Shown here piece after piece: positions 1 to 41,882 of a DNA stretch of 41,882 nucleotides (its first letter is position 1; each line of letters starts with the position of its first letter). The stretch is from IMG/VR virus record IMGVR_UViG_3300029331_000006; one strand, given 5' to 3'. The translations under genes were made by a program, and so were the position numbers. The DNA is from a virus. The notes beneath the pieces were generated by a model. The model saw only the letters and a list, made by a program, of their open reading frames with translations, ran no database searches and was not told where the DNA came from.

Positions 1-123
1 TTAAATCAACACTTCCGTATGTTTCAATGTCGATACTGAGTGATTTCATTTTGCCACCTTTTAATTAAGAAAATCGTCGTCATCGTCATATAGTCCCGCA
101 AAGTCGTCCTCCGCAGTGTTTCG
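1..123. repeat. Direct terminal repeat, copy 1 (identical to 41760-41882)
   Basis: Base-by-base comparison of both window ends. It contains the first 49 nt of the DNA polymerase ORF and the 3' end of the SSB gene. Confidence 0.95.
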
Positions 124-606
124 TCCGCCTAAAGGCTCTCCGTCCCTCGTTTTCATCAAATTATTAAGACCGCACGCAATACCTTTATTGCCGTTGGAGT
201 TAAAGGCGTAAAACGAAATTGACGCATGACCGTAACAACCGCTGTAAAATTCCGTCTTGTCGATTATCGGCTGACGTGACTTGTCCACAATACCCGGTGC
301 GGTTTTGCAGTTTGCGTTGACAAAATAACTGTTTGCATAGTTTTCGTCGTCCTCTCTGTCAGTATCACCGTCACGCAACGGCAACTTTAAATTTGCGGGA
401 ATTTTACCGCCGAACTTCGCAATGCCCTCTTGCTTTGCCGCCTCGATTGCGTTGTTTATTGCCTTGATTGTCTTTGTGTCGCTTTTCGGAATGATGATAC
501 TTACCGAATACTTTTCGTCACCGCCGTTGATTGATGACGGCTCCCAAACGTGTGCATAACTGAATCTTACTTCTCCTGTGATTACCTGTGTCTTTCTTTT
601 TTCCAT
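61..606 (-). CDS. ssDNA-binding protein, DUF2815 / T7 gp2.5-like
   Basis: 181 aa with an acidic C-terminal tail (GLYDDDDDFLN). Sits next to the DUF2800 gene and the polymerase. RBS AAGGAGA upstream. Confidence 0.8.
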   Translation of the reverse strand: MEKRKTQVITGEVRFSYAHVWEPSSINGGDEKYSVSIIIPKSDTKTIKAINNAIEAAKQEGIAKFGGKIPANLKLPLRDGDTDREDDENYANSYFVNANCKTAPGIVDKSRQPIIDKTEFYSGCYGHASISFYAFNSNGNKGIACGLNNLMKTRDGEPLGGRNTAEDDFAGLYDDDDDFLN

Positions 607-619
607 TGTTATTTCTCCT

Positions 620-1783
620 TTACTTTATATCTTTAAAATCTTCTGCCGCTTTCTCTGCCGAATTCCATTCGGGACGTTTGTCCTCCGAACGTACAAGCGT
701 CGGCTTTCCCTGCGGTTTTATTACATATTCTCCGAGCAGTTCGTTAAATCTTGCTCTGCCTAAAAGTGCTCCCATTTGGGTGATGTTAAGTATTTCTTTC
801 TTATATATGTTCTTTTCGTCATAACCGGCTTTAATTAATACATCGGCGATTTTGCTGTCGTCCTCCGCATATTTGCGGTTACTTCTTCCCTCAACCACTT
901 TAAATCCCGGATACTTAACGCCGTTATTAAGTGCCTGTTCCAAAGCATAGTCCTTTACGAGTTTCGACCACTTCGCAAGTTTTTCCGCTTGGTCTATTAC
1001 CTCCGCAATTTCATCTTCGGTAAGTTCCAAAGGCGGTTTGAAAACCATTGCCGCAAGCCTGTTTTTCTCCTCCGCATACGCACGGCATACGGCTCTTGCT
1101 TTGCAAAATCCGTCATCACAATGTCGCCCTGCTATACAGTCACCGTCACCGCTGTTCGCAAGTACGGCTTTAGGCTTTAAATCTTCGCCCCACTTAATGA
1201 GTTCGTCGCGTGTAAGCGTTTCCGTATCAATGTTATCAAGTCGCGGTTGGAATATCGTTAAATTGACTTTATGTATGTCGTATAGGTAGTCGTATTCGCT
1301 CAATGCTCCTAAGCCATATATCCTAAGCTGACTGTTCTTGTCTGCCGATACCTTTACGCCCTGTCCGTATTTAAGGTCTATTATTTCGATTATTCCGCCG
1401 CCGATAATAACGGTGTCGCCTGTACCGAATCCGTCGGGTACCCATTCCGAAAAATCTAAACGGCGTTCAAGATGAATCTGTGCGTCCTCGCATTGACTTT
1501 TCACTGCGTTGTACCGCTCTAATACAAAATCACGATAACTGTCCGTGTATTCTTCCATATCTTCGGTTATATCAAGCGAACGTATCATTTTATGATACTG
1601 CACGCGTGTTATGTGGTTTAAAGCTAATTTCAGCTTTGCCTCACCCAATGAATGTGCGGTAGTTCCCTCTTTTGCATATTCACTGCTTTCGTCGGGGAAT
1701 TTGCTTTCCATTGCGATTGACGCGGGGCAGTTTATCCACTTCTTTGACCCCGACGCCGAGAGTTTTGCGTGTTCTTCCGGCAT
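620..1783 (-). CDS. DUF2800-family PD-(D/E)XK (Cas4-like) nuclease
   Basis: 387 aa. N-terminus KLSASGSKKWINCPAS and a C-terminal Cys cluster (CIAGRHCDDGFCKARAVC), as expected for Cas4-like Fe-S nucleases. Conserved synteny with DUF2815 and PolA. Confidence 0.8.
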   Translation of the reverse strand: MPEEHAKLSASGSKKWINCPASIAMESKFPDESSEYAKEGTTAHSLGEAKLKLALNHITRVQYHKMIRSLDITEDMEEYTDSYRDFVLERYNAVKSQCEDAQIHLERRLDFSEWVPDGFGTGDTVIIGGGIIEIIDLKYGQGVKVSADKNSQLRIYGLGALSEYDYLYDIHKVNLTIFQPRLDNIDTETLTRDELIKWGEDLKPKAVLANSGDGDCIAGRHCDDGFCKARAVCRAYAEEKNRLAAMVFKPPLELTEDEIAEVIDQAEKLAKWSKLVKDYALEQALNNGVKYPGFKVVEGRSNRKYAEDDSKIADVLIKAGYDEKNIYKKEILNITQMGALLGRARFNELLGEYVIKPQGKPTLVRSEDKRPEWNSAEKAAEDFKDIK

Positions 1784-2151
1784 TACTTCACATCTCCTAT
1801 TCTCGTCATCGCCTCTGTGTATCGCTCAGGCGGTATTTCCGTTACTTTGTCGTAACCCATTTCTTGAAGCAGTCCCTTGGCCTTATCTCTGCCCTGCGAC
1901 TTCGCATATTCACCGAATGCCTTGCGTACTTCCTCTATTGTGTATTCCACTTCGGCGGTATTATCCTCTGTCGGCGTATCGTCTGACGTCTGTTCCTCTC
2001 TTACAACGTTCGCCGATTTCTCAACTTCCGCCTTTGTCATCTCCACAGGTCCCGTCTTTTTGTTGAGTACCGAACATAATCCGTACATTCGGTCGAGTAC
2101 TTCCTTGTTACCCTCAAAATCTTTCTGTTCAAGCCTAATTACAATTTGCAT
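1783..2151 (-). CDS. hypothetical early protein
   Basis: ORF in the operon; its stop overlaps the next start (TAATG). The preferred start is the ATG at 2151 (MQIVIRLEQ) with RBS AAAGGAA. The ORF track begins 12 codons earlier, at 2187. Confidence 0.65.
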   Translation of the reverse strand: MQIVIRLEQKDFEGNKEVLDRMYGLCSVLNKKTGPVEMTKAEVEKSANVVREEQTSDDTPTEDNTAEVEYTIEEVRKAFGEYAKSQGRDKAKGLLQEMGYDKVTEIPPERYTEAMTRIGDVK

Positions 2152-2179
2152 TGATTTTCGTTCCTTTCTGTGGTATAAT
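2151..2179 (+). promoter_or_regulatory. Near-consensus sigma-A-type promoter, antisense to the early operon
   Basis: TTGATT (2151-2156), 17-nt spacer, TGgTATAAT (2171-2179). Confidence 0.4.
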
Positions 2180-2183
2180 GTTG

Positions 2184-2218
2184 ACATAGATTAATAATCT
2201 ATGTGTTTTTGTTATTTG
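2184..2218 (+). terminator. Perfect 10+10 palindrome followed by a T-rich tract (plus-strand orientation)
   Basis: ACATAGATTA-A-TAATCTATGT at 2184-2204, then GTTTTTGTTATTTG. Confidence 0.35.
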
Positions 2219-2223
2219 ACCGT

Positions 2224-2406
2224 TTATGAGTGCCAGCTCTGACGGTCATTTTTTTCTACAATATTAATTAGTGGCTCGCCACCGTTACGATTATAACGTA
2301 CTTCAAAATCAGCACTGCCATTAATCAATATTTTGGTTCTGTCGGGAAATGCGTTTAATATTGAAACAAGCTCGTCATTTCTGTAGCTTTCTACTTCATC
2401 ATTCAT
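2224..2406 (-). CDS. hypothetical early protein
   Basis: 60-aa ORF in the same-strand operon; overlaps the upstream ORF by 8 nt. Confidence 0.55.
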   Translation of the reverse strand: MNDEVESYRNDELVSILNAFPDRTKILINGSADFEVRYNRNGGEPLINIVEKNDRQSWHS

Positions 2407-2671
2407 CTTTTTTCACCTTCAACTTCTTCTTGATGTCATTTAACTTCTTGAAATTCATTCTGTATTCTTTATCGACTGGTTCATCGATAAATACCACGAA
2501 ACTCATAATTTTTCTTGACGTCCCGCTCTCGCGTACACTTACACCTACCTGCGGATACATACTATTACCTATCAACGTATACAGAACAATCGGTGCGTTA
2601 TCCTTGTTTACTGCCAATAAATTAATCTGCAAACACAAATCGTGCAGTTCTGTTATTTGCTTTGCCGTCAT
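2399..2671 (-). CDS. hypothetical early protein
   Basis: 90-aa ORF; its start overlaps the stop of the upstream small ORF (ATGA). Confidence 0.65.
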   Translation of the reverse strand: MTAKQITELHDLCLQINLLAVNKDNAPIVLYTLIGNSMYPQVGVSVRESGTSRKIMSFVVFIDEPVDKEYRMNFKKLNDIKKKLKVKKDE

Positions 2672-2841
2672 TGTTTCTTTCCTCCGATAATCTTCGCAAC
2701 ACTCATTTCAAGCGGGTGTTTTGACTTGATACGATTTGTTATCCCATATCCTTTTGCTATGTATGCCTTAACCGACTTGTTCTCATCAGCGTTTAAAACC
2801 ACAACATCATCTCTGCCCGTCATTACTACATATTTGTTCAT
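2668..2841 (-). CDS. hypothetical small protein (57 aa, below the ORF-track cutoff)
   Basis: Hand translation gives MNKYVVMTGRDDVVVLNADENKSVKAYIAKGYGITNRIKSKHPLEMSVAKIIGGKKQ. RBS AAAGGAA upstream; ATGA overlap with the next gene. Confidence 0.45.
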   Translation of the reverse strand: MNKYVVMTGRDDVVVLNADENKSVKAYIAKGYGITNRIKSKHPLEMSVAKIIGGKKQ

Positions 2842-2951
2842 TTGAAAATATTCCTTTCACCGTTATTTTCTGCTTTGCGTGTCCTCTGCACTCCTTGGCG
2901 AATGCGTTAATCATCGGAAATACTTCTCTGTGAAAATATTCTTCCGTTTTC

Positions 2952-3104
2952 TCATTCTCTGTTTTTGGTTTTCTTTTTAGCATTTTTTATGTCCCTTTCT
3001 GCCAATTTCCAACTTATGATTAGTCCGATACTGAAACTAATCAGTGCAATTCCTATTGTGTTCATTAGTTTACCTCTCTTTATCCTGTGAGCTTGTCCCA
3101 TCAT
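2952..3104 (-). CDS. small single-pass membrane protein
   Basis: Hydrophobic segment IGIALISFSIGLIISW. The start is ambiguous: ATG at 3104, or ATG at 3065, which has the better RBS (GAGAGGT). Confidence 0.45.
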   Translation of the reverse strand: MMGQAHRIKRGKLMNTIGIALISFSIGLIISWKLAERDIKNAKKKTKNRE

Positions 3105-3111
3105 CGGAGCA

Positions 3112-3345
3112 TTAAGCTCCTTTTTCTTTGTTTGCTTGAATAGCATTGTACTCGTCAATCATCTCCTGCGACGGCTCAACCGTTACATCACCGTACCCAA
3201 GCATATGATACATATTTTCTATATGAGGTTTCCAATGCTGAAAACGCTCATAAGCAGGTCTGTCTTGCCAACTTCCTACCACTTCAACATGTACTTTAGG
3301 TTGCTTTCTCGGCTTTCTTGCCTTTTTGGTCTTTTCCGCCTCCAT
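3112..3345 (-). CDS. hypothetical protein
   Basis: Start ATG at 3345 preceded by GGAGGTGG. The longer ORF-track version would overlap the antirepressor gene. Confidence 0.6.
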   Translation of the reverse strand: MEAEKTKKARKPRKQPKVHVEVVGSWQDRPAYERFQHWKPHIENMYHMLGYGDVTVEPSQEMIDEYNAIQANKEKGA

Positions 3346-3401
3346 GATTTCCACCTCCTGCTTTAATCTATGTATTTCATTTTTTGTCCTATTACTTTGT
3401 A

Positions 3402-4196
3402 CTAAGCGATCTGCTCCTGTTCCATTATCGGAAGTATACCCTCGCTCTTTAACAATGCATAAATAAACAATCTGCCTTTTTGTGTCCAATATGTATTTAC
3501 TTTAGAATGTTGCTTGCCGTCATTTCCGTTTACAGTATGCGTCTTTGTACTTGTGTAGCCTTTTTCAGCATATTCCTTATACAACAGCCATATCCCTCCT
3601 TGCTTAAACTGTATCTGGTGTTCTTTTAAGAAATTGTTTAACCATTTTGCCGACTTACCGTAATCCTTTGCTATGACAGTGACTGATAATAAATCGGGAC
3701 AATTTAAAACTAAATCATAATATGACGCCTTTGGTTGAAGTTCCATAATCTGCTGTTCTTGAACTTTAACAGTGGTGTTTAGTTTCTTATTTTTCTCTCG
3801 CTCCAATTTTAATGCCGTAAACGCCTGTATAGCCAAATCGGGATTTTCCAATAGTTCTTCGGTCGCATACATTCCTGTTTTGCGTATCGCCGGTAATACA
3901 TCAGCCGTAACCCAATGCTTAAACTTCTTCGCATTCGGCATTTTGCTTGATAGGATAAGACTGTACAAACCCGATTCATTGATACATACCGGATTTTGTT
4001 CTCTACCGATGGAGTCACGAATCGTTACCCCATCCGTTTTGTCATCTTCATCAACATGGTCCGCTAAAGCTTTGCGAGGATTGCTATACCCAAGTATTCC
4101 CGCCACATCCTTACCGACAAACATAATCTCTCCGTTTACTGTTGTTGTTCTTACAGAGCCGAACTCTGCATTTTCAAATACCTTTAATTCTTCCAT
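3402..4196 (-). CDS. antirepressor (Bro-N domain plus KilAC/ANT C-terminal domain)
   Basis: N-terminus FENAEFGSVRTTTVNGEIMFVGKDVAGILGYSNPRKA and C-terminus SVTVIAKDYGKSAKWLNNFLKEHQIQ, both typical of the family. Confidence 0.9.
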   Translation of the reverse strand: MEELKVFENAEFGSVRTTTVNGEIMFVGKDVAGILGYSNPRKALADHVDEDDKTDGVTIRDSIGREQNPVCINESGLYSLILSSKMPNAKKFKHWVTADVLPAIRKTGMYATEELLENPDLAIQAFTALKLEREKNKKLNTTVKVQEQQIMELQPKASYYDLVLNCPDLLSVTVIAKDYGKSAKWLNNFLKEHQIQFKQGGIWLLYKEYAEKGYTSTKTHTVNGNDGKQHSKVNTYWTQKGRLFIYALLKSEGILPIMEQEQIA

Positions 4197-4227
4197 AATT
4201 TAAATTTTCCTTTCTTATACATGTCGA

Positions 4228-4256
4228 TTGTATTTTTTAACCATTTGTGCTATAAT
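4228..4256 (+). promoter_or_regulatory. Extended -10 promoter for the plus-strand small gene
   Basis: TTGTAT (4228-4233), 17-nt spacer, TGcTATAAT (4248-4256). Confidence 0.5.
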
Positions 4257-4279
4257 CATCTCGGAAGGAGGTGATTATA

Positions 4280-4477
4280 ATGACAACAATATTTGTACAT
4301 TTCTTAGACTTAAAAATTAATAAGTCAATCGAATTTAATTATATCCCGCATATCGGAGAAAAGTTTTCACTGTCCGAAAACGGAGATATATACGTTGTAA
4401 AGGATATACTATACAATAATTTTTCTTGCCCATATAAAATTGAATTGTATGTATCAAAATCAACACTTAATAGCTAA
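4280..4477 (+). CDS. hypothetical protein on the strand opposite the early operon
   Basis: Strong RBS GGAAGGAGGTGA ahead of the ATG at 4280, and its own promoter. The 3' end overlaps the convergent gene by 4 nt. Confidence 0.6.
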   Translation: MTTIFVHFLDLKINKSIEFNYIPHIGEKFSLSENGDIYVVKDILYNNFSCPYKIELYVSKSTLNS

Positions 4478-4740
4478 CAGCTATATTGATACCCTTTTAC
4501 AAGTGGCTCCCACTGTGTTTGTTTGCTTACACTTACGGGAGCTATTCTTTTATAACCACCGTCACAATTATAATCGGCATTCTTATTTGAAATAATCTTA
4601 CTACTTCCTACATAGTAATAATCACCTGTATGACGATTTTGTGATACGTATAAACACAATGCTTTTTCTTCATCTGCATATATCACATGAAGAAGAATAC
4701 CGTTATCGAGCTTTATATACTCATCTTTCTTAAATTTCAT
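4474..4740 (-). CDS. hypothetical early protein
   Basis: Start ATG at 4740 (MKFKKDEY) after RBS AGGTGAG. Confidence 0.65.
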   Translation of the reverse strand: MKFKKDEYIKLDNGILLHVIYADEEKALCLYVSQNRHTGDYYYVGSSKIISNKNADYNCDGGYKRIAPVSVSKQTQWEPLVKGYQYSC

Positions 4741-4774
4741 AATTCTCACCTACTTTCTTATATTACCTATGCAT

Positions 4775-4792
4775 AGTTGCTTTTAGGAAACT
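4775..4792. promoter_or_regulatory. Distal operator-like site (AGTTGCTT-TT-AGGAAACT)
   Basis: 16 of 18 positions match site 5101-5118. Same half-site, AGGAAAC, as the switch-region sites. Confidence 0.4.
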
Positions 4793-4995
4793 AATTCAGC
4801 AAAAAAAATATTCATTATTTTTTCTTCATCTAATCCAAGAATAGACGCAATCTTTTGAATTTCTTCTTGCTTAAAGCTTGTTTCCCCTTTTAACCTGCTA
4901 TATAGGCATTTTTTTGATACACCCAATCTCTCTGCAAGTTGCGGTTTTGTTAAACCCTTTCTTGCAATTTCTGCATTTAAGTCGTCTATGTTCAT
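4783..4995 (-). CDS. Cro-like XRE-family HTH regulator
   Basis: 70 aa with HTH LTKPQLAERLGVSKKCLYSRLKG. Divergent from the CI gene. Confidence 0.85.
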   Translation of the reverse strand: MNIDDLNAEIARKGLTKPQLAERLGVSKKCLYSRLKGETSFKQEEIQKIASILGLDEEKIMNIFFAELVS

Positions 4996-5012
4996 TTTAT
5001 CACCTCTTTCTT

Positions 5013-5030
5013 TGTTTCCTTTAGGATACT
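5013..5030. promoter_or_regulatory. Operator palindrome TGTTTCCT-TT-AGGATACT
   Basis: Near-perfect dyad lying just downstream of the cro promoter -10 element. Confidence 0.5.
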
Positions 5031-5033
5031 TCT

Positions 5034-5062
5034 ATGATAGCATATAATTCTTACTCTGTCAA
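5034..5062 (-). promoter_or_regulatory. Early lytic promoter (cro direction)
   Basis: On the minus strand: TTGACA (5057-5062), 17-nt spacer, TGcTATCAT (-10 at 5034-5039). Confidence 0.6.
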
Positions 5063-5077
5063 CCCCTTTAGGAAACT
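5060..5077. promoter_or_regulatory. Operator half-site (TT-AGGAAACT) abutting the cro -35 element
   Basis: Exact AGGAAACT at 5070-5077. The left half is degenerate. Confidence 0.35.
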
Positions 5078-5100
5078 TTTTAAAACTTTTTTGAAAAAAT

Positions 5101-5118
5101 AGTTGCTTTTTTGAAACT
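5101..5118. promoter_or_regulatory. Operator-like site AGTTGCTT-TT-TTGAAACT overlapping the CI -35 element
   Basis: Sequence relative of 4775-4792 and 5013-5030. Confidence 0.4.
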
Positions 5119-5131
5119 GTTATGTTAATAT
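5103..5131 (+). promoter_or_regulatory. Promoter for the CI repressor gene
   Basis: TTGCTT (5103-5108), 17-nt spacer, TGtTAATAT (5123-5131). Confidence 0.5.
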
Positions 5132-5157
5132 GTATTTATAGAAAAGGGGTGTTTACA

Positions 5158-5787
5158 TTGGATATAGGAACAATTATAAGAAATAGACGTTTAGAACTTA
5201 ATTTAACCCTTGAGGAAATAGGAAATGCCGTTGGGGTTAGCAAAAGTACAGTTCAAAAGTGGGAGAATGGTTTTATATCTAATATGAAAAGAGATAAAAT
5301 CTCTGCATTAGCAAAGGTTTTAAATATTAATCCAGTTACTTTAATTACAGGTGAATATCCTGTTTCTCTACCAGAGGGAGCAGTACCATACAATCCTGTA
5401 ATGCACAGAATACCTATCTTAGGAGATATTGCGGCAGGATTACCGATATTTTCGGAAGAAAATTATGAGGGATATACTTATACAGAATTAAATCATGGTG
5501 GTAAATATTTTGCTTTAAAAGTAAAGGGCGATAGTATGACCGCCGCAAACATTCCCGACGGAAGTCTTGTAACTGTTCGTGTACAACCAACAGTTGAAAA
5601 CGGTGAAATTGCCGCTGTTCGTGTTAATCACGATACTTTTACGATAAAGCGCTTTAAGCAAGAAAAAAATATTGTCATGCTTATGCCTCAATCTTATAAC
5701 CCCGAACATCAAACACAAATTTATGACTTAAAACAAGACGATGTTGAGATAGTAGGAAAAGTAGTTGAATGTAAAGTCGGTTTTTAA
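5158..5787 (+). CDS. CI-type repressor, XRE HTH plus S24 (LexA-like) self-cleaving peptidase domain
   Basis: HTH LTLEEIGNAVGVSKSTVQKWENG, AAG cleavage-site motif (GDIAAGLP), and catalytic GDSM with a downstream K (TIKRFK). Start is likely the TTG at 5158 after AAAGGGG; the ORF-track ATG at 5122 lies inside the promoter. Confidence 0.9.
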   Translation: MDIGTIIRNRRLELNLTLEEIGNAVGVSKSTVQKWENGFISNMKRDKISALAKVLNINPVTLITGEYPVSLPEGAVPYNPVMHRIPILGDIAAGLPIFSEENYEGYTYTELNHGGKYFALKVKGDSMTAANIPDGSLVTVRVQPTVENGEIAAVRVNHDTFTIKRFKQEKNIVMLMPQSYNPEHQTQIYDLKQDDVEIVGKVVECKVGF

Positions 5788-5837
5788 TATTTATACAGAT
5801 TAACAAATTGTATTTTTTAGAAATATAAAACAAGGAA

Positions 5838-6167
5838 GTGATGATATTGAATGAATTAGAACAAATTCACAACCTAAGTAAAGCACACAAGATACAAATG
5901 ACAGACCACGCATTAAAACGAGCTAACGAACGTTCGATAGATATTCTTACCGATATACTTCCGGCATTAAAGCGATGCGAAATAATCGAAGAATATCCAA
6001 ATGATTATCCATACAAAAGCTTCCTCGTAATCGGTAAAACATCAAGCGAAAAATATATACACATAGTTTGTGCCATAGGAGAAGATGTTGTTTGGATAAT
6101 AACAGAATATTTCCCGAATAATATAGAATGGGAAAAAGACTTTAAAACAAGAAAGAAGGGTTTATAA
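5838..6167 (+). CDS. DUF4258-family protein (toxin-like), copy 1
   Basis: Motif pattern HALKRANERSI...IIEEYP...IHIVCA...VWIITEY. Start is ambiguous: GTG 5838, ATG 5841 or TTG 5847. Confidence 0.8.
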   Translation: MMILNELEQIHNLSKAHKIQMTDHALKRANERSIDILTDILPALKRCEIIEEYPNDYPYKSFLVIGKTSSEKYIHIVCAIGEDVVWIITEYFPNNIEWEKDFKTRKKGL

Positions 6168-6168
6168 A

Positions 6169-6396
6169 ATGAAATGTCTATTATGTAAATCAAGTACAGA
6201 AAATAAGCTTACAAATTATATTGCAGATTTGGGGAATTGCATTATTGTTATACACAACGTGCCTACTCAAGTATGTACACAATGTGGCGAAAAATCATAT
6301 TCATTCGACGTTTCTGTTCGTATTCAAGAATTGATAAACCAAGTGAAAAATATTGTTTCGGGTATTGCTGAATTGAATTATTCGGAAGTTGCTTGA
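6169..6396 (+). CDS. YgiT/MqsA-type zinc-finger protein (antitoxin-like, no HTH domain), copy 1
   Basis: MKCLLC...VPTQVCTQCGEKSYS, i.e. a CxxC...CxxC ribbon. Starts 1 nt after the DUF4258 stop. Confidence 0.8.
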   Translation: MKCLLCKSSTENKLTNYIADLGNCIIVIHNVPTQVCTQCGEKSYSFDVSVRIQELINQVKNIVSGIAELNYSEVA

Positions 6397-6408
6397 TGTT
6401 ATAAGGAA

Positions 6409-6822
6409 GTGATGATATTGGAAATAATAAAATATTACGGTAGTGATGAAACGAAAACCGAATTTATAAATCATGACAGTGAGCCATTAATGGCAGTAAT
6501 TGCACACGACCGCTCACACGCTGTTGTTTCGTTGCTTGACGAGGGTTGTGAACACCATTTATTATTGGCAAAGGCTCTCGACAAATATAATATAGATGAA
6601 TATTTTAGAATTATTTTTGATAACGAAGGTGCGGATTGGACTTTTGTATGCCCGCCTAATTACAAAAATATAACTAACAAAGAAAAACGTATAACGGAAT
6701 TTTTTAATGACGGTGTTGATGCTATAACCGAATTTCTGAAACAAATCGGTTATGACGTGCCTATTAACGTCCCAAGACGTTACCGCAGACATATGGACTA
6801 TTTGAAAAATTCAGAGTATTAA
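6409..6822 (+). CDS. hypothetical protein between the two DUF4258/ZnF pairs
   Basis: 137-aa ORF. Its initiation region is an exact 18-nt copy of the one at 5832-5849. Confidence 0.7.
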   Translation: MMILEIIKYYGSDETKTEFINHDSEPLMAVIAHDRSHAVVSLLDEGCEHHLLLAKALDKYNIDEYFRIIFDNEGADWTFVCPPNYKNITNKEKRITEFFNDGVDAITEFLKQIGYDVPINVPRRYRRHMDYLKNSEY

Positions 6823-6863
6823 AGGGGTTTTTATATATAAAATTAGAGAAACGTAAGTAAAAA

Positions 6864-7208
6864 TTGAAAGGATTGATAACAATTAACGATTTTCCATATA
6901 ATATAAACGATTTGAAAAATGCGTGTAAGAATAAAAAAATTATTTGGAAAGAACACGCTACTCAAAGGCTATTGCAAAGAAAAATATTAAGAGATGAAGT
7001 CATACAATGTGTTTTAAACGGCGAAATTATAGAAAATTATATAAGCGACAAACCTTTTGCAAGTTGTCTTGTATTCGGATATAGAGGTATTGACAAGCCG
7101 TTACACGTCGTATGTAGTTTTGACGACGAATATATCTATATTATAACAGCATATATTCCCGATACCATAAAATTTTATGATGATTTGAAAACAAGAAAGG
7201 AGAATTAA
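6864..7208 (+). CDS. DUF4258-family protein (toxin-like), copy 2
   Basis: HATQRLLQRKI...IIENY...LHVVCS...IYIITAY. Diverged paralog of 5838-6167. Start is uncertain because the RBS is weak. Confidence 0.75.
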   Translation: MKGLITINDFPYNINDLKNACKNKKIIWKEHATQRLLQRKILRDEVIQCVLNGEIIENYISDKPFASCLVFGYRGIDKPLHVVCSFDDEYIYIITAYIPDTIKFYDDLKTRKEN

Positions 7209-7210
7209 TT

Positions 7211-7441
7211 ATGAAATGTATCGAATGTGGTCATGACACTATTAACAAAAACAGAACATATGTTGCAAATCTTGAAAATTGCGTTATTATTATAAAAAAT
7301 GTTCCGGCTATGGTTTGTGAGCATTGCAACGAAGTTTATTATTCCGATGAAGTATTCGGGCAAATTGAAAAAATAGTATACAAACTCGAAAACATTATAA
7401 ATGATATTGCAGTTATTGACTATACAAATTCTGCCGCGTAA
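7211..7441 (+). CDS. YgiT/MqsA-type zinc-finger protein (antitoxin-like), copy 2
   Basis: MKCIECGH...VPAMVCEHCNEVYYS. Diverged paralog of 6169-6396. Confidence 0.8.
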   Translation: MKCIECGHDTINKNRTYVANLENCVIIIKNVPAMVCEHCNEVYYSDEVFGQIEKIVYKLENIINDIAVIDYTNSAA

Positions 7442-7561
7442 AAAATTCCCCTGCCTGTTGGAGCAGACAGAGGAAAAAGAATAAAGTGCATTTATACACA
7501 TATGTCACGCTCCCCACGGAGTGTGTGAGTTGAAATATAACACAAGAAAGGAAGATTTACG

Positions 7562-9040
7562 ATGAATGTAGCCCTGTATTTACGAAAATCGAGAGCGGAC
7601 GAAAACAATCCGCTTGAAACACTTGAACGTCACAAAGAAATTCTTCTTTCTTATGCAAAGGACAATAATTTAACGGTCATTGACATATTTGAAGAAGTGA
7701 TAAGCGGAGGAATGTTATACAACAGAACGGAAATGCTGAAACTGCTTGACGCTATTCCCTCGCACATATATGATGCGGTATTATGTATTGACCTTGACCG
7801 TTTAGGGCGCGGAAGTGCCGCAGACAGTGAAAAAATCTTTGACGTTCTTAAAGAAAATGACGTGAAAATTATTACACTCAAAAAAATATATGACCTCAAC
7901 AACGAGTACGACGAAGATTACAGTGAATTTGAGATGTTTATGGCTCGTAAGGAGCTTAAATTCATCACTCGCAGAATGAACAGAGGACGTATCAAATCAA
8001 TCAACGACGGTTGTTTTGTGTCGGGTGCTCCGTTTGGTTATCGAAATGCCGTAATAAATAAAAAGCACACGTTGGAAGTATATGAACCGGAGGCGAAATA
8101 TGTTCGTATGATATTTGATATGTATGTAAATCAAAGTATGGGTATTACTTCAATAAGCCGTCAGCTTGCAAATTTGGGTGTCTTGAGCAAGAAAAATACA
8201 CCGCTCCACCCCACCACAATCGCCCGTATGCTCCGAAATCATACTTACATAGGTAAAATAGTGTGGAACAAATCAAAGTCTGTTAAAGGCAAAAATACGC
8301 AAGAAAAAACGAGTAAAGATGATTGGTTATATGTTCCCGGACTGCACGAGCCGATAATTGACGAGAACACGTTCAATAAAGCACAAGATATTATAAATCT
8401 GAAATATAAACCGCCTATGCGTACAGGCACGTTGCAAAATCCGTTTGCAGGGCTTTTAAAGTGTGCTAATTGCGGTCGGGCAATAGTTATCAATACTTCT
8501 AACGAAACCGTTGAAAAATACCGTCTTTGTTGCCGTACACTTGGTTGTAATAAAGCCTCTGCATTAAGTATTGTAGAAGATAAGGTATTTGAAGTGCTTA
8601 CAAAGGAATTTAAAGATATTGAATTGTCTTTAAAAAATATCCGTCAATCGCATAATAAGGATAAACTTTCTTGTCTTGATACAATAGCCACTTTGGAAAC
8701 AGAATTAAAAAAACTTGATAAACAACAACTCCGCCTGTATGACTTGCTTGAACAGGCAGTGTATACAAAGGAACTTTTTCTTGAACGCAATAACGCAATT
8801 TCGGATAGACGAAAGAAAATTAATGCCACGATAGCACAGGAACGCGAAAAATTTAAACTTGTAGATACTTCTTCCATCGAAGAACGCCTCCCCCTTTTGC
8901 GTGAACTTCTCACCAATTACAACTCTCTTTCAGCCGCTGAAAAAAATTCTATTCTTAAAAATTTTGTGAAAAAAATTGAATATAAACGTGAAAAATCCGC
9001 TCCCGAGGGCGATATTTTCTTAAAAATCTATTATAAATAA
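7562..9040 (+). CDS. large serine recombinase (integrase)
   Basis: 492 aa. N-terminal resolvase-type domain (ALYLRKSRADE), recombinase domain, zinc ribbon (CANCGRAIV...CC) and a C-terminal coiled coil. Confidence 0.92.
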   Translation: MNVALYLRKSRADENNPLETLERHKEILLSYAKDNNLTVIDIFEEVISGGMLYNRTEMLKLLDAIPSHIYDAVLCIDLDRLGRGSAADSEKIFDVLKENDVKIITLKKIYDLNNEYDEDYSEFEMFMARKELKFITRRMNRGRIKSINDGCFVSGAPFGYRNAVINKKHTLEVYEPEAKYVRMIFDMYVNQSMGITSISRQLANLGVLSKKNTPLHPTTIARMLRNHTYIGKIVWNKSKSVKGKNTQEKTSKDDWLYVPGLHEPIIDENTFNKAQDIINLKYKPPMRTGTLQNPFAGLLKCANCGRAIVINTSNETVEKYRLCCRTLGCNKASALSIVEDKVFEVLTKEFKDIELSLKNIRQSHNKDKLSCLDTIATLETELKKLDKQQLRLYDLLEQAVYTKELFLERNNAISDRRKKINATIAQEREKFKLVDTSSIEERLPLLRELLTNYNSLSAAEKNSILKNFVKKIEYKREKSAPEGDIFLKIYYK

Positions 9041-9058
9041 CTTTTTACCCACCTTATG

Positions 9059-9096
9059 TATCTTGTTGCCATAGCTGTATAGATAACAACAAGATA
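9059..9096. other. Candidate attP core (10-bp inverted arms around an 18-bp centre)
   Basis: TATCTTGTTG ... CAACAAGATA. No T-run follows, so it is not a typical terminator. Lies between the integrase 3' end and the lysis side of the genome. Confidence 0.3.
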
Positions 9097-9103
9097 CCCA
9101 ACC

Positions 9104-9140
9104 AAAAAAGAACATAAGTATTTTGCCTATGTTCTTTTCT
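9104..9140. terminator. Bidirectional intrinsic terminator
   Basis: AAAAGAACATA / TATGTTCTTTT 11-bp stem with an A-run before it and a T-run after it. Sits between convergent genes. Confidence 0.7.
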
Positions 9141-9155
9141 AATTATATACACATA

Positions 9156-9509
9156 CTATTTATCACGAACTTCAAAAATTAAATCTCCTGGCTTTATATG
9201 CTCTGTATTTTTATCATTTTTTGATATTATATGTATTTGGGGTTGACTCTCTATTGCTTTTTCAGTTTCTGATATTCTTTTTACTAATTCCCTAAGTTCT
9301 TCTTGTGTTGTTTCTTTTGTGAGTTTTATTATAGCGTATGAATCCAATCCATTATGTATAATTTGAGCTTGTTGTATGTTTGAATCTTTTACTTGTTGTA
9401 TCTTGTTTGAATTAGCTACCATAATGCATTTAATTCCTATACCGCCTAAAACCACCCCACAAATTCCGACTATACTATTAATAATTCCTATTACATCTGA
9501 AATGCTCAT
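9156..9509 (-). CDS. N-terminally membrane-anchored hypothetical protein (moron)
   Basis: TM segment VIGIINSIVGICGVVLGGIGI. Has its own promoter and terminator; RBS AAAGGGGAA. Confidence 0.75.
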   Translation of the reverse strand: MSISDVIGIINSIVGICGVVLGGIGIKCIMVANSNKIQQVKDSNIQQAQIIHNGLDSYAIIKLTKETTQEELRELVKRISETEKAIESQPQIHIISKNDKNTEHIKPGDLIFEVRDK

Positions 9510-9554
9510 ATATTTATTTTCCCCTTTATAATCTCAATATATGTCTTTGATTTT

Positions 9555-9583
9555 ATATTATCATAAAATTAGGAGTTTTTCAA
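9555..9583 (-). promoter_or_regulatory. Near-consensus promoter of the 9156-9509 moron
   Basis: On the minus strand: TTGAAA (9578-9583), 17-nt spacer, TGaTAATAT (-10 at 9555-9560). Confidence 0.6.
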
Positions 9584-9589
9584 GAACTA

Positions 9590-9620
9590 AAACAAAATAA
9601 GGGTGGCATTACACCACCCT
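9590..9620 (-). terminator. Intrinsic terminator after the lysis genes
   Basis: On the minus strand: AGGGTGG-tgtaatg-CCACCCT followed by TATTTTGTTTT. Confidence 0.65.
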
Positions 9621-9625
9621 CAAAA

Positions 9626-10417
9626 CTACTTATTATACATACCACATCTGTGCTCACGACAAATTGTCCTTAAATCTTTGTAGGATAAACCTAAACGACC
9701 TTGCTCATCTCCAACTAATGCACCGTAATCCATAGCCGCTTGCACGGCTTTTCTTGCCCAATCGGGCATATTGTCGTCCACATAATCGTAAATCATTGTT
9801 GTTTGTACTACAGCGACCAACTGTCTGTTGACATCTTGTAAATCAGCGATTTTTGCCGCTTGTGCGTTAATTAAATCTTTTAGTTCATTGTACTGTGACA
9901 TAGTTAAATCCTCACTTCCTGTTAATCTTTTCTTAAAATTATCCCACAGCTCCGGCTGACGTACAAAAGGTTCGGGACACTTCTTGTCCCACACATCATA
10001 GTGTCGTAATACGTTTTCTACCGGCACACCGTATTTATTCATCAAATACCGTGTTAATTTAATTGTCTGTTCCACAATCCCGTCACGAATATAGTATTTA
10101 CCGTCCGCACCGATACGACTACACATTTCAATCGAAATACTGTTCATATTCCTGCAATACGGGTGTTTGTAATTTTTTGTACCACCGACAGCCCACGCCG
10201 CCCATTTATCGGGTACAGATTGATATATACCGTCATCACCGATAAAATAATGTGCAGACGCACCACGATTTGCACCGCTGAAATAATTGCAGTTGTTCAA
10301 TGCCGTATCGCCGTTATTTGACGTAAAATGAATGACGATATATTTAATATCGCCATTCCTGTATGTGTAGCAATTAGACGTGTGGCACTGCGGACCCTGT
10401 TTGATTTGAATATCCAT
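9626..10417 (-). CDS. endolysin, N-acetylmuramoyl-L-alanine amidase (Amidase_2/PGRP type) with a C-terminal binding module
   Basis: IVIHFTSN, ASAHYFIGDDG, SISIEMC and RHYDVWDKKCP motifs. The C-terminus is shared with the tail protein at 20424-21257. Confidence 0.92.
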   Translation of the reverse strand: MDIQIKQGPQCHTSNCYTYRNGDIKYIVIHFTSNNGDTALNNCNYFSGANRGASAHYFIGDDGIYQSVPDKWAAWAVGGTKNYKHPYCRNMNSISIEMCSRIGADGKYYIRDGIVEQTIKLTRYLMNKYGVPVENVLRHYDVWDKKCPEPFVRQPELWDNFKKRLTGSEDLTMSQYNELKDLINAQAAKIADLQDVNRQLVAVVQTTMIYDYVDDNMPDWARKAVQAAMDYGALVGDEQGRLGLSYKDLRTICREHRCGMYNK

Positions 10418-10419
10418 AC

Positions 10420-10827
10420 TTATTCCTCCGTATCATCTTCGCCACGTAATTGCAACAATATATCTTTCAACTTTTGTGGCATTCGCGGGTAAATCACCGC
10501 CACATTTTCCAACACGCTTATACCCTCATTGGCTATGTAAAACATAATGACAATCTCACGAATTGCGACGTTATCGCCTGTAATCTGTTGCAGAACATTT
10601 GAAAGTGCTACTATAATTAATATAGTAATCTTTTTGAGTAATCCTTTAAACCCAATCTCACTCGACATTGTTTTCGTGTAAATCGCCTTGATAATACCCG
10701 TCAAATAGTCCAACACCATTATCACTAACAACGCCCATAGGATGCTGTCCCACTTACCGAATAGGGCGGCAAAAAAACCACCCACAATTCCTATAACCGT
10801 ACTTGTCCAATTAAAAATCTTATCCAT
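10420..10827 (-). CDS. holin (Phage_holin_4_1 / TcdE-like family)
   Basis: GKWDSILWALLVIMVLDYLTGIIKA ... FYIANEGISVLEN, multiple TM segments, immediately upstream of the endolysin. Confidence 0.9.
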   Translation of the reverse strand: MDKIFNWTSTVIGIVGGFFAALFGKWDSILWALLVIMVLDYLTGIIKAIYTKTMSSEIGFKGLLKKITILIIVALSNVLQQITGDNVAIREIVIMFYIANEGISVLENVAVIYPRMPQKLKDILLQLRGEDDTEE

Positions 10828-10830
10828 AAA

Positions 10831-10974
10831 TTATTCCTCCATCATTTGCATTAATTCTTTGTATTCATCATCAGTAATACGTTCTGCAAGAAGAAACACG
10901 TCAAGTTTATCCTTCATCGAATTCTTATCATATCTACCGCTTGCAATTATTTTTTTACAATATCCATATGTCAT
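10831..10974 (-). CDS. XkdX-like small protein (47 aa, below the ORF-track cutoff)
   Basis: Hand translation gives MTYGYCKKIIASGRYDKNSMKDKLDVFLLAERITDDEYKELMQMMEE. RBS GGAGGA. Sits in the XkdX position before the holin. Confidence 0.6.
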   Translation of the reverse strand: MTYGYCKKIIASGRYDKNSMKDKLDVFLLAERITDDEYKELMQMMEE

Positions 10975-10990
10975 TGCTATTTCCTCCTAT

Positions 10991-11377
10991 TTATAATCCT
11001 AATTCCATCTTAGACATTCTGTAGTCCATATCAAGATTAAATTCGTCCTGTGCTTGTGGCAAAGACGCTTCATATGCCTCTTTACTGCCGTATGAAGCAA
11101 TTTCATTAATTTCTTTGTTAAAATCTTGAGTTTTCACTTCAAGACCACTCATATAGGAATACTGTTCATTATCAAGCTTTACCTTTGATATAAGTTCCAA
11201 AAGTTTATGCTTTGGTATAATTTGAGTTTCTAATTCAATTAACCTATCATCATTTACATAATAGTCTTTATCTACAAACTCTTTTTTGTCAATATCTTTG
11301 TAGTGACGTATAACTAATTTATAGCTATTTAAACATATTTGATTATTTATTATCGAAAAATTATCAATTATATCCAT
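10991..11377 (-). CDS. hypothetical protein downstream of the tail fibre (XkdW position)
   Basis: 128-aa ORF in the operon. Function not recognised. Confidence 0.7.
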   Translation of the reverse strand: MDIIDNFSIINNQICLNSYKLVIRHYKDIDKKEFVDKDYYVNDDRLIELETQIIPKHKLLELISKVKLDNEQYSYMSGLEVKTQDFNKEINEIASYGSKEAYEASLPQAQDEFNLDMDYRMSKMELGL

Positions 11378-11387
11378 TATGTCCCCC

Positions 11388-13325
11388 TTATCCCGTAATC
11401 ATTGTTCCTGTATTAACACTCCCTGTCGGAAATGATGTATAGGATTGTGAATACTGCATTGCATTGCCTATAAACTGTACTTTATTTGAATTAAAATTCA
11501 TTTCAGAACGTCCAATAAAAGTATTTCCTATCATTTGAGTTGGGCAAAGTATTTGGAGCTTGTAATTCTCGGACGAATTAACACCAGTAACCGTATTTAT
11601 GAAAAAACAACCTTCAATTTTACCAAAAGTCAAATATGTACTTGCCGTATAATTGATAGTGCAATCTCTTAATGAACATAACTTTTGCTCTGTGTTTGTG
11701 GTGTAGTGACATAATGAATGATTTCTATTTTTCAGAGTAATATCACACTCATCAATAGTCACTTTCCCGTTTATAAAATTTGTTCTACCATTACCTTGTC
11801 CCGTTAATTTACTATTTCGTATATACCCTGTTGCGTCAGTGTTATAAATAAAGTTTAAATCAGCACCACCTGCATTTATAGTTGACGAGCACTCATTCTG
11901 CAACGATACGGAGCTGTCATCTATCTCTATTTTGGTACAATCAATACCACAATAGCATATATAGCTTGTGCTATTTCTAATCCACAAATGAATTTCGCTT
12001 CTTTCCACTTTAAACAAACCAGATGACTTAATAGGTGTACTTCCCAAGTTCTGTGCTGTGGTAACATCTAATCTTGAAAACACATTATCAAAATATATAC
12101 TACCAGCCTCGATACATAATTGTGGTATTAACTCCATTGCAATATTCTCAAAATATAATGGATATGAAGCTTTTGAGTCAGAAGAACTGCTCCGTGAAGT
12201 TATGATACCGTTATTACTAAATTTTAATTTAGGTCTATCACCTGTTTGCTCACCTGATAGCTTACAAGCGTGATTACCGCTATACATATAAATGGGGGCG
12301 TCTATTGAATAGTTACCTTTTTTAAAAATTATCCGCGAACCATTTCTTGATGCATTTATAGCCTCTTGTATTACCTCAACATCGGACTTTCCATCAATTC
12401 CGCACATAAAATCAACATCACTTATTGAAGGAGGTATTCTGTAACCGTCAACATTAATTGTACCTACTACTATATTGCTGTGGTCGATTTTTCTCTTTTC
12501 GAGGGTACTTACCCATTCTGTACCATCATATATAAATTCAACAATTTCACCTGCTTCCCAAGAATTTGGGTATTGTTTATTTGTAGAGTTGTAACCACCA
12601 TTATAACCTTTAAAGACGCCGTACCCCTTGTATCTGATACTTTTAGCACCTGTATTATTTACATTTAGAGTGGCTTTTGTTGTTGAGTCATGTGCATATG
12701 TAAATTTGATAAACACACGCACACCTGTAACAAGTTTAAAATTTGTTATGGAAACTGTTTTTGCTACTGTACTTCCACTTGTATTGCATACCGCATAAGG
12801 TAGTTGTTGCCATACAGGAGCACCACTACCATTACTAATCAAATTATATCCGGTCGTTCCCGCACTTGTCGGCGCATACCACGACTTGCTTGCCGTTGCC
12901 GAACCGTTATAGCTCGTTGCTGAGCCGTTCATTGTCAGTGTCAATGAATTCGGATTTTGCATTGACGTTGGTTTGTTGGATAGGTCAGAATATGAACCTG
13001 TAAACGCTACCGTTTTTAAATCGGTAAAGAATTTCTTTATTTTTCCGAACAATGTGCTTAGCGTTTCACCACTCGCTATATTTACTCGTGTGCTTGCCTC
13101 TGTAAATGTCGGTTGTTGCAAATTCTTATCCGCCTCTGTTCTTGCGGTTTCTTCGTTTGACAGTTTTGACTGAATTTCAGTAATGCACTTACTTACCAAA
13201 CTCCAAAACCAATTAAAAACATTTGCCGACGGTTTATATCCGGCTTTAAATCCGTCATTTTTCAGACTATCGCTCGGCTCGGTGCCTGTATTCTTCCATT
13301 CAGGCAAACTATTATTAAAATTCAT
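11388..13325 (-). CDS. tail fibre / receptor-binding protein with a putative beta-helix (pectate-lyase-like) region
   Basis: N-terminus LPEWKNTGTEPSDSLKNDGFKAGYKPSANVFNWFW is typical of Firmicutes phage fibres. The central GKSDVEVIQEAINASRNGSRIIFKKGNYSI resembles the tailspike/pectate-lyase entry motif. Confidence 0.85.
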   Translation of the reverse strand: MNFNNSLPEWKNTGTEPSDSLKNDGFKAGYKPSANVFNWFWSLVSKCITEIQSKLSNEETARTEADKNLQQPTFTEASTRVNIASGETLSTLFGKIKKFFTDLKTVAFTGSYSDLSNKPTSMQNPNSLTLTMNGSATSYNGSATASKSWYAPTSAGTTGYNLISNGSGAPVWQQLPYAVCNTSGSTVAKTVSITNFKLVTGVRVFIKFTYAHDSTTKATLNVNNTGAKSIRYKGYGVFKGYNGGYNSTNKQYPNSWEAGEIVEFIYDGTEWVSTLEKRKIDHSNIVVGTINVDGYRIPPSISDVDFMCGIDGKSDVEVIQEAINASRNGSRIIFKKGNYSIDAPIYMYSGNHACKLSGEQTGDRPKLKFSNNGIITSRSSSSDSKASYPLYFENIAMELIPQLCIEAGSIYFDNVFSRLDVTTAQNLGSTPIKSSGLFKVERSEIHLWIRNSTSYICYCGIDCTKIEIDDSSVSLQNECSSTINAGGADLNFIYNTDATGYIRNSKLTGQGNGRTNFINGKVTIDECDITLKNRNHSLCHYTTNTEQKLCSLRDCTINYTASTYLTFGKIEGCFFINTVTGVNSSENYKLQILCPTQMIGNTFIGRSEMNFNSNKVQFIGNAMQYSQSYTSFPTGSVNTGTMITG

Positions 13326-13342
13326 ACATTTATTCTCCCCTC

Positions 13343-13897
13343 TTAAATATTTCCTAAGTAACCGCCGTGACCGTTACCATCGGCAAATCCTGTTTCAATG
13401 TTATAGTCATTTTCGTGGTCGGCAAATTCAAATGTTCCGCTATATTCATACGCATATAATACCGACAAATGTGCCGGTTTCAGATCCTCGATAATATTCT
13501 TAATCACACTTTCCGGCACATTCGGTTGATGAAAAATCACCGTAAAACTGTAATTCTTAATATCTTCGGTTATATCAACCAATACACCGTAACTCTCAAT
13601 TACCGCCCGCAAATTCGCCTTTGTTGAGGTTTGCGACCCTCTCATTCTTATTTTAATAAGGCTCTTTCGTGCCTCAAGGGTATTGCCGATTTCTGATATA
13701 CCCAAACTTTTTTCATATTCTCTTACGGCATCTTCATCGGCACTGTCAATAAATCTGTTTTTCATAAACATTTCTATCAACTCATACAAACGTTCAAATT
13801 CCGCATTGACGGGTGTATTTAATGCTTTTATATACCGTGACTTTTTATAGTACGACGGTAAATTCTGTCCTACATCAGCCAACGGTAACACCCCCAA
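13343..13897 (-). CDS. baseplate/tail protein, XkdU-like (DUF2313)
   Basis: Position after baseplate J; N-terminus LPSYYKKSRYIKAL. Confidence 0.75.
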   Translation of the reverse strand: MGVLPLADVGQNLPSYYKKSRYIKALNTPVNAEFERLYELIEMFMKNRFIDSADEDAVREYEKSLGISEIGNTLEARKSLIKIRMRGSQTSTKANLRAVIESYGVLVDITEDIKNYSFTVIFHQPNVPESVIKNIIEDLKPAHLSVLYAYEYSGTFEFADHENDYNIETGFADGNGHGGYLGNI

Positions 13898-14900
13898 GGA
13901 CAGCGATTTCAGTTTCGGATATTGCGATATTTTCTGTTTTTGAATTGATTTTCAAATTTGAATAATCGTCAACACCGTCTGTATTCAATATGGTTTGACC
14001 TATTTTTGCATACGACACATATCCGTTTGCAAAAGACACATCACGCAAATAATTTCTGATATTCGCTTTAATACTTTCAATTGTACTTTCGTCCACATCT
14101 GCCGAAAACGTAACATTTATACTTACTGTCGTTGCAGTTGTAACTGTTACATCTGCACCTATTGGGCATTGTTCATCTATATAACTCTGTACCTTATTTA
14201 TAAGCTCACTTCCCGCAAGTTGTTTTTCGCTGTCAACGATTATCACTTTAACCGTTCCCGCCCCGTTCCACAACGGCAAGCATTTTGCGTCACCCACTCC
14301 GTCAACTGATTTTGCCCAAGAGATATACTGCCACTTATTCCCGCTTGTTATAGGATGCGAAACATATTCGGTAAAACGCTTTCGCAGTTCAACATCACTT
14401 TCTTTGTCACTGCCTCCTGTGGTTGAAATTTCATTTGTTACGGATACAAGTCCTTGAATCGTAACCGGAAATCTGTTTATTTTCCCTTTTTCAACATTGC
14501 CTTTTACTCCGGCACTGTCACACACAATTCGTACCGTTACACTTCCGCCGTTTGGTATAATCGCATTTTCGGTTATATTAAATATAACATTACCCGCCGC
14601 CACCTTTTCACCGACAGACACTTTTGCTCCGACGTTACCGCTTACAGTCACATATCCTGTTGCATAGCTTGCCTCTTTGCGTTCCAATCCGAACTCGCCT
14701 ACACGCATATCAAGATACTTACCCGTAGCGGTTGACGCATAAAAATAGGAGTCAAGAGATGATATAATATCATAAACATTCTCAAACTCCGTTGCCGTTG
14801 ATTTTTCTATATCGTATGTATAAGTTCCCGATGACGTATCATATCTTGACGGTATCTGCAAAAGCATACGTTCAAGTATTGTATCAATAGTTTCAGCCAT
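13875..14900 (-). CDS. baseplate J-like protein (XkdT-like)
   Basis: 341 aa, with the size, synteny and sequence character of the Baseplate_J family. Confidence 0.88.
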   Translation of the reverse strand: MAETIDTILERMLLQIPSRYDTSSGTYTYDIEKSTATEFENVYDIISSLDSYFYASTATGKYLDMRVGEFGLERKEASYATGYVTVSGNVGAKVSVGEKVAAGNVIFNITENAIIPNGGSVTVRIVCDSAGVKGNVEKGKINRFPVTIQGLVSVTNEISTTGGSDKESDVELRKRFTEYVSHPITSGNKWQYISWAKSVDGVGDAKCLPLWNGAGTVKVIIVDSEKQLAGSELINKVQSYIDEQCPIGADVTVTTATTVSINVTFSADVDESTIESIKANIRNYLRDVSFANGYVSYAKIGQTILNTDGVDDYSNLKINSKTENIAISETEIAVLGGVTVG

Positions 14901-15286
14901 TATATCGCCCCCTTAACGTCATTTATATCGCCGTACACGCTGTTTACGGTAAAAGATACTGTAAGCAGTGAGCCGTCTACTTCCATATTAAAGTTATCAA
15001 TACTCACTATATCTTCATTTGCGGTAAGCATTTCGGTTATCTCGCGCTTGACTTCCGAACGGATGTAGTCACGATTGTAATTCTTTCCGACAAAAGTATC
15101 TTCTATATTTATACCGTATCCTGTACCGTTATAAATTTTATATCTGCCCTTTTGCGTATTGAGTATTTTTTGCACCCAATTTTTTATACGTTCCCTGCCG
15201 ACCGTCATTTTCGGACGACCGTTTATAATAATAAAATCGCCCTTTTGAAAATCAAATGCAGGTTCTGTTTTTGTGTAATCAGCCAT
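14900..15286 (-). CDS. baseplate wedge protein, XkdS-like (DUF2634, gp25/W-like)
   Basis: 128 aa, synteny between the XkdR-like and XkdT-like genes. Confidence 0.78.
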   Translation of the reverse strand: MADYTKTEPAFDFQKGDFIIINGRPKMTVGRERIKNWVQKILNTQKGRYKIYNGTGYGINIEDTFVGKNYNRDYIRSEVKREITEMLTANEDIVSIDNFNMEVDGSLLTVSFTVNSVYGDINDVKGAI

Positions 15287-15554
15287 TCTCCGTCACCCCC
15301 AACACCAAATATCTGTTATTGCCTCTGTACGGAATCATTGCAACTTCTCTGCCTTTATAAACATATCGTCCGTCAATATCCTGTTTGTATAAATCAATAA
15401 GACTTTTTATATGGTCCTTAGTCAGAATTATTTTAGAGGTGAATTGTATTTTAAGGTTCGGTAGCTCAATTATTTTACCGAATACGACAAAATCACTCGT
15501 TGCGTTTTCACGGTCCTTAAACATCTTTGCAAGTGTTTCGACTCCGTTTTTCAT
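15279..15554 (-). CDS. XkdR-like small baseplate protein (DUF2577)
   Basis: 91 aa; assigned by synteny. Confidence 0.72.
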   Translation of the reverse strand: MKNGVETLAKMFKDRENATSDFVVFGKIIELPNLKIQFTSKIILTKDHIKSLIDLYKQDIDGRYVYKGREVAMIPYRGNNRYLVLGVTENG

Positions 15555-17476
15555 ACTAATCTCTCCATATCAATTTTATTGTAGTGAACACCGTTTTTTA
15601 TACTGTGCTGACTGCTTGTAATCACATATTTAACACCGTCTTTTTCTATCGTACTTCCGGCTCGTGTATAGCTTGTCAGCTCCTCGATTATTTCACCGGA
15701 ATACGTTTCATCTTCCTTATTCAGCTCGCCAAGATTTTTCTTTGCCAAGTCCGACGCATTATCTCCGTCATTCATTTTTACCACTTCTTGCAGAAAGCCG
15801 TATTTTGATATACTCTCCTCGGCTTTCAGGGTAGTCATAACGTCCGTATCGGTTATCACCTTAACACTGTTCTTCATATTCTCAATACTGCCTTTATGCT
15901 CAATATTACCCATATACTGTACTGAGTTTTTGAGTTCGGTATTCGGCGATATTCTAAACTTCGGCTCGACCGACATATCACTGCACAAATATATACGCAT
16001 ACCGTCGGGTACAAAGTCAAAGTTATACCCACTTCCGCACTTTTCAAGAATATCCTTGATAACGTCCGATATGGGCTTGTCGATATATATTTGAGTTATA
16101 AGCGTACTCAATTCGGGAATAAGCACAATCGGAATGTATAAATCGTTGCATATTTTCTTTATGCAGTCATCGGCTCGCATAGATGTAAACTGATATGTGT
16201 CGGTGGTTTTGTTCAGATACCACCCTACATCAACGGCAGTATATTTGTTTTCATACATTGCTCCGTCGTCAACCTCGATTATTACACCTCTGAAATCTTC
16301 TTTATCTCCTCCGCTGTACCTCATAATATCGCCCATTTTTGGTATGTATATATTCATATACTTCATTTCTTTAGGTTTCGGAGTGCTGAAAGACATCGTT
16401 GTCGCAAGTGTATTTTTTGTATTTGTCCACGATATATCTCCTATATGCTTTGATACGTCTGTATCATTTACCACTACTTTCAAAGCACCGTCTAACAGCA
16501 TAGGTGCTTGTTTGAAAATCGAATTGTGGATAGGTATTTTTTCGTTGGTATCCGCAAAATGATATTCTTTTTCACCGGATGTACTTCCTGTACTTCCGTA
16601 TGTCGGCTCTGTATCGCTTGTCCAAATTCTCACAACACGGGCAGAGCGGTTAATCCCCTCCGACTCTAATGCAGATGTGAATTTTTCATTGCCTGTTACA
16701 ACATTTCCGTCAATGATAAACTCCGTCATATTTGCATCACTGCCTGTGTGATACATATGTCGGCTGTCGGTTTCGCTGTCTTTCTTTTCGTCACCTTTGA
16801 CTGCGTATATCACTTTACCGTCGTCAAATTCAATCTTAACAAACGTGCCGTCCGGTCCGTAATACGAACCGAGTGCCATACAAATAAAATCTTTGTACTT
16901 TCGCAATCCGCCGTTTGACGTACTGCTGTCACTGCCCCACAAGTATTTATATCCGCTTGCTTGACTGTTCGTATATGTTTGATATGCCATATATGATTTA
17001 GTTGCGAGCGACTTTCCTATGTTCGGTATTTCTCTCTCAACCCAGTTTGCAATATAACCGCCTCCGTCTTTGGTATATCTGAGTACACAGTCCCACGGAT
17101 AATTTCTGTAAGGCACATTGGTAACAATACCGAATGATGTTCCTCTTGCCTCAACTGTTGTTCCGCCGTCCGCCTGTACCAAAGCGGTATGGTCTGCTTT
17201 ATTTAAAAGCACATCACCTTTTAACATACCTGCTCCGTTTGACAGATTACAGGATGACGTTACGTCTTTAAATCCACACGAAATAAAAACGTTATACATA
17301 TCCCCCGTATATGTAGCACCATTATCTTTAACAGGCACTCCCGCATTTTGATACGCTGTTATAACAAAAGAAGAACAATCATAATGCGGTCCCCATCTCA
17401 CGTCTTGACTGTACCAATGACTATCGTCATTTGCAATATCTATCGCCCATTGAACTGCATTATCAATTACACCCAT
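15551..17476 (-). CDS. baseplate hub protein (XkdQ / late-control-D-like) fused to an N-terminal NlpC/P60-CHAP-like cysteine peptidase
   Basis: N-terminus has HYDCSSFV (catalytic Cys) and ADHTALV (His). The C-terminal half is XkdQ-like by position and size. Confidence 0.85.
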   Translation of the reverse strand: MGVIDNAVQWAIDIANDDSHWYSQDVRWGPHYDCSSFVITAYQNAGVPVKDNGATYTGDMYNVFISCGFKDVTSSCNLSNGAGMLKGDVLLNKADHTALVQADGGTTVEARGTSFGIVTNVPYRNYPWDCVLRYTKDGGGYIANWVEREIPNIGKSLATKSYMAYQTYTNSQASGYKYLWGSDSSTSNGGLRKYKDFICMALGSYYGPDGTFVKIEFDDGKVIYAVKGDEKKDSETDSRHMYHTGSDANMTEFIIDGNVVTGNEKFTSALESEGINRSARVVRIWTSDTEPTYGSTGSTSGEKEYHFADTNEKIPIHNSIFKQAPMLLDGALKVVVNDTDVSKHIGDISWTNTKNTLATTMSFSTPKPKEMKYMNIYIPKMGDIMRYSGGDKEDFRGVIIEVDDGAMYENKYTAVDVGWYLNKTTDTYQFTSMRADDCIKKICNDLYIPIVLIPELSTLITQIYIDKPISDVIKDILEKCGSGYNFDFVPDGMRIYLCSDMSVEPKFRISPNTELKNSVQYMGNIEHKGSIENMKNSVKVITDTDVMTTLKAEESISKYGFLQEVVKMNDGDNASDLAKKNLGELNKEDETYSGEIIEELTSYTRAGSTIEKDGVKYVITSSQHSIKNGVHYNKIDMERLV

Positions 17477-17567
17477 ATAAACCTCCTTTTAAACTTTTGT
17501 ATACTTTTTTCACTATCTTACTATGGTGGTATTCGTCTGCACATCATGTCACCTCATTTTATTGCAT

Positions 17568-17593
17568 AGAAAAAGCACCCCGAAAGGTGCTTT
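17568..17593 (-). terminator. Intrinsic terminator closing the inserted island
   Basis: On the minus strand: GCACCU-UUCG-GGGUGC (UUCG tetraloop) followed by TTTTTCT. Lies 10 nt after the 54-aa ORF stop. Confidence 0.7.
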
Positions 17594-17603
17594 AATGCTA
17601 TAA

Positions 17604-17768
17604 TCATATACAATTTTCAAAAACTATATGTACCTTAGCCTTTTTATCTTTATCCAACATAAAGCTATAACCTCTTGATACATCAAGACCATTTTCATCT
17701 TGTAAAATCGGCATAGCACAATCAACGCATTTAGTTATATACTTAATTATATCTTCTCTACTTAACAT
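17604..17768 (-). CDS. hypothetical small protein (54 aa, below the ORF-track cutoff)
   Basis: Hand translation begins MLSREDIIKYITKCVDCAMPILQDENGLDVSRGYSF and continues to 54 aa. The RBS GGAGGG overlaps the stop of the Bro-N gene. Confidence 0.5.
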   Translation of the reverse strand: MLSREDIIKYITKCVDCAMPILQDENGLDVSRGYSFMLDKDKKAKVHIVFENCI

Positions 17769-17780
17769 CACAATTCCCTC

Positions 17781-18563
17781 CTATGCCGTTTTAACAGTCT
17801 TGCCTAAAATCTTGCCTAAAGCTTGTACACCTTTTTCATTGTATAAAAACTGTTGTACTTCTTTAGAACTATGTTTTGACTTACTCATAACCATTTTACC
17901 GTATGTATCATTTTTAAGTCCGCTTGCATTTGCAGTCTTGCCAATTTTCATAGCCGATACACCGAACATTCCACCGACTTCCGTTGCTGAATAAAGCTTT
18001 TCACATTCGGGTAAATACTGGTTCATATTCTTACCCGTTATCTGCTCCACCGCCTTAATACCCATAACATCAATCGCAATCTGTGATAAGTTTTTGTCCT
18101 TAGTGTTCGATAAAAGCGTTTTTATCATACGATTTTGAGCGTTAAGTAACATTGCGGTGGCTCTATCACGTTTTGCTTGTAATTCAATTTCTTTTAAGCG
18201 GTCTGTTGCGATATTAACCGTTTCGCCTTTGCGCAATGATTTCAGTAACTTTCTTACCCACGCTCTGAACTCTTTTGCTTTTTCGGTTTTAGCGAGAAAT
18301 GTAACTTCATATATGCCGTCTTCTGTGAAAACTCTTGTTTTTCTCTGTCCTGCTTCCGAAGTCAAAATGACTTCGGAAGAAAATTCTTCACTTTTTAAAT
18401 AACCATTTCTTGAAACAATCTTATTGATACTTTCTCGTGGACTTGCATATTGTAAGCATTTACCGAGTTGTTCACTTGTCATAAACATATCTTGATTGTC
18501 TGAGTACACATCACATTGTACCTCTCCGAATTGTGCTGATTTTACAATCTGTAAATTATTCAT
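17781..18563 (-). CDS. Bro-N domain protein (second antirepressor-like protein)
   Basis: N-terminus FGEVQCDVYSDNQDMFMTSEQLGKCLQYASPRESINKIV ... IYEVTFLAKTEKAKEFRAWV. The C-terminal domain differs from the KilAC domain of 3402-4196. Confidence 0.85.
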   Translation of the reverse strand: MNNLQIVKSAQFGEVQCDVYSDNQDMFMTSEQLGKCLQYASPRESINKIVSRNGYLKSEEFSSEVILTSEAGQRKTRVFTEDGIYEVTFLAKTEKAKEFRAWVRKLLKSLRKGETVNIATDRLKEIELQAKRDRATAMLLNAQNRMIKTLLSNTKDKNLSQIAIDVMGIKAVEQITGKNMNQYLPECEKLYSATEVGGMFGVSAMKIGKTANASGLKNDTYGKMVMSKSKHSSKEVQQFLYNEKGVQALGKILGKTVKTA

Positions 18564-18588
18564 TAAACTTCTCCTCTCAAATTTTGCT

Positions 18589-18617
18589 TTGACAAGAGTT
18601 TCAATCTATGATATAAT
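18589..18617 (+). promoter_or_regulatory. Consensus promoter firing antisense to the XRE-to-Bro leader
   Basis: TTGACA (18589-18594), 17-nt spacer, TGaTATAAT (18609-18617). Confidence 0.65.
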
Positions 18618-18623
18618 ATCTTG

Positions 18624-18691
18624 TAGACGGAAACGTCTTGTACTGATAACGATAACGATTGCTTTGGTTGGCGTGTTATCGTTATTTTTTT
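18624..18691 (+). ncRNA. Predicted small antisense RNA of about 68 nt (sar-like)
   Basis: Starts about 7 nt after the -10 element. Contains an AGACG-GAAA-CGTCT hairpin, then a perfect 11-bp stem (ATAACGATAAC / GTTATCGTTAT, 18-nt loop) followed by T7. No RBS or usable ORF. Confidence 0.45.
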
Positions 18692-18779
18692 GTTTCTTTG
18701 GCATTGTTCTGTGGCATACTATAATGACACAAGTCAGCAAAACACCAAGTCGTCCTATCTTTTTGCAACTCATTCATAC

Positions 18780-18989
18780 TTAGTTTTCCTCCTTTTCAAT
18801 GAAATCTGTAATCGGTCTGCCTAATGCCTCTGCAAGCTTTCGTATGGTTGCAGCTTGCGGTCTTTTAATTTTTTGCTTTTCAAGTAACGATATTTGATTT
18901 GCCGTAATTTTAGCCTTATACGACAACTCATTCATTGACAAGCCTTGTTCCATACGATATTCTCTTAGTTTTTTTGTTGTATATCCCAC
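18780..18989 (-). CDS. XRE-family HTH protein (Cro-like) of the island
   Basis: HTH LSMNELSYKAKITANQISLLEKQ. Start is likely the GTG at 18989 after GGAGGTG; the ORF track starts at 19007. Confidence 0.85.
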   Translation of the reverse strand: MGYTTKKLREYRMEQGLSMNELSYKAKITANQISLLEKQKIKRPQAATIRKLAEALGRPITDFIEKEEN

Positions 18990-19012
18990 ATTTTCACCTC
19001 CTGACATTTTAG

Positions 19013-19041
19013 ATTATACTACTTTAAAAGTAATAAGTCAA
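19013..19041 (-). promoter_or_regulatory. Consensus promoter for the island XRE / Bro-N operon
   Basis: On the minus strand: TTGACT (19036-19041), 17-nt spacer, TATAAT (19013-19018). Confidence 0.65.
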
Positions 19042-19048
19042 TACTTTT

Positions 19049-19076
19049 TTATCAATTATATTTATTTTATTGATAA
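19049..19076. promoter_or_regulatory. Inverted repeat operator candidate between the divergent promoters
   Basis: TTATCAAT, 12 nt, ATTGATAA. The right arm overlaps the plus-strand -35 element. Confidence 0.45.
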
Positions 19077-19098
19077 TATACGTTATTTATGTTATAAT
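19070..19098 (+). promoter_or_regulatory. Consensus promoter for the 133-aa XRE repressor-like gene
   Basis: TTGATA (19070-19075), 17-nt spacer, TGtTATAAT (19090-19098). Confidence 0.7.
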
Positions 19099-19142
19099 TA
19101 AGTTAATAATAAAATAATTTTATCACTTAGGAGGTGCAAATA

Positions 19143-19544
19143 ATGTCAACTTTTGCTGATAACTTAAAATTTTTATTAAAATATAAAGGTGATACCCAAA
19201 GTCAACTGGCTAAAGAATTAGATTTAACCACTGCCTCAGTATCTCGATATTGTTCGGGTGAGCAAATTCCAAGAATCGATGTTTTGGATAAAATTGCAGA
19301 CTATTTTGCGGTTGATGTATCGGATTTATTCGCTGAAGATACCATTGATAAGTTAAAAAGCGGCGAATTTCAAATTATATATGGCGAACCGATTAATATA
19401 CCTTTAGACCAAATTCCAGTAAAATACAAGCTATTTAAAGAAATAGAAAATCTTTCAAATGCAGAATTACAACGAGTACATCAATACATCCAATTTTTGA
19501 AATATATGCGTAACAAATCCGATACGTCAAAAGATAACGTCTAA
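19143..19544 (+). CDS. XRE-family HTH protein with a C-terminal extension (repressor-like, no S24 domain)
   Basis: HTH TQSQLAKELDLTTASVSRYCSGEQIP. ATG at 19143 after AGGAGGTG. Confidence 0.85.
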   Translation: MSTFADNLKFLLKYKGDTQSQLAKELDLTTASVSRYCSGEQIPRIDVLDKIADYFAVDVSDLFAEDTIDKLKSGEFQIIYGEPINIPLDQIPVKYKLFKEIENLSNAELQRVHQYIQFLKYMRNKSDTSKDNV

Positions 19545-19583
19545 CTTTTTATAAATTCGTATCAAAATATATCTGAAAACACT

Positions 19584-19621
19584 AACCACGTGAATAATAT
19601 TCACGTGGTTTATTCGTTTTT
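19584..19621 (+). terminator. Intrinsic terminator: 27-bp perfect palindrome plus T-tract
   Basis: AACCACGTGAATA-A-TATTCACGTGGTT followed by TATTCGTTTTT. Confidence 0.7.
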
Positions 19622-19625
19622 CTTT

Positions 19626-19652
19626 AACTACTTCGATAATATCGAAGTAGTT
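19626..19652. repeat. 27-bp perfect palindrome with no T-run on either strand
   Basis: AACTACTTCGATA-A-TATCGAAGTAGTT. Its arms match 9 of 13 positions with the neighbouring palindrome. Confidence 0.6.
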
Positions 19653-19662
19653 AGCCAACACA

Positions 19663-19689
19663 AAAGACACCCCATAATGAGGTGTCTTT
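19663..19689. terminator. Hairpin terminator overlapping the stop of the 116-aa RHH gene
   Basis: AAAGACACC-ccataatga-GGTGTCTTT. T-rich on the plus side, TGTGTT on the minus side. Confidence 0.55.
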
Positions 19690-20038
19690 ATTTTTCATTT
19701 TTGTTGTCCGAGACAATTTGCTCCACTATTTGATTGATGCCTTTATTAATTATTTCATATATTTCATCTGTCGTTTTTGGCTTGTAATCCGCTTTATTGA
19801 CATCTATTTTCAAAACTCTATTATCATTATCAGAATGAATTTTCTCTACACTTTCTGTAGTTTTAAAATTGATATTGACAGGCTCATCGCTTGATACATA
19901 AAACTTAATAAATCTTTCAATCACATCTTGGATAGATGTATTTTCTTTTACCGTTTTCAATTTAAGTTTTGCATGAACATCATCAGACAACCTAATTACT
20001 ACTTGTTTAATATCCTCGCCCCCCTTTCGTGCTATCAT
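19688..20038 (-). CDS. ribbon-helix-helix (Arc/MetJ-like) protein with a C-terminal extension
   Basis: N-terminus KQVVIRLSDDVHAKLKLKTVKENTSIQDVIERFIKFY. The ORF-track ATG lies inside the predicted -10 hexamer, so the true start is probably downstream of the AAAGGGGGG RBS. Confidence 0.7.
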   Translation of the reverse strand: MIARKGGEDIKQVVIRLSDDVHAKLKLKTVKENTSIQDVIERFIKFYVSSDEPVNINFKTTESVEKIHSDNDNRVLKIDVNKADYKPKTTDEIYEIINKGINQIVEQIVSDNKNEK

Positions 20039-20065
20039 AATATCATACTATCAAGATAGTGTCAA
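20037..20065 (-). promoter_or_regulatory. Consensus promoter with an internal palindromic operator (116-aa RHH gene)
   Basis: On the minus strand: TTGACA (20060-20065), 17-nt spacer holding ACTATC-TT-GATAGT, then TATTAT (20037-20042). Confidence 0.6.
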
Positions 20066-20073
20066 GAGCTTTT

Positions 20074-20247
20074 TTATTTTTTGTCTAAGTTTTCTTTTAC
20101 CAACTCAATTCCTTTATGGATAACTTGGGCTTTGGATAAGTTGAGCCTTTCCGCACATTCTTCAAGTGTTGAATATGTTTCAGATGTCAGCCGTATTTCA
20201 AAGCGTTTATCTTTCTTGGCTTGGGTAGGTCTACCTTTTGGGGACAC
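20074..20247 (-). CDS. ribbon-helix-helix protein (57 aa, below the ORF-track cutoff)
   Basis: Hand translation gives MSPKGRPTQAKKDKRFEIRLTSETYSTLEECAERLNLSKAQVIHKGIELVKENLDKK. GTG start 8 nt after AAGGAAGGAGG. Confidence 0.65.
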   Translation of the reverse strand: MSPKGRPTQAKKDKRFEIRLTSETYSTLEECAERLNLSKAQVIHKGIELVKENLDKK

Positions 20248-20280
20248 TTGCAAAACCTCCTTCCTTATGTCCGTACATAT

Positions 20281-20309
20281 ATAATAACATAAGTACGTAC
20301 AAAAGTCAA
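20281..20309 (-). promoter_or_regulatory. Consensus promoter for the 57-aa RHH gene
   Basis: On the minus strand: TTGACT (20304-20309), 17-nt spacer holding GTACGTAC, then TATTAT (20281-20286). Shares AAAAAGCTCTTGAC with the promoter at 20037-20065. Confidence 0.6.
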
Positions 20310-20320
20310 GAGCTTTTTCT

Positions 20321-20351
20321 AAAAAAAGTACATCGAAATTCGATGTACTTT
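20321..20351 (-). terminator. Strong intrinsic terminator after the XkdP-position tail gene
   Basis: On the minus strand: AAAGTACATCGAA-T-TTCGATGTACTTT, a perfect palindrome running into TTTTTTT. Confidence 0.75.
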
Positions 20352-20423
20352 CTAAGCCTTATTTGAAATTTTTAATTTGTCTTTTGTTTTATTATATCAC
20401 AAAAGGAAAATATTGCAACATTT

Positions 20424-21257
20424 TTAATCACCGAAACAACCTGCATTATCCATAATAACAAGCAAACGTATCATACTCTTTGTCAAACCGTATCCGTCCT
20501 CGCCGTCACCGTTTAGATAGCCTTTTCTTTTTACCTTTTCAATAGTCGCCTCTGCCCATGACGGCATAATGTCAACCGTATAATTTTCAAATCCGTCTGT
20601 TTTGTCAATAATAACAAGTGTACGAATAATATCCATTGTAAGACCGAGTTCATTATCGTCTGTACCGCTTATAATACCTCTGTCCATCAACTTTTGAATA
20701 GTCGGTTTAGCCCAAGACGGCATATTATCGTCCATATAGTTATATATCATCGTGTTTTCAACACTGCTAAGCCTTTCTTCTATATTATCAATTCTCGCCA
20801 TTATTTCATCATACTGCGCCACTGTCAACCCCTCCTGTACATCGTTTAAAAGATTTACTTCTCCAAGCTCGATTGAATAATTCAAATCACCGCCTGTACC
20901 TACGCTGTAATCAAACTTATCTATTGCCGCCGCTGTATTTATATCAACATTGCAAATACCCGTGGAAGTAATGACAAGCCTTATCGGAAGTTTACGTTTA
21001 CGCCAATTTTCAATCTTGTCTGCGTATTCCTGCCCTTTCATACTTCTGTCCCTTAAATACGGATAGTCGGTCATCGGTAAGAAACTGCTCCACGATACAG
21101 TTTTAAGTTCGGGATTTCCGATAATTTTTATCCAACCGTAATTTGCCGTTTCAAAAGTTTCCGTACCTTGTGAACTCGATACGGTAAATTCGGACGGCGT
21201 GACGGGAATATGTATAACTTCTTCACTGTTGTTTATACTTAAATAAAAATCTAACAT
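20424..21257 (-). CDS. tail protein in the XkdP position with two C-terminal repeats homologous to the endolysin C-terminus
   Basis: Lies directly after the tape measure gene. C-terminus has MIYNYMDDNMPSWAKPTIQKLMDRGIISG and YTVDIMPSWAEATIEKVKRKGYLNG. Confidence 0.8.
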   Translation of the reverse strand: MLDFYLSINNSEEVIHIPVTPSEFTVSSSQGTETFETANYGWIKIIGNPELKTVSWSSFLPMTDYPYLRDRSMKGQEYADKIENWRKRKLPIRLVITSTGICNVDINTAAAIDKFDYSVGTGGDLNYSIELGEVNLLNDVQEGLTVAQYDEIMARIDNIEERLSSVENTMIYNYMDDNMPSWAKPTIQKLMDRGIISGTDDNELGLTMDIIRTLVIIDKTDGFENYTVDIMPSWAEATIEKVKRKGYLNGDGEDGYGLTKSMIRLLVIMDNAGCFGD

Positions 21258-21266
21258 TTTGCCTCC

Positions 21267-23705
21267 CTACATATTTGCCATACATTTTTGAATTTTAGGA
21301 ACTATTACGTTTATAACGTCGTCGGCGATTTCATCGGCGGTTTTGTTGTCGGCATTTATAACTATCTTAATTTCATTCGTTATAGTGTTGCCACCTTTGT
21401 TGCTTTCGGCTATGTATTGACTTAAATTATTCCAAAATGTTCTAAGCGGAAGTATCGCCTCTGCTCCGGCTTCTCCGCCCATTTGGACTTTTCCGTTTGC
21501 ATATCCGAACGCTGTCGGACGTGTCATAATACCGCCTTTTGCATTCCATTCAAGTCCAAGTTTCGGAATCGGTGTACTGACACCGGCTATACTTACCGTA
21601 CCTTTTTGTACAATCTTAGGCGCTTTGATAATTCCTTTAATCTTACCCCAAACGTCCGATACCTTGTCGGCAATACTGCCGAATATCTCCTTGACTTTGT
21701 TCACCGCCGCACTGATTTTTTCAGTAATACCATTTTTAATGTTTTCAAAAATAGTCATTACGGTGTTTTTCACATTGCCAAACGCTTCGCTGAATTTACC
21801 TTTTACGACTTCCATCTTTTCACCGACTGCATTGACAACCTCGCCGAGCTTACCGCCTGTTAATTGATTAATTGCGTCATAGCCTGTCCTGTAGTATTCC
21901 TTGACACCCTCTATTGCCGCAAATGTAGCACCTTTCAGTCCACCGCCGTGCGCGTCATAGGCACTTTTTATGTTGTTCAGTTTTTCCGATACAACATTTT
22001 TAACACCGCCCCATAATTCTGACGTTTTTTCTTTGACTCCGTTCCACATCTCGCTTCCGATTGATTTGATACCTTCCCAAATTGACTTTATCAACTGCAA
22101 ACCCAAATCAAACCAATTAACAGACTTAAATCCTTTTACGATTGCACCCGTTATTCGCGGTAAAGCCGCTATCAACTGCGGAATTGCCCGTACAAGTCCG
22201 ACTGCTAAGTTTACGACCAACTGCATTCCGTTTTGTATAATTTGGGGCATCATCGAATATGACGCGCTAACAATTCCTGTTATCAGATTTACACCTGCAT
22301 CTATTATTCTCGGTAAATTTGCTATCAAACCGTTAGCTAATGACGCAACAAGCTGAACGGCTCCCATAATAAGCAATGGTATGTTGTTCACTAATCCATT
22401 GACTAACCCCTCTATCAAAGTTACTGCTCCGTTCACAATTTGAGGCATAGAATTAGTTAATCCTTGCATTAAATTGCTGACTATTTTTGATGCCGCATCT
22501 AATAACTGTGGCACTACGGTTGAAATACCGGCGACCGCTACAATAATCATATTGCTCAAGCACTCTGAAAATTGCGTTGCGTTCTGTGTCAGACCATTTA
22601 CCAAAGACGATATAAGCGATACGGCACTGTTTGCCAATGTAGGAGCGAGGTCATTAATTAACGGTGGAATTGTTTCGCCGATTACCGGTGCCAACCCCTC
22701 AATTAAATAGCCGACACCACTCAAAGCACCTTTAATGGCGGGTATAATATTCTGTCCGAATGTTACGGCTGTATTAATCAATGCGTCTAAACTTTGGTCA
22801 AACATATCTCCGCCTGTTGTCAGTCCCACCAACACGTTTTGAAATGCCGCTTTCAGTGACCCCCACGATCCGCTTATTGTCGTGCTTGCCTCTTTTGCGG
22901 TTGTGCCGGTAATATCCATTTGAGTTTGAATTGCGTGAATAGCCTGTGTAATATCGGCAAATGATGAAATGTCGTACCTCTGTCCCGTAAGTTTTTCTGC
23001 GTCACTGAGAAGTCGTTTCATTTCCTCTTGTGTACCGCCGTAACCTAACTTCAAGTTGTCAAGCATAGTATAATTCTGTTTTGCAAATCCCTGATACGCA
23101 TTTTTTATGGACTCCATATCCGTACCCATTTTATTTGCATTATCGGACATATCAACCAATGCCGAATTTGCGTAATCCGCCGCCTTGTTTGTATCTCCGC
23201 CTAAGCTTGATATTAATGACGCTGAAAATCCCGTAACAGTATCCATATATTCATTCGCCGACATTCCGGCAGTCATATATGCCTTATTTGCATTTTCTAA
23301 TACAACATTTTGCGCACTCATCAAACTGTCGTATTTCCCTTGAATATCAGAAACACTTTTACCGACACTCTGTGCATATTCCTCAACACTTCTTCCGCCT
23401 GCTCCGAACAACGTTTCTACACCGCCCGTAAGTTGTTCATAATCAGCAAATGCACCGACAGACTTTGAAACCAAAGCCGTTACGGCAGTCGCCGCAGCCG
23501 CTCCTGCCACCGCTAAACCTTTTCCGACTTTTATGGCACTGCTCCCTATACCTTTCATTACAGAAGACATCTTTGAGGCGCTGTTCGTTGCGTCTTTCAT
23601 CGACTCATTCATATTTTTGACACTGCCGATTACACTTTTTATCCCTCGGGCAAATCCACTCGCATTAAGGTTCATATTCAGAACTATCGAACTTTTATTC
23701 TGCAA
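21267..23705 (-). CDS. tail tape measure protein
   Basis: 812 aa, Ala/Gly/Ile-rich helical repeats, position after the chaperone pair. TTG start after GGGGGTGA. Confidence 0.92.
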   Translation of the reverse strand: MQNKSSIVLNMNLNASGFARGIKSVIGSVKNMNESMKDATNSASKMSSVMKGIGSSAIKVGKGLAVAGAAAATAVTALVSKSVGAFADYEQLTGGVETLFGAGGRSVEEYAQSVGKSVSDIQGKYDSLMSAQNVVLENANKAYMTAGMSANEYMDTVTGFSASLISSLGGDTNKAADYANSALVDMSDNANKMGTDMESIKNAYQGFAKQNYTMLDNLKLGYGGTQEEMKRLLSDAEKLTGQRYDISSFADITQAIHAIQTQMDITGTTAKEASTTISGSWGSLKAAFQNVLVGLTTGGDMFDQSLDALINTAVTFGQNIIPAIKGALSGVGYLIEGLAPVIGETIPPLINDLAPTLANSAVSLISSLVNGLTQNATQFSECLSNMIIVAVAGISTVVPQLLDAASKIVSNLMQGLTNSMPQIVNGAVTLIEGLVNGLVNNIPLLIMGAVQLVASLANGLIANLPRIIDAGVNLITGIVSASYSMMPQIIQNGMQLVVNLAVGLVRAIPQLIAALPRITGAIVKGFKSVNWFDLGLQLIKSIWEGIKSIGSEMWNGVKEKTSELWGGVKNVVSEKLNNIKSAYDAHGGGLKGATFAAIEGVKEYYRTGYDAINQLTGGKLGEVVNAVGEKMEVVKGKFSEAFGNVKNTVMTIFENIKNGITEKISAAVNKVKEIFGSIADKVSDVWGKIKGIIKAPKIVQKGTVSIAGVSTPIPKLGLEWNAKGGIMTRPTAFGYANGKVQMGGEAGAEAILPLRTFWNNLSQYIAESNKGGNTITNEIKIVINADNKTADEIADDVINVIVPKIQKCMANM

Positions 23706-23771
23706 AACTATTCACCCCCTACGCTATCACAAATGCACGGCATTTGCTCGCTATAATTTTGCTCCGCAAAA

Positions 23772-24319
23772 TTATTCACCTCCCAACGCCTTCCACTTTG
23801 CGTACTCGTCATCATTTGCCTTTTTGGCACTTGCAAGGAAAAATATTTTTTCAATTTCTGGTCTTGCAAGCACCTTTTCGGGCAATATTCCTCTTTGCAG
23901 ATAATGATGTATCATATAGAGTTCATCATCTGCCTCTATCAGTTTTTTACTTCTTCAACAAGTTTTACACTGTCGATATATCCCGCAAGTTTCATACACT
24001 CCATTGCAATCGGTGAGATTTCGCCGTCGTCAAAAATCTTTTCTACGATTTCTTCGGGATATGTACAGCCGTATGCCTCCTGAAGTTCTTTTGAATGTAA
24101 ATCCGGTTCGGCAACACACTCATAAACAAGGTGAGCGTCACCGTCCTTTTCCATTTCCGCCGATTCTGTTGCAAGCGACTTTGTCGGTGCTTTTATAACA
24201 ATCTCGCCACCAAGGCTTTTTACATAAACTCTCGCTCTTTTTACGTTTTTCTTTGCCTCAAGCACTTGCTCCTTACGCTTAATAAGTTCCGCAAGAGTAA
24301 TTTTTGTATTCTTATCCAT
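23772..24319 (-). CDS. tail assembly chaperone, -1 frameshift-extended form (G/GT-like)
   Basis: The -1 frame stays open from the slippery site to the TAA at 23772-23774. Hand-translated extension: KKLIEADDELYMIHHYLQRGILPEKVLARPEIEKIFFLASAKKANDDEYAKWKALGGE. Confidence 0.7.
23939..24319 (-). CDS. tail assembly chaperone (XkdN-like), zero-frame product
   Basis: 126 aa, located between the tube and tape measure genes. Confidence 0.88.
   Translation of the reverse strand: MDKNTKITLAELIKRKEQVLEAKKNVKRARVYVKSLGGEIVIKAPTKSLATESAEMEKDGDAHLVYECVAEPDLHSKELQEAYGCTYPEEIVEKIFDDGEISPIAMECMKLAGYIDSVKLVEEVKN
23942..23948 (-). promoter_or_regulatory. Programmed -1 ribosomal frameshift slippery heptamer A_AAA_AAC
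   Basis: GTA AAA AAC TGA at the end of the chaperone ORF. Confidence 0.7.
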
Positions 24320-24337
24320 AATCTTTTACCTCCGTTA

Positions 24338-24778
24338 TTACGCATTCATTGTAGATGTAAGGTCATAGTCGGTAAAACCGCCGCTGAATTCTTCTTCAAC
24401 TATCTTACCGGTTTCAAAATTCATAAGTGACACATCATTATACCAACAATTATCAAGTTGAATTGTTTCATAACCGCCGTTATCAGGATCTTCAAGTCTT
24501 GCCACCAACGTATGTCTTGTATCTTTACCTTTTTTATGTCCGTCGGCTATTTCTTTACCTCTTGAATATACCTTTCGTACGGTATATGAAAATTCATAGT
24601 CAACGCCCATAAGCTTTGAATCGTTCGTTGTATCGCCGGCAAAACTTACACTCTCACGATTTGTCTTTTCCTTTGCCTCGAACTTATACACTTCATAGGC
24701 AAGACTTCCGTCAATCCAAAGTTTACCGAATGTACCGGAACAAAGTTGATTACCTCTCGGTTTAACACTTTCAGCCAT
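24338..24778 (-). CDS. tail tube protein (XkdM-like)
   Basis: 146 aa, directly after the sheath gene. Confidence 0.9.
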   Translation of the reverse strand: MAESVKPRGNQLCSGTFGKLWIDGSLAYEVYKFEAKEKTNRESVSFAGDTTNDSKLMGVDYEFSYTVRKVYSRGKEIADGHKKGKDTRHTLVARLEDPDNGGYETIQLDNCWYNDVSLMNFETGKIVEEEFSGGFTDYDLTSTMNA

Positions 24779-24784
24779 TATCTA

Positions 24785-25831
24785 TCACTCCAATCCTATT
24801 TTAAAACTCAAATCTTCAATACAATCCTGTATTGTAATATCAGCCCCCGCAAATATGATACTTCCCGTATTTGCTACTTCGACTTCGCTGTCCGTCCAAT
24901 CCGACACGTCATATTTTTGAGCAAGCCATTCACGTTGCGACTGAACGTCAATATACGCTCTGCAATCGGCACCGTCATACAATACGCCCTGTGACTGCAA
25001 CGACTTAAAATACTGATTAACCGCACCGATAAACAACATTTTATTTTCGTGACTGTTTACAACATTAATATAATTTTCCTCAAACGATGCTTTTATATCA
25101 TCTCTTATGAGGTCAAGACTGTCTATAATCTTGATTTTCTTCATATCCTCCGTCTTATCGCCCGACAAGGTTACAAGCGAATTGACACCTCTGCCGACTT
25201 TAACCTTTTCACCGTCATTGATAAGTATAAACTTACCGCCGTCAATATCATCATCCGGAGTTGTACTTTCCGTTATGCTTTCAACCTCCGCAAGAGTTTG
25301 ATACGTTGCGCCCTCTGTCATAGGCAATCCTGCCAAAAGGCCTGCAATACGGCAACAGTATTCGGCAGTGGTATAAACCTTTGTACCGACTTTTATATCA
25401 TTGGTTGCGAAGTTTATAATACCCTCATTATTCGCCGCATACGGAAGTACGGCTTTAAATGTCTTTTTCGCATTTCTCTGTGCAATAATCCAATCCGCAA
25501 TATCTTTTTCGTTATCGGCAAGCGACGGTATTGCAAGGTAATTCCACTTTTTATTTTTTAATCGTGCAAGTGCGTCGTCATAGGTATCTTCCGCACCTAT
25601 TCTCTCGACAATAACCCTTTGCGGTCCGCCGAGGAACGTCTTGCTTATGTAATCATAATTTGCGGTTGTCCAATGCGATTTTACAACTTCACTCTCATTT
25701 GTATACGAATATGATGTAATATCGCTCTTGGTTGCGTCACGCAAAATCAGTGCAACAATGCCGTTTGCACTTCGTTTAATTGCCGTTTCAGCTTTGGACT
25801 GAAACACTATATTTATTTCAGGTAAACCCAT
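24785..25831 (-). CDS. contractile tail sheath protein (XkdK-like)
   Basis: 348 aa. N-terminus GLPEINIVFQSKAETAIKRSANGIVALILRD is typical of sheath proteins. Confidence 0.92.
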   Translation of the reverse strand: MGLPEINIVFQSKAETAIKRSANGIVALILRDATKSDITSYSYTNESEVVKSHWTTANYDYISKTFLGGPQRVIVERIGAEDTYDDALARLKNKKWNYLAIPSLADNEKDIADWIIAQRNAKKTFKAVLPYAANNEGIINFATNDIKVGTKVYTTAEYCCRIAGLLAGLPMTEGATYQTLAEVESITESTTPDDDIDGGKFILINDGEKVKVGRGVNSLVTLSGDKTEDMKKIKIIDSLDLIRDDIKASFEENYINVVNSHENKMLFIGAVNQYFKSLQSQGVLYDGADCRAYIDVQSQREWLAQKYDVSDWTDSEVEVANTGSIIFAGADITIQDCIEDLSFKIGLE

Positions 25832-26253
25832 TATAAATCTCCTCCTAACATCAAATCTTCTGCCTTATCGTATGTACTTTCGTTTCTCACCTTAACGGTG
25901 TAATTGTATACAAGCTCCGTCACAAGCGTATAATTTTCCATAGAGAAATTAATATCAAAGCACCTTACACGCATACCGTCAGGCAGTACAAGCGGTTTAT
26001 ACAAAAACAAGCCCCTTAATTTTTCAGCCACATCAATAAATTCATCTTGACTTATATCTTTCGGAACATATCTTATTCGTACCGTCTGCGTTTCATCGTC
26101 CAAAAATGAATTTGTCGACTGTACGTTAAGCGGAAACATCTCAACGATAAAGCAAGGCTCTGAAAATCCTTGTTCGGTGTATGCGGTATAAACCGCATTG
26201 CCGAAACAGTCATAAATAGCTTTTGTTACTGCATTTTTAATACTCGTCATCAT
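25831..26253 (-). CDS. tail completion / terminator-position protein
   Basis: 140 aa. Assigned by synteny only. Confidence 0.65.
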   Translation of the reverse strand: MMTSIKNAVTKAIYDCFGNAVYTAYTEQGFSEPCFIVEMFPLNVQSTNSFLDDETQTVRIRYVPKDISQDEFIDVAEKLRGLFLYKPLVLPDGMRVRCFDINFSMENYTLVTELVYNYTVKVRNESTYDKAEDLMLGGDL

Positions 26254-26684
26254 TTCAGTACTTCCTCCATCTTCTGCATAAGTATTTTCGGCGCTACCTT
26301 ATCGACTTTCGGTACTACGGTGTTAAGATATTTTTTGCCCTCAACCCACTTTTTGCCGTTTTTCTTCGGCTTGTAATTGGGCGAAGTACCCTTTCCCCAC
26401 CTTGTACGGTGTCCGAACTCCACATAAGGAGCGTATTCAAGAGCGGTGTATATTCCGCCTTTTACCGTACTTCCGCTTACTGTCGTTTCTTCTGTTTGCC
26501 AACTCTTTTTCAGTGTACCGCCCACTTTACCGTTTTTGTAATGCCCTGGCTTTGTTACGTTACTTATATATTTAAGTGCTCTTTGAGAAATCTCATTCAT
26601 AGCGGATACACAAGCTTTGGTGTAATCCGCACTTTCCATTTGCTTTTGTAATTTCTCAAGCTGTGAAAAATCAATCTCATTCAT
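26250..26684 (-). CDS. HK97 gp10-family head-tail joining protein
   Basis: YAPYVEFGHRT motif. Confidence 0.8.
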   Translation of the reverse strand: MNEIDFSQLEKLQKQMESADYTKACVSAMNEISQRALKYISNVTKPGHYKNGKVGGTLKKSWQTEETTVSGSTVKGGIYTALEYAPYVEFGHRTRWGKGTSPNYKPKKNGKKWVEGKKYLNTVVPKVDKVAPKILMQKMEEVLK

Positions 26685-27049
26685 TACGCATAATCCTCGA
26701 ATAATTCCAGTGCAATTTCTTGGTGTGATGTATAAACCGCACTTTCACCGCTACGGCAATAGTCAGTTGTTTTTCCGTTTTGTGTAACGGTTATTTTACT
26801 GCCCGACGGTATTTCAACCTCCGGCGCAATAAAAAGCACAACCGATTGCGATATGGTGCTGTATCCATCGTCCTTTGCCGCCGAATTTCGGCTTTGAAAC
26901 GAAAGTCGGCAAGGCTGTTCGGTTAAAACAGCCTTTTCGGTAAATACGGTTTCGCCCGTTTCCTCATTCACGCTTGAAACTTTCACTTTGACAGAACATA
27001 AGCCTTTATACAGTCTTTCAATCGCCTCTCTTACCATATTCATCACCAC
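26684..27049 (-). CDS. head closure / head-tail adaptor protein
   Basis: 121 aa. Assigned by synteny. Confidence 0.7.
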   Translation of the reverse strand: MVMNMVREAIERLYKGLCSVKVKVSSVNEETGETVFTEKAVLTEQPCRLSFQSRNSAAKDDGYSTISQSVVLFIAPEVEIPSGSKITVTQNGKTTDYCRSGESAVYTSHQEIALELFEDYA

Positions 27050-27375
27050 ACCAACTTTCTGAAACGTGCAAGCCTTGCTTTGTAGTCTTTAAACACGCTC
27101 GACATACTGCTTGAATTACTGCCGTACGATACCGTAACATCGCCCTCTTTGATTGACGTTACATTGTCGTATCGTCCCGATGATGCCGATATATCATAGC
27201 GGAACAAGTCCGCCGCCATAAGTATAACGGTATGCTTTAAATCATCGGGAATACTGTCAATGTGGCAATAATTCTTGATATATTCGATTGTGCTTTCAAT
27301 ACACCTTTCGGCTTTTCCTCTGTCATCTTCGCTTATGCCGTACATATCCGTAAAAACAGTTATATACTCGTCCAT
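27043..27375 (-). CDS. head-tail connector (gp6-like)
   Basis: 110 aa, immediately after the major capsid gene. Confidence 0.72.
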   Translation of the reverse strand: MDEYITVFTDMYGISEDDRGKAERCIESTIEYIKNYCHIDSIPDDLKHTVILMAADLFRYDISASSGRYDNVTSIKEGDVTVSYGSNSSSMSSVFKDYKARLARFRKLVW

Positions 27376-27386
27376 AAGTCACCTCA

Positions 27387-28400
27387 TCAAATCTTGTGAC
27401 GCATTTCGACAATTCTAATCTGCTTAGGGTCATATACGGGTGTCCAGTTTTTTGCGTTGGCAAGTTCCGTACGCGTAGGACCTTCCGTATTTGCGACATC
27501 GGCGTCCGTAAACTTAATACCGCGTGGGTGAAGAATATACGTCTTACGATTGATAAGATAGTCAACACCGCTACCCTTTTTCTTATCTCTGTCTGTTTCT
27601 GTTGCAACAAACTTTTCCGGTGTACCGTTACCGAGTGCAATCGCACCGTTGCCGAAAAGGTACGTTGAAAATACTTGACTTGAACCAGAACCTGTTACAG
27701 GACAGCCGTCGTCAATAATAACTCTCTTACCCATATATGTACTGAACGGATTTGCCCCCGACGGCTGAATTACGTCAATAAGGTCTTGCTTTCTGAGTGC
27801 CGCCTCAACTGCACTGTGCATAACAACGGCGGTAAGTTCCGCTTTGTTGTCGCCTAAAAGCTGTTGTGCGTCAATAAAAGCACTTCCGCTCCATTTTGCA
27901 CCGTTACCGCTTGCGCTTGACATATCAAGAATGTTTGACGCAAGTCTTGTTTCAGCCTCTTTAGGCGAACCGTCGGAGACTGCCGGAATTGTGCCGAAGA
28001 TACCTTTCAGCACTGCGATAAGCTCCTTTTGTAAATCTCTTACCCAAAAGTCAGATACAAGGCTTGCAATCGCCGCCATAGGGTCAGCTCCCGACATTGC
28101 GGCAGAAAGGTCTGTCGCACTCCACATCTTAGCACGACGTAAAATTACTGCAACGTCTTTCTTACTGCTGATTTTATCCGCCGTAAGGTCGTCGCCCTCG
28201 ATAACAGTTTCCGACTCACCTGTTAAGTCTGAAAAGAACGGCATATTCACAAGCGGACTTGCCTGTGACGCAAGCTTGTCAAATTCTGCGTCATTCTGCA
28301 CTATACCGCTCTGCACAAGTGCCGATTTTTCAAGTGTTTTTTGAATAACGTACGGATTAAACAGTTCCGGTACGATAATATCTGATAAAGTTGTTCCCAT
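27387..28400 (-). CDS. major capsid protein
   Basis: 337 aa, follows the scaffold gene. Confidence 0.9.
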   Translation of the reverse strand: MGTTLSDIIVPELFNPYVIQKTLEKSALVQSGIVQNDAEFDKLASQASPLVNMPFFSDLTGESETVIEGDDLTADKISSKKDVAVILRRAKMWSATDLSAAMSGADPMAAIASLVSDFWVRDLQKELIAVLKGIFGTIPAVSDGSPKEAETRLASNILDMSSASGNGAKWSGSAFIDAQQLLGDNKAELTAVVMHSAVEAALRKQDLIDVIQPSGANPFSTYMGKRVIIDDGCPVTGSGSSQVFSTYLFGNGAIALGNGTPEKFVATETDRDKKKGSGVDYLINRKTYILHPRGIKFTDADVANTEGPTRTELANAKNWTPVYDPKQIRIVEMRHKI

Positions 28401-28401
28401 A

Positions 28402-29013
28402 TTAAATTCCTCCTGTTATTCCTGCCTCTTGCATTAATACTTTTGCTTTAGCAGGGTCGTTTTTATAAATTTCTCCCTGTTTGGTAAGATTGAATGTTTC
28501 CTTTGCCCAAGGATTTACGTCTGAACTTCCGCTTCCGCCTTTTGGTGTATATGCTCCTCCTTTTTCGGCAAAAAGGTGTGAGTACGTCTTATCCTCCCTA
28601 AGCGGTTTAAGAATATCGTCCACACCGACAGGCTTGCCGTCTTTGTCGAATGTAAACTTGTCAATTCCGCCTTGCTTGTAAATAAGATAATCTGCATCTG
28701 TCACACCTGCTTTTGCAAGCTGTTCTTTTAAAGCAAACGTCTTAGCGGTGTTCAACGCATTTGTCTTGAGCGTTTCAATCTCGCCTTCATACTCTGTGAT
28801 TTTCTTCTGCAATCCCTCATTGTCGGCATTTGATTGTTTAAGGTCCTCAATGGTTTTGTTCGCCGTTTTAAGCTCCGTAACTTTGTCATTGAAAACATTT
28901 TTCGGTACTGCATACTTCGGAAATTCAGAGTTTACAGTCGACATCACTCCGTCAATATCCAATTTGCCGTCCTCAATCTTTGCCTTTTCCAATATTGCCT
29001 TTAACCATTCCAT
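28402..29013 (-). CDS. capsid scaffolding protein (GP20-like)
   Basis: 203 aa, coiled-coil character. N-terminus MEWLKAILEKAKIEDGKLDIDGVMSTVNSEFPKYAVPK. Confidence 0.85.
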   Translation of the reverse strand: MEWLKAILEKAKIEDGKLDIDGVMSTVNSEFPKYAVPKNVFNDKVTELKTANKTIEDLKQSNADNEGLQKKITEYEGEIETLKTNALNTAKTFALKEQLAKAGVTDADYLIYKQGGIDKFTFDKDGKPVGVDDILKPLREDKTYSHLFAEKGGAYTPKGGSGSSDVNPWAKETFNLTKQGEIYKNDPAKAKVLMQEAGITGGI

Positions 29014-29103
29014 TCTTATTTCTCCTCCATAATTAATTTTTTATTCAGGTGCGTTCCTGTAAAAAGCATTGTTCTTTATTCTCTGCAACGCTGAAAAAAG
29101 AGT

Positions 29104-29131
29104 ATAAAAAAAGCACCGTTTCATAGGTGCT
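29104..29131 (-). terminator. Intrinsic terminator (second of a tandem pair) upstream of the scaffold gene
   Basis: On the minus strand: AGCACC-tatgaaac-GGTGCT followed by TTTTTTTAT. Confidence 0.65.
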
Positions 29132-29181
29132 AAGGCGGTAAACCTCGTATATTCACTTGTTCCACTCTCCTTTTTCGTATC

Positions 29182-29207
29182 AAAAAAGCACGCCCTAAGA
29201 CGTGCTT
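29182..29207 (-). terminator. Intrinsic terminator (first of a tandem pair) after the YjcQ-like gene
   Basis: On the minus strand: AAGCACG-tcttaggg-CGTGCTT followed by TTTTTG. Confidence 0.7.
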
Positions 29208-29221
29208 AATGTATATTTAAT

Positions 29222-29539
29222 TTATATACCGGGAATTGTTTCTTTAATGCTTTTAGCTAAATTTGCCGCTTTTTTCATCAAAGAATTTTCGCTAAGATAT
29301 TCAAGTCCTTTTAATGTTATTCGGACATCATCGAATTTGATTCCCTGTATTCCTATCATATCAACTATGATTACTCCGGTTATATATTCTTCTTTGGCAA
29401 GCATTCTGATAATATTCTCAAATCGATTTTCTGTTATCTTGAAATTTTCTGCCTTTAGCAAAGACCTATCAACTTCATCACAATCCATTGCACTTTCAAG
29501 GACTTTAAGTATTTTATAAATAACTTTAAAATTATCCAT
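29222..29539 (-). CDS. YjcQ-family protein (winged-helix-like)
   Basis: FKVIYKILKVLE ... ITLKGLEYLSENSLMKKAANLAK pattern typical of YjcQ. Confidence 0.8.
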   Translation of the reverse strand: MDNFKVIYKILKVLESAMDCDEVDRSLLKAENFKITENRFENIIRMLAKEEYITGVIIVDMIGIQGIKFDDVRITLKGLEYLSENSLMKKAANLAKSIKETIPGI

Positions 29540-29591
29540 TGCCTATACTCCCTTTGTTGTAATAAAAACATACTCATTAGTGTTTTTTGCT

Positions 29592-29750
29592 TTAATCAAA
29601 CATACTATATTCTTTTCGTAACTTCTCGTAATACTTTTTTACTTCTTCAGGTGCATCTTCTCGTAAGTGGCATTCTCCGTCGGGATACTCTTCCCATTTG
29701 TCCAACTCTTTACTCATCTTCAAATCATATTCTGTTATAAGCCTCATCAT
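29592..29750 (-). CDS. hypothetical 52-aa protein translationally coupled to MuF (below the ORF-track cutoff)
   Basis: ATGA overlap with the MuF stop. Hand translation gives MMRLITEYDLKMSKELDKWEEYPDGECHLREDAPEEVKKYYEKLRKEYSMFD. Confidence 0.5.
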   Translation of the reverse strand: MMRLITEYDLKMSKELDKWEEYPDGECHLREDAPEEVKKYYEKLRKEYSMFD

Positions 29751-31312
29751 TTTACACACCTCTTTACCAATTCCAATAACCGCTTATCTTTTACAATTCC
29801 CTTTTTCTCTTGTAACAGCACTTCCGCAATTAATTCATTTAATTGTCTGTTGCCCTCTCTTTTCAATCCATCTTTTGCATTTCGACTAACAGTATTTGAC
29901 ACATAAGAATAATCAAGTCTTTGTTGTTCCTTTACGTATTTCCGCAACTCTGATTCTATGTTCATTTTATTACTTTCTCCACCGTTTGTCAACACAAAAT
30001 CCCAATGTTTCTTATGGAACATTTCATGCCACAATACATCAAGCTTGTTCTCCGCGACAAAATACCCGTCTTTTAGCATTTCATTCAAAAAGCTTTCATC
30101 TGTCAATTTCTCATTGATATATAAGCGATTGTTTTTGTGACTGTATGCGGCTATACCTTTTATTGATTTTGCTATTACGATTTCTGAAACATCACCCAAT
30201 AAATCGATACTATTCTTAGTATCTATTACAAACTTTATTGTATTCTGTGCGTTCTTCGAGTTTGTTTGCGTATAAATACCGTTATGATTTTTTACAGGAT
30301 TGCATTTACATCTAACACCATCTTCATCAAATACTTTCGACAAAGACATAGTATCAGTATCTTCAACATTTTCAAGTGTTTCCTCTTCTTCCACAAAATA
30401 TCCCGTTATTGTACCACGACAACGGGTATGAAACGGCGGTGCGGTTATGCCTTGCTGATATTCGGACAGTTTAAAATGCTTTCCGTGCATACTTGCACAC
30501 TCATCGCAAATATCACTGTCCATATTCTCGTCAATCTCGTATTCGTCACACCCTGCGTCCATTATCGAACGCAATCTTGCGTCAACCATAATATGCGTAT
30601 ATTCCGTCTGATACAGTGCGGCGGAACGGCTTTTTGAAACATTCATTCTTGCAGAAATATTTTTAATCATTTTATCGGGACTGTCGCCCCTTGTTATGCC
30701 CTGTACAAGATTTGTATTAAGTTCTCTTAAAAGTTTCTGCTTATCATTCCATATTCGGTCAGAGAAGTTACTTCCGTCAAGCCACTTTTCATATATCGCA
30801 TTCTTTACCGTGTCACGGTCGAACTTTGCAAAATTAACAGCATAATCAACCGAATCGGCAATATGTTTATTTGTTGTATAATATGTATCACTGTATGCCT
30901 TTTTAAGTGATGTTGAAAATTTATCCTCTTGCTTTTGTTTCAAGAGTTCGACTTCTCCACGCATTTGATATTTGAGTGCCTCTAAACGGCTTACTCTTGA
31001 ACGCATATACTCATTATCAAGCATTGTCGTCCACTTGCCGTCTGCGTTATCAAGTGCTTTTTCTCGAAATTCTTCAAGCGACAACTTAAAGCCTTTAAGT
31101 TCGTCACGGCTTAGCTGTTTTCGCGCCTCTGCCATACTGATACCGTTTTCACCGGCATACCTTGCGTAAAACGTTTCAATCTCTTTTTTTATGCCGTTTA
31201 AGGACCTTTCATACTCTTTTATAAGTTCGCGTTCTATATCATCGGCTTTCTGTGCGTGGATTTTTAAAAGCTCACTGTTCCTCTTCTTCCAATACTCGTT
31301 CATTATGTCCAC
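29747..31312 (-). CDS. MuF-like (SPP1 gp7-like) minor head protein with a C-terminal domain of about 215 aa carrying an HExxH motif
   Basis: MuF core ends at ITAPPFHTRCRGTITGY (about aa 305). The extension contains WHEMFH at aa 428-433 (the HEMFH codons are nt 30014-30028). Confidence 0.88.
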   Translation of the reverse strand: MDIMNEYWKKRNSELLKIHAQKADDIERELIKEYERSLNGIKKEIETFYARYAGENGISMAEARKQLSRDELKGFKLSLEEFREKALDNADGKWTTMLDNEYMRSRVSRLEALKYQMRGEVELLKQKQEDKFSTSLKKAYSDTYYTTNKHIADSVDYAVNFAKFDRDTVKNAIYEKWLDGSNFSDRIWNDKQKLLRELNTNLVQGITRGDSPDKMIKNISARMNVSKSRSAALYQTEYTHIMVDARLRSIMDAGCDEYEIDENMDSDICDECASMHGKHFKLSEYQQGITAPPFHTRCRGTITGYFVEEEETLENVEDTDTMSLSKVFDEDGVRCKCNPVKNHNGIYTQTNSKNAQNTIKFVIDTKNSIDLLGDVSEIVIAKSIKGIAAYSHKNNRLYINEKLTDESFLNEMLKDGYFVAENKLDVLWHEMFHKKHWDFVLTNGGESNKMNIESELRKYVKEQQRLDYSYVSNTVSRNAKDGLKREGNRQLNELIAEVLLQEKKGIVKDKRLLELVKRCVK

Positions 31313-32642
31313 CCATTATATCGTCACTGTCGTCCTTTTCTTCCGCAATTCTCTCCATTTCCTTATCTGCGTCCTCAACAAACGGATGACGTTCGATAAT
31401 CGTGCGTTGAGATATAACACCAACGCTTTTTTGTGCTATATCCGCAAGTTCGGTGTCGTTTGAAACGCTTGTCCTTGTCCACGTCTGCGTGACATTTTCA
31501 CAAGCGATACCGCTGTAATTGCATATCGCTTTGATGAGTTCTTCAAACCCACTCCTAAACTCCATTTCCGCCATACCGGCTTTAAGTTCAAGCAATGAAT
31601 ACAAATATTTCAATGCCGTACCCGATGAATTACCGAAGTTCTGCGGATCGGGATCAATACCTTTACCCTGTTCAAAAATACTCTTGCGTGTCATTTGGAG
31701 CATTTTCTCTCTCGCTTCTACCGGAATATCAATCGTCAAAGTCGAAAGTCCTCCGCTTGCTCCGTCCTCCGAATCAAGCTTAATAGTCTTGTACTTCTTG
31801 AGCTGTGTCAAAAACTCCGAAAGGCTCTCGCCCTCATACCCGCTGAGTACAAATATAATCTCCTGTATATCTTCAAGGTCGTTTATAAATCCGCTGTAAG
31901 TTTTATCGTATGTATCAATAAGTCCTTTTATTGGTGTAAGGTCATCACGATGAAAGCCGTTATTGAAAAACGGAATAAACGGTACACGTCCGAAGTTATG
32001 ACTGTACACGTTACATACAGTTCCGTTTGTTTCAACGTCGTACACGTTGAACATATTATACATTTCAAGCCGTTCAAGACCGTCGCCAATCTTCTTACGG
32101 AATACACTGCATTCCTTATCAGTCCAATACTCATAAACGTGGTAAGTGTCACCGTTATCGTCAAGCTCTTGATATGTTCTGAAACACGCCGTAAGTTCGT
32201 GTTCCAAAGTATCGCTCCATATCGGTATAACTTGCTTGCTGTCTATAACGTCGTACTTAAATCCGTCATTATCCCAGTAGTGAATCCAACCCAAACCCGC
32301 ATTTGACGCATTTATTGCAAGTCTTGAACATATTTTCGTGTATCGACTGCCGAGTATATTGCTTATTTTCTCATTCGCCGATTTATTCCCGACATCAAAT
32401 AACGGCGGTGATGTAAACATATACGCCGCTTTTTGGTCTACAAGCAATCCGTGAAAATTAGACGGTATTCTGTTGTCCGCATTCCTCAAAGGTTTTTCGC
32501 CGTCACTGTGCGTCATATGCAGAATGTCATTATCGTTCAGATAATATCGTTCCGCCGTCTGCACTCTTGATATAAAATTTTCGTGTCCGGGTATATATTT
32601 CTTTATCAGTTTCTTTACTGTTTCCAAATCCAATTTTATCAC
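31272..32642 (-). CDS. portal protein (SPP1 gp6-like)
   Basis: 456 aa, acidic C-terminus, follows TerL. Confidence 0.92.
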   Translation of the reverse strand: MIKLDLETVKKLIKKYIPGHENFISRVQTAERYYLNDNDILHMTHSDGEKPLRNADNRIPSNFHGLLVDQKAAYMFTSPPLFDVGNKSANEKISNILGSRYTKICSRLAINASNAGLGWIHYWDNDGFKYDVIDSKQVIPIWSDTLEHELTACFRTYQELDDNGDTYHVYEYWTDKECSVFRKKIGDGLERLEMYNMFNVYDVETNGTVCNVYSHNFGRVPFIPFFNNGFHRDDLTPIKGLIDTYDKTYSGFINDLEDIQEIIFVLSGYEGESLSEFLTQLKKYKTIKLDSEDGASGGLSTLTIDIPVEAREKMLQMTRKSIFEQGKGIDPDPQNFGNSSGTALKYLYSLLELKAGMAEMEFRSGFEELIKAICNYSGIACENVTQTWTRTSVSNDTELADIAQKSVGVISQRTIIERHPFVEDADKEMERIAEEKDDSDDIMGGHNERVLEEEEQ

Positions 32643-34034
32643 CTACTTTAAAATTGACAGTCCGCCTTTTTTCCTGTTCATCATCTCTGCAATACCTGTT
32701 GTTGCGTCGGGTGCGTCGTCGTGCTTGTTCTTGCCCTCACGCTGATATGTCGTCATCGCCTTATAGTATTCGGGAAAACGTATGTGCCAGTCGCAAGGAA
32801 AATATATATGCTCCATTACCCAAGTGCTGTTGGATAATATTCGTGCCTCTTTGTTATTGCTTTGGTGAAACCATTTCACCGTTGTAAAATTACTGCCGTA
32901 TTTTTCGGCAAGTATTTCTCTTACACGTCTTGCAAACGAACGTCCGCCGTTGTTGCTTTCAATCTTTGCAAGATTTACGTTGTTATCGTATAATCTGCGT
33001 GCCGTTTCGCCCTCTGTAACCTCCATAGGCTCGTCGGTATAATACACGTCTATGACGTATACTTCTTTGCCGTATATACCGTATATTATGTTGCAGAGAT
33101 AGTCCGCACCTGTATCGGCGGTATCGCAATATGATTGTATTTGCGTAATCGGCGGTAAGCTGTCGTATGTTTTAAGCGTTGTGTAGAGTTTGCCTTGCAA
33201 ATCAATCGGCTCTTGCTGATAATTCGCACTTGCTATGTCCGCACCCATTGCCTTAATCTTTAAGTCATAACTGCTCCGTGACAAGATTTCGTCACAAAGC
33301 ATATTGCCGTCATCACAAACGGCTTTCATCGTGATTACTCTGTGCGATATGTTGTTGTCGCTGAAATACTCAATCGCACGTCCCGCAAGGTCGCCCGATG
33401 CCCATCGTGTCATTATGATGATTATCTTGCCTTTTTCTTCAAGTCGTGAAAGCATTGTGTTCGTAAACCATTCCCAATGCTTTTCTTTGACTGTTTCGTT
33501 GTATGCCTCCTCGGCATTTTTGATAAGGTCGTCGATTATAAGTAAACTCGCTCCGAAACCTGTCGCAGTACCGGACGGCGATGTGGCAAGATAGTTGTTG
33601 TAACCGCCCTCAAGGCTCCATAAGTTCATCGCTCCGTCGCCTTGCTTTATCCTCACATTCGGAAATATGTCACTGTAAATAATCTTTTCCGTATCGGCTT
33701 TTTCTTCTTGAATGGCGTTACGCACCGCTTTTGAAAAGGTGGTTGATAACGTTTCATTGTATGAGCCGGTCATTATCTTTTCACTTTGATTTCTGCCGAG
33801 TACCCATTCGACAAACATTGACGCAGTACGGCTCTTGCCGTGACGCGGCGGTAAATTGATAATCAATGCGTTCTCGTCACTTTCGTAAAACGATTGCATT
33901 TCATTGCATAACCGTACAAGAAATTCTCGCTCCGGCTTGTAGAATAACGGTGCGGTTAAATGGCAAAAATAAAAGAACTCGCGTCGTGCAAGTTCTTTCT
34001 TCGCCTCAAGCATTATTAAATTTTTATCCATCAC
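32643..34034 (-). CDS. terL: terminase large subunit
   Basis: 463 aa. Walker A-like LPPRHGKS, and a nuclease half containing DTADTGADY. Confidence 0.93.
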   Translation of the reverse strand: MMDKNLIMLEAKKELARREFFYFCHLTAPLFYKPEREFLVRLCNEMQSFYESDENALIINLPPRHGKSRTASMFVEWVLGRNQSEKIMTGSYNETLSTTFSKAVRNAIQEEKADTEKIIYSDIFPNVRIKQGDGAMNLWSLEGGYNNYLATSPSGTATGFGASLLIIDDLIKNAEEAYNETVKEKHWEWFTNTMLSRLEEKGKIIIIMTRWASGDLAGRAIEYFSDNNISHRVITMKAVCDDGNMLCDEILSRSSYDLKIKAMGADIASANYQQEPIDLQGKLYTTLKTYDSLPPITQIQSYCDTADTGADYLCNIIYGIYGKEVYVIDVYYTDEPMEVTEGETARRLYDNNVNLAKIESNNGGRSFARRVREILAEKYGSNFTTVKWFHQSNNKEARILSNSTWVMEHIYFPCDWHIRFPEYYKAMTTYQREGKNKHDDAPDATTGIAEMMNRKKGGLSILK

Positions 34035-34401
34035 CTATCAACTTCCTTAATTCGTCAGTCGTAAGATTTGCCATAGGATTGTTTATGTCCATCGTGCCAC
34101 TGTGCGTTATTTCCTGTTTCGGTGAAAATTCATCTTTGCATTTGCGTTCAAGGTACCATAACGATAAATTAATATCACCCTTTTTTATCCCGTGTGCAAC
34201 ATTTAATTTCGACTTCATTTTGATATTGTCTTTAAGTAACTCTTTTCGCTCCGAAAACTCCTTGTGTTTCTTGCAGTAATTGTATAATGTGCTTACCGCT
34301 ATATCCGCATAAATACAAGCCTCTCGGTCACTTAACCCCATTAAAAATCCCTCTTCGAGTTTTTGGACTGTCTCTTTCGTAATCTTTCTCGGTCTTGCCA
34401 T
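34024..34401 (-). CDS. terS: terminase small subunit
   Basis: ARPRKITKETVQKLEEGFLMGLSDREACIYADIAVSTLYNYCKKH (HTH). ATG at 34401 after GGAGGTGA. Confidence 0.8.
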   Translation of the reverse strand: MARPRKITKETVQKLEEGFLMGLSDREACIYADIAVSTLYNYCKKHKEFSERKELLKDNIKMKSKLNVAHGIKKGDINLSLWYLERKCKDEFSPKQEITHSGTMDINNPMANLTTDELRKLIGDG

Positions 34402-34427
34402 GAATTTCACCTCCTGTTTTTAGATAT

Positions 34428-34457
34428 AGAAAAAGCACTACCTATGCGATAGTGCCT
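34428..34457 (-). terminator. Moderate intrinsic terminator 25 nt upstream of terS
   Basis: On the minus strand: GCACTA-9-nt loop-TAGTGC followed by TTTTTCTAT. Confidence 0.45.
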
Positions 34458-34496
34458 TATATTTTATTTTGATACAACAGTGACATCGTATTGTTT

Positions 34497-34889
34497 TTAT
34501 CCGTTGTTTGTATTGCTTTCTTCTTTTTCGGCTATCAGTTCATCTAAGACTTGCAATGCAATTCGGCATTGAGTACACTCATCTTTTCTATATATTCCGA
34601 ATGCTAATAATATAAACATCGCTATTACAGCAATAAAAAAATAAAAAATTTTGGTAACTATTGATACAAGTGTCACTGCTAATGTTATAAATGCCAAAAT
34701 AGCGGCTATTGCACTGTATGCATTGTCTTGTTTTCTGTCTTCTAATCTTGTTTCTATACGCAATCTTTCCTTTTTTAGATATTCTAAAGATTCATCAGTA
34801 TAAAATATTTTTGTGTTTTTACGATACTCGAGATATTTATTGTCGTCCGATTTATGTTTTCGTACGTGATCCCAAAATAATATTCCCAT
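34497..34889 (-). CDS. hypothetical two-TM membrane protein (moron-like)
   Basis: Hydrophobic block AIAAILAFITLAVTLVSIVTKIFYFFIAVIAMFILLAFGI. RBS GGAGGA. Followed by a terminator. Confidence 0.7.
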   Translation of the reverse strand: MGILFWDHVRKHKSDDNKYLEYRKNTKIFYTDESLEYLKKERLRIETRLEDRKQDNAYSAIAAILAFITLAVTLVSIVTKIFYFFIAVIAMFILLAFGIYRKDECTQCRIALQVLDELIAEKEESNTNNG

Positions 34890-35146
34890 AATTTTATCCT
34901 CCGTAAAAATTGTATTTGTGTATATAATTCGACAATATCACACAAAATTCCTTTTTTAGAAGAATAATTTTTTTAATATCTCCACTCCCACCAATCACAC
35001 GAGATATTCACCCATCATCTCACGACGATACACTACCTTTTTTTACGAAAATAACGAGCGGTAAGATATAGAACACAAAATATTGCACTGTATATATGTT
35101 TTGCATTATTTTTTGTTTGCTCATTCTTTTCGCATTATAAATTGTA

Positions 35147-35548
35147 TCACACTTTTTTCGGCAAATTCGGCATTTTTAAAAATTTATTATGTTTTCTTCG
35201 TGGATAACTCTCATCGTAAAGCCCTATCTTAAATGCAATCCACTGCCATGACGGCATTACGGTGCCGTCTATGTACCTGTATCGGAATATGCGACGTGTT
35301 TCACTGTCTAATATACCGGCAACAAACAATTCAATCTTGTTTTTTTGCCGCTCCAATCGTTGACGTAGTACAATATCAGATATATGTGTTGGCTCAACAC
35401 CCGACACAGAAATACAGTGCTTGACATACGGGAACTCGCTGTCAGAGCCTGTAACAGTACCATGTACTGTATTACTGTTTATCCTGTCGTTTACCTCGTT
35501 CAATTCTGCAACAATACTGCGATACTGTTTTAGCACTTCCTTTGTCAA
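35147..35548 (-). CDS. putative late-gene transcriptional regulator (sigma-70 region-4-like; RinA/ArpU/DUF1492-type position)
   Basis: C-terminal RRIFRYRYIDGTVMPSWQWIAFKIGLYDESYPRRKHNKFLK resembles a region-4 HTH. Located between the replication and packaging genes. Confidence 0.55.
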   Translation of the reverse strand: MTKEVLKQYRSIVAELNEVNDRINSNTVHGTVTGSDSEFPYVKHCISVSGVEPTHISDIVLRQRLERQKNKIELFVAGILDSETRRIFRYRYIDGTVMPSWQWIAFKIGLYDESYPRRKHNKFLKMPNLPKKV

Positions 35549-35560
35549 ATCAATTCCCCC

Positions 35561-36928
35561 TTATACACCGTATTTTTCTTTCAAACTTTCAAGCAATTCG
35601 TCTTGTACCTCGCGTTTACCCTGCAAACTGTCAAGCACACGTTTATCGACTGTTCCGTCGGTCACAAGGTGATGGATTATCACAGAATTTTTCTGTCCCT
35701 GTCTATACAATCTTGCATTTGCCTGCTGATACAGTTCCAAGCTCCACGTCAGACCGAACCAAACTATTATATTACCGCCTGTTTGAAGATTGAGTCCATG
35801 TCCCGCACCTGCGGGGTGAGCCAGTAAAAGCGGTATTTTTCCGTCATTCCAATCCCTTATATCATCAGCACTTTCAAGCTTTTTTGCACCCTTGAACTTT
35901 CTAAGTATTCTCTCGCAGTCGTGGCGATAGCTGTAAAAGCACAAAATCGGCTGACCTTGTGAGGTATCGACTATTTCCGCCAACGCCTCAAGTTTTTTAT
36001 CGCTCGTCACCTTATAACTTCCGTCGTCCAAATACATTGCACCGTTTGAAAACTGCAAAAGTTTATTTGTAAGTGCGGCGGCAGTGGCGGCGGTAACTTG
36101 ACCGTTTATAAACTCCAAATACTGTTCCTTTTCAAATTCTTCGTACAGTTTCAGCTCCTTATCTGACAGCTTTATATGCTGAACGGTATCAATCCTTTCA
36201 GGCATTTCAAGCCAATCCTCTGCCGACATACTGACGCATATATCCGAAATTTTATCATATATCGCCTTTTCCGATTCCTCTTTCGGCTTGTAACTGAAAA
36301 TTGTCGTCTGATTACGTTTATCGGGAAGAAAATATCTTTCTCGATAGCCGCTTACCGTTCTGCCAAGTCTTTCGCCGCCGTCAAGCAAATATATCTGACT
36401 CCATAAATCAATAAGTCCGTTCGGCGCAGGTGTGCCTGTAAGTCCGACTACTCTTTTAGACAGTGTTATGTATTTTTTCAGCGCCTTAAATCTCTGCGAC
36501 TTTGAACTTTTAAAACTCGACAGTTCATCAATAACCACCATATCAAAATTCCACGCATTGCCTATGCTCGACAATTCGTTTGTGAGCCACGCAACATTTT
36601 CACGATTTATAATATAAATATCTGCGTCCTTTAAAAGTGCGTTACGTCTTTGGCTCGGAGTACCGAGAATTTTCGATATTCTCAAATGTCTTAAATGGTC
36701 CCACTTCTCGCACTCTCTGCTCCAAGTATCTTCCGCCACTCTCAGCGGTGCTATAACAAGCACTTTTTCGATTTCGTAACAGTTATAAATCAATTCATCA
36801 ATCGCCGTAAGCGTCACGACCGTTTTACCAAGTCCCATATCAAGGAACAATCCGACGCGCGGTGTAGAGATAATTTTATCCAACGCAATCTGTTGGTACT
36901 TATGCGGTTTAAATTTCAAAACTCTCAC
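35561..36928 (-). CDS. SNF2-family helicase
   Basis: GLGKT (motif I), DELS (motif II), and C-terminal helicase motifs (QANARLYRQGQ). Confidence 0.92.
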   Translation of the reverse strand: MRVLKFKPHKYQQIALDKIISTPRVGLFLDMGLGKTVVTLTAIDELIYNCYEIEKVLVIAPLRVAEDTWSRECEKWDHLRHLRISKILGTPSQRRNALLKDADIYIINRENVAWLTNELSSIGNAWNFDMVVIDELSSFKSSKSQRFKALKKYITLSKRVVGLTGTPAPNGLIDLWSQIYLLDGGERLGRTVSGYRERYFLPDKRNQTTIFSYKPKEESEKAIYDKISDICVSMSAEDWLEMPERIDTVQHIKLSDKELKLYEEFEKEQYLEFINGQVTAATAAALTNKLLQFSNGAMYLDDGSYKVTSDKKLEALAEIVDTSQGQPILCFYSYRHDCERILRKFKGAKKLESADDIRDWNDGKIPLLLAHPAGAGHGLNLQTGGNIIVWFGLTWSLELYQQANARLYRQGQKNSVIIHHLVTDGTVDKRVLDSLQGKREVQDELLESLKEKYGV

Positions 36929-37193
36929 CTCTTAACAATTTATCAACTTTGTCCTTCGTGTCAATCACATAAACGTGAAAACCGATTTTTTCAAAAAGTC
37001 GGTGTACGGCGGTTTGTAATTTTCTCGGCTTTCCGTTCGGCCGTTTAAGTTCTGCGAAGTATATCGTACCTTTCGGAATCATAACAATCCTATCCGGTAC
37101 ACCCGCCATACTCGGCGACACAAATTTCAGTGCCAAACCTCCCATTTGCTTAACTTGCCTTACTAAATATTTTTCAATGTCCTTTTCTATCAT
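36909..37193 (-). CDS. VRR-NUC domain nuclease
   Basis: GVPDRIV ... FAELKRPNGKPRKLQ (PD...ExK). Confidence 0.88.
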   Translation of the reverse strand: MIEKDIEKYLVRQVKQMGGLALKFVSPSMAGVPDRIVMIPKGTIYFAELKRPNGKPRKLQTAVHRLFEKIGFHVYVIDTKDKVDKLLRGESFEI

Positions 37194-37235
37194 TTTCCAC
37201 CTGTTCTTTCTGCGGTAACTCTAAAACAGTTTTTC

Positions 37236-37310
37236 ATATACTTATACGCGTATATACGCGTTATGTGTGTATATATCTATTTGTAGTATATATATGTATA
37301 TAATATATAG
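37236..37310. promoter_or_regulatory. AT-rich tract with a TATACGCGT tandem repeat (candidate DNA unwinding element)
   Basis: TATACGCGTATATACGCGT followed by TA-rich sequence. Confidence 0.45.
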
Positions 37311-37314
37311 AATT

Positions 37315-37450
37315 AAAGTTACCAAAGTTACCTATGTCTTAAGCCCTTGTTTTTACTGCGTTTTTTGGGTAACTTTTAAAAGTTACTTAAGTTTACCAAA
37401 GTTACCTTGAAAGTTACCTTTTCAAATAAAGGTTACCTCTAAAAGTTACC
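37315..37450. repeat. Iteron array: about 9 copies of AAAGTTACC-like 9-mers (one inverted); candidate origin of replication
   Basis: Copies at 37315, 37324, 37367 (inverted), 37378, 37389, 37398, 37409, 37428 and 37441. Confidence 0.6.
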
Positions 37451-37457
37451 CCATATT

Positions 37458-39845
37458 TTAAGCTCTTTTAAACCCTTTTTGCACTCCGTAATCCTTGTTA
37501 AATTTAATAACCTTGTCGTATTTTTCCCAATCGTCAAACGATGAAATGATACTGTTAATCTCTATCGAATCCCTACGTTGAATTTGCCTAAAATCGCCGT
37601 TAAAGAGTTCGCACCATATTTCAAGCGCACACACTCTGTCACGTTCGACAAGTTTGTCTTCGGGTACAGTTACAATCTCCGACCAAAAATCCCGACGTTT
37701 TGCCAAGTCCCAACAGTTCCAATCACGCGGTACACGTTTATCAAGGAAGTCACGGATAAGTCCTTCCTTAACCGATACTTCTCTGTGGTCCGACTGTACT
37801 TGTTTTGCAAGCTGTTCCGTTTCCTTTGACAAATAAAGCGGTTCATTCTGCGTATAACGCACTTTTGCCTCCGCCCAAATTTGATTTATTTCATCATCAG
37901 TCAAATCGGTAAACACGCTCCTTTTTATCGGCACAATCTCCGTATCAACAGGCCAAAATCTTCTGTTACCGGTACGGTCACGAAGATAATCGCTGTTATT
38001 GCTCGTACCGAAAAATACACATCTTCGCGGGTGTTCCTGTACAATTCTGCCGTATGCCGCGCGGTATCTGTCCGACGTCTGCGACAGTATCTGCTTAACA
38101 CTGCCGACTTCCGACTTATTAAGTGCTTCAAGTTCGCTTATCTCTACAATCCATTTACCCTGTATAACCTCGCACAATTCCTTACCCTCGAACGTCTTTA
38201 TGCCGTCCGTAAACCACCTGTCAAAGCCGACTTTGCGAAGTATCGTACTCTTGCCTATGCCCTGCCTGCCCGACAGAATAAGCATATTATCGAATTTACT
38301 TCCCGGCTCATATGCTCTTGCGACCGCTCCGACGAACATTTTACGCGTCACTTCTCTTGTATATTCGTTATCCGCCGCACCGAGATAATCGACAAACAAT
38401 GTATCAAGTCGTTCCGTATTATCCCACGCAAGACCGTCCAAATACTCAACAATCGGGTCATACGCAACACGTCTGTAAAACACCGACAGCGCACGGAAAA
38501 CCTTATCATTACCCATTTTAATGCCGTACACATATTCAAGATACCACTGCAATCCGTCCGTATCGGAATCCTGCCAAACACGTTTTTCCGGTGCGTCCTT
38601 GTCCCAGGGCATAATGCCATCAATCTCCGCGTATCCCGTAAAATCGTTCATTTTGATTTTGCCTTTTAAATGCGAATCGTTCTCAATTATAAGAATAATA
38701 TTGTTAAGCGTCTTTTCGTAAGCGCCTGTATTTTCGTTTTTCTCCAACTTTAACGCCCACTGCATATCGTCCATTTCTTCGTTTTCTATACCGCCGAAAT
38801 CTTCCGCCGCTTTCTTTTGACGTTCCTTGAACATAAGCATTGAAACGTCACTGTCACCGTCTATAAGCTTGCACATTGCCGAATATGACGGCAGTTTCGA
38901 TACAGGTGTACCGTCCTTTGCGTCTGCGTCCGTATCACCGAATTTATGAATACGAACAAGGTCAAAACTGTTGCACAACTTACCGCTTGCAGGGTCTGTT
39001 GCGTGGTTTGAATACGCAAATTTGCCGTTTTCGTACACGACAAGTCCGCTTGAACTTGAGCCGTCCTTGTATGTGTATCTGTCGCCTACGGCACACTTTT
39101 CGTACACGTCCGAAAGGTATTTTTCTATGCACGAATGTATATCGTACGTTCTGCAAAATGCACCGATAACACCTTTTTTAAGCGTTGGGTCCTCTTGTTT
39201 TTTTACCTGTCTGTCCAACGCCTTTGTTGTTCTTGACGAAACGTACCAACTCGATACGTCGCGCCAATCTTCATATTTTGCAAGCACCTTGTCAACGTCA
39301 AGCGGTTTATTTTCCTCGTGTTCAAACACATACTCGCCGTCAATGCTCGTACTCGGCCAATACATTAAACGGTGCGGCTGATACGTTGTGTCGTCAAACA
39401 TATCTATACCAATATCATAAGCCACCATTCTTGCAACAGCTTCGTATTCATCCGGCGTACAAGGTCTTGACAGAAGTATCACCAAACGAAATCTCGGTTT
39501 CTCGGCTGTGTGCTTGTGCGTTGAGTAAATGCAGTATGTAAAGTCGTAAAACATTGAAATATTATCGCAAAAATCACTGTCGGCAAAGTCTGCGTCAAGC
39601 GTAAGCAAAATTCTGTTTTCGATACTTCCCGACTGTCGCTTGCCGTTTTTCACCTTACCGCCCACAAAACCGCCGACGTCCTTTATATCATCCTGTTGTG
39701 ACTTCGGCATATTTGCAAATTCACCTTGCGTTTCGCTCGTCCTTGTTGTCGTTTTCAGCCTTTCGACAAAATCTCCCCACGACATTTTTGTATTTTTCCA
39801 TAGTTTTGATTTTCTGCTTTGTCCCGTAGCAATTACTAAATCCAA
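37458..39845 (-). CDS. primase-polymerase / helicase (VirE-family P-loop protein)
   Basis: 795 aa. Walker A SGRQGIGKS, N-terminal prim-pol-like half, conserved synteny with PolA. Confidence 0.9.
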   Translation of the reverse strand: MDLVIATGQSRKSKLWKNTKMSWGDFVERLKTTTRTSETQGEFANMPKSQQDDIKDVGGFVGGKVKNGKRQSGSIENRILLTLDADFADSDFCDNISMFYDFTYCIYSTHKHTAEKPRFRLVILLSRPCTPDEYEAVARMVAYDIGIDMFDDTTYQPHRLMYWPSTSIDGEYVFEHEENKPLDVDKVLAKYEDWRDVSSWYVSSRTTKALDRQVKKQEDPTLKKGVIGAFCRTYDIHSCIEKYLSDVYEKCAVGDRYTYKDGSSSSGLVVYENGKFAYSNHATDPASGKLCNSFDLVRIHKFGDTDADAKDGTPVSKLPSYSAMCKLIDGDSDVSMLMFKERQKKAAEDFGGIENEEMDDMQWALKLEKNENTGAYEKTLNNIILIIENDSHLKGKIKMNDFTGYAEIDGIMPWDKDAPEKRVWQDSDTDGLQWYLEYVYGIKMGNDKVFRALSVFYRRVAYDPIVEYLDGLAWDNTERLDTLFVDYLGAADNEYTREVTRKMFVGAVARAYEPGSKFDNMLILSGRQGIGKSTILRKVGFDRWFTDGIKTFEGKELCEVIQGKWIVEISELEALNKSEVGSVKQILSQTSDRYRAAYGRIVQEHPRRCVFFGTSNNSDYLRDRTGNRRFWPVDTEIVPIKRSVFTDLTDDEINQIWAEAKVRYTQNEPLYLSKETEQLAKQVQSDHREVSVKEGLIRDFLDKRVPRDWNCWDLAKRRDFWSEIVTVPEDKLVERDRVCALEIWCELFNGDFRQIQRRDSIEINSIISSFDDWEKYDKVIKFNKDYGVQKGFKRA

Positions 39846-39858
39846 TTTATAACACCCC

Positions 39859-41808
39859 CTAATCTTTCATATAAAAATTACATTCGTATCCGTCCGCATT
39901 AAGCGGAAGTCCTTTCGCCCATTCAATCGGCTCACACATTATCGCCGCCAACTCCTCTGCACTCGACACGCCTTTCGGAACGTCGACTATAACCTCATCG
40001 TGAACGTGGAAATTAATCTTAAAACCTCTGTCCTCAAGCCGAATTATGCTTTCAGCCAAGCAATCCCTCGCAAACGCCTGTACTATGTTTTCAACAAGCT
40101 TACCGCCCCATGTTTCAAGTCTGCTCCAAGTTTTTGTTGTCTGATTCATACCCATATATGTAACGGCTTTTTTTCCAAATCTGTTTACTTCGATTTTCGG
40201 TTTAACGTAAGCGATTTTTCTTCCCGACGGCAGACCGATAAAAAGAATATTCGACTGTTTATAAAAAGAAATATCGTGTCTAATCTTGCTCGGATAACCC
40301 TCAACCGCCTTAATCGCCGCATTCTCGACCGTTCGCCAAAATGCCGTTATGGCAGGATTTGAATTCCGCCACTTATCCACGATACCTTGAAGTTCTTCTT
40401 CGTCAATACCCATTTTCAAAGCACCCATACTCACCATAGCTCCGACACTTCCGCCGTAACCGAGTGCAAGTTCGGCAATCTTGCCTTTCTGACGTAGCGG
40501 ATCGCCTTTGTGAATACTTTCAATCGGAACATGGAACATCTGACTTGCCGATGCCTCGTATATTTTTCCGTGAGTTTTAAATACTTCAAGTCGCCACTGC
40601 TCGCCTGCAAGATATGCAATAACTCTTGCCTCAATCGCCGAAAAGTCCGCTACTATAAATCGCCTGTCCTCACTCGGTACAAGTGCTGTTCGTATAAGCT
40701 CCGACAGCGTTTGCGGAACATTTCCGTAAAGCATTTCAAACAGTTCAAAATCGCCGTTTTCCACACATTCTCTTGCGTAATCAATATCTTTCAAATGGTT
40801 TTGCGGTAGGTTCTGCACCTGTACAATTCTTCCTGCCCAACGTCCTGTACGGTTTGCGCCGTAAAACTGCAAAAGTCCTCTTATTCGTCCGTCATCGCAG
40901 ACGCTCCGCTCCATTGCCTCGTACTTTGTTACGGACGTTTTCGCCATCATTGAACGCAGATATATCACTCTTTTCGCCTTTAGCGATATGCTTTCATCGG
41001 CTATAAGCTCCTTTAATTTTTCCTTGTTCAAGCTGTCGATTTTCTGCCCTGTTTCTTCTTCAAGCCACGCCTTTAGTTGCATAACCGATTTTGGATTTTC
41101 AAGCCCCGTTATTTTCTGTGCCTCGTCATAGCACCTGTCACTGTATTCCGTATTGAATTTGATTGCGTTTTCAACAAAGTTTCGGTCAACTCTTACACCT
41201 CTGTCGTTAATTCGTTGGTCATACGTCCACAGTTTTTGTTCACTGTCGCATATCGGAAATTGAGCGAGTTTCTTTTTTATCGCACGTTCCACTTCAACGT
41301 CCTGTATGCAGTATTCTTTGAATACTTCCCACTTGTCGGGTGCGTGCATCGGTAAATTTCTTGTACGTCCGCCGTTCGTCTTTGTCGGCTTACATGGTTT
41401 TGAGAAATAGTCAATCAAGGCTTTTCCGCGTTTGTCCTTTTGCTCCTCCAAGCCGAGTGCAACCGCCACCGCCGAAAGTGAAAGCGGAAGTCCGAGTTCA
41501 GACGCTTGTACCGCACTGCACCGCCACTGATTTACGGGCAAATTAATATTAAAATACTTACCGATACACGTTCTTTCAAAGTTCGCATTATACGCCGTTT
41601 TCAATACATCCCCGTCCGTCAATGCGTCCATTACTTCTGTCGGCAACGCCTCACCTTGTGCAAGGTCAATTATTTTTACTTCTTCATCATCAAACGCATA
41701 CGCAAATAACAAGATTTTAAAATCGGGGGCATTCGCATAAGCATATACCCCAGATTTAGTTAAATCAACACTTCCGTATGTTTCAATGTCGATACTGAGT
41801 GATTTCAT
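39859..41808 (-). CDS. family A DNA polymerase with a 3'-5' exonuclease domain
   Basis: Exo I DIETYG, motif A ADFSAIEARV, motif B KGKIAELALGYGG, motif C HVHDEV. Confidence 0.93.
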   Translation of the reverse strand: MKSLSIDIETYGSVDLTKSGVYAYANAPDFKILLFAYAFDDEEVKIIDLAQGEALPTEVMDALTDGDVLKTAYNANFERTCIGKYFNINLPVNQWRCSAVQASELGLPLSLSAVAVALGLEEQKDKRGKALIDYFSKPCKPTKTNGGRTRNLPMHAPDKWEVFKEYCIQDVEVERAIKKKLAQFPICDSEQKLWTYDQRINDRGVRVDRNFVENAIKFNTEYSDRCYDEAQKITGLENPKSVMQLKAWLEEETGQKIDSLNKEKLKELIADESISLKAKRVIYLRSMMAKTSVTKYEAMERSVCDDGRIRGLLQFYGANRTGRWAGRIVQVQNLPQNHLKDIDYARECVENGDFELFEMLYGNVPQTLSELIRTALVPSEDRRFIVADFSAIEARVIAYLAGEQWRLEVFKTHGKIYEASASQMFHVPIESIHKGDPLRQKGKIAELALGYGGSVGAMVSMGALKMGIDEEELQGIVDKWRNSNPAITAFWRTVENAAIKAVEGYPSKIRHDISFYKQSNILFIGLPSGRKIAYVKPKIEVNRFGKKAVTYMGMNQTTKTWSRLETWGGKLVENIVQAFARDCLAESIIRLEDRGFKINFHVHDEVIVDVPKGVSSAEELAAIMCEPIEWAKGLPLNADGYECNFYMKD

Positions 41809-41882
41809 TTTGCCACCTTTTAATTAAGAAAATCGTCGTCATCGTCATATAGTCCCGCAAAGTCGTCCTCCGCAGTGTTTCG
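41760..41882. repeat. Direct terminal repeat, copy 2 (identical to 1-123)
   Basis: Base-by-base identity with the window start. Confidence 0.95.

What the first reader, a model, noticed from the sequence alone, without database searches (positions are those of the whole stretch)
5832..7441. Two diverged DUF4258 / YgiT-zinc-finger (toxin-antitoxin-like) pairs flank an unknown 137-aa gene in the CI-integrase moron slot
Genes 5838-6167 with 6169-6396, and 6864-7208 with 7211-7441, are paralogous pairs. By eye the DUF4258 proteins are about one third identical and the zinc-finger proteins slightly more.

DUF4258 next to a YgiT/MqsA-type zinc ribbon is a recurrent predicted type II TA arrangement. 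Here, though, the zinc-finger proteins lack the MqsA HTH domain, the pair is duplicated in tandem, and an unrelated ORF (6409-6822) sits between the copies.

That middle ORF and the first DUF4258 gene share an exact 18-nt initiation region, AAGGAAGTGATGATATTG (5832-5849 and 6403-6420). This suggests cassette shuffling or co-regulated translation.

The position between the repressor and the integrase is the classic lysogenic-conversion or defence slot, so the five-gene block could be an abortive-infection or superinfection-exclusion system expressed from the prophage.
Basis: partly seen in the sequence, partly recalled or inferred. Interest (0 to 1): 0.65.

Follow-up and report, generated by a model that had tools for sequence, protein, structure and literature searches.

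The report
Two toxin-antitoxin cassettes beside a resident prophage gene
A gut Clostridia prophage carries, between its repressor and integrase genes, two separately acquired copies of a common but untested predicted toxin-antitoxin pair, one on each side of a resident gene of unknown function; the arrangement is an ordinary cargo hotspot, not a five-gene system.

Summary
All five ORFs are present. The two toxin-like proteins are 34% identical and the two zinc-finger proteins 41%. The 18-nt repeat is exact and not expected by chance.

- **The pairs.** Each DUF4258 gene with its 75-76 aa YgiT zinc-ribbon gene belongs to a self-contained two-gene module. 79 of 80 related loci in bacterial genomes show the same pair. 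The toxin model has a RelE/BrnT/MqsR-like fold. The partner matches only the toxin-binding N-terminal half of MqsA.
- **Not a local duplication.** Each pair is 61-68% identical to pairs in other genomes.
- **Not a five-gene unit.** In 31 near-identical prophages the middle gene M is always present, with no pair, one or two, drawn from three lineages.
- **The middle gene.** M's relatives (99 database clusters) lie between repressor and integrase in the phage contigs examined. Its confident model matches no known fold, and its distant relatives never sit beside these pairs.
- **The 18-nt repeat.** It is a duplicated translation start (ribosome-binding site, spacer, TTG) that exactly bounds the 571-bp pair-1 insertion/deletion.

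Toxicity and any anti-phage role are untested. This is a new member of a known predicted kind, of modest interest.

The parts
5122..5787 (+). CI/LexA-like repressor (HTH_3 + Peptidase_S24). First gene of the + strand lysogeny operon that carries the block.
   Evidence: Pfam Peptidase_S24 8e-27 and HTH_3 4e-12. No + strand terminator-like site lies between its stop at 5787 and the integrase start at 7562.
5832..5849 (+). 18-nt repeat, copy 1. Translation initiation region of T1: extended Shine-Dalgarno AAGGAAGTGAT, spacer GATA, start TTG.
   Evidence: Exact repeat with 0 expected by chance. It is the left boundary of the 571-bp T1A1 insertion/deletion. The TTG start is inferred from homologue N-termini.
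5838..6167 (+). T1: DUF4258 toxin-like protein. 109 aa from the GTG, more likely 106 aa from the TTG at 5847.
   Evidence: Pfam DUF4258 7e-20. It keeps all residues that are invariant across the family alignments. Its nearest relative is in L032, 61%.
6169..6396 (+). A1: 75-aa YgiT-type zinc ribbon (C3, C6, C36, C39), putative antitoxin. It starts 1 nt after the T1 stop.
   Evidence: TIGR03831 8e-12, PHROG 29304 2e-19, MqsA profile positions 1-65 only. Its nearest relative is also in L032, 64%.
6403..6420 (+). 18-nt repeat, copy 2. Translation initiation region of M and right boundary of the T1A1 insertion/deletion.
   Evidence: Phages without T1A1 (L008, L010, L018) have a single copy directly in front of M.
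6409..6822 (+). M: resident lysogeny-module gene of unknown function. 137 aa from the GTG, more likely 134 aa from the TTG at 6418.
   Evidence: 223 homologues at 69-99% identity among those listed and 99 clusters at 50% identity. AlphaFold2 pLDDT 82.7, pTM 0.81. No structural match in PDB or BFVD and no profile match. Present in all 31 close prophage loci.
6824..7439 (+). T2A2 cassette as defined by comparison. It is inserted between the stop codon of M and a conserved A-run plus hairpin.
   Evidence: In L001, window 6403-6823 and window 7440-7700 are contiguous. Junction sequences are shown.
6864..7208 (+). T2: DUF4258 toxin-like protein, 114 aa. TTG start with no clear Shine-Dalgarno sequence.
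   Evidence: Pfam DUF4258 9e-24. AlphaFold2 pLDDT 85.8. Foldseek best matches are BrnT 3u97 (prob 1.00, TM 0.70), 7vd7_A, Cami1, HigB2 and MqsR 3hi2. Nearest relatives are in L095 and L097, 63-64%.
7211..7441 (+). A2: 76-aa YgiT-type zinc ribbon, putative antitoxin. It has a strong Shine-Dalgarno sequence (AAAGGAG) and starts 2 nt after the T2 stop.
   Evidence: TIGR03831 9e-12, PHROG 29304 2e-22. Nearest relatives are in L095 and L097, 64-68%.
7446..7475 (-). Conserved hairpin followed by a T-run on the - strand (terminator-like). It marks the right edge of the downstream cargo slot.
   Evidence: Terminator scan: 12 pairs. The structure is kept, with 2 compensatory pairs, across 8 variants. 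Rfam gives only a sub-threshold hit.
7562..9040 (+). Large serine recombinase (integrase), last gene of the lysogeny operon.
   Evidence: Pfam Resolvase 3e-17, Recombinase 3e-24, Zn_ribbon_recom. It is 98-100% identical in the related prophages.

Best explanation
The block is three independent units in the lysogeny operon of a temperate Clostridia phage, not one system.

**Unit 1, M (6418-6822).** This is the resident gene. In this phage lineage it is always present between repressor and integrase. Its function is unknown and its predicted fold matches nothing known.

**Units 2 and 3, T1A1 (5847-6396) and T2A2 (6864-7441).** These are two separately acquired cassettes of one widespread two-gene module. 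A roughly 105-115 aa DUF4258 protein with a RelE/BrnT/MqsR-type (BECR) fold is followed, 1-2 nt later, by a 75-76 aa four-cysteine zinc ribbon. That ribbon corresponds to the toxin-binding N-terminal domain of MqsA and has no DNA-binding half.

**Inferred mechanism.**
- The DUF4258 protein is an RNase-type translation inhibitor.
- The zinc ribbon neutralises it by direct binding.
- Because the ribbon has no HTH, the pair does not regulate its own transcription. It is read from the repressor promoter in lysogens.
- The weak initiation signal of T2 (TTG, no Shine-Dalgarno) against the strong one of A2 would keep the antitoxin in excess.
- The likely payoff is prophage addiction or abortive infection when host expression is shut off.

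**How the cassettes move.** They are exchanged at gene boundaries. T1A1 sits exactly between two copies of the 18-nt translation start of M, so T1 and M share an identical initiation region. T2A2 sits exactly between the stop codon of M and a conserved hairpin.

**Shown:** anatomy, family membership, predicted fold, conserved pairing, independent distribution and exact junctions. **Inferred:** RNase activity, neutralisation, co-transcription and biological role.
For: - **Families and identities:**
- **Conserved pairing:** 79 of 80 genome loci with a DUF4258 relative have a 75-78 aa zinc-ribbon ORF within a few nt downstream. The one exception is a contig that ends there.
- **Autonomous module:** the neighbours of those pairs fall into 158 different Pfam families.
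- **Inherited as a unit:** T1 and A1 both have their nearest relative in L032, T2 and A2 in L095/L097, T3 and A3 in L108. All are at 56-68%, against 31-41% between the lineages found in this phage group.
- **Toxin fold:** the T2 model has pLDDT 85.8. Its best PDB matches are all RelE/ParE-superfamily toxins: BrnT, Cami1, HigB2, MqsR in complex with the MqsA N-domain, YoeB and ParE.
- **Intact key residues:** the invariant H, R, R, Y, S, H, T, Y, P and K-T-R of the toxin and the four Cys of the ribbon are kept in both window copies.
- **Combinatorial architectures:** in 31 prophage loci with an integrase 98-100% identical wherever it is on the contig, M occurs alone, with T1A1, with T2A2, with a third lineage T3A3 upstream or downstream, or with T1A1 plus T3A3.
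- **Exact junctions:**
- **M is independent of the pairs:**
- **No + strand terminator** between the repressor stop and the integrase start.
- **Literature:** DUF4258 is listed as a BECR/RelE-ParE family toxin of unknown activity, with 17 DUF4258-MqsA fusions (PMC11980606). It is equated with Ntox49 (bioRxiv 10.64898/2026.08.28.747851; PMC3482391). Its partners lie strictly downstream in E. coli (PMC10790755).
Against: - I found no experiment on a DUF4258 / zinc-ribbon pair. Toxicity, RNase activity and neutralisation are all inferred.
- The Foldseek E-values are weak (0.013 at best), although probabilities reach 1.00.
- One related contig (L009) keeps T1 intact while its A1 has lost the second CxxC pair through an in-frame 19-aa deletion. 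This argues against strong toxicity or against a zinc-dependent antidote, unless it is an assembly error or the T3A3 antitoxin on the same contig cross-protects.
- A labile antitoxin expressed from the repressor promoter would release toxin on induction, which looks costly for the phage.
- No PADLOC defence model matches the pairs.
- Co-transcription rests only on the absence of predicted terminators.
Confidence: 0.72

Rival explanations
1. The five genes form one integrated defence or exclusion system, with M as sensor, effector or regulator working with both DUF4258 / zinc-ribbon pairs.
For: All five genes are co-directional and tightly packed, with no predicted + strand terminator between them. 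T1 and M share an identical 18-nt initiation region. T1A1-M recurs as a trio in L002-L005.
Against: In prophages with an integrase 98-100% identical, M occurs with no pair (L017, L020, L029), with only an upstream pair, with only a downstream pair, or with different pair lineages. None of the more distant M loci examined has a pair. None of 80 pair loci has M. The shared 18-mer is explained as the junction of the insertion/deletion.
Confidence: 0.06
2. The two pairs arose by tandem duplication inside this prophage and then diverged, with M captured between the copies.
For: They are the same two-gene family in the same orientation about 1 kb apart. Some genomes do carry two pairs close together: L076, L082, L088 and L092.
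Against: T1/A1 are 61-64% identical to the pair in a Monoglobus genome (L032). T2/A2 are 63-68% identical to the pairs in L095 and L097. They are only 34/41% identical to each other. Sister phages carry either pair alone, or a third lineage, at the same slots.
Confidence: 0.05
3. The DUF4258 / zinc-ribbon pair is not a toxin-antitoxin module. It could instead be a benign RNA-processing enzyme with a zinc-ribbon cofactor or regulator, or a phage counter-defence factor.
For: I found no experimental toxicity data for this family. Its activity is listed as unknown. L009 keeps T1 intact with a damaged A1. A haloarchaeal virus study suggests that virus-encoded DUF4258 could act as counter-defence. 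The antitoxin-like protein lacks the DNA-binding domain typical of type II antitoxins.
Against: The pairing is strict, the coupling is tight (1-4 nt gaps or 4-nt overlaps), the order is toxin first as in mqsRA, and the genomic contexts are scattered. These are the hallmarks of mobile TA modules. The fold matches toxins of the RelE/ParE superfamily. The partner matches the MqsA domain that binds MqsR in PDB 3hi2. DUF4258-MqsA fusions exist.
Confidence: 0.15

Closest known systems
MqsR/MqsA (YgiU/YgiT) type II toxin-antitoxin system of E. coli
   Same: The order is toxin first, then antitoxin. The toxin has a RelE-like BECR fold: MqsR chains of 3hi2 match the T2 model with prob 0.92-0.96 and TM up to 0.59. 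The partner begins with a four-cysteine zinc ribbon (C3, C6, C36, C39) that matches MqsA profile positions 1-65. Entry 3hi2 shows that this N-terminal domain is the one complexed with the toxin.
   Different: The toxin belongs to Pfam DUF4258, not MqsR_toxin, which it does not match. The partner is only 75-76 aa and lacks the C-terminal Xre-HTH domain. It scores 16-19 bits against a cut-off of 61.8 for TIGR03830. MqsA-style DNA binding and autoregulation are therefore not expected.
DUF4258 (PF14076) / Ntox49 BECR-fold toxin family, as catalogued by Zhang et al. 2012, Gerdes 2025 and a 2026 BECR classification preprint
   Same: Both window proteins pass the Pfam cut-off by a wide margin. They keep the conserved His and Arg/Lys positions named for Ntox49. 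Association with MqsA-type partners is already recorded as 17 gene fusions.
   Different: The published table lists the gene order as antitoxin then toxin, and the activity as unknown. Here, and in 79 of 80 Clostridia loci, the order is toxin then antitoxin, with a stand-alone HTH-less zinc ribbon. The 2026 preprint places the family in the colicin-like branch, whereas my best structural matches are BrnT and RelE-like toxins.
BrnT/BrnA toxin-antitoxin system (Brucella abortus RNase toxin BrnT, PDB 3u97)
   Same: It is the best structural match of the T2 model (prob 1.00, target TM 0.70, rmsd 2.7 over 79 columns). The order is also toxin first (table).
   Different: There is no sequence-level match to BrnT_toxin. 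The partner is a zinc ribbon, not a BrnA-type antitoxin.
Moron / lysogenic-conversion slots and gene-boundary mosaicism in temperate phages (my own knowledge of the Hendrix-type model, not tested against a paper here)
   Same: Cargo between repressor and integrase varies among near-identical phages. It includes TA pairs, a membrane protein, an ImmA-like protease, RNase_T, HIRAN and a Zeta-like kinase. Junctions fall exactly at start and stop signals.
   Different: Here one junction is a perfectly duplicated 18-nt initiation region that ends in the start codon, so the incoming toxin gene and the resident gene use the same initiation signal.

Membership tests
DUF4258 (PF14076) / Ntox49 BECR toxins | Match to the family profile above the curated cut-off | tested here: met
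   71.5 and 84.0 bits against a cut-off of 25, covering profile positions 1-68 and 1-70 of 71.
DUF4258 (PF14076) / Ntox49 BECR toxins | Alpha+beta BECR (Barnase-EndoU-ColicinE5/D-RelE) fold | tested here: met
   AlphaFold2 model of T2 with pLDDT 85.8: helices followed by a four-stranded sheet. The best PDB matches are RelE/ParE-superfamily toxins, with prob up to 1.00 but weak E-values of 0.013 or more. T1 itself was not modelled.
DUF4258 (PF14076) / Ntox49 BECR toxins | Conserved His and Lys/Arg residues (Ntox49 signature 'H, [KR]') | tested here: met
   In T2 numbering, H31, Y59, S67, H81, Y97, P99 and the K-T-R motif (109-111) are invariant and R35, R39 and T95 nearly so across 40-70 sequences. 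All are present in both window copies.
DUF4258 (PF14076) / Ntox49 BECR toxins | Ribonuclease or other toxic activity | not testable with these tools
   I found no experimental data for the family. Its activity is listed as unknown.
YgiT-type zinc finger (TIGR03831) | Profile match above the cut-off, with two CxxC pairs | tested here: met
   45.2 and 45.1 bits against a cut-off of 20.2. C3, C6, C36 and C39 are invariant or nearly so (99-100%) across 77 sequences.
MqsA family antitoxin (TIGR03830 / PF15731) | [quoted passage not shown] | tested here: not met
   The proteins are 75-76 aa. Only profile positions 1-65 of 131 are matched. Scores are 16-21 bits against cut-offs of 30 (Pfam) and 61.8 (TIGR03830). 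All 79 partners in genome loci are also short.
MqsR toxin family (PF15723) | Sequence match to the MqsR_toxin profile | tested here: not met
   No hit at E up to 1. There is only fold-level similarity to MqsR in 3hi2.
Type II toxin-antitoxin module (generic) | Two small adjacent co-directional genes, tightly coupled, with the pairing conserved across unrelated genomic contexts | tested here: met
   Gaps of 1 and 2 nt in the window. 79 of 80 loci are paired. Neighbours fall into 158 Pfam families. Toxin and partner share nearest relatives.
Type II toxin-antitoxin module (generic) | Toxin arrests growth, and the antitoxin protein neutralises it by binding | not testable with these tools
   Needs expression and rescue assays and a binding test. 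L009 (intact T1, damaged A1) is a caution.
Type II toxin-antitoxin module (generic) | Autoregulation through a DNA-binding antitoxin | tested here: inconclusive
   No recognisable DNA-binding domain is found in A1 or A2. T1A1 and T2A2 have only about 40-nt leaders. A T3A3 copy in L007 has a promoter-like leader with a palindrome, so some regulation cannot be excluded.
Known anti-phage defence systems (PADLOC-DB 2.0) | Match to any defence-system protein model | tested here: not met
   No hit for T1, A1, T2 or A2. M has one weak, implausible hit (Cas8a, E 0.0013, 16 bits).

The most novel reading that the evidence does not exclude
M could be a previously unrecognised core component of lysogeny modules in Clostridia phages, for example a superinfection-immunity, anti-defence or switch-regulating protein with a new fold. 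The interval on either side of it could be a dedicated landing pad where ORF-only toxin-antitoxin cassettes are captured at translation signals, by duplicating the start region or fusing at the stop codon. A single phage lineage would then offer a natural combinatorial library of three mutually insulated DUF4258 / zinc-ribbon pairs whose antitoxin is just the MqsA toxin-binding domain.
Probability: 0.12. Interest if true: 0.6.

Novelty: new member of a known kind. Interest (0 to 1): 0.33.

Why it matters
- **An untested toxin family.** DUF4258 is catalogued as a RelE/ParE-superfamily toxin, but its activity is listed as unknown and I found no tested example. This phage lineage supplies three diverged, apparently intact pairs. 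Their antitoxin is reduced to the MqsA toxin-binding zinc ribbon. That makes a compact system for a first test of toxicity, of cognate against cross neutralisation, and of how a type II module works without a DNA-binding antitoxin.
- **A clean view of cassette exchange.** The comparative map shows precisely how cargo cassettes are swapped in a prophage lysogeny operon, down to a duplicated 18-nt start region.
- **An unstudied phage gene.** The map also flags a protein family, M, of unknown function. It has a confident predicted fold with no known match, and in the phage contigs examined it sits between repressor and integrase.
- **Limits.** None of this overturns current understanding. It refines an annotation and removes the idea of a five-gene system.

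Tried and rejected
1. **Close matches in isolated phages.** The block has no DNA match in the phage collection. T2 has no protein match there. M has one unannotated 44% match in a faecal phage record.
2. **Sequence searches of solved structures.** T2, A2 and M gave only chance-level hits. So did a profile of the M family.
3. **Function of M from fusions.** Longer proteins containing the M domain carry unrelated partners: 4 x HTH, ABC transporter pieces, KH, a transposase fragment. There is no consistent signal and some may be gene-calling artefacts.
4. **M as an integrase-specific directionality factor.** Rejected, because M precedes either serine or tyrosine integrases.
5. **A decayed DUF4258 gene upstream of the integrase.** The sequence there (…NTRKEDLR*, with an ATGA overlap, and 79% similar to the A2 start region) was tested against the toxin profile and scored about 0 bits. 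The motif count is barely above chance: 4 matches against 1.4 expected, reached in 5 of 100 shuffles.
6. **A promoter inside T2.** The promoter-like site at 6873-6902 (11 of 12 positions) lies inside the conserved N-terminal coding region of T2. Promoter-like hits in the region are not above the shuffled expectation (27 against 23.6), so I treat it as chance.
7. **RNA families.** An Rfam scan of 4500-9700 found only a sub-threshold NsiR1 hit on the hairpin.
8. The 34-sequence M alignment was too diverse for a locus scan, so a 10-sequence subset was used.
Full report
**1.

The ORF list and the sequence show five co-directional ORFs at the stated coordinates.
- 5838-6167 and 6864-7208 match Pfam DUF4258 at 7e-20 and 9e-24, far above the cut-off.
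- 6169-6396 and 7211-7441 pass the NCBIfam YgiT-type zinc-finger model (45 bits against 20.2). They match only the first 65 of 131 positions of the MqsA profile, below its cut-off. They also match PHROG 29304, a family of unknown function.
- 6409-6822 matches nothing in Pfam, NCBIfam or PHROGs, and has only a weak chance-level PADLOC match.

BLASTP gives 34% identity for the DUF4258 proteins and 41% for the zinc ribbons. The 18-mer AAGGAAGTGATGATATTG occurs exactly at 5832 and 6403, with none expected by chance.

The flanks are an HTH + S24 repressor (5122-5787) and a large serine recombinase (7562-9040). These seven genes are the only + strand block in a window whose other long ORFs lie almost entirely on the - strand. 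By its layout (structural, lysis and replication-type genes), the window looks like a temperate phage genome.

**2. What the pairs are**

I call the DUF4258 proteins T and the zinc ribbons A.

A scan of one genome per species with an alignment of T proteins returned 80 loci. Almost all are from Clostridia (Lachnospiraceae, Oscillospiraceae, Christensenella, Monoglobus), with two from Treponema.
- In 79 of them a 75-78 aa ORF matching the A profile starts within a few nucleotides of the T stop, or overlaps it by 4 nt. In two of the 79 the longest ORF call is longer (90 and 103 aa) because it begins upstream and overlaps T. The one exception is a contig that ends 78 bp after T.
- No partner carries an HTH-sized extension, so the short form is the norm for this subfamily, not a peculiarity of this phage.
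- The largest neighbouring ORFs on each side fall into 158 different Pfam families. There is only a mild excess of recombinases. That is the pattern of an autonomous mobile module.
- Four loci carry two complete pairs within 8 kb (L076, L082, L088, L092).

An AlphaFold2 model of T2 built on 30 homologues is confident (pLDDT 85.8). Its best PDB matches are all RelE/ParE-superfamily toxins:
- BrnT 3u97 (prob 1.00, target TM 0.70)
- a Salmonella TA-complex chain, 7vd7_A
- Cami1
- HigB2
- MqsR, in the 3hi2 complex with the MqsA N-terminal domain
- YoeB and ParE

The E-values are weak, 0.013 at best.

Across 40-70 sequences the family keeps H31, R35, R39, Y59, S67, H81, T95, Y97, P99 and K109-T110-R111 (T2 numbering), each in at least 96% of sequences. 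The zinc ribbons keep four cysteines in 99-100% of sequences. Both window copies retain all of these.

The literature agrees with a predicted, untested toxin.
- DUF4258 is listed among BECR-fold RelE/ParE families with activity unknown and no reference, and 17 DUF4258-MqsA gene fusions are reported (PMC11980606).
- It overlaps Ntox49, a predicted BECR RNase with conserved H and K/R (PMC3482391; bioRxiv 10.64898/2026.08.28.747851).
- In E. coli its partners lie strictly downstream (PMC10790755).

**3. The two pairs are not a local duplication**

Nearest-neighbour searches against the genome loci give the following.

| Window protein | Nearest relative | Identity |
|---|---|---|
| T1 | L032 (Monoglobus) | 61% |
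| A1 | L032 | 64% |
| T2 | L095 / L097 | 63-64% |
| A2 | L095 / L097 | 64-68% |

T1 against T2 is only 34%, and A1 against A2 only 41%. A third lineage, T3A3, is found in sister phages. It is 31-38% identical to the other two, and its nearest relative is L108 for both genes. Toxin and partner therefore travel together, and the window acquired two different lineages.

**4. The block is not one system**

The middle protein M has 223 database homologues; the listed ones are 69-99% identical. I recovered 31 close loci from metagenome and viral contigs and mapped the window proteins onto them. Wherever the integrase is on the contig it is 98-100% identical to the window's. The architectures found are:

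| Architecture | Loci |
|---|---|
| cI-T1A1-M-Int | L002, L004 (L003 and L005 are truncated) |
| cI-T1A1-M-T3A3-Int | L007, L009 |
| cI-M-T3A3-Int | L008, L022, L023 |
| cI-M-T2A2-Int | L012, L015, L016, L021, L025, L026, L028 |
| M-Int with no pair | L017, L020, L029 |
| T3A3-M-Int | L001 |

The window's combination, T1A1-M-T2A2, is not among them. M is the constant element and the pairs are optional.

More distant M relatives (43-52% identity) were found in about 34 further viral contigs. There M usually sits 12-50 nt after an S24 repressor and before a serine or a tyrosine integrase. None of these contigs has a T or A profile hit. None of the 80 pair-bearing genome loci has M.

In those distant phages, and in two close relatives (L023, L025), the space between repressor and M holds other cargo:
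- a ParE TA pair plus DUF2442
- RNase_T exonucleases
- a HIRAN protein
- a Zeta-toxin-like kinase
- DUF1828/1829
- a 389-aa membrane protein
- an ImmA-like protease that comes with an ImmR-type repressor

.

**5. The junctions, and what the 18-nt repeat is**

An alignment of the window with phages that lack T1A1 (L008, L010, L018) shows a single copy of the 18-mer directly in front of M. The 571 bp present only in the T1A1-bearing phages lie exactly between the two copies.

The 18-mer reads as an extended Shine-Dalgarno sequence (AAGGAAGTGAT), a 4-nt spacer and TTG.
- M homologues begin M-[NED]-I-I-K-Y, which aligns with the TTG at 6418, and most are 134 aa.
- The closest T1 homologue (L032) also starts at a TTG behind a similar leader.

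The repeat is therefore a duplicated translation initiation region that ends in the start codon. It is the scar, or the substrate, of the cassette insertion or deletion. As a consequence T1 and M have identical initiation signals.

T2A2 (6824-7439) lies exactly between the stop codon of M and an A-run plus hairpin. In L001, window positions 6823 and 7440 are adjacent.

The T3A3 segment shared between its upstream copy (L001) and its downstream copy (L007) runs from about 15 nt before the start codon to the A3 stop codon. Cassettes are therefore essentially ORF-only units exchanged at translation signals.

**6. Expression (inferred)**

- No + strand terminator-like site lies between the repressor stop and the integrase start. 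The hairpin at 7446-7475 has its T-run on the - strand.
- T1A1 and T2A2 have leaders of only about 40 nt.
- T2 has a TTG start without a clear Shine-Dalgarno sequence, while A2 has AAAGGAG and an ATG.

I infer transcription from the repressor promoter in lysogens, with translation favouring the antitoxin.

**7. The middle gene**

The M model is confident (pLDDT 82.7, pTM 0.81). It has no significant match in the PDB (best E 0.26, TM 0.33) or in BFVD. There is no profile match to solved structures or to Pfam for any of 34 family members. The family has 99 clusters at 50% identity. Conserved features include E-H-H, W-T-F-x-C-P-x-x-Y-K and a basic C-terminal P-R-R-Y-R-R-H. Its function remains unknown. 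What can be said is that it is a resident lysogeny-module gene, independent of the integrase type and of the pairs.

**8. Verdict**

The anatomy is real. The TA-like reading of each pair is well supported by comparative and structural evidence but is experimentally untested. The tandem-duplication and five-gene-system ideas are not supported. The 18-nt repeat is explained.

Cautions:
- L009 keeps T1 intact with an A1 that has lost its second CxxC pair.
- L021 has a frameshifted T2.
- Both are single metagenomic contigs.

This is a new instance of a known predicted module in a typical prophage cargo slot. It comes with a useful natural set of variants and an uncharacterised neighbouring gene family.

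Noticed in passing
L009:1801-1971 (homologue of window 6169-6396): The A1 homologue has an in-frame 19-aa deletion that removes the second CxxC pair (56 aa left). The adjacent T1 homologue is intact and identical to the window's. It could be an assembly error, cross-protection by the T3A3 antitoxin on the same contig, or a sign that T1 is not strongly toxic.
   Followed up: partly
L021:5450-5783 (homologue of window 6864-7208): The T2 homologue is split by a frameshift near codon 23. An internal ATG could still give a 92-aa product that holds the whole DUF4258 domain. A2 is intact.
   Followed up: no
window 7446-7475 (- strand): A hairpin with a T-run on the - strand lies between the cargo slot and the integrase. 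Its stem sequence differs among phage variants but pairing is kept (2 compensatory pairs in 8 sequences). Nothing obvious on the - strand ends there in the window. In L002 and L004 the slot holds - strand ORFs. Rfam gives only a sub-threshold NsiR1 hit.
   Followed up: partly
L007:5172-5295: When the T3A3 cassette sits downstream of M it has a roughly 130-nt leader with TTGACA-like hexamers and a CGATTTTGT-N8-ACAAAATCG palindrome (the CAAAATCG motif also occurs further upstream). This looks like its own promoter and operator, which is surprising for a pair whose antitoxin has no recognisable DNA-binding domain. The upstream copy in L001 lacks this leader.
   Followed up: no
P0123 (453 aa), P0134, P0209 and other database relatives of window 6409-6822: The M domain is occasionally found fused to other domains: four tandem HTH_3 repeats (P0123), ABC-transporter pieces, or a KH domain. 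The partners are inconsistent and some may be gene-calling artefacts. The 4 x HTH fusion could hint at a link to repressor function.
   Followed up: partly
L025:3900-4931; L023:3745-4914; L112:3198-3983; L118, L120, L121, L134, L136 (between repressor and M): The interval between repressor and M is a cargo hotspot across the wider phage group. It holds an ImmR/ImmA-type repressor-protease pair in place of the S24 repressor, a 389-aa membrane protein, a ParE TA pair plus DUF2442, RNase_T exonucleases, HIRAN, a Zeta-toxin-like kinase and DUF1828/1829.
   Followed up: partly
window 7539-7566 compared with 7188-7215: The initiation region of the integrase is 79% identical to that of A2 (…ACAAGAAAGGA…ATGAA). 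The reading frame upstream of the integrase ends …NTRKEDLR* with an ATGA overlap, which resembles a DUF4258 C-terminus. A profile test gave no support, so it is probably a shared purine-rich Shine-Dalgarno context.
   Followed up: yes
window 6143-6164 and 7187-7208: The invariant C-terminal K-T-R-K motif of the DUF4258 proteins is encoded by the purine-rich stretch (AAAACAAGAAAG…) that also supplies the Shine-Dalgarno sequence of the downstream zinc-ribbon gene. Protein conservation and translational coupling may therefore constrain the same bases.
   Followed up: no

What the first reader, a model, noticed from the sequence alone, without database searches (positions are those of the whole stretch)
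17568..20351. Terminator-bracketed regulatory island splits the tail-baseplate operon; possible P22 immI-like second immunity region
In PBSX-type tail clusters the XkdP-position gene (20424-21257) and the XkdQ-like hub gene (15551-17476) are normally adjacent. Here 2.8 kb separates them.

The insert opens with a strong minus-strand terminator (20321-20351) and closes with another (17568-17593). Between them are four near-consensus -35/17 nt/-10 promoters for coding genes plus a fifth antisense promoter. They serve:
- two tandem ribbon-helix-helix genes (57 aa and 116 aa), each promoter carrying a different palindrome in its spacer
- a divergent XRE (133 aa) / XRE (69 aa) pair with an inverted repeat between the promoters
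- a Bro-N antirepressor-like gene and a coupled 54-aa ORF

The phage already has a canonical CI(S24)/Cro/antirepressor switch at 3402-5787, so this is a second, autonomous regulatory unit inside the late genes. The combination of Arc/Mnt-type RHH regulators, an antirepressor, an antisense RNA and a location within late structural genes matches the logic of Salmonella phage P22 immI (mnt-arc-ant-sar). The wiring differs, however: tandem RHH genes and an extra XRE switch. I do not know of this arrangement being described for a Firmicutes myovirus. An alternative role is a Bro/KilA-N-type prophage defence module (BstA-like).
Basis: partly seen in the sequence, partly recalled or inferred. Interest (0 to 1): 0.8.

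Follow-up and report, generated by a model that had tools for sequence, protein, structure and literature searches.

The report
Mobile antirepressor-type cassette in tail operon
A 2.9-kb self-regulated gene cassette (repressors, a small antisense RNA and an antirepressor-like protein) sits in a swap-prone spot between two tail genes of a common human-gut prophage, much like the classic "ant moron" (immI) of Salmonella phage P22, and it carries a widespread phage antisense RNA that the RNA-family catalogue (Rfam) does not capture at its curated threshold.

Summary
Positions 17568-20321 are an A+T-rich insert between the XkdP-like (20424-21257) and XkdQ-like (15551-17476) tail genes of a complete temperate myovirus of Hominilimicola, a gut Clostridia genus.

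- **Insertion:** of 31 relatives with 97-100% identical flanks, 12 have an empty 127-nt site, 12 carry a secreted-protein gene, and 6 carry reshuffled versions of this cassette.
- **Correction:** the "opening" terminator (20325-20351) is native, because it is also present in empty sites.
- **Mosaic content:** two RHH alleles each come with a matching operator. The XRE pair is present or absent. Bro-N and Rha N-domains swap on one constant C-terminal domain. orf54 and orf90 alternate.
- **Mobility:** the identical Rha-type protein also lies in the tail module of an unrelated siphovirus.
- **Antisense RNA:** the "antisense promoter" drives a ~70-nt RNA (18623-18691). It resembles the pT181 countertranscript (32.6 bits, below Rfam's 56-bit cut-off). 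More than 100 IMG/VR loci carry related copies, many of them abutting antirepressor-type genes.

The best reading is a Gram-positive analogue of the P22 "ant moron"/immI: a tightly gated antirepressor-type protein. Antirepressor activity is inferred, not shown. I found no support for a BstA-like defence system or a type I toxin-antitoxin.

The parts
20391..20418 (-). Native promoter-like site (TTGCAA-16-TATAAT) just after the XkdP-like stop codon. It is not part of the insert.
   Evidence: It is present in empty sites (L002). In the secreted-protein variant (L018) the cargo gene lies between this site and the terminator.
20325..20351 (-). Native intrinsic terminator of the XkdP-XkdQ intergenic region (the finding's 'opening terminator').
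   Evidence: Folds at -16.4 kcal/mol, z = -5.2. Present at 99% identity in empty sites.
20269..20309 (-). Promoter of the first RHH gene (-35 at 20309-20304, -10 at 20286-20281) with an overlapping inverted-repeat operator (20269-20280 and 20289-20300).
   Evidence: The repeat is perfect in L016 (GTCCGTACATAT-N8-ATATGTACGGAC). A different repeat replaces it wherever the other RHH allele is present (L003, L007).
20074..20247 (-). RHH protein of 57 aa (CopG/Arc type). It has two alleles in the population.
   Evidence: phrog_876 at 9e-14. The homologue at 42% identity passes Pfam RHH_1. Allele swap shown. Homologues lie upstream of Bro-type genes in L099, L116 and L168.
20037..20065 (-). Promoter of the second RHH gene, with the palindrome ACTATCTTGATAGT (20047-20060) in its spacer.
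   Evidence: Invariant in all variants.
19688..20038 (-). RHH-like protein of 116 aa with a ~65-aa C-terminal extension. Found only in this lineage.
   Evidence: Weak Arc-like, ParG and VapB hits. Only relatives at 85% identity or more exist among 5.8 billion proteins.
19663..19689 (.). Hairpin terminator that ends the RHH transcript. It overlaps the RHH116 stop codon.
   Evidence: Folds at -15.9 kcal/mol, z = -4.5. Listed as repeat I12.
19584..19653 (.). Two related perfect palindromes (19584-19610 and 19625-19653) between the convergent XRE133 and RHH116 genes. The first is followed by a T-run and probably terminates XRE133. The role of the second is unknown.
19143..19544 (+). XRE repressor of 133 aa, divergent from the Bro operon. 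Proposed maintenance repressor of the cassette.
   Evidence: HTH_3 at 3.8e-11. RstR-family repressor match at 1e-12, below that family's threshold. Replaced by unrelated XRE alleles in siphovirus copies of the cassette.
19013..19098 (.). Divergent promoters (minus 19041-19013 and plus 19070-19098) with the inverted repeat TTATCAAT-N12-ATTGATAA (19049-19076). The repeat overlaps the -35 of the plus-strand promoter.
18780..18989 (-). XRE protein of 69 aa, first gene of the Bro operon (Cro-like position).
   Evidence: HTH_3 at 6e-10. An 83%-identical 69-aa homologue occupies the same position in L071.
18589..18617 (+). Perfect consensus promoter (TTGACA-17-TGnTATAAT) of the antisense RNA, 26 nt upstream of the Bro start codon and facing away from the gene.
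   Evidence: Equivalent 12/12 promoters sit in the same place in the Rha-type and L103-type cassettes.
18623..18691 (+). Predicted ~70-nt cis-antisense RNA. It has stem-loop 1 (18625-18638), terminator stem-loop 2 (18645-18686) with loop CUUUGGUUGG, and a U-run.
   Evidence: Folds at -23.1 kcal/mol, z = -4.4. A covariance model built from it finds sequence-divergent versions; 96% of pair cells are paired and 11 of 18 pairs show compensatory changes. It shares the loop motif with Rfam ctRNA_pT181 at 32.6 bits, below the 56-bit cut-off. At least 103 IMG/VR loci match, against 0 of 18 in the control.
18564..18606 (-). Hairpin in the Bro leader that sequesters the Shine-Dalgarno sequence (CUCUUGUCAAAG...UUUGAGAGGAG). 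Its 5' arm is the complement of the antisense RNA's -35 hexamer.
   Evidence: The same design (CUUCUGUCAA...UUGAUAGGAG) recurs in about a dozen of 32 distinct leaders folded from other family members.
17781..18563 (-). Antirepressor-type protein of 260 aa: a Bro-N domain (about residues 1-110) plus a conserved C-terminal domain with no Pfam family.
   Evidence: 655 homologues found. AlphaFold2 model has pLDDT 83 and no PDB match. The recombination breakpoint at 18167 swaps the Bro-N domain for a Rha domain.
17604..17768 (-). 54-aa ORF translationally coupled to the Bro gene. In other variants an unrelated 90-aa ORF takes its place.
   Evidence: No family match in Pfam, PHROGs, PADLOC or NCBIfam.
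17568..17593 (-). Terminator that closes the cassette. It travels with the cassette into the siphovirus copies.
   Evidence: Folds at -14.5 kcal/mol, z = -4.1. 80-83% identity across 17541-17600 in L071 and L072.

Best explanation
The segment is a moron-type, horizontally exchanged regulatory cassette. It occupies a polymorphic hotspot between the XkdP-like and XkdQ-like tail genes of a temperate Hominilimicola myovirus.

Payload: an antirepressor-type protein plus a small coupled ORF. The protein has a Bro-N N-terminal domain here and a Rha domain in sister alleles, both on one constant C-terminal domain.

Proposed gating in this allele:
1. A divergent XRE pair arranged like CI/Cro. XRE133 is proposed to repress the XRE69-Bro-orf54 operon through the operator at 19049-19076.
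2. A ~70-nt antisense RNA transcribed from a perfect consensus promoter inside the Bro leader. It is complementary to the leader upstream of a hairpin that sequesters the ribosome-binding site.
3. Two autoregulated RHH genes upstream. In sister alleles these directly precede the Rha-type gene.

Proposed mechanism: when the DNA enters a cell that lacks these repressors and the RNA, or when they are lost, the protein is made in a short burst. It is then shut off as repressors and antisense RNA accumulate. The protein would inactivate or displace the repressor of this or a co-resident prophage, giving anti-immunity or cross-induction. This would make the cassette a functional analogue of the P22 'ant moron' (immI: mnt, arc, sar, ant).

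Shown here: the insertion polymorphism, the modular mosaic, the promoters, terminators and operators in the sequence, the allele-operator covariation, the conservation and covariation of the antisense RNA, and the domain assignments.

Inferred: that the repressors bind those sites, that the RNA lowers Bro expression, and all of the antirepressor activity and its target.
For: - **Hotspot and insertion:** 12 empty sites, 12 alternative-cargo sites and 6 cassette sites among 31 relatives with 97-100% identical flanks. The insert has lower G+C than its flanks.
- **Antirepressor-type payload:** Bro-N domain and PHROG anti-repressor families. Bro-N and Rha domains swap on the same C-terminal domain, which is typical of antirepressor-type proteins.
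- **Position of homologues:** relatives at 41-52% identity usually lie right after a divergent CI-like repressor, at the head of the early operon and ahead of Exo/SSAP genes. That is the canonical antirepressor position.
- **Repressor-operator pairing:** the two alleles of the first RHH gene each come with a different inverted repeat over their own -10. The RHH fold is supported through a homologue that passes Pfam RHH_1.
- **Recurrent linkage:** an RHH gene lies upstream of a Bro-type gene in unrelated phages L099, L116 and L168.
- **Antisense RNA:** 12/12 promoter plus terminator. Versions unrelated in sequence occupy the same position in front of Rha-type, L103 and L116 genes. 11 of 18 pairs are compensatory.
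- **RNA family is real:** 103 of 119 pattern matches have the hairpin and T-tail, against 0 of 18 for a reversed-motif control. Of 23 distinct first ORFs behind the promoter, 4 have Bro-N, 2 ORF6N and 1 AntA (one also carries KilAC/ANT); the Bro- and Rha-type genes of this cassette add to these.
- **Translational control:** a hairpin sequestering the Shine-Dalgarno sequence recurs across the family.
- **Exchange between phages:** the identical Rha-type protein occurs in the myovirus hotspot and in a siphovirus tail module.
- **Precedent:** the P22 ant moron is described as a hypervariable insert in the late operon holding mnt, arc, sar, ant and sieA (PMC2629481).
Against: - No experiment or structure links this C-terminal domain to repressor binding. 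It has no Pfam family and no PDB match. It is not the KilAC domain of the phage's own canonical antirepressor; the two proteins share 19% identity.
- Both the Bro-N domain and the helix-turn-helix-like part of the C-terminal domain could bind DNA. The protein may therefore be a transcription factor or a sensor rather than an antirepressor.
- The cassette shares no operators with the primary CI/Cro region.
- Cassette presence did not track the CI allele in the two contigs where both could be seen.
- In this allele the RHH genes have no visible target other than their own promoters.
- The antisense RNA does not cover the ribosome-binding site, unlike P22 sar. No attenuator terminator is visible, unlike pT181. 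Its mode of action is therefore open.
- Near-100% identity of the RNA region among close variants reflects recent recombination, not constraint.
Confidence: 0.45

Rival explanations
1. Prophage-encoded defence or superinfection-exclusion module. The Bro-N/Rha protein, alone or with orf54/orf90, senses or blocks incoming phages (BstA-like or abortive infection). The regulators only keep a toxic effector in check.
For: The hotspot also hosts a secreted surface-type protein, and in the siphovirus that gene lies next to the cassette. This resembles sieA next to immI in P22. The N-terminal domain matches PADLOC candidate defence families PDC-S05 and PDC-S23 at 2e-07 to 1e-06. The alleles and N-domain swaps suggest arms-race diversification.
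Against: The PADLOC matches cover only the generic Bro-N domain, and no named defence family, including BstA, was hit. Known prophage defence genes of this kind are constitutively expressed. Here the gene lies behind a repressor pair, an antisense RNA and a sequestered ribosome-binding site. Homologues usually sit at the head of early lytic operons next to CI, which is not a typical defence location.
Confidence: 0.2
2. Xre-Bro toxin-antitoxin-like addiction module. The Bro-type protein is growth-inhibitory, and XRE69/XRE133 and/or the antisense RNA neutralise it, stabilising the prophage or the cassette.
For: Xre-Bro pairs were listed as a recurrent, mobile, TA-like two-gene module, and some Ant-domain proteins are toxic (PMC2701414). 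The cassette is highly mobile between phages. An antisense RNA from a strong constitutive-looking promoter is reminiscent of RNA antitoxins.
Against: The same authors judged the pair more likely to be regulatory than a true toxin-antitoxin system. No toxin-type domain is present. In sister alleles the XRE pair is absent while the Rha-type gene stays. The one candidate type I toxin ORF (18606-18773) is not conserved beyond the RNA.
Confidence: 0.1
3. Anti-defence locus of the acr-aca type. The small ORFs (orf54/orf90, or the C-terminal extension of RHH116) are inhibitors of host immunity. They would be expressed in an early burst from strong promoters and then shut off by the RHH/XRE autorepressors.
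For: Strong promoters carry operators for small RHH/HTH autorepressors inside a structural operon. The downstream small ORF switches between unrelated alleles. This arrangement resembles known anti-CRISPR loci, a comparison from my own knowledge that was not tested here.
Against: No similarity to any known inhibitor was found. The conserved core of the cassette across phages is the Bro/Rha protein plus the RNA, not the small ORFs.
Confidence: 0.07
4. Modulator of tail-gene expression. The terminators, convergent promoters and repressors mainly set how much late transcription reaches the baseplate genes downstream.
For: Late transcripts must cross three terminators and two opposing promoters to reach the XkdQ-like gene. 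The phage's late regulator looks like an ArpU/RinA-type activator rather than an antiterminator. [quoted passage not shown]
Against: Near-identical phages do without the cassette, so it is dispensable for tail assembly. The same cassette sits at a different junction in siphoviruses. This is more likely a side effect than the function.
Confidence: 0.05

Closest known systems
P22 immI region / 'ant moron' of P22-like phages (mnt, arc, sar RNA, ant, with sieA nearby)
   Same: Both are independently transcribed, hypervariable inserts inside the late structural operon next to tail genes. Both combine small RHH repressors whose operators lie over their promoters, a short cis-antisense RNA encoded between the repressor gene and the antirepressor-type gene, and an Ant-type payload. 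A surface or exclusion-type gene lies in the same variable region. Many allelic types occur among otherwise syntenic phages (PMC2629481).
   Different: The host is a Gram-positive Clostridia species and the phage is a contractile-tail phage. The protein has Bro-N or Rha plus a novel C-terminal domain, not P22_AR_N/C. In this allele a CI/Cro-like XRE pair replaces Mnt/Arc as the direct controller. The RNA pairs upstream of the ribosome-binding site and resembles the pT181 countertranscript rather than sar. Antirepressor activity is untested.
pT181-family countertranscript RNA (Rfam RF00242), and plasmid copy-control circuits that pair a CopG-type RHH repressor with an antisense RNA (pMV158 CopG/RNAII; the pMV158 comparison is from my own knowledge)
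   Same: Both have two stem-loops and a terminator hairpin whose loop carries ACUUUGGU(C/U)(A/G)G. Both are transcribed from the leader of the controlled gene in the opposite direction. In sister alleles the order is RHH autorepressor, antisense RNA, controlled gene.
   Different: The score is below the family threshold: 32.6-37.6 against 56 bits. The controlled gene is a phage regulator, not a replication initiator. No attenuator terminator is visible in the leader; a hairpin sequestering the Shine-Dalgarno sequence is found instead.
Canonical Gram-positive phage antirepressors (Bro-N, AntA or ORF6N with a KilAC/ANT domain) at the head of the early operon, such as this phage's own gene at 3402-4196
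   Same: Same N-terminal domain family and the same N-domain shuffling. Homologues of the cassette protein occupy the same position after cro in other phages.
   Different: The C-terminal domain is different and uncharacterised. The gene has been relocated into the tail module with its own switch. The two proteins share 19% identity.
Xre-Bro two-gene module (Makarova, Wolf and Koonin 2009)
   Same: An Xre-type HTH gene is adjacent to a Bro-N gene, and the pair is mobile and sporadically distributed.
   Different: Here the pair is embedded in a larger cassette with a second divergent XRE gene, an antisense RNA and RHH genes. Toxicity is unknown.

Membership tests
Moron (independently transcribed insert in a phage operon) | Absent from otherwise syntenic close relatives | tested here: met
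   12 of 31 relatives with 97-100% identical flanks have a 127-nt empty site, and the ~67%-identical relatives have a 95-nt gap.
Moron (independently transcribed insert in a phage operon) | Own promoter(s) and terminator, and a base composition different from the flanks | tested here: met
   Promoters. Terminators. G+C is 0.28-0.33 in the insert against 0.39-0.42 in the flanks. Transcription itself was not tested.
P22 immI / ant moron | Located within the late operon next to tail genes and hypervariable among relatives | tested here: met
   Also found between the Tal and fibre genes of siphoviruses.
P22 immI / ant moron | Arc/Mnt-type RHH repressors whose operators overlap the promoters | tested here: inconclusive
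   The RHH fold is supported indirectly. Operator-like repeats overlap both promoters and co-vary with the RHH allele. Binding was not tested, and in this allele the RHH genes are not in the Bro operon.
P22 immI / ant moron | Short antisense RNA encoded between the repressor gene and ant, complementary to the ant ribosome-binding region | tested here: inconclusive
   An antisense RNA is predicted and conserved in the leader. It ends about 60 nt upstream of the start codon and does not cover the ribosome-binding site.
P22 immI / ant moron | Payload homologous to P22 Ant (P22_AR_N and P22_AR_C domains) | tested here: not met
   Pfam reports only Bro-N, and the C-terminal domain has no family.
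P22 immI / ant moron | Payload binds and inactivates the prophage repressor | not testable with these tools
   Needs binding and induction assays.
Rfam RF00242 ctRNA_pT181 | Score at or above the gathering threshold of 56 bits | tested here: not met
   32.6 bits for the window copy and 37.6 bits for the L180 variant. No RF00242 match at threshold in 15 loci.
Rfam RF00242 ctRNA_pT181 | Two hairpins, the second a terminator with the loop motif ACUUUGGU | tested here: met
   Shown in the alignment to the family consensus. The motif is kept in about 37 different stems.
Rfam RF00242 ctRNA_pT181 | Target leader holds an attenuator terminator that forms on antisense binding | tested here: not met
   No terminator lies between the target and the start codon. 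A hairpin sequestering the Shine-Dalgarno sequence is found instead.
BstA-type prophage defence | Match to a BstA or KilA-N defence model over the whole protein | tested here: not met
   PADLOC hits only PDC-S05 and PDC-S23, and only over residues 1-145. No KilA-N domain in Pfam.
BstA-type prophage defence | Self-immunity DNA element (aba) within the gene, and constitutive expression | not tested
   No model of the element was available. The heavy gating argues against constitutive expression, but that is an inference.
Canonical Bro-N+KilAC antirepressor | C-terminal ANT/KilAC domain (PF03374) | tested here: not met
   Absent from the cassette protein. Present in the phage's other antirepressor at 3402-4196.
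Xre-Bro TA-like module | Xre HTH gene and Bro-N gene adjacent in one operon | tested here: met
   XRE69 and Bro are 216 nt apart on the same strand, with no sense-strand promoter or terminator between them.
Xre-Bro TA-like module | Bro protein is toxic and is neutralised by the Xre partner | not testable with these tools
   Needs expression experiments.
Type I toxin-antitoxin | Conserved small hydrophobic ORF overlapped by the antisense RNA | tested here: not met
   ORF 18606-18773 loses all conservation upstream of the RNA terminator in L071-L074.

The most novel reading that the evidence does not exclude
The antisense RNA is the founding example of an undescribed, widespread family of pT181-countertranscript-like RNAs. 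Together with a hairpin that sequesters the ribosome-binding site, whose 5' arm doubles as the RNA's own -35 element, this family gates antirepressor-type genes (Bro-N, Rha, ORF6N, AntA) across Firmicutes phages. With interchangeable RHH or XRE repressors it forms a portable 'burst-then-silence' cassette. Unrelated prophages of one gut bacterium trade this cassette and use it to break each other's immunity or to co-induce.
Probability: 0.3. Interest if true: 0.75.

Novelty: new variant of a known kind. Interest (0 to 1): 0.6.

Why it matters
- **Convergent design:** the regulatory logic of P22 immI, long treated as a peculiarity of P22-like phages, would have an independently assembled counterpart in abundant human-gut Clostridia prophages. 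Its flanking XkdP-like protein was seen on at least 1000 contigs.
- **Testable system:** natural variants with an empty site, a secreted-protein gene or one of several cassette alleles in the same phage backbone give a ready-made comparison for how antirepressor-type genes affect lysogeny, cross-induction and phage competition.
- **New RNA family:** the cassette exposes a compact, sequence-diverse but structurally conserved antisense RNA that current RNA-family annotation misses.

Tried and rejected
- **Type I toxin-antitoxin.** The 55-aa ORF at 18606-18773 has a hydrophobic N-terminus and its 3' end is overlapped by the RNA. Rejected because the ORF is not conserved beyond the RNA in L071-L074.
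- **BstA or other known defence system.** PADLOC gave only N-terminal Bro-N matches.
- **Cross-wiring with the primary switch.** The CI/Cro operator motif TTTAGGAWAC occurs only at 4781, 5019 and 5066. The island operators occur nowhere else in the window.
- **Structure-based function for the C-terminal domain.** The AlphaFold2 model is confident (pLDDT 83), but no PDB match has E below 0.01, and BFVD matches run through the Bro-N domain.
- **Cassette state versus CI allele.** Only two IMG/VR contigs overlapped between the two searches, one empty site and one Rha cassette. Both carry the same 74%-identity CI allele, which is too few to conclude anything.
- **Host prophages in GTDB representative genomes.** No close relative was found. 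The host was instead inferred from source names for the XkdP-like protein (Hominilimicola).
- **Satellite or integrative element.** The insert has no integrase, no replication gene and no target-site duplication.
- **High conservation of the RNA region in L071-L074 as a sign of constraint.** Rejected because the identity profile is a recombination mosaic. The case for the RNA rests on the sequence-divergent versions instead.
- **L129 covariance-model hit (21.8 bits).** Treated as unresolved and not counted.

Full report
**What the window is.** The 41.9-kb window is a complete temperate phage genome.
- Early and replication genes: Exo, SSAP, helicases and DNA polymerase.
- Primary switch: CI with an S24 domain (5122-5787), Cro (4783-4995) and a canonical Bro-N+KilAC antirepressor (3402-4196).
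- Other landmarks: a serine integrase (7562-9040), an ArpU-like late activator (35147-35548), terminase, head genes, a contractile-tail module and lysis genes.
- Host: public sources give the exact sequence of the XkdP-like protein under names that include Hominilimicola sp., a gut Clostridia genus. That sequence was seen on at least 1000 contigs.
- Nearest deposited phage: Monoglobales phage CHVD 5762, with 45% identity in the XkdP-like protein.

**Checking the observation.**
- Six ORFs were found. The payload protein has a Bro-N domain and matches PHROG anti-repressor families. There are two HTH_3 (XRE) proteins and two small proteins with weak RHH-type hits.
- The RHH call for the 57-aa protein is strengthened because a homologue at 42% identity passes the Pfam RHH_1 threshold.
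- The five promoters match the consensus at 10-12 of 12 positions. Six of the ten sites in the window that match at 11/12 or better fall within the island (P = 1.7e-5).
- The terminators at 20325-20351, 19663-19689 and 17568-17593 fold far better than shuffled sequence.
- The palindromes in the two RHH promoters, and the inverted repeat between the XRE promoters, are each unique in the window.
- The island has lower G+C than its flanks.

**It is an insertion in a hotspot.** I recovered 64 IMG/VR loci that encode the XkdP-like protein and mapped the island and flanking proteins onto them.
- Among 31 loci with 97-100% identical flanks, 12 have only a 127-nt intergenic region. Another 12 carry an 871-nt insert encoding a 248-aa secreted protein with a Cu_amine_oxidN1-like domain. 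Six carry regulatory cassettes of 1.9-3.05 kb, and one is ambiguous.
- Nearly all relatives at ~67% identity have a 95-nt gap; two loci (L049, L050) were ambiguous.
- The empty site already holds the promoter-like site and the terminator at 20325-20351.
- No integrase and no target-site duplication is present.

**The cassette is a mosaic of exchangeable modules.** Alignment to the variants defines the breakpoints:
- 20321-19685 holds the two RHH genes.
- 19685-18167 holds the XRE pair, the antisense RNA and the Bro-N domain.
- 18167-17760 holds the constant C-terminal domain.
- 17760-17610 holds orf54, or an unrelated 90-aa ORF in other variants.
- 17610-17477 holds the terminator.

The first RHH gene has two alleles with about 30% identity. 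Each is associated with a different inverted repeat over the -10 of its own promoter, which is the signature of an autoregulated repressor and its operator. In variants that lack the XRE pair, the second RHH gene is followed directly by a gene with a Rha N-domain (Pfam 3.6e-27) fused to the same C-terminal domain. The second RHH protein exists only in this lineage.

**The cassette moves between unrelated phages.**
- The identical 250-aa Rha-type protein is encoded in the myovirus hotspot. It is also encoded in a siphovirus tail module in the order TMP, Dit, Tal, Cu_amine_oxidN1 protein, 118-aa ORF, divergent XRE pair, an optional Bro-N-only gene, the Rha/Bro protein, orf90 or orf54, then the fibre gene (also L071-74 and L103).
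- The XRE pairs in these copies are different alleles.
- More distant homologues (41-52% identity) mostly lie right after a divergent CI-like repressor at the head of the early operon, which is the usual antirepressor position.
- Homologues of the first RHH gene lie upstream of Bro-type genes in several unrelated phages.

**The antisense promoter makes a conserved small RNA.**
- The 12/12 promoter at 18589-18617 is followed by a small hairpin, a 13-bp terminator hairpin and a U-run. The fold is -23.1 kcal/mol with z = -4.4.
- The ORF it overlaps is not conserved, which rules out a type I toxin.
- The Rha-type cassette, L103 and L116 each carry a consensus promoter in the same place, driving an RNA of the same shape. 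The stems differ while the loop is conserved: CUUUGGU(U/C)GG in the Rha type, CUUUGAUGG in L103 and CUUUGCAAGG in L116.
- A covariance model built from the window copy finds the Rha-type RNA as the best non-self hit (28 bits) and the L116 copy at 23 bits.
- On the resulting alignment 96% of pair cells are paired and 11 of 18 pairs show changes on both sides. Slid controls reach at most 59% paired. Two caveats apply: the alignment is fitted to the model, and it covers only about three independent lineages.
- Rfam places the RNA nearest ctRNA_pT181. The scores are 32.6 bits here and 37.6 bits for another variant, against a 56-bit cut-off. The alignment shows the shared loop ACUUUGGU.
Of these, 103 have a hairpin of 7 bp or more around the motif followed by a T-tail, with about 37 different stems. 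A reversed-motif control matched 18 loci and none had the hairpin.
- The genes that start just behind these promoters include several antirepressor types: of 23 distinct first ORFs scanned, 4 have Bro-N, 2 ORF6N and 1 AntA (one also with KilAC), and the Bro- and Rha-type genes of this cassette add to these. Relatives of the first RHH gene and of orf90 also occur there.

**The leader.** On the sense strand the Bro Shine-Dalgarno sequence is paired in a hairpin. The 5' arm of that hairpin is the complement of the RNA's -35 hexamer. The same arrangement, CUUCUGUCAA...UUGAUAGGAG, recurs in about a dozen of the 32 distinct leaders folded. The RNA is complementary to the leader upstream of this hairpin and does not cover the ribosome-binding site. 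No attenuator terminator is visible. Whether the RNA acts through pairing, RNA cleavage or promoter collision cannot be decided from sequence.

**What it most likely is.** The anatomy matches the P22 'ant moron'.
- That region is a hypervariable, independently transcribed insert in the late operon. It holds RHH repressors, an antisense RNA, an antirepressor and an exclusion gene (PMC2629481).
- I therefore read the cassette as a gated antirepressor-type module that gives a short burst of the protein when the repressors and RNA are absent, followed by silencing. The likely target is the repressor of this or a co-resident prophage.
- This last step is inference. The C-terminal domain has no known family or solved relative. 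No operator links the cassette to the primary switch. The limited test against CI alleles was uninformative.

**Rivals.** They are a defence or exclusion module, a TA-like Xre-Bro pair (PMC2701414), an anti-defence locus, and a modulator of baseplate gene expression. None has positive evidence beyond context, and the known-family tests for BstA and type I TA failed.

**Verdict.** The finding is real, and its main interpretation is reasonable but unproven. It is a new variant of a known kind rather than a new category. The most novel element is the antisense RNA family together with its coupled leader hairpin.

Noticed in passing
window 5838-6396 and 6864-7441: Two tandem pairs lie between CI and the integrase. 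Each pair is a DUF4258 protein (109 and 114 aa) followed by a ~75-aa protein with CxxC...CxxC motifs. They look like two toxin-antitoxin-type accessory modules.
   Followed up: partly
window 20325-20418; L002 8832-8958; L018 8832-9702: The 'empty' XkdP-XkdQ intergenic region is itself a promoter-like site plus a terminator about 60 nt apart. In the alternative variant the 248-aa secreted Cu_amine_oxidN1-like gene lies exactly between them. The empty site may therefore be a scar of that moron, or it may encode a tiny transcript.
   Followed up: partly
L141 (ENA ERZ1303602 NODE_42) 4307-9281: This contig joins the myovirus genes TMP, XkdP, RHH, RHH, Rha and orf90 directly to the siphovirus fibre, XkdX, holin and amidase genes, skipping the baseplate. 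It is either an assembly chimera across the shared cassette or a real recombinant between the two prophages.
   Followed up: no
window 19584-19610 and 19625-19653: Two perfect palindromes of 27-29 bp, 71% alike and 42 bp apart, lie between the convergent XRE133 and RHH116 genes. The second has no T-run on either side and no explanation.
   Followed up: partly
window 18698-18725 (+) and 19797-19824 (+): Two further 11/12 promoter-like sites point antisense into the XRE69 and RHH116 genes. The first is not conserved in L072.
   Followed up: partly
window 15551-17476, 20424-21257 and 9626-10417: The XkdQ-like hub protein has an N-terminal NlpC/P60 or endolysin-like domain. The XkdP-like protein carries SLH-like C-terminal repeats instead of LysM, and these share a PHROG family with the endolysin C-terminus.
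   Followed up: no
window 4229-4477 (+): A 68-aa ORF with a strong ribosome-binding site and an extended -10 promoter is transcribed divergently from just upstream of the canonical antirepressor gene (3402-4196). It has no family match.
   Followed up: no
L016 and L007 orf90; L174, L184 and L226 first ORF: orf90 shares a C-terminal motif (GF[IL][ML]GFxYAM[RK][IL]MQE) with a 91-aa protein that is the first gene behind the antisense-RNA promoter in modules with an ORF6N-type antirepressor gene. This suggests a small partner protein that recurs with antirepressor-type genes.
   Followed up: partly
window 17477-20351, minus strand: Late transcripts must pass three intrinsic terminators and two opposing consensus promoters to reach the baseplate genes. 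Yet the only late regulator seen is ArpU-like rather than an antiterminator. How the XkdQ-like gene is expressed in cassette carriers is unexplained.
   Followed up: no
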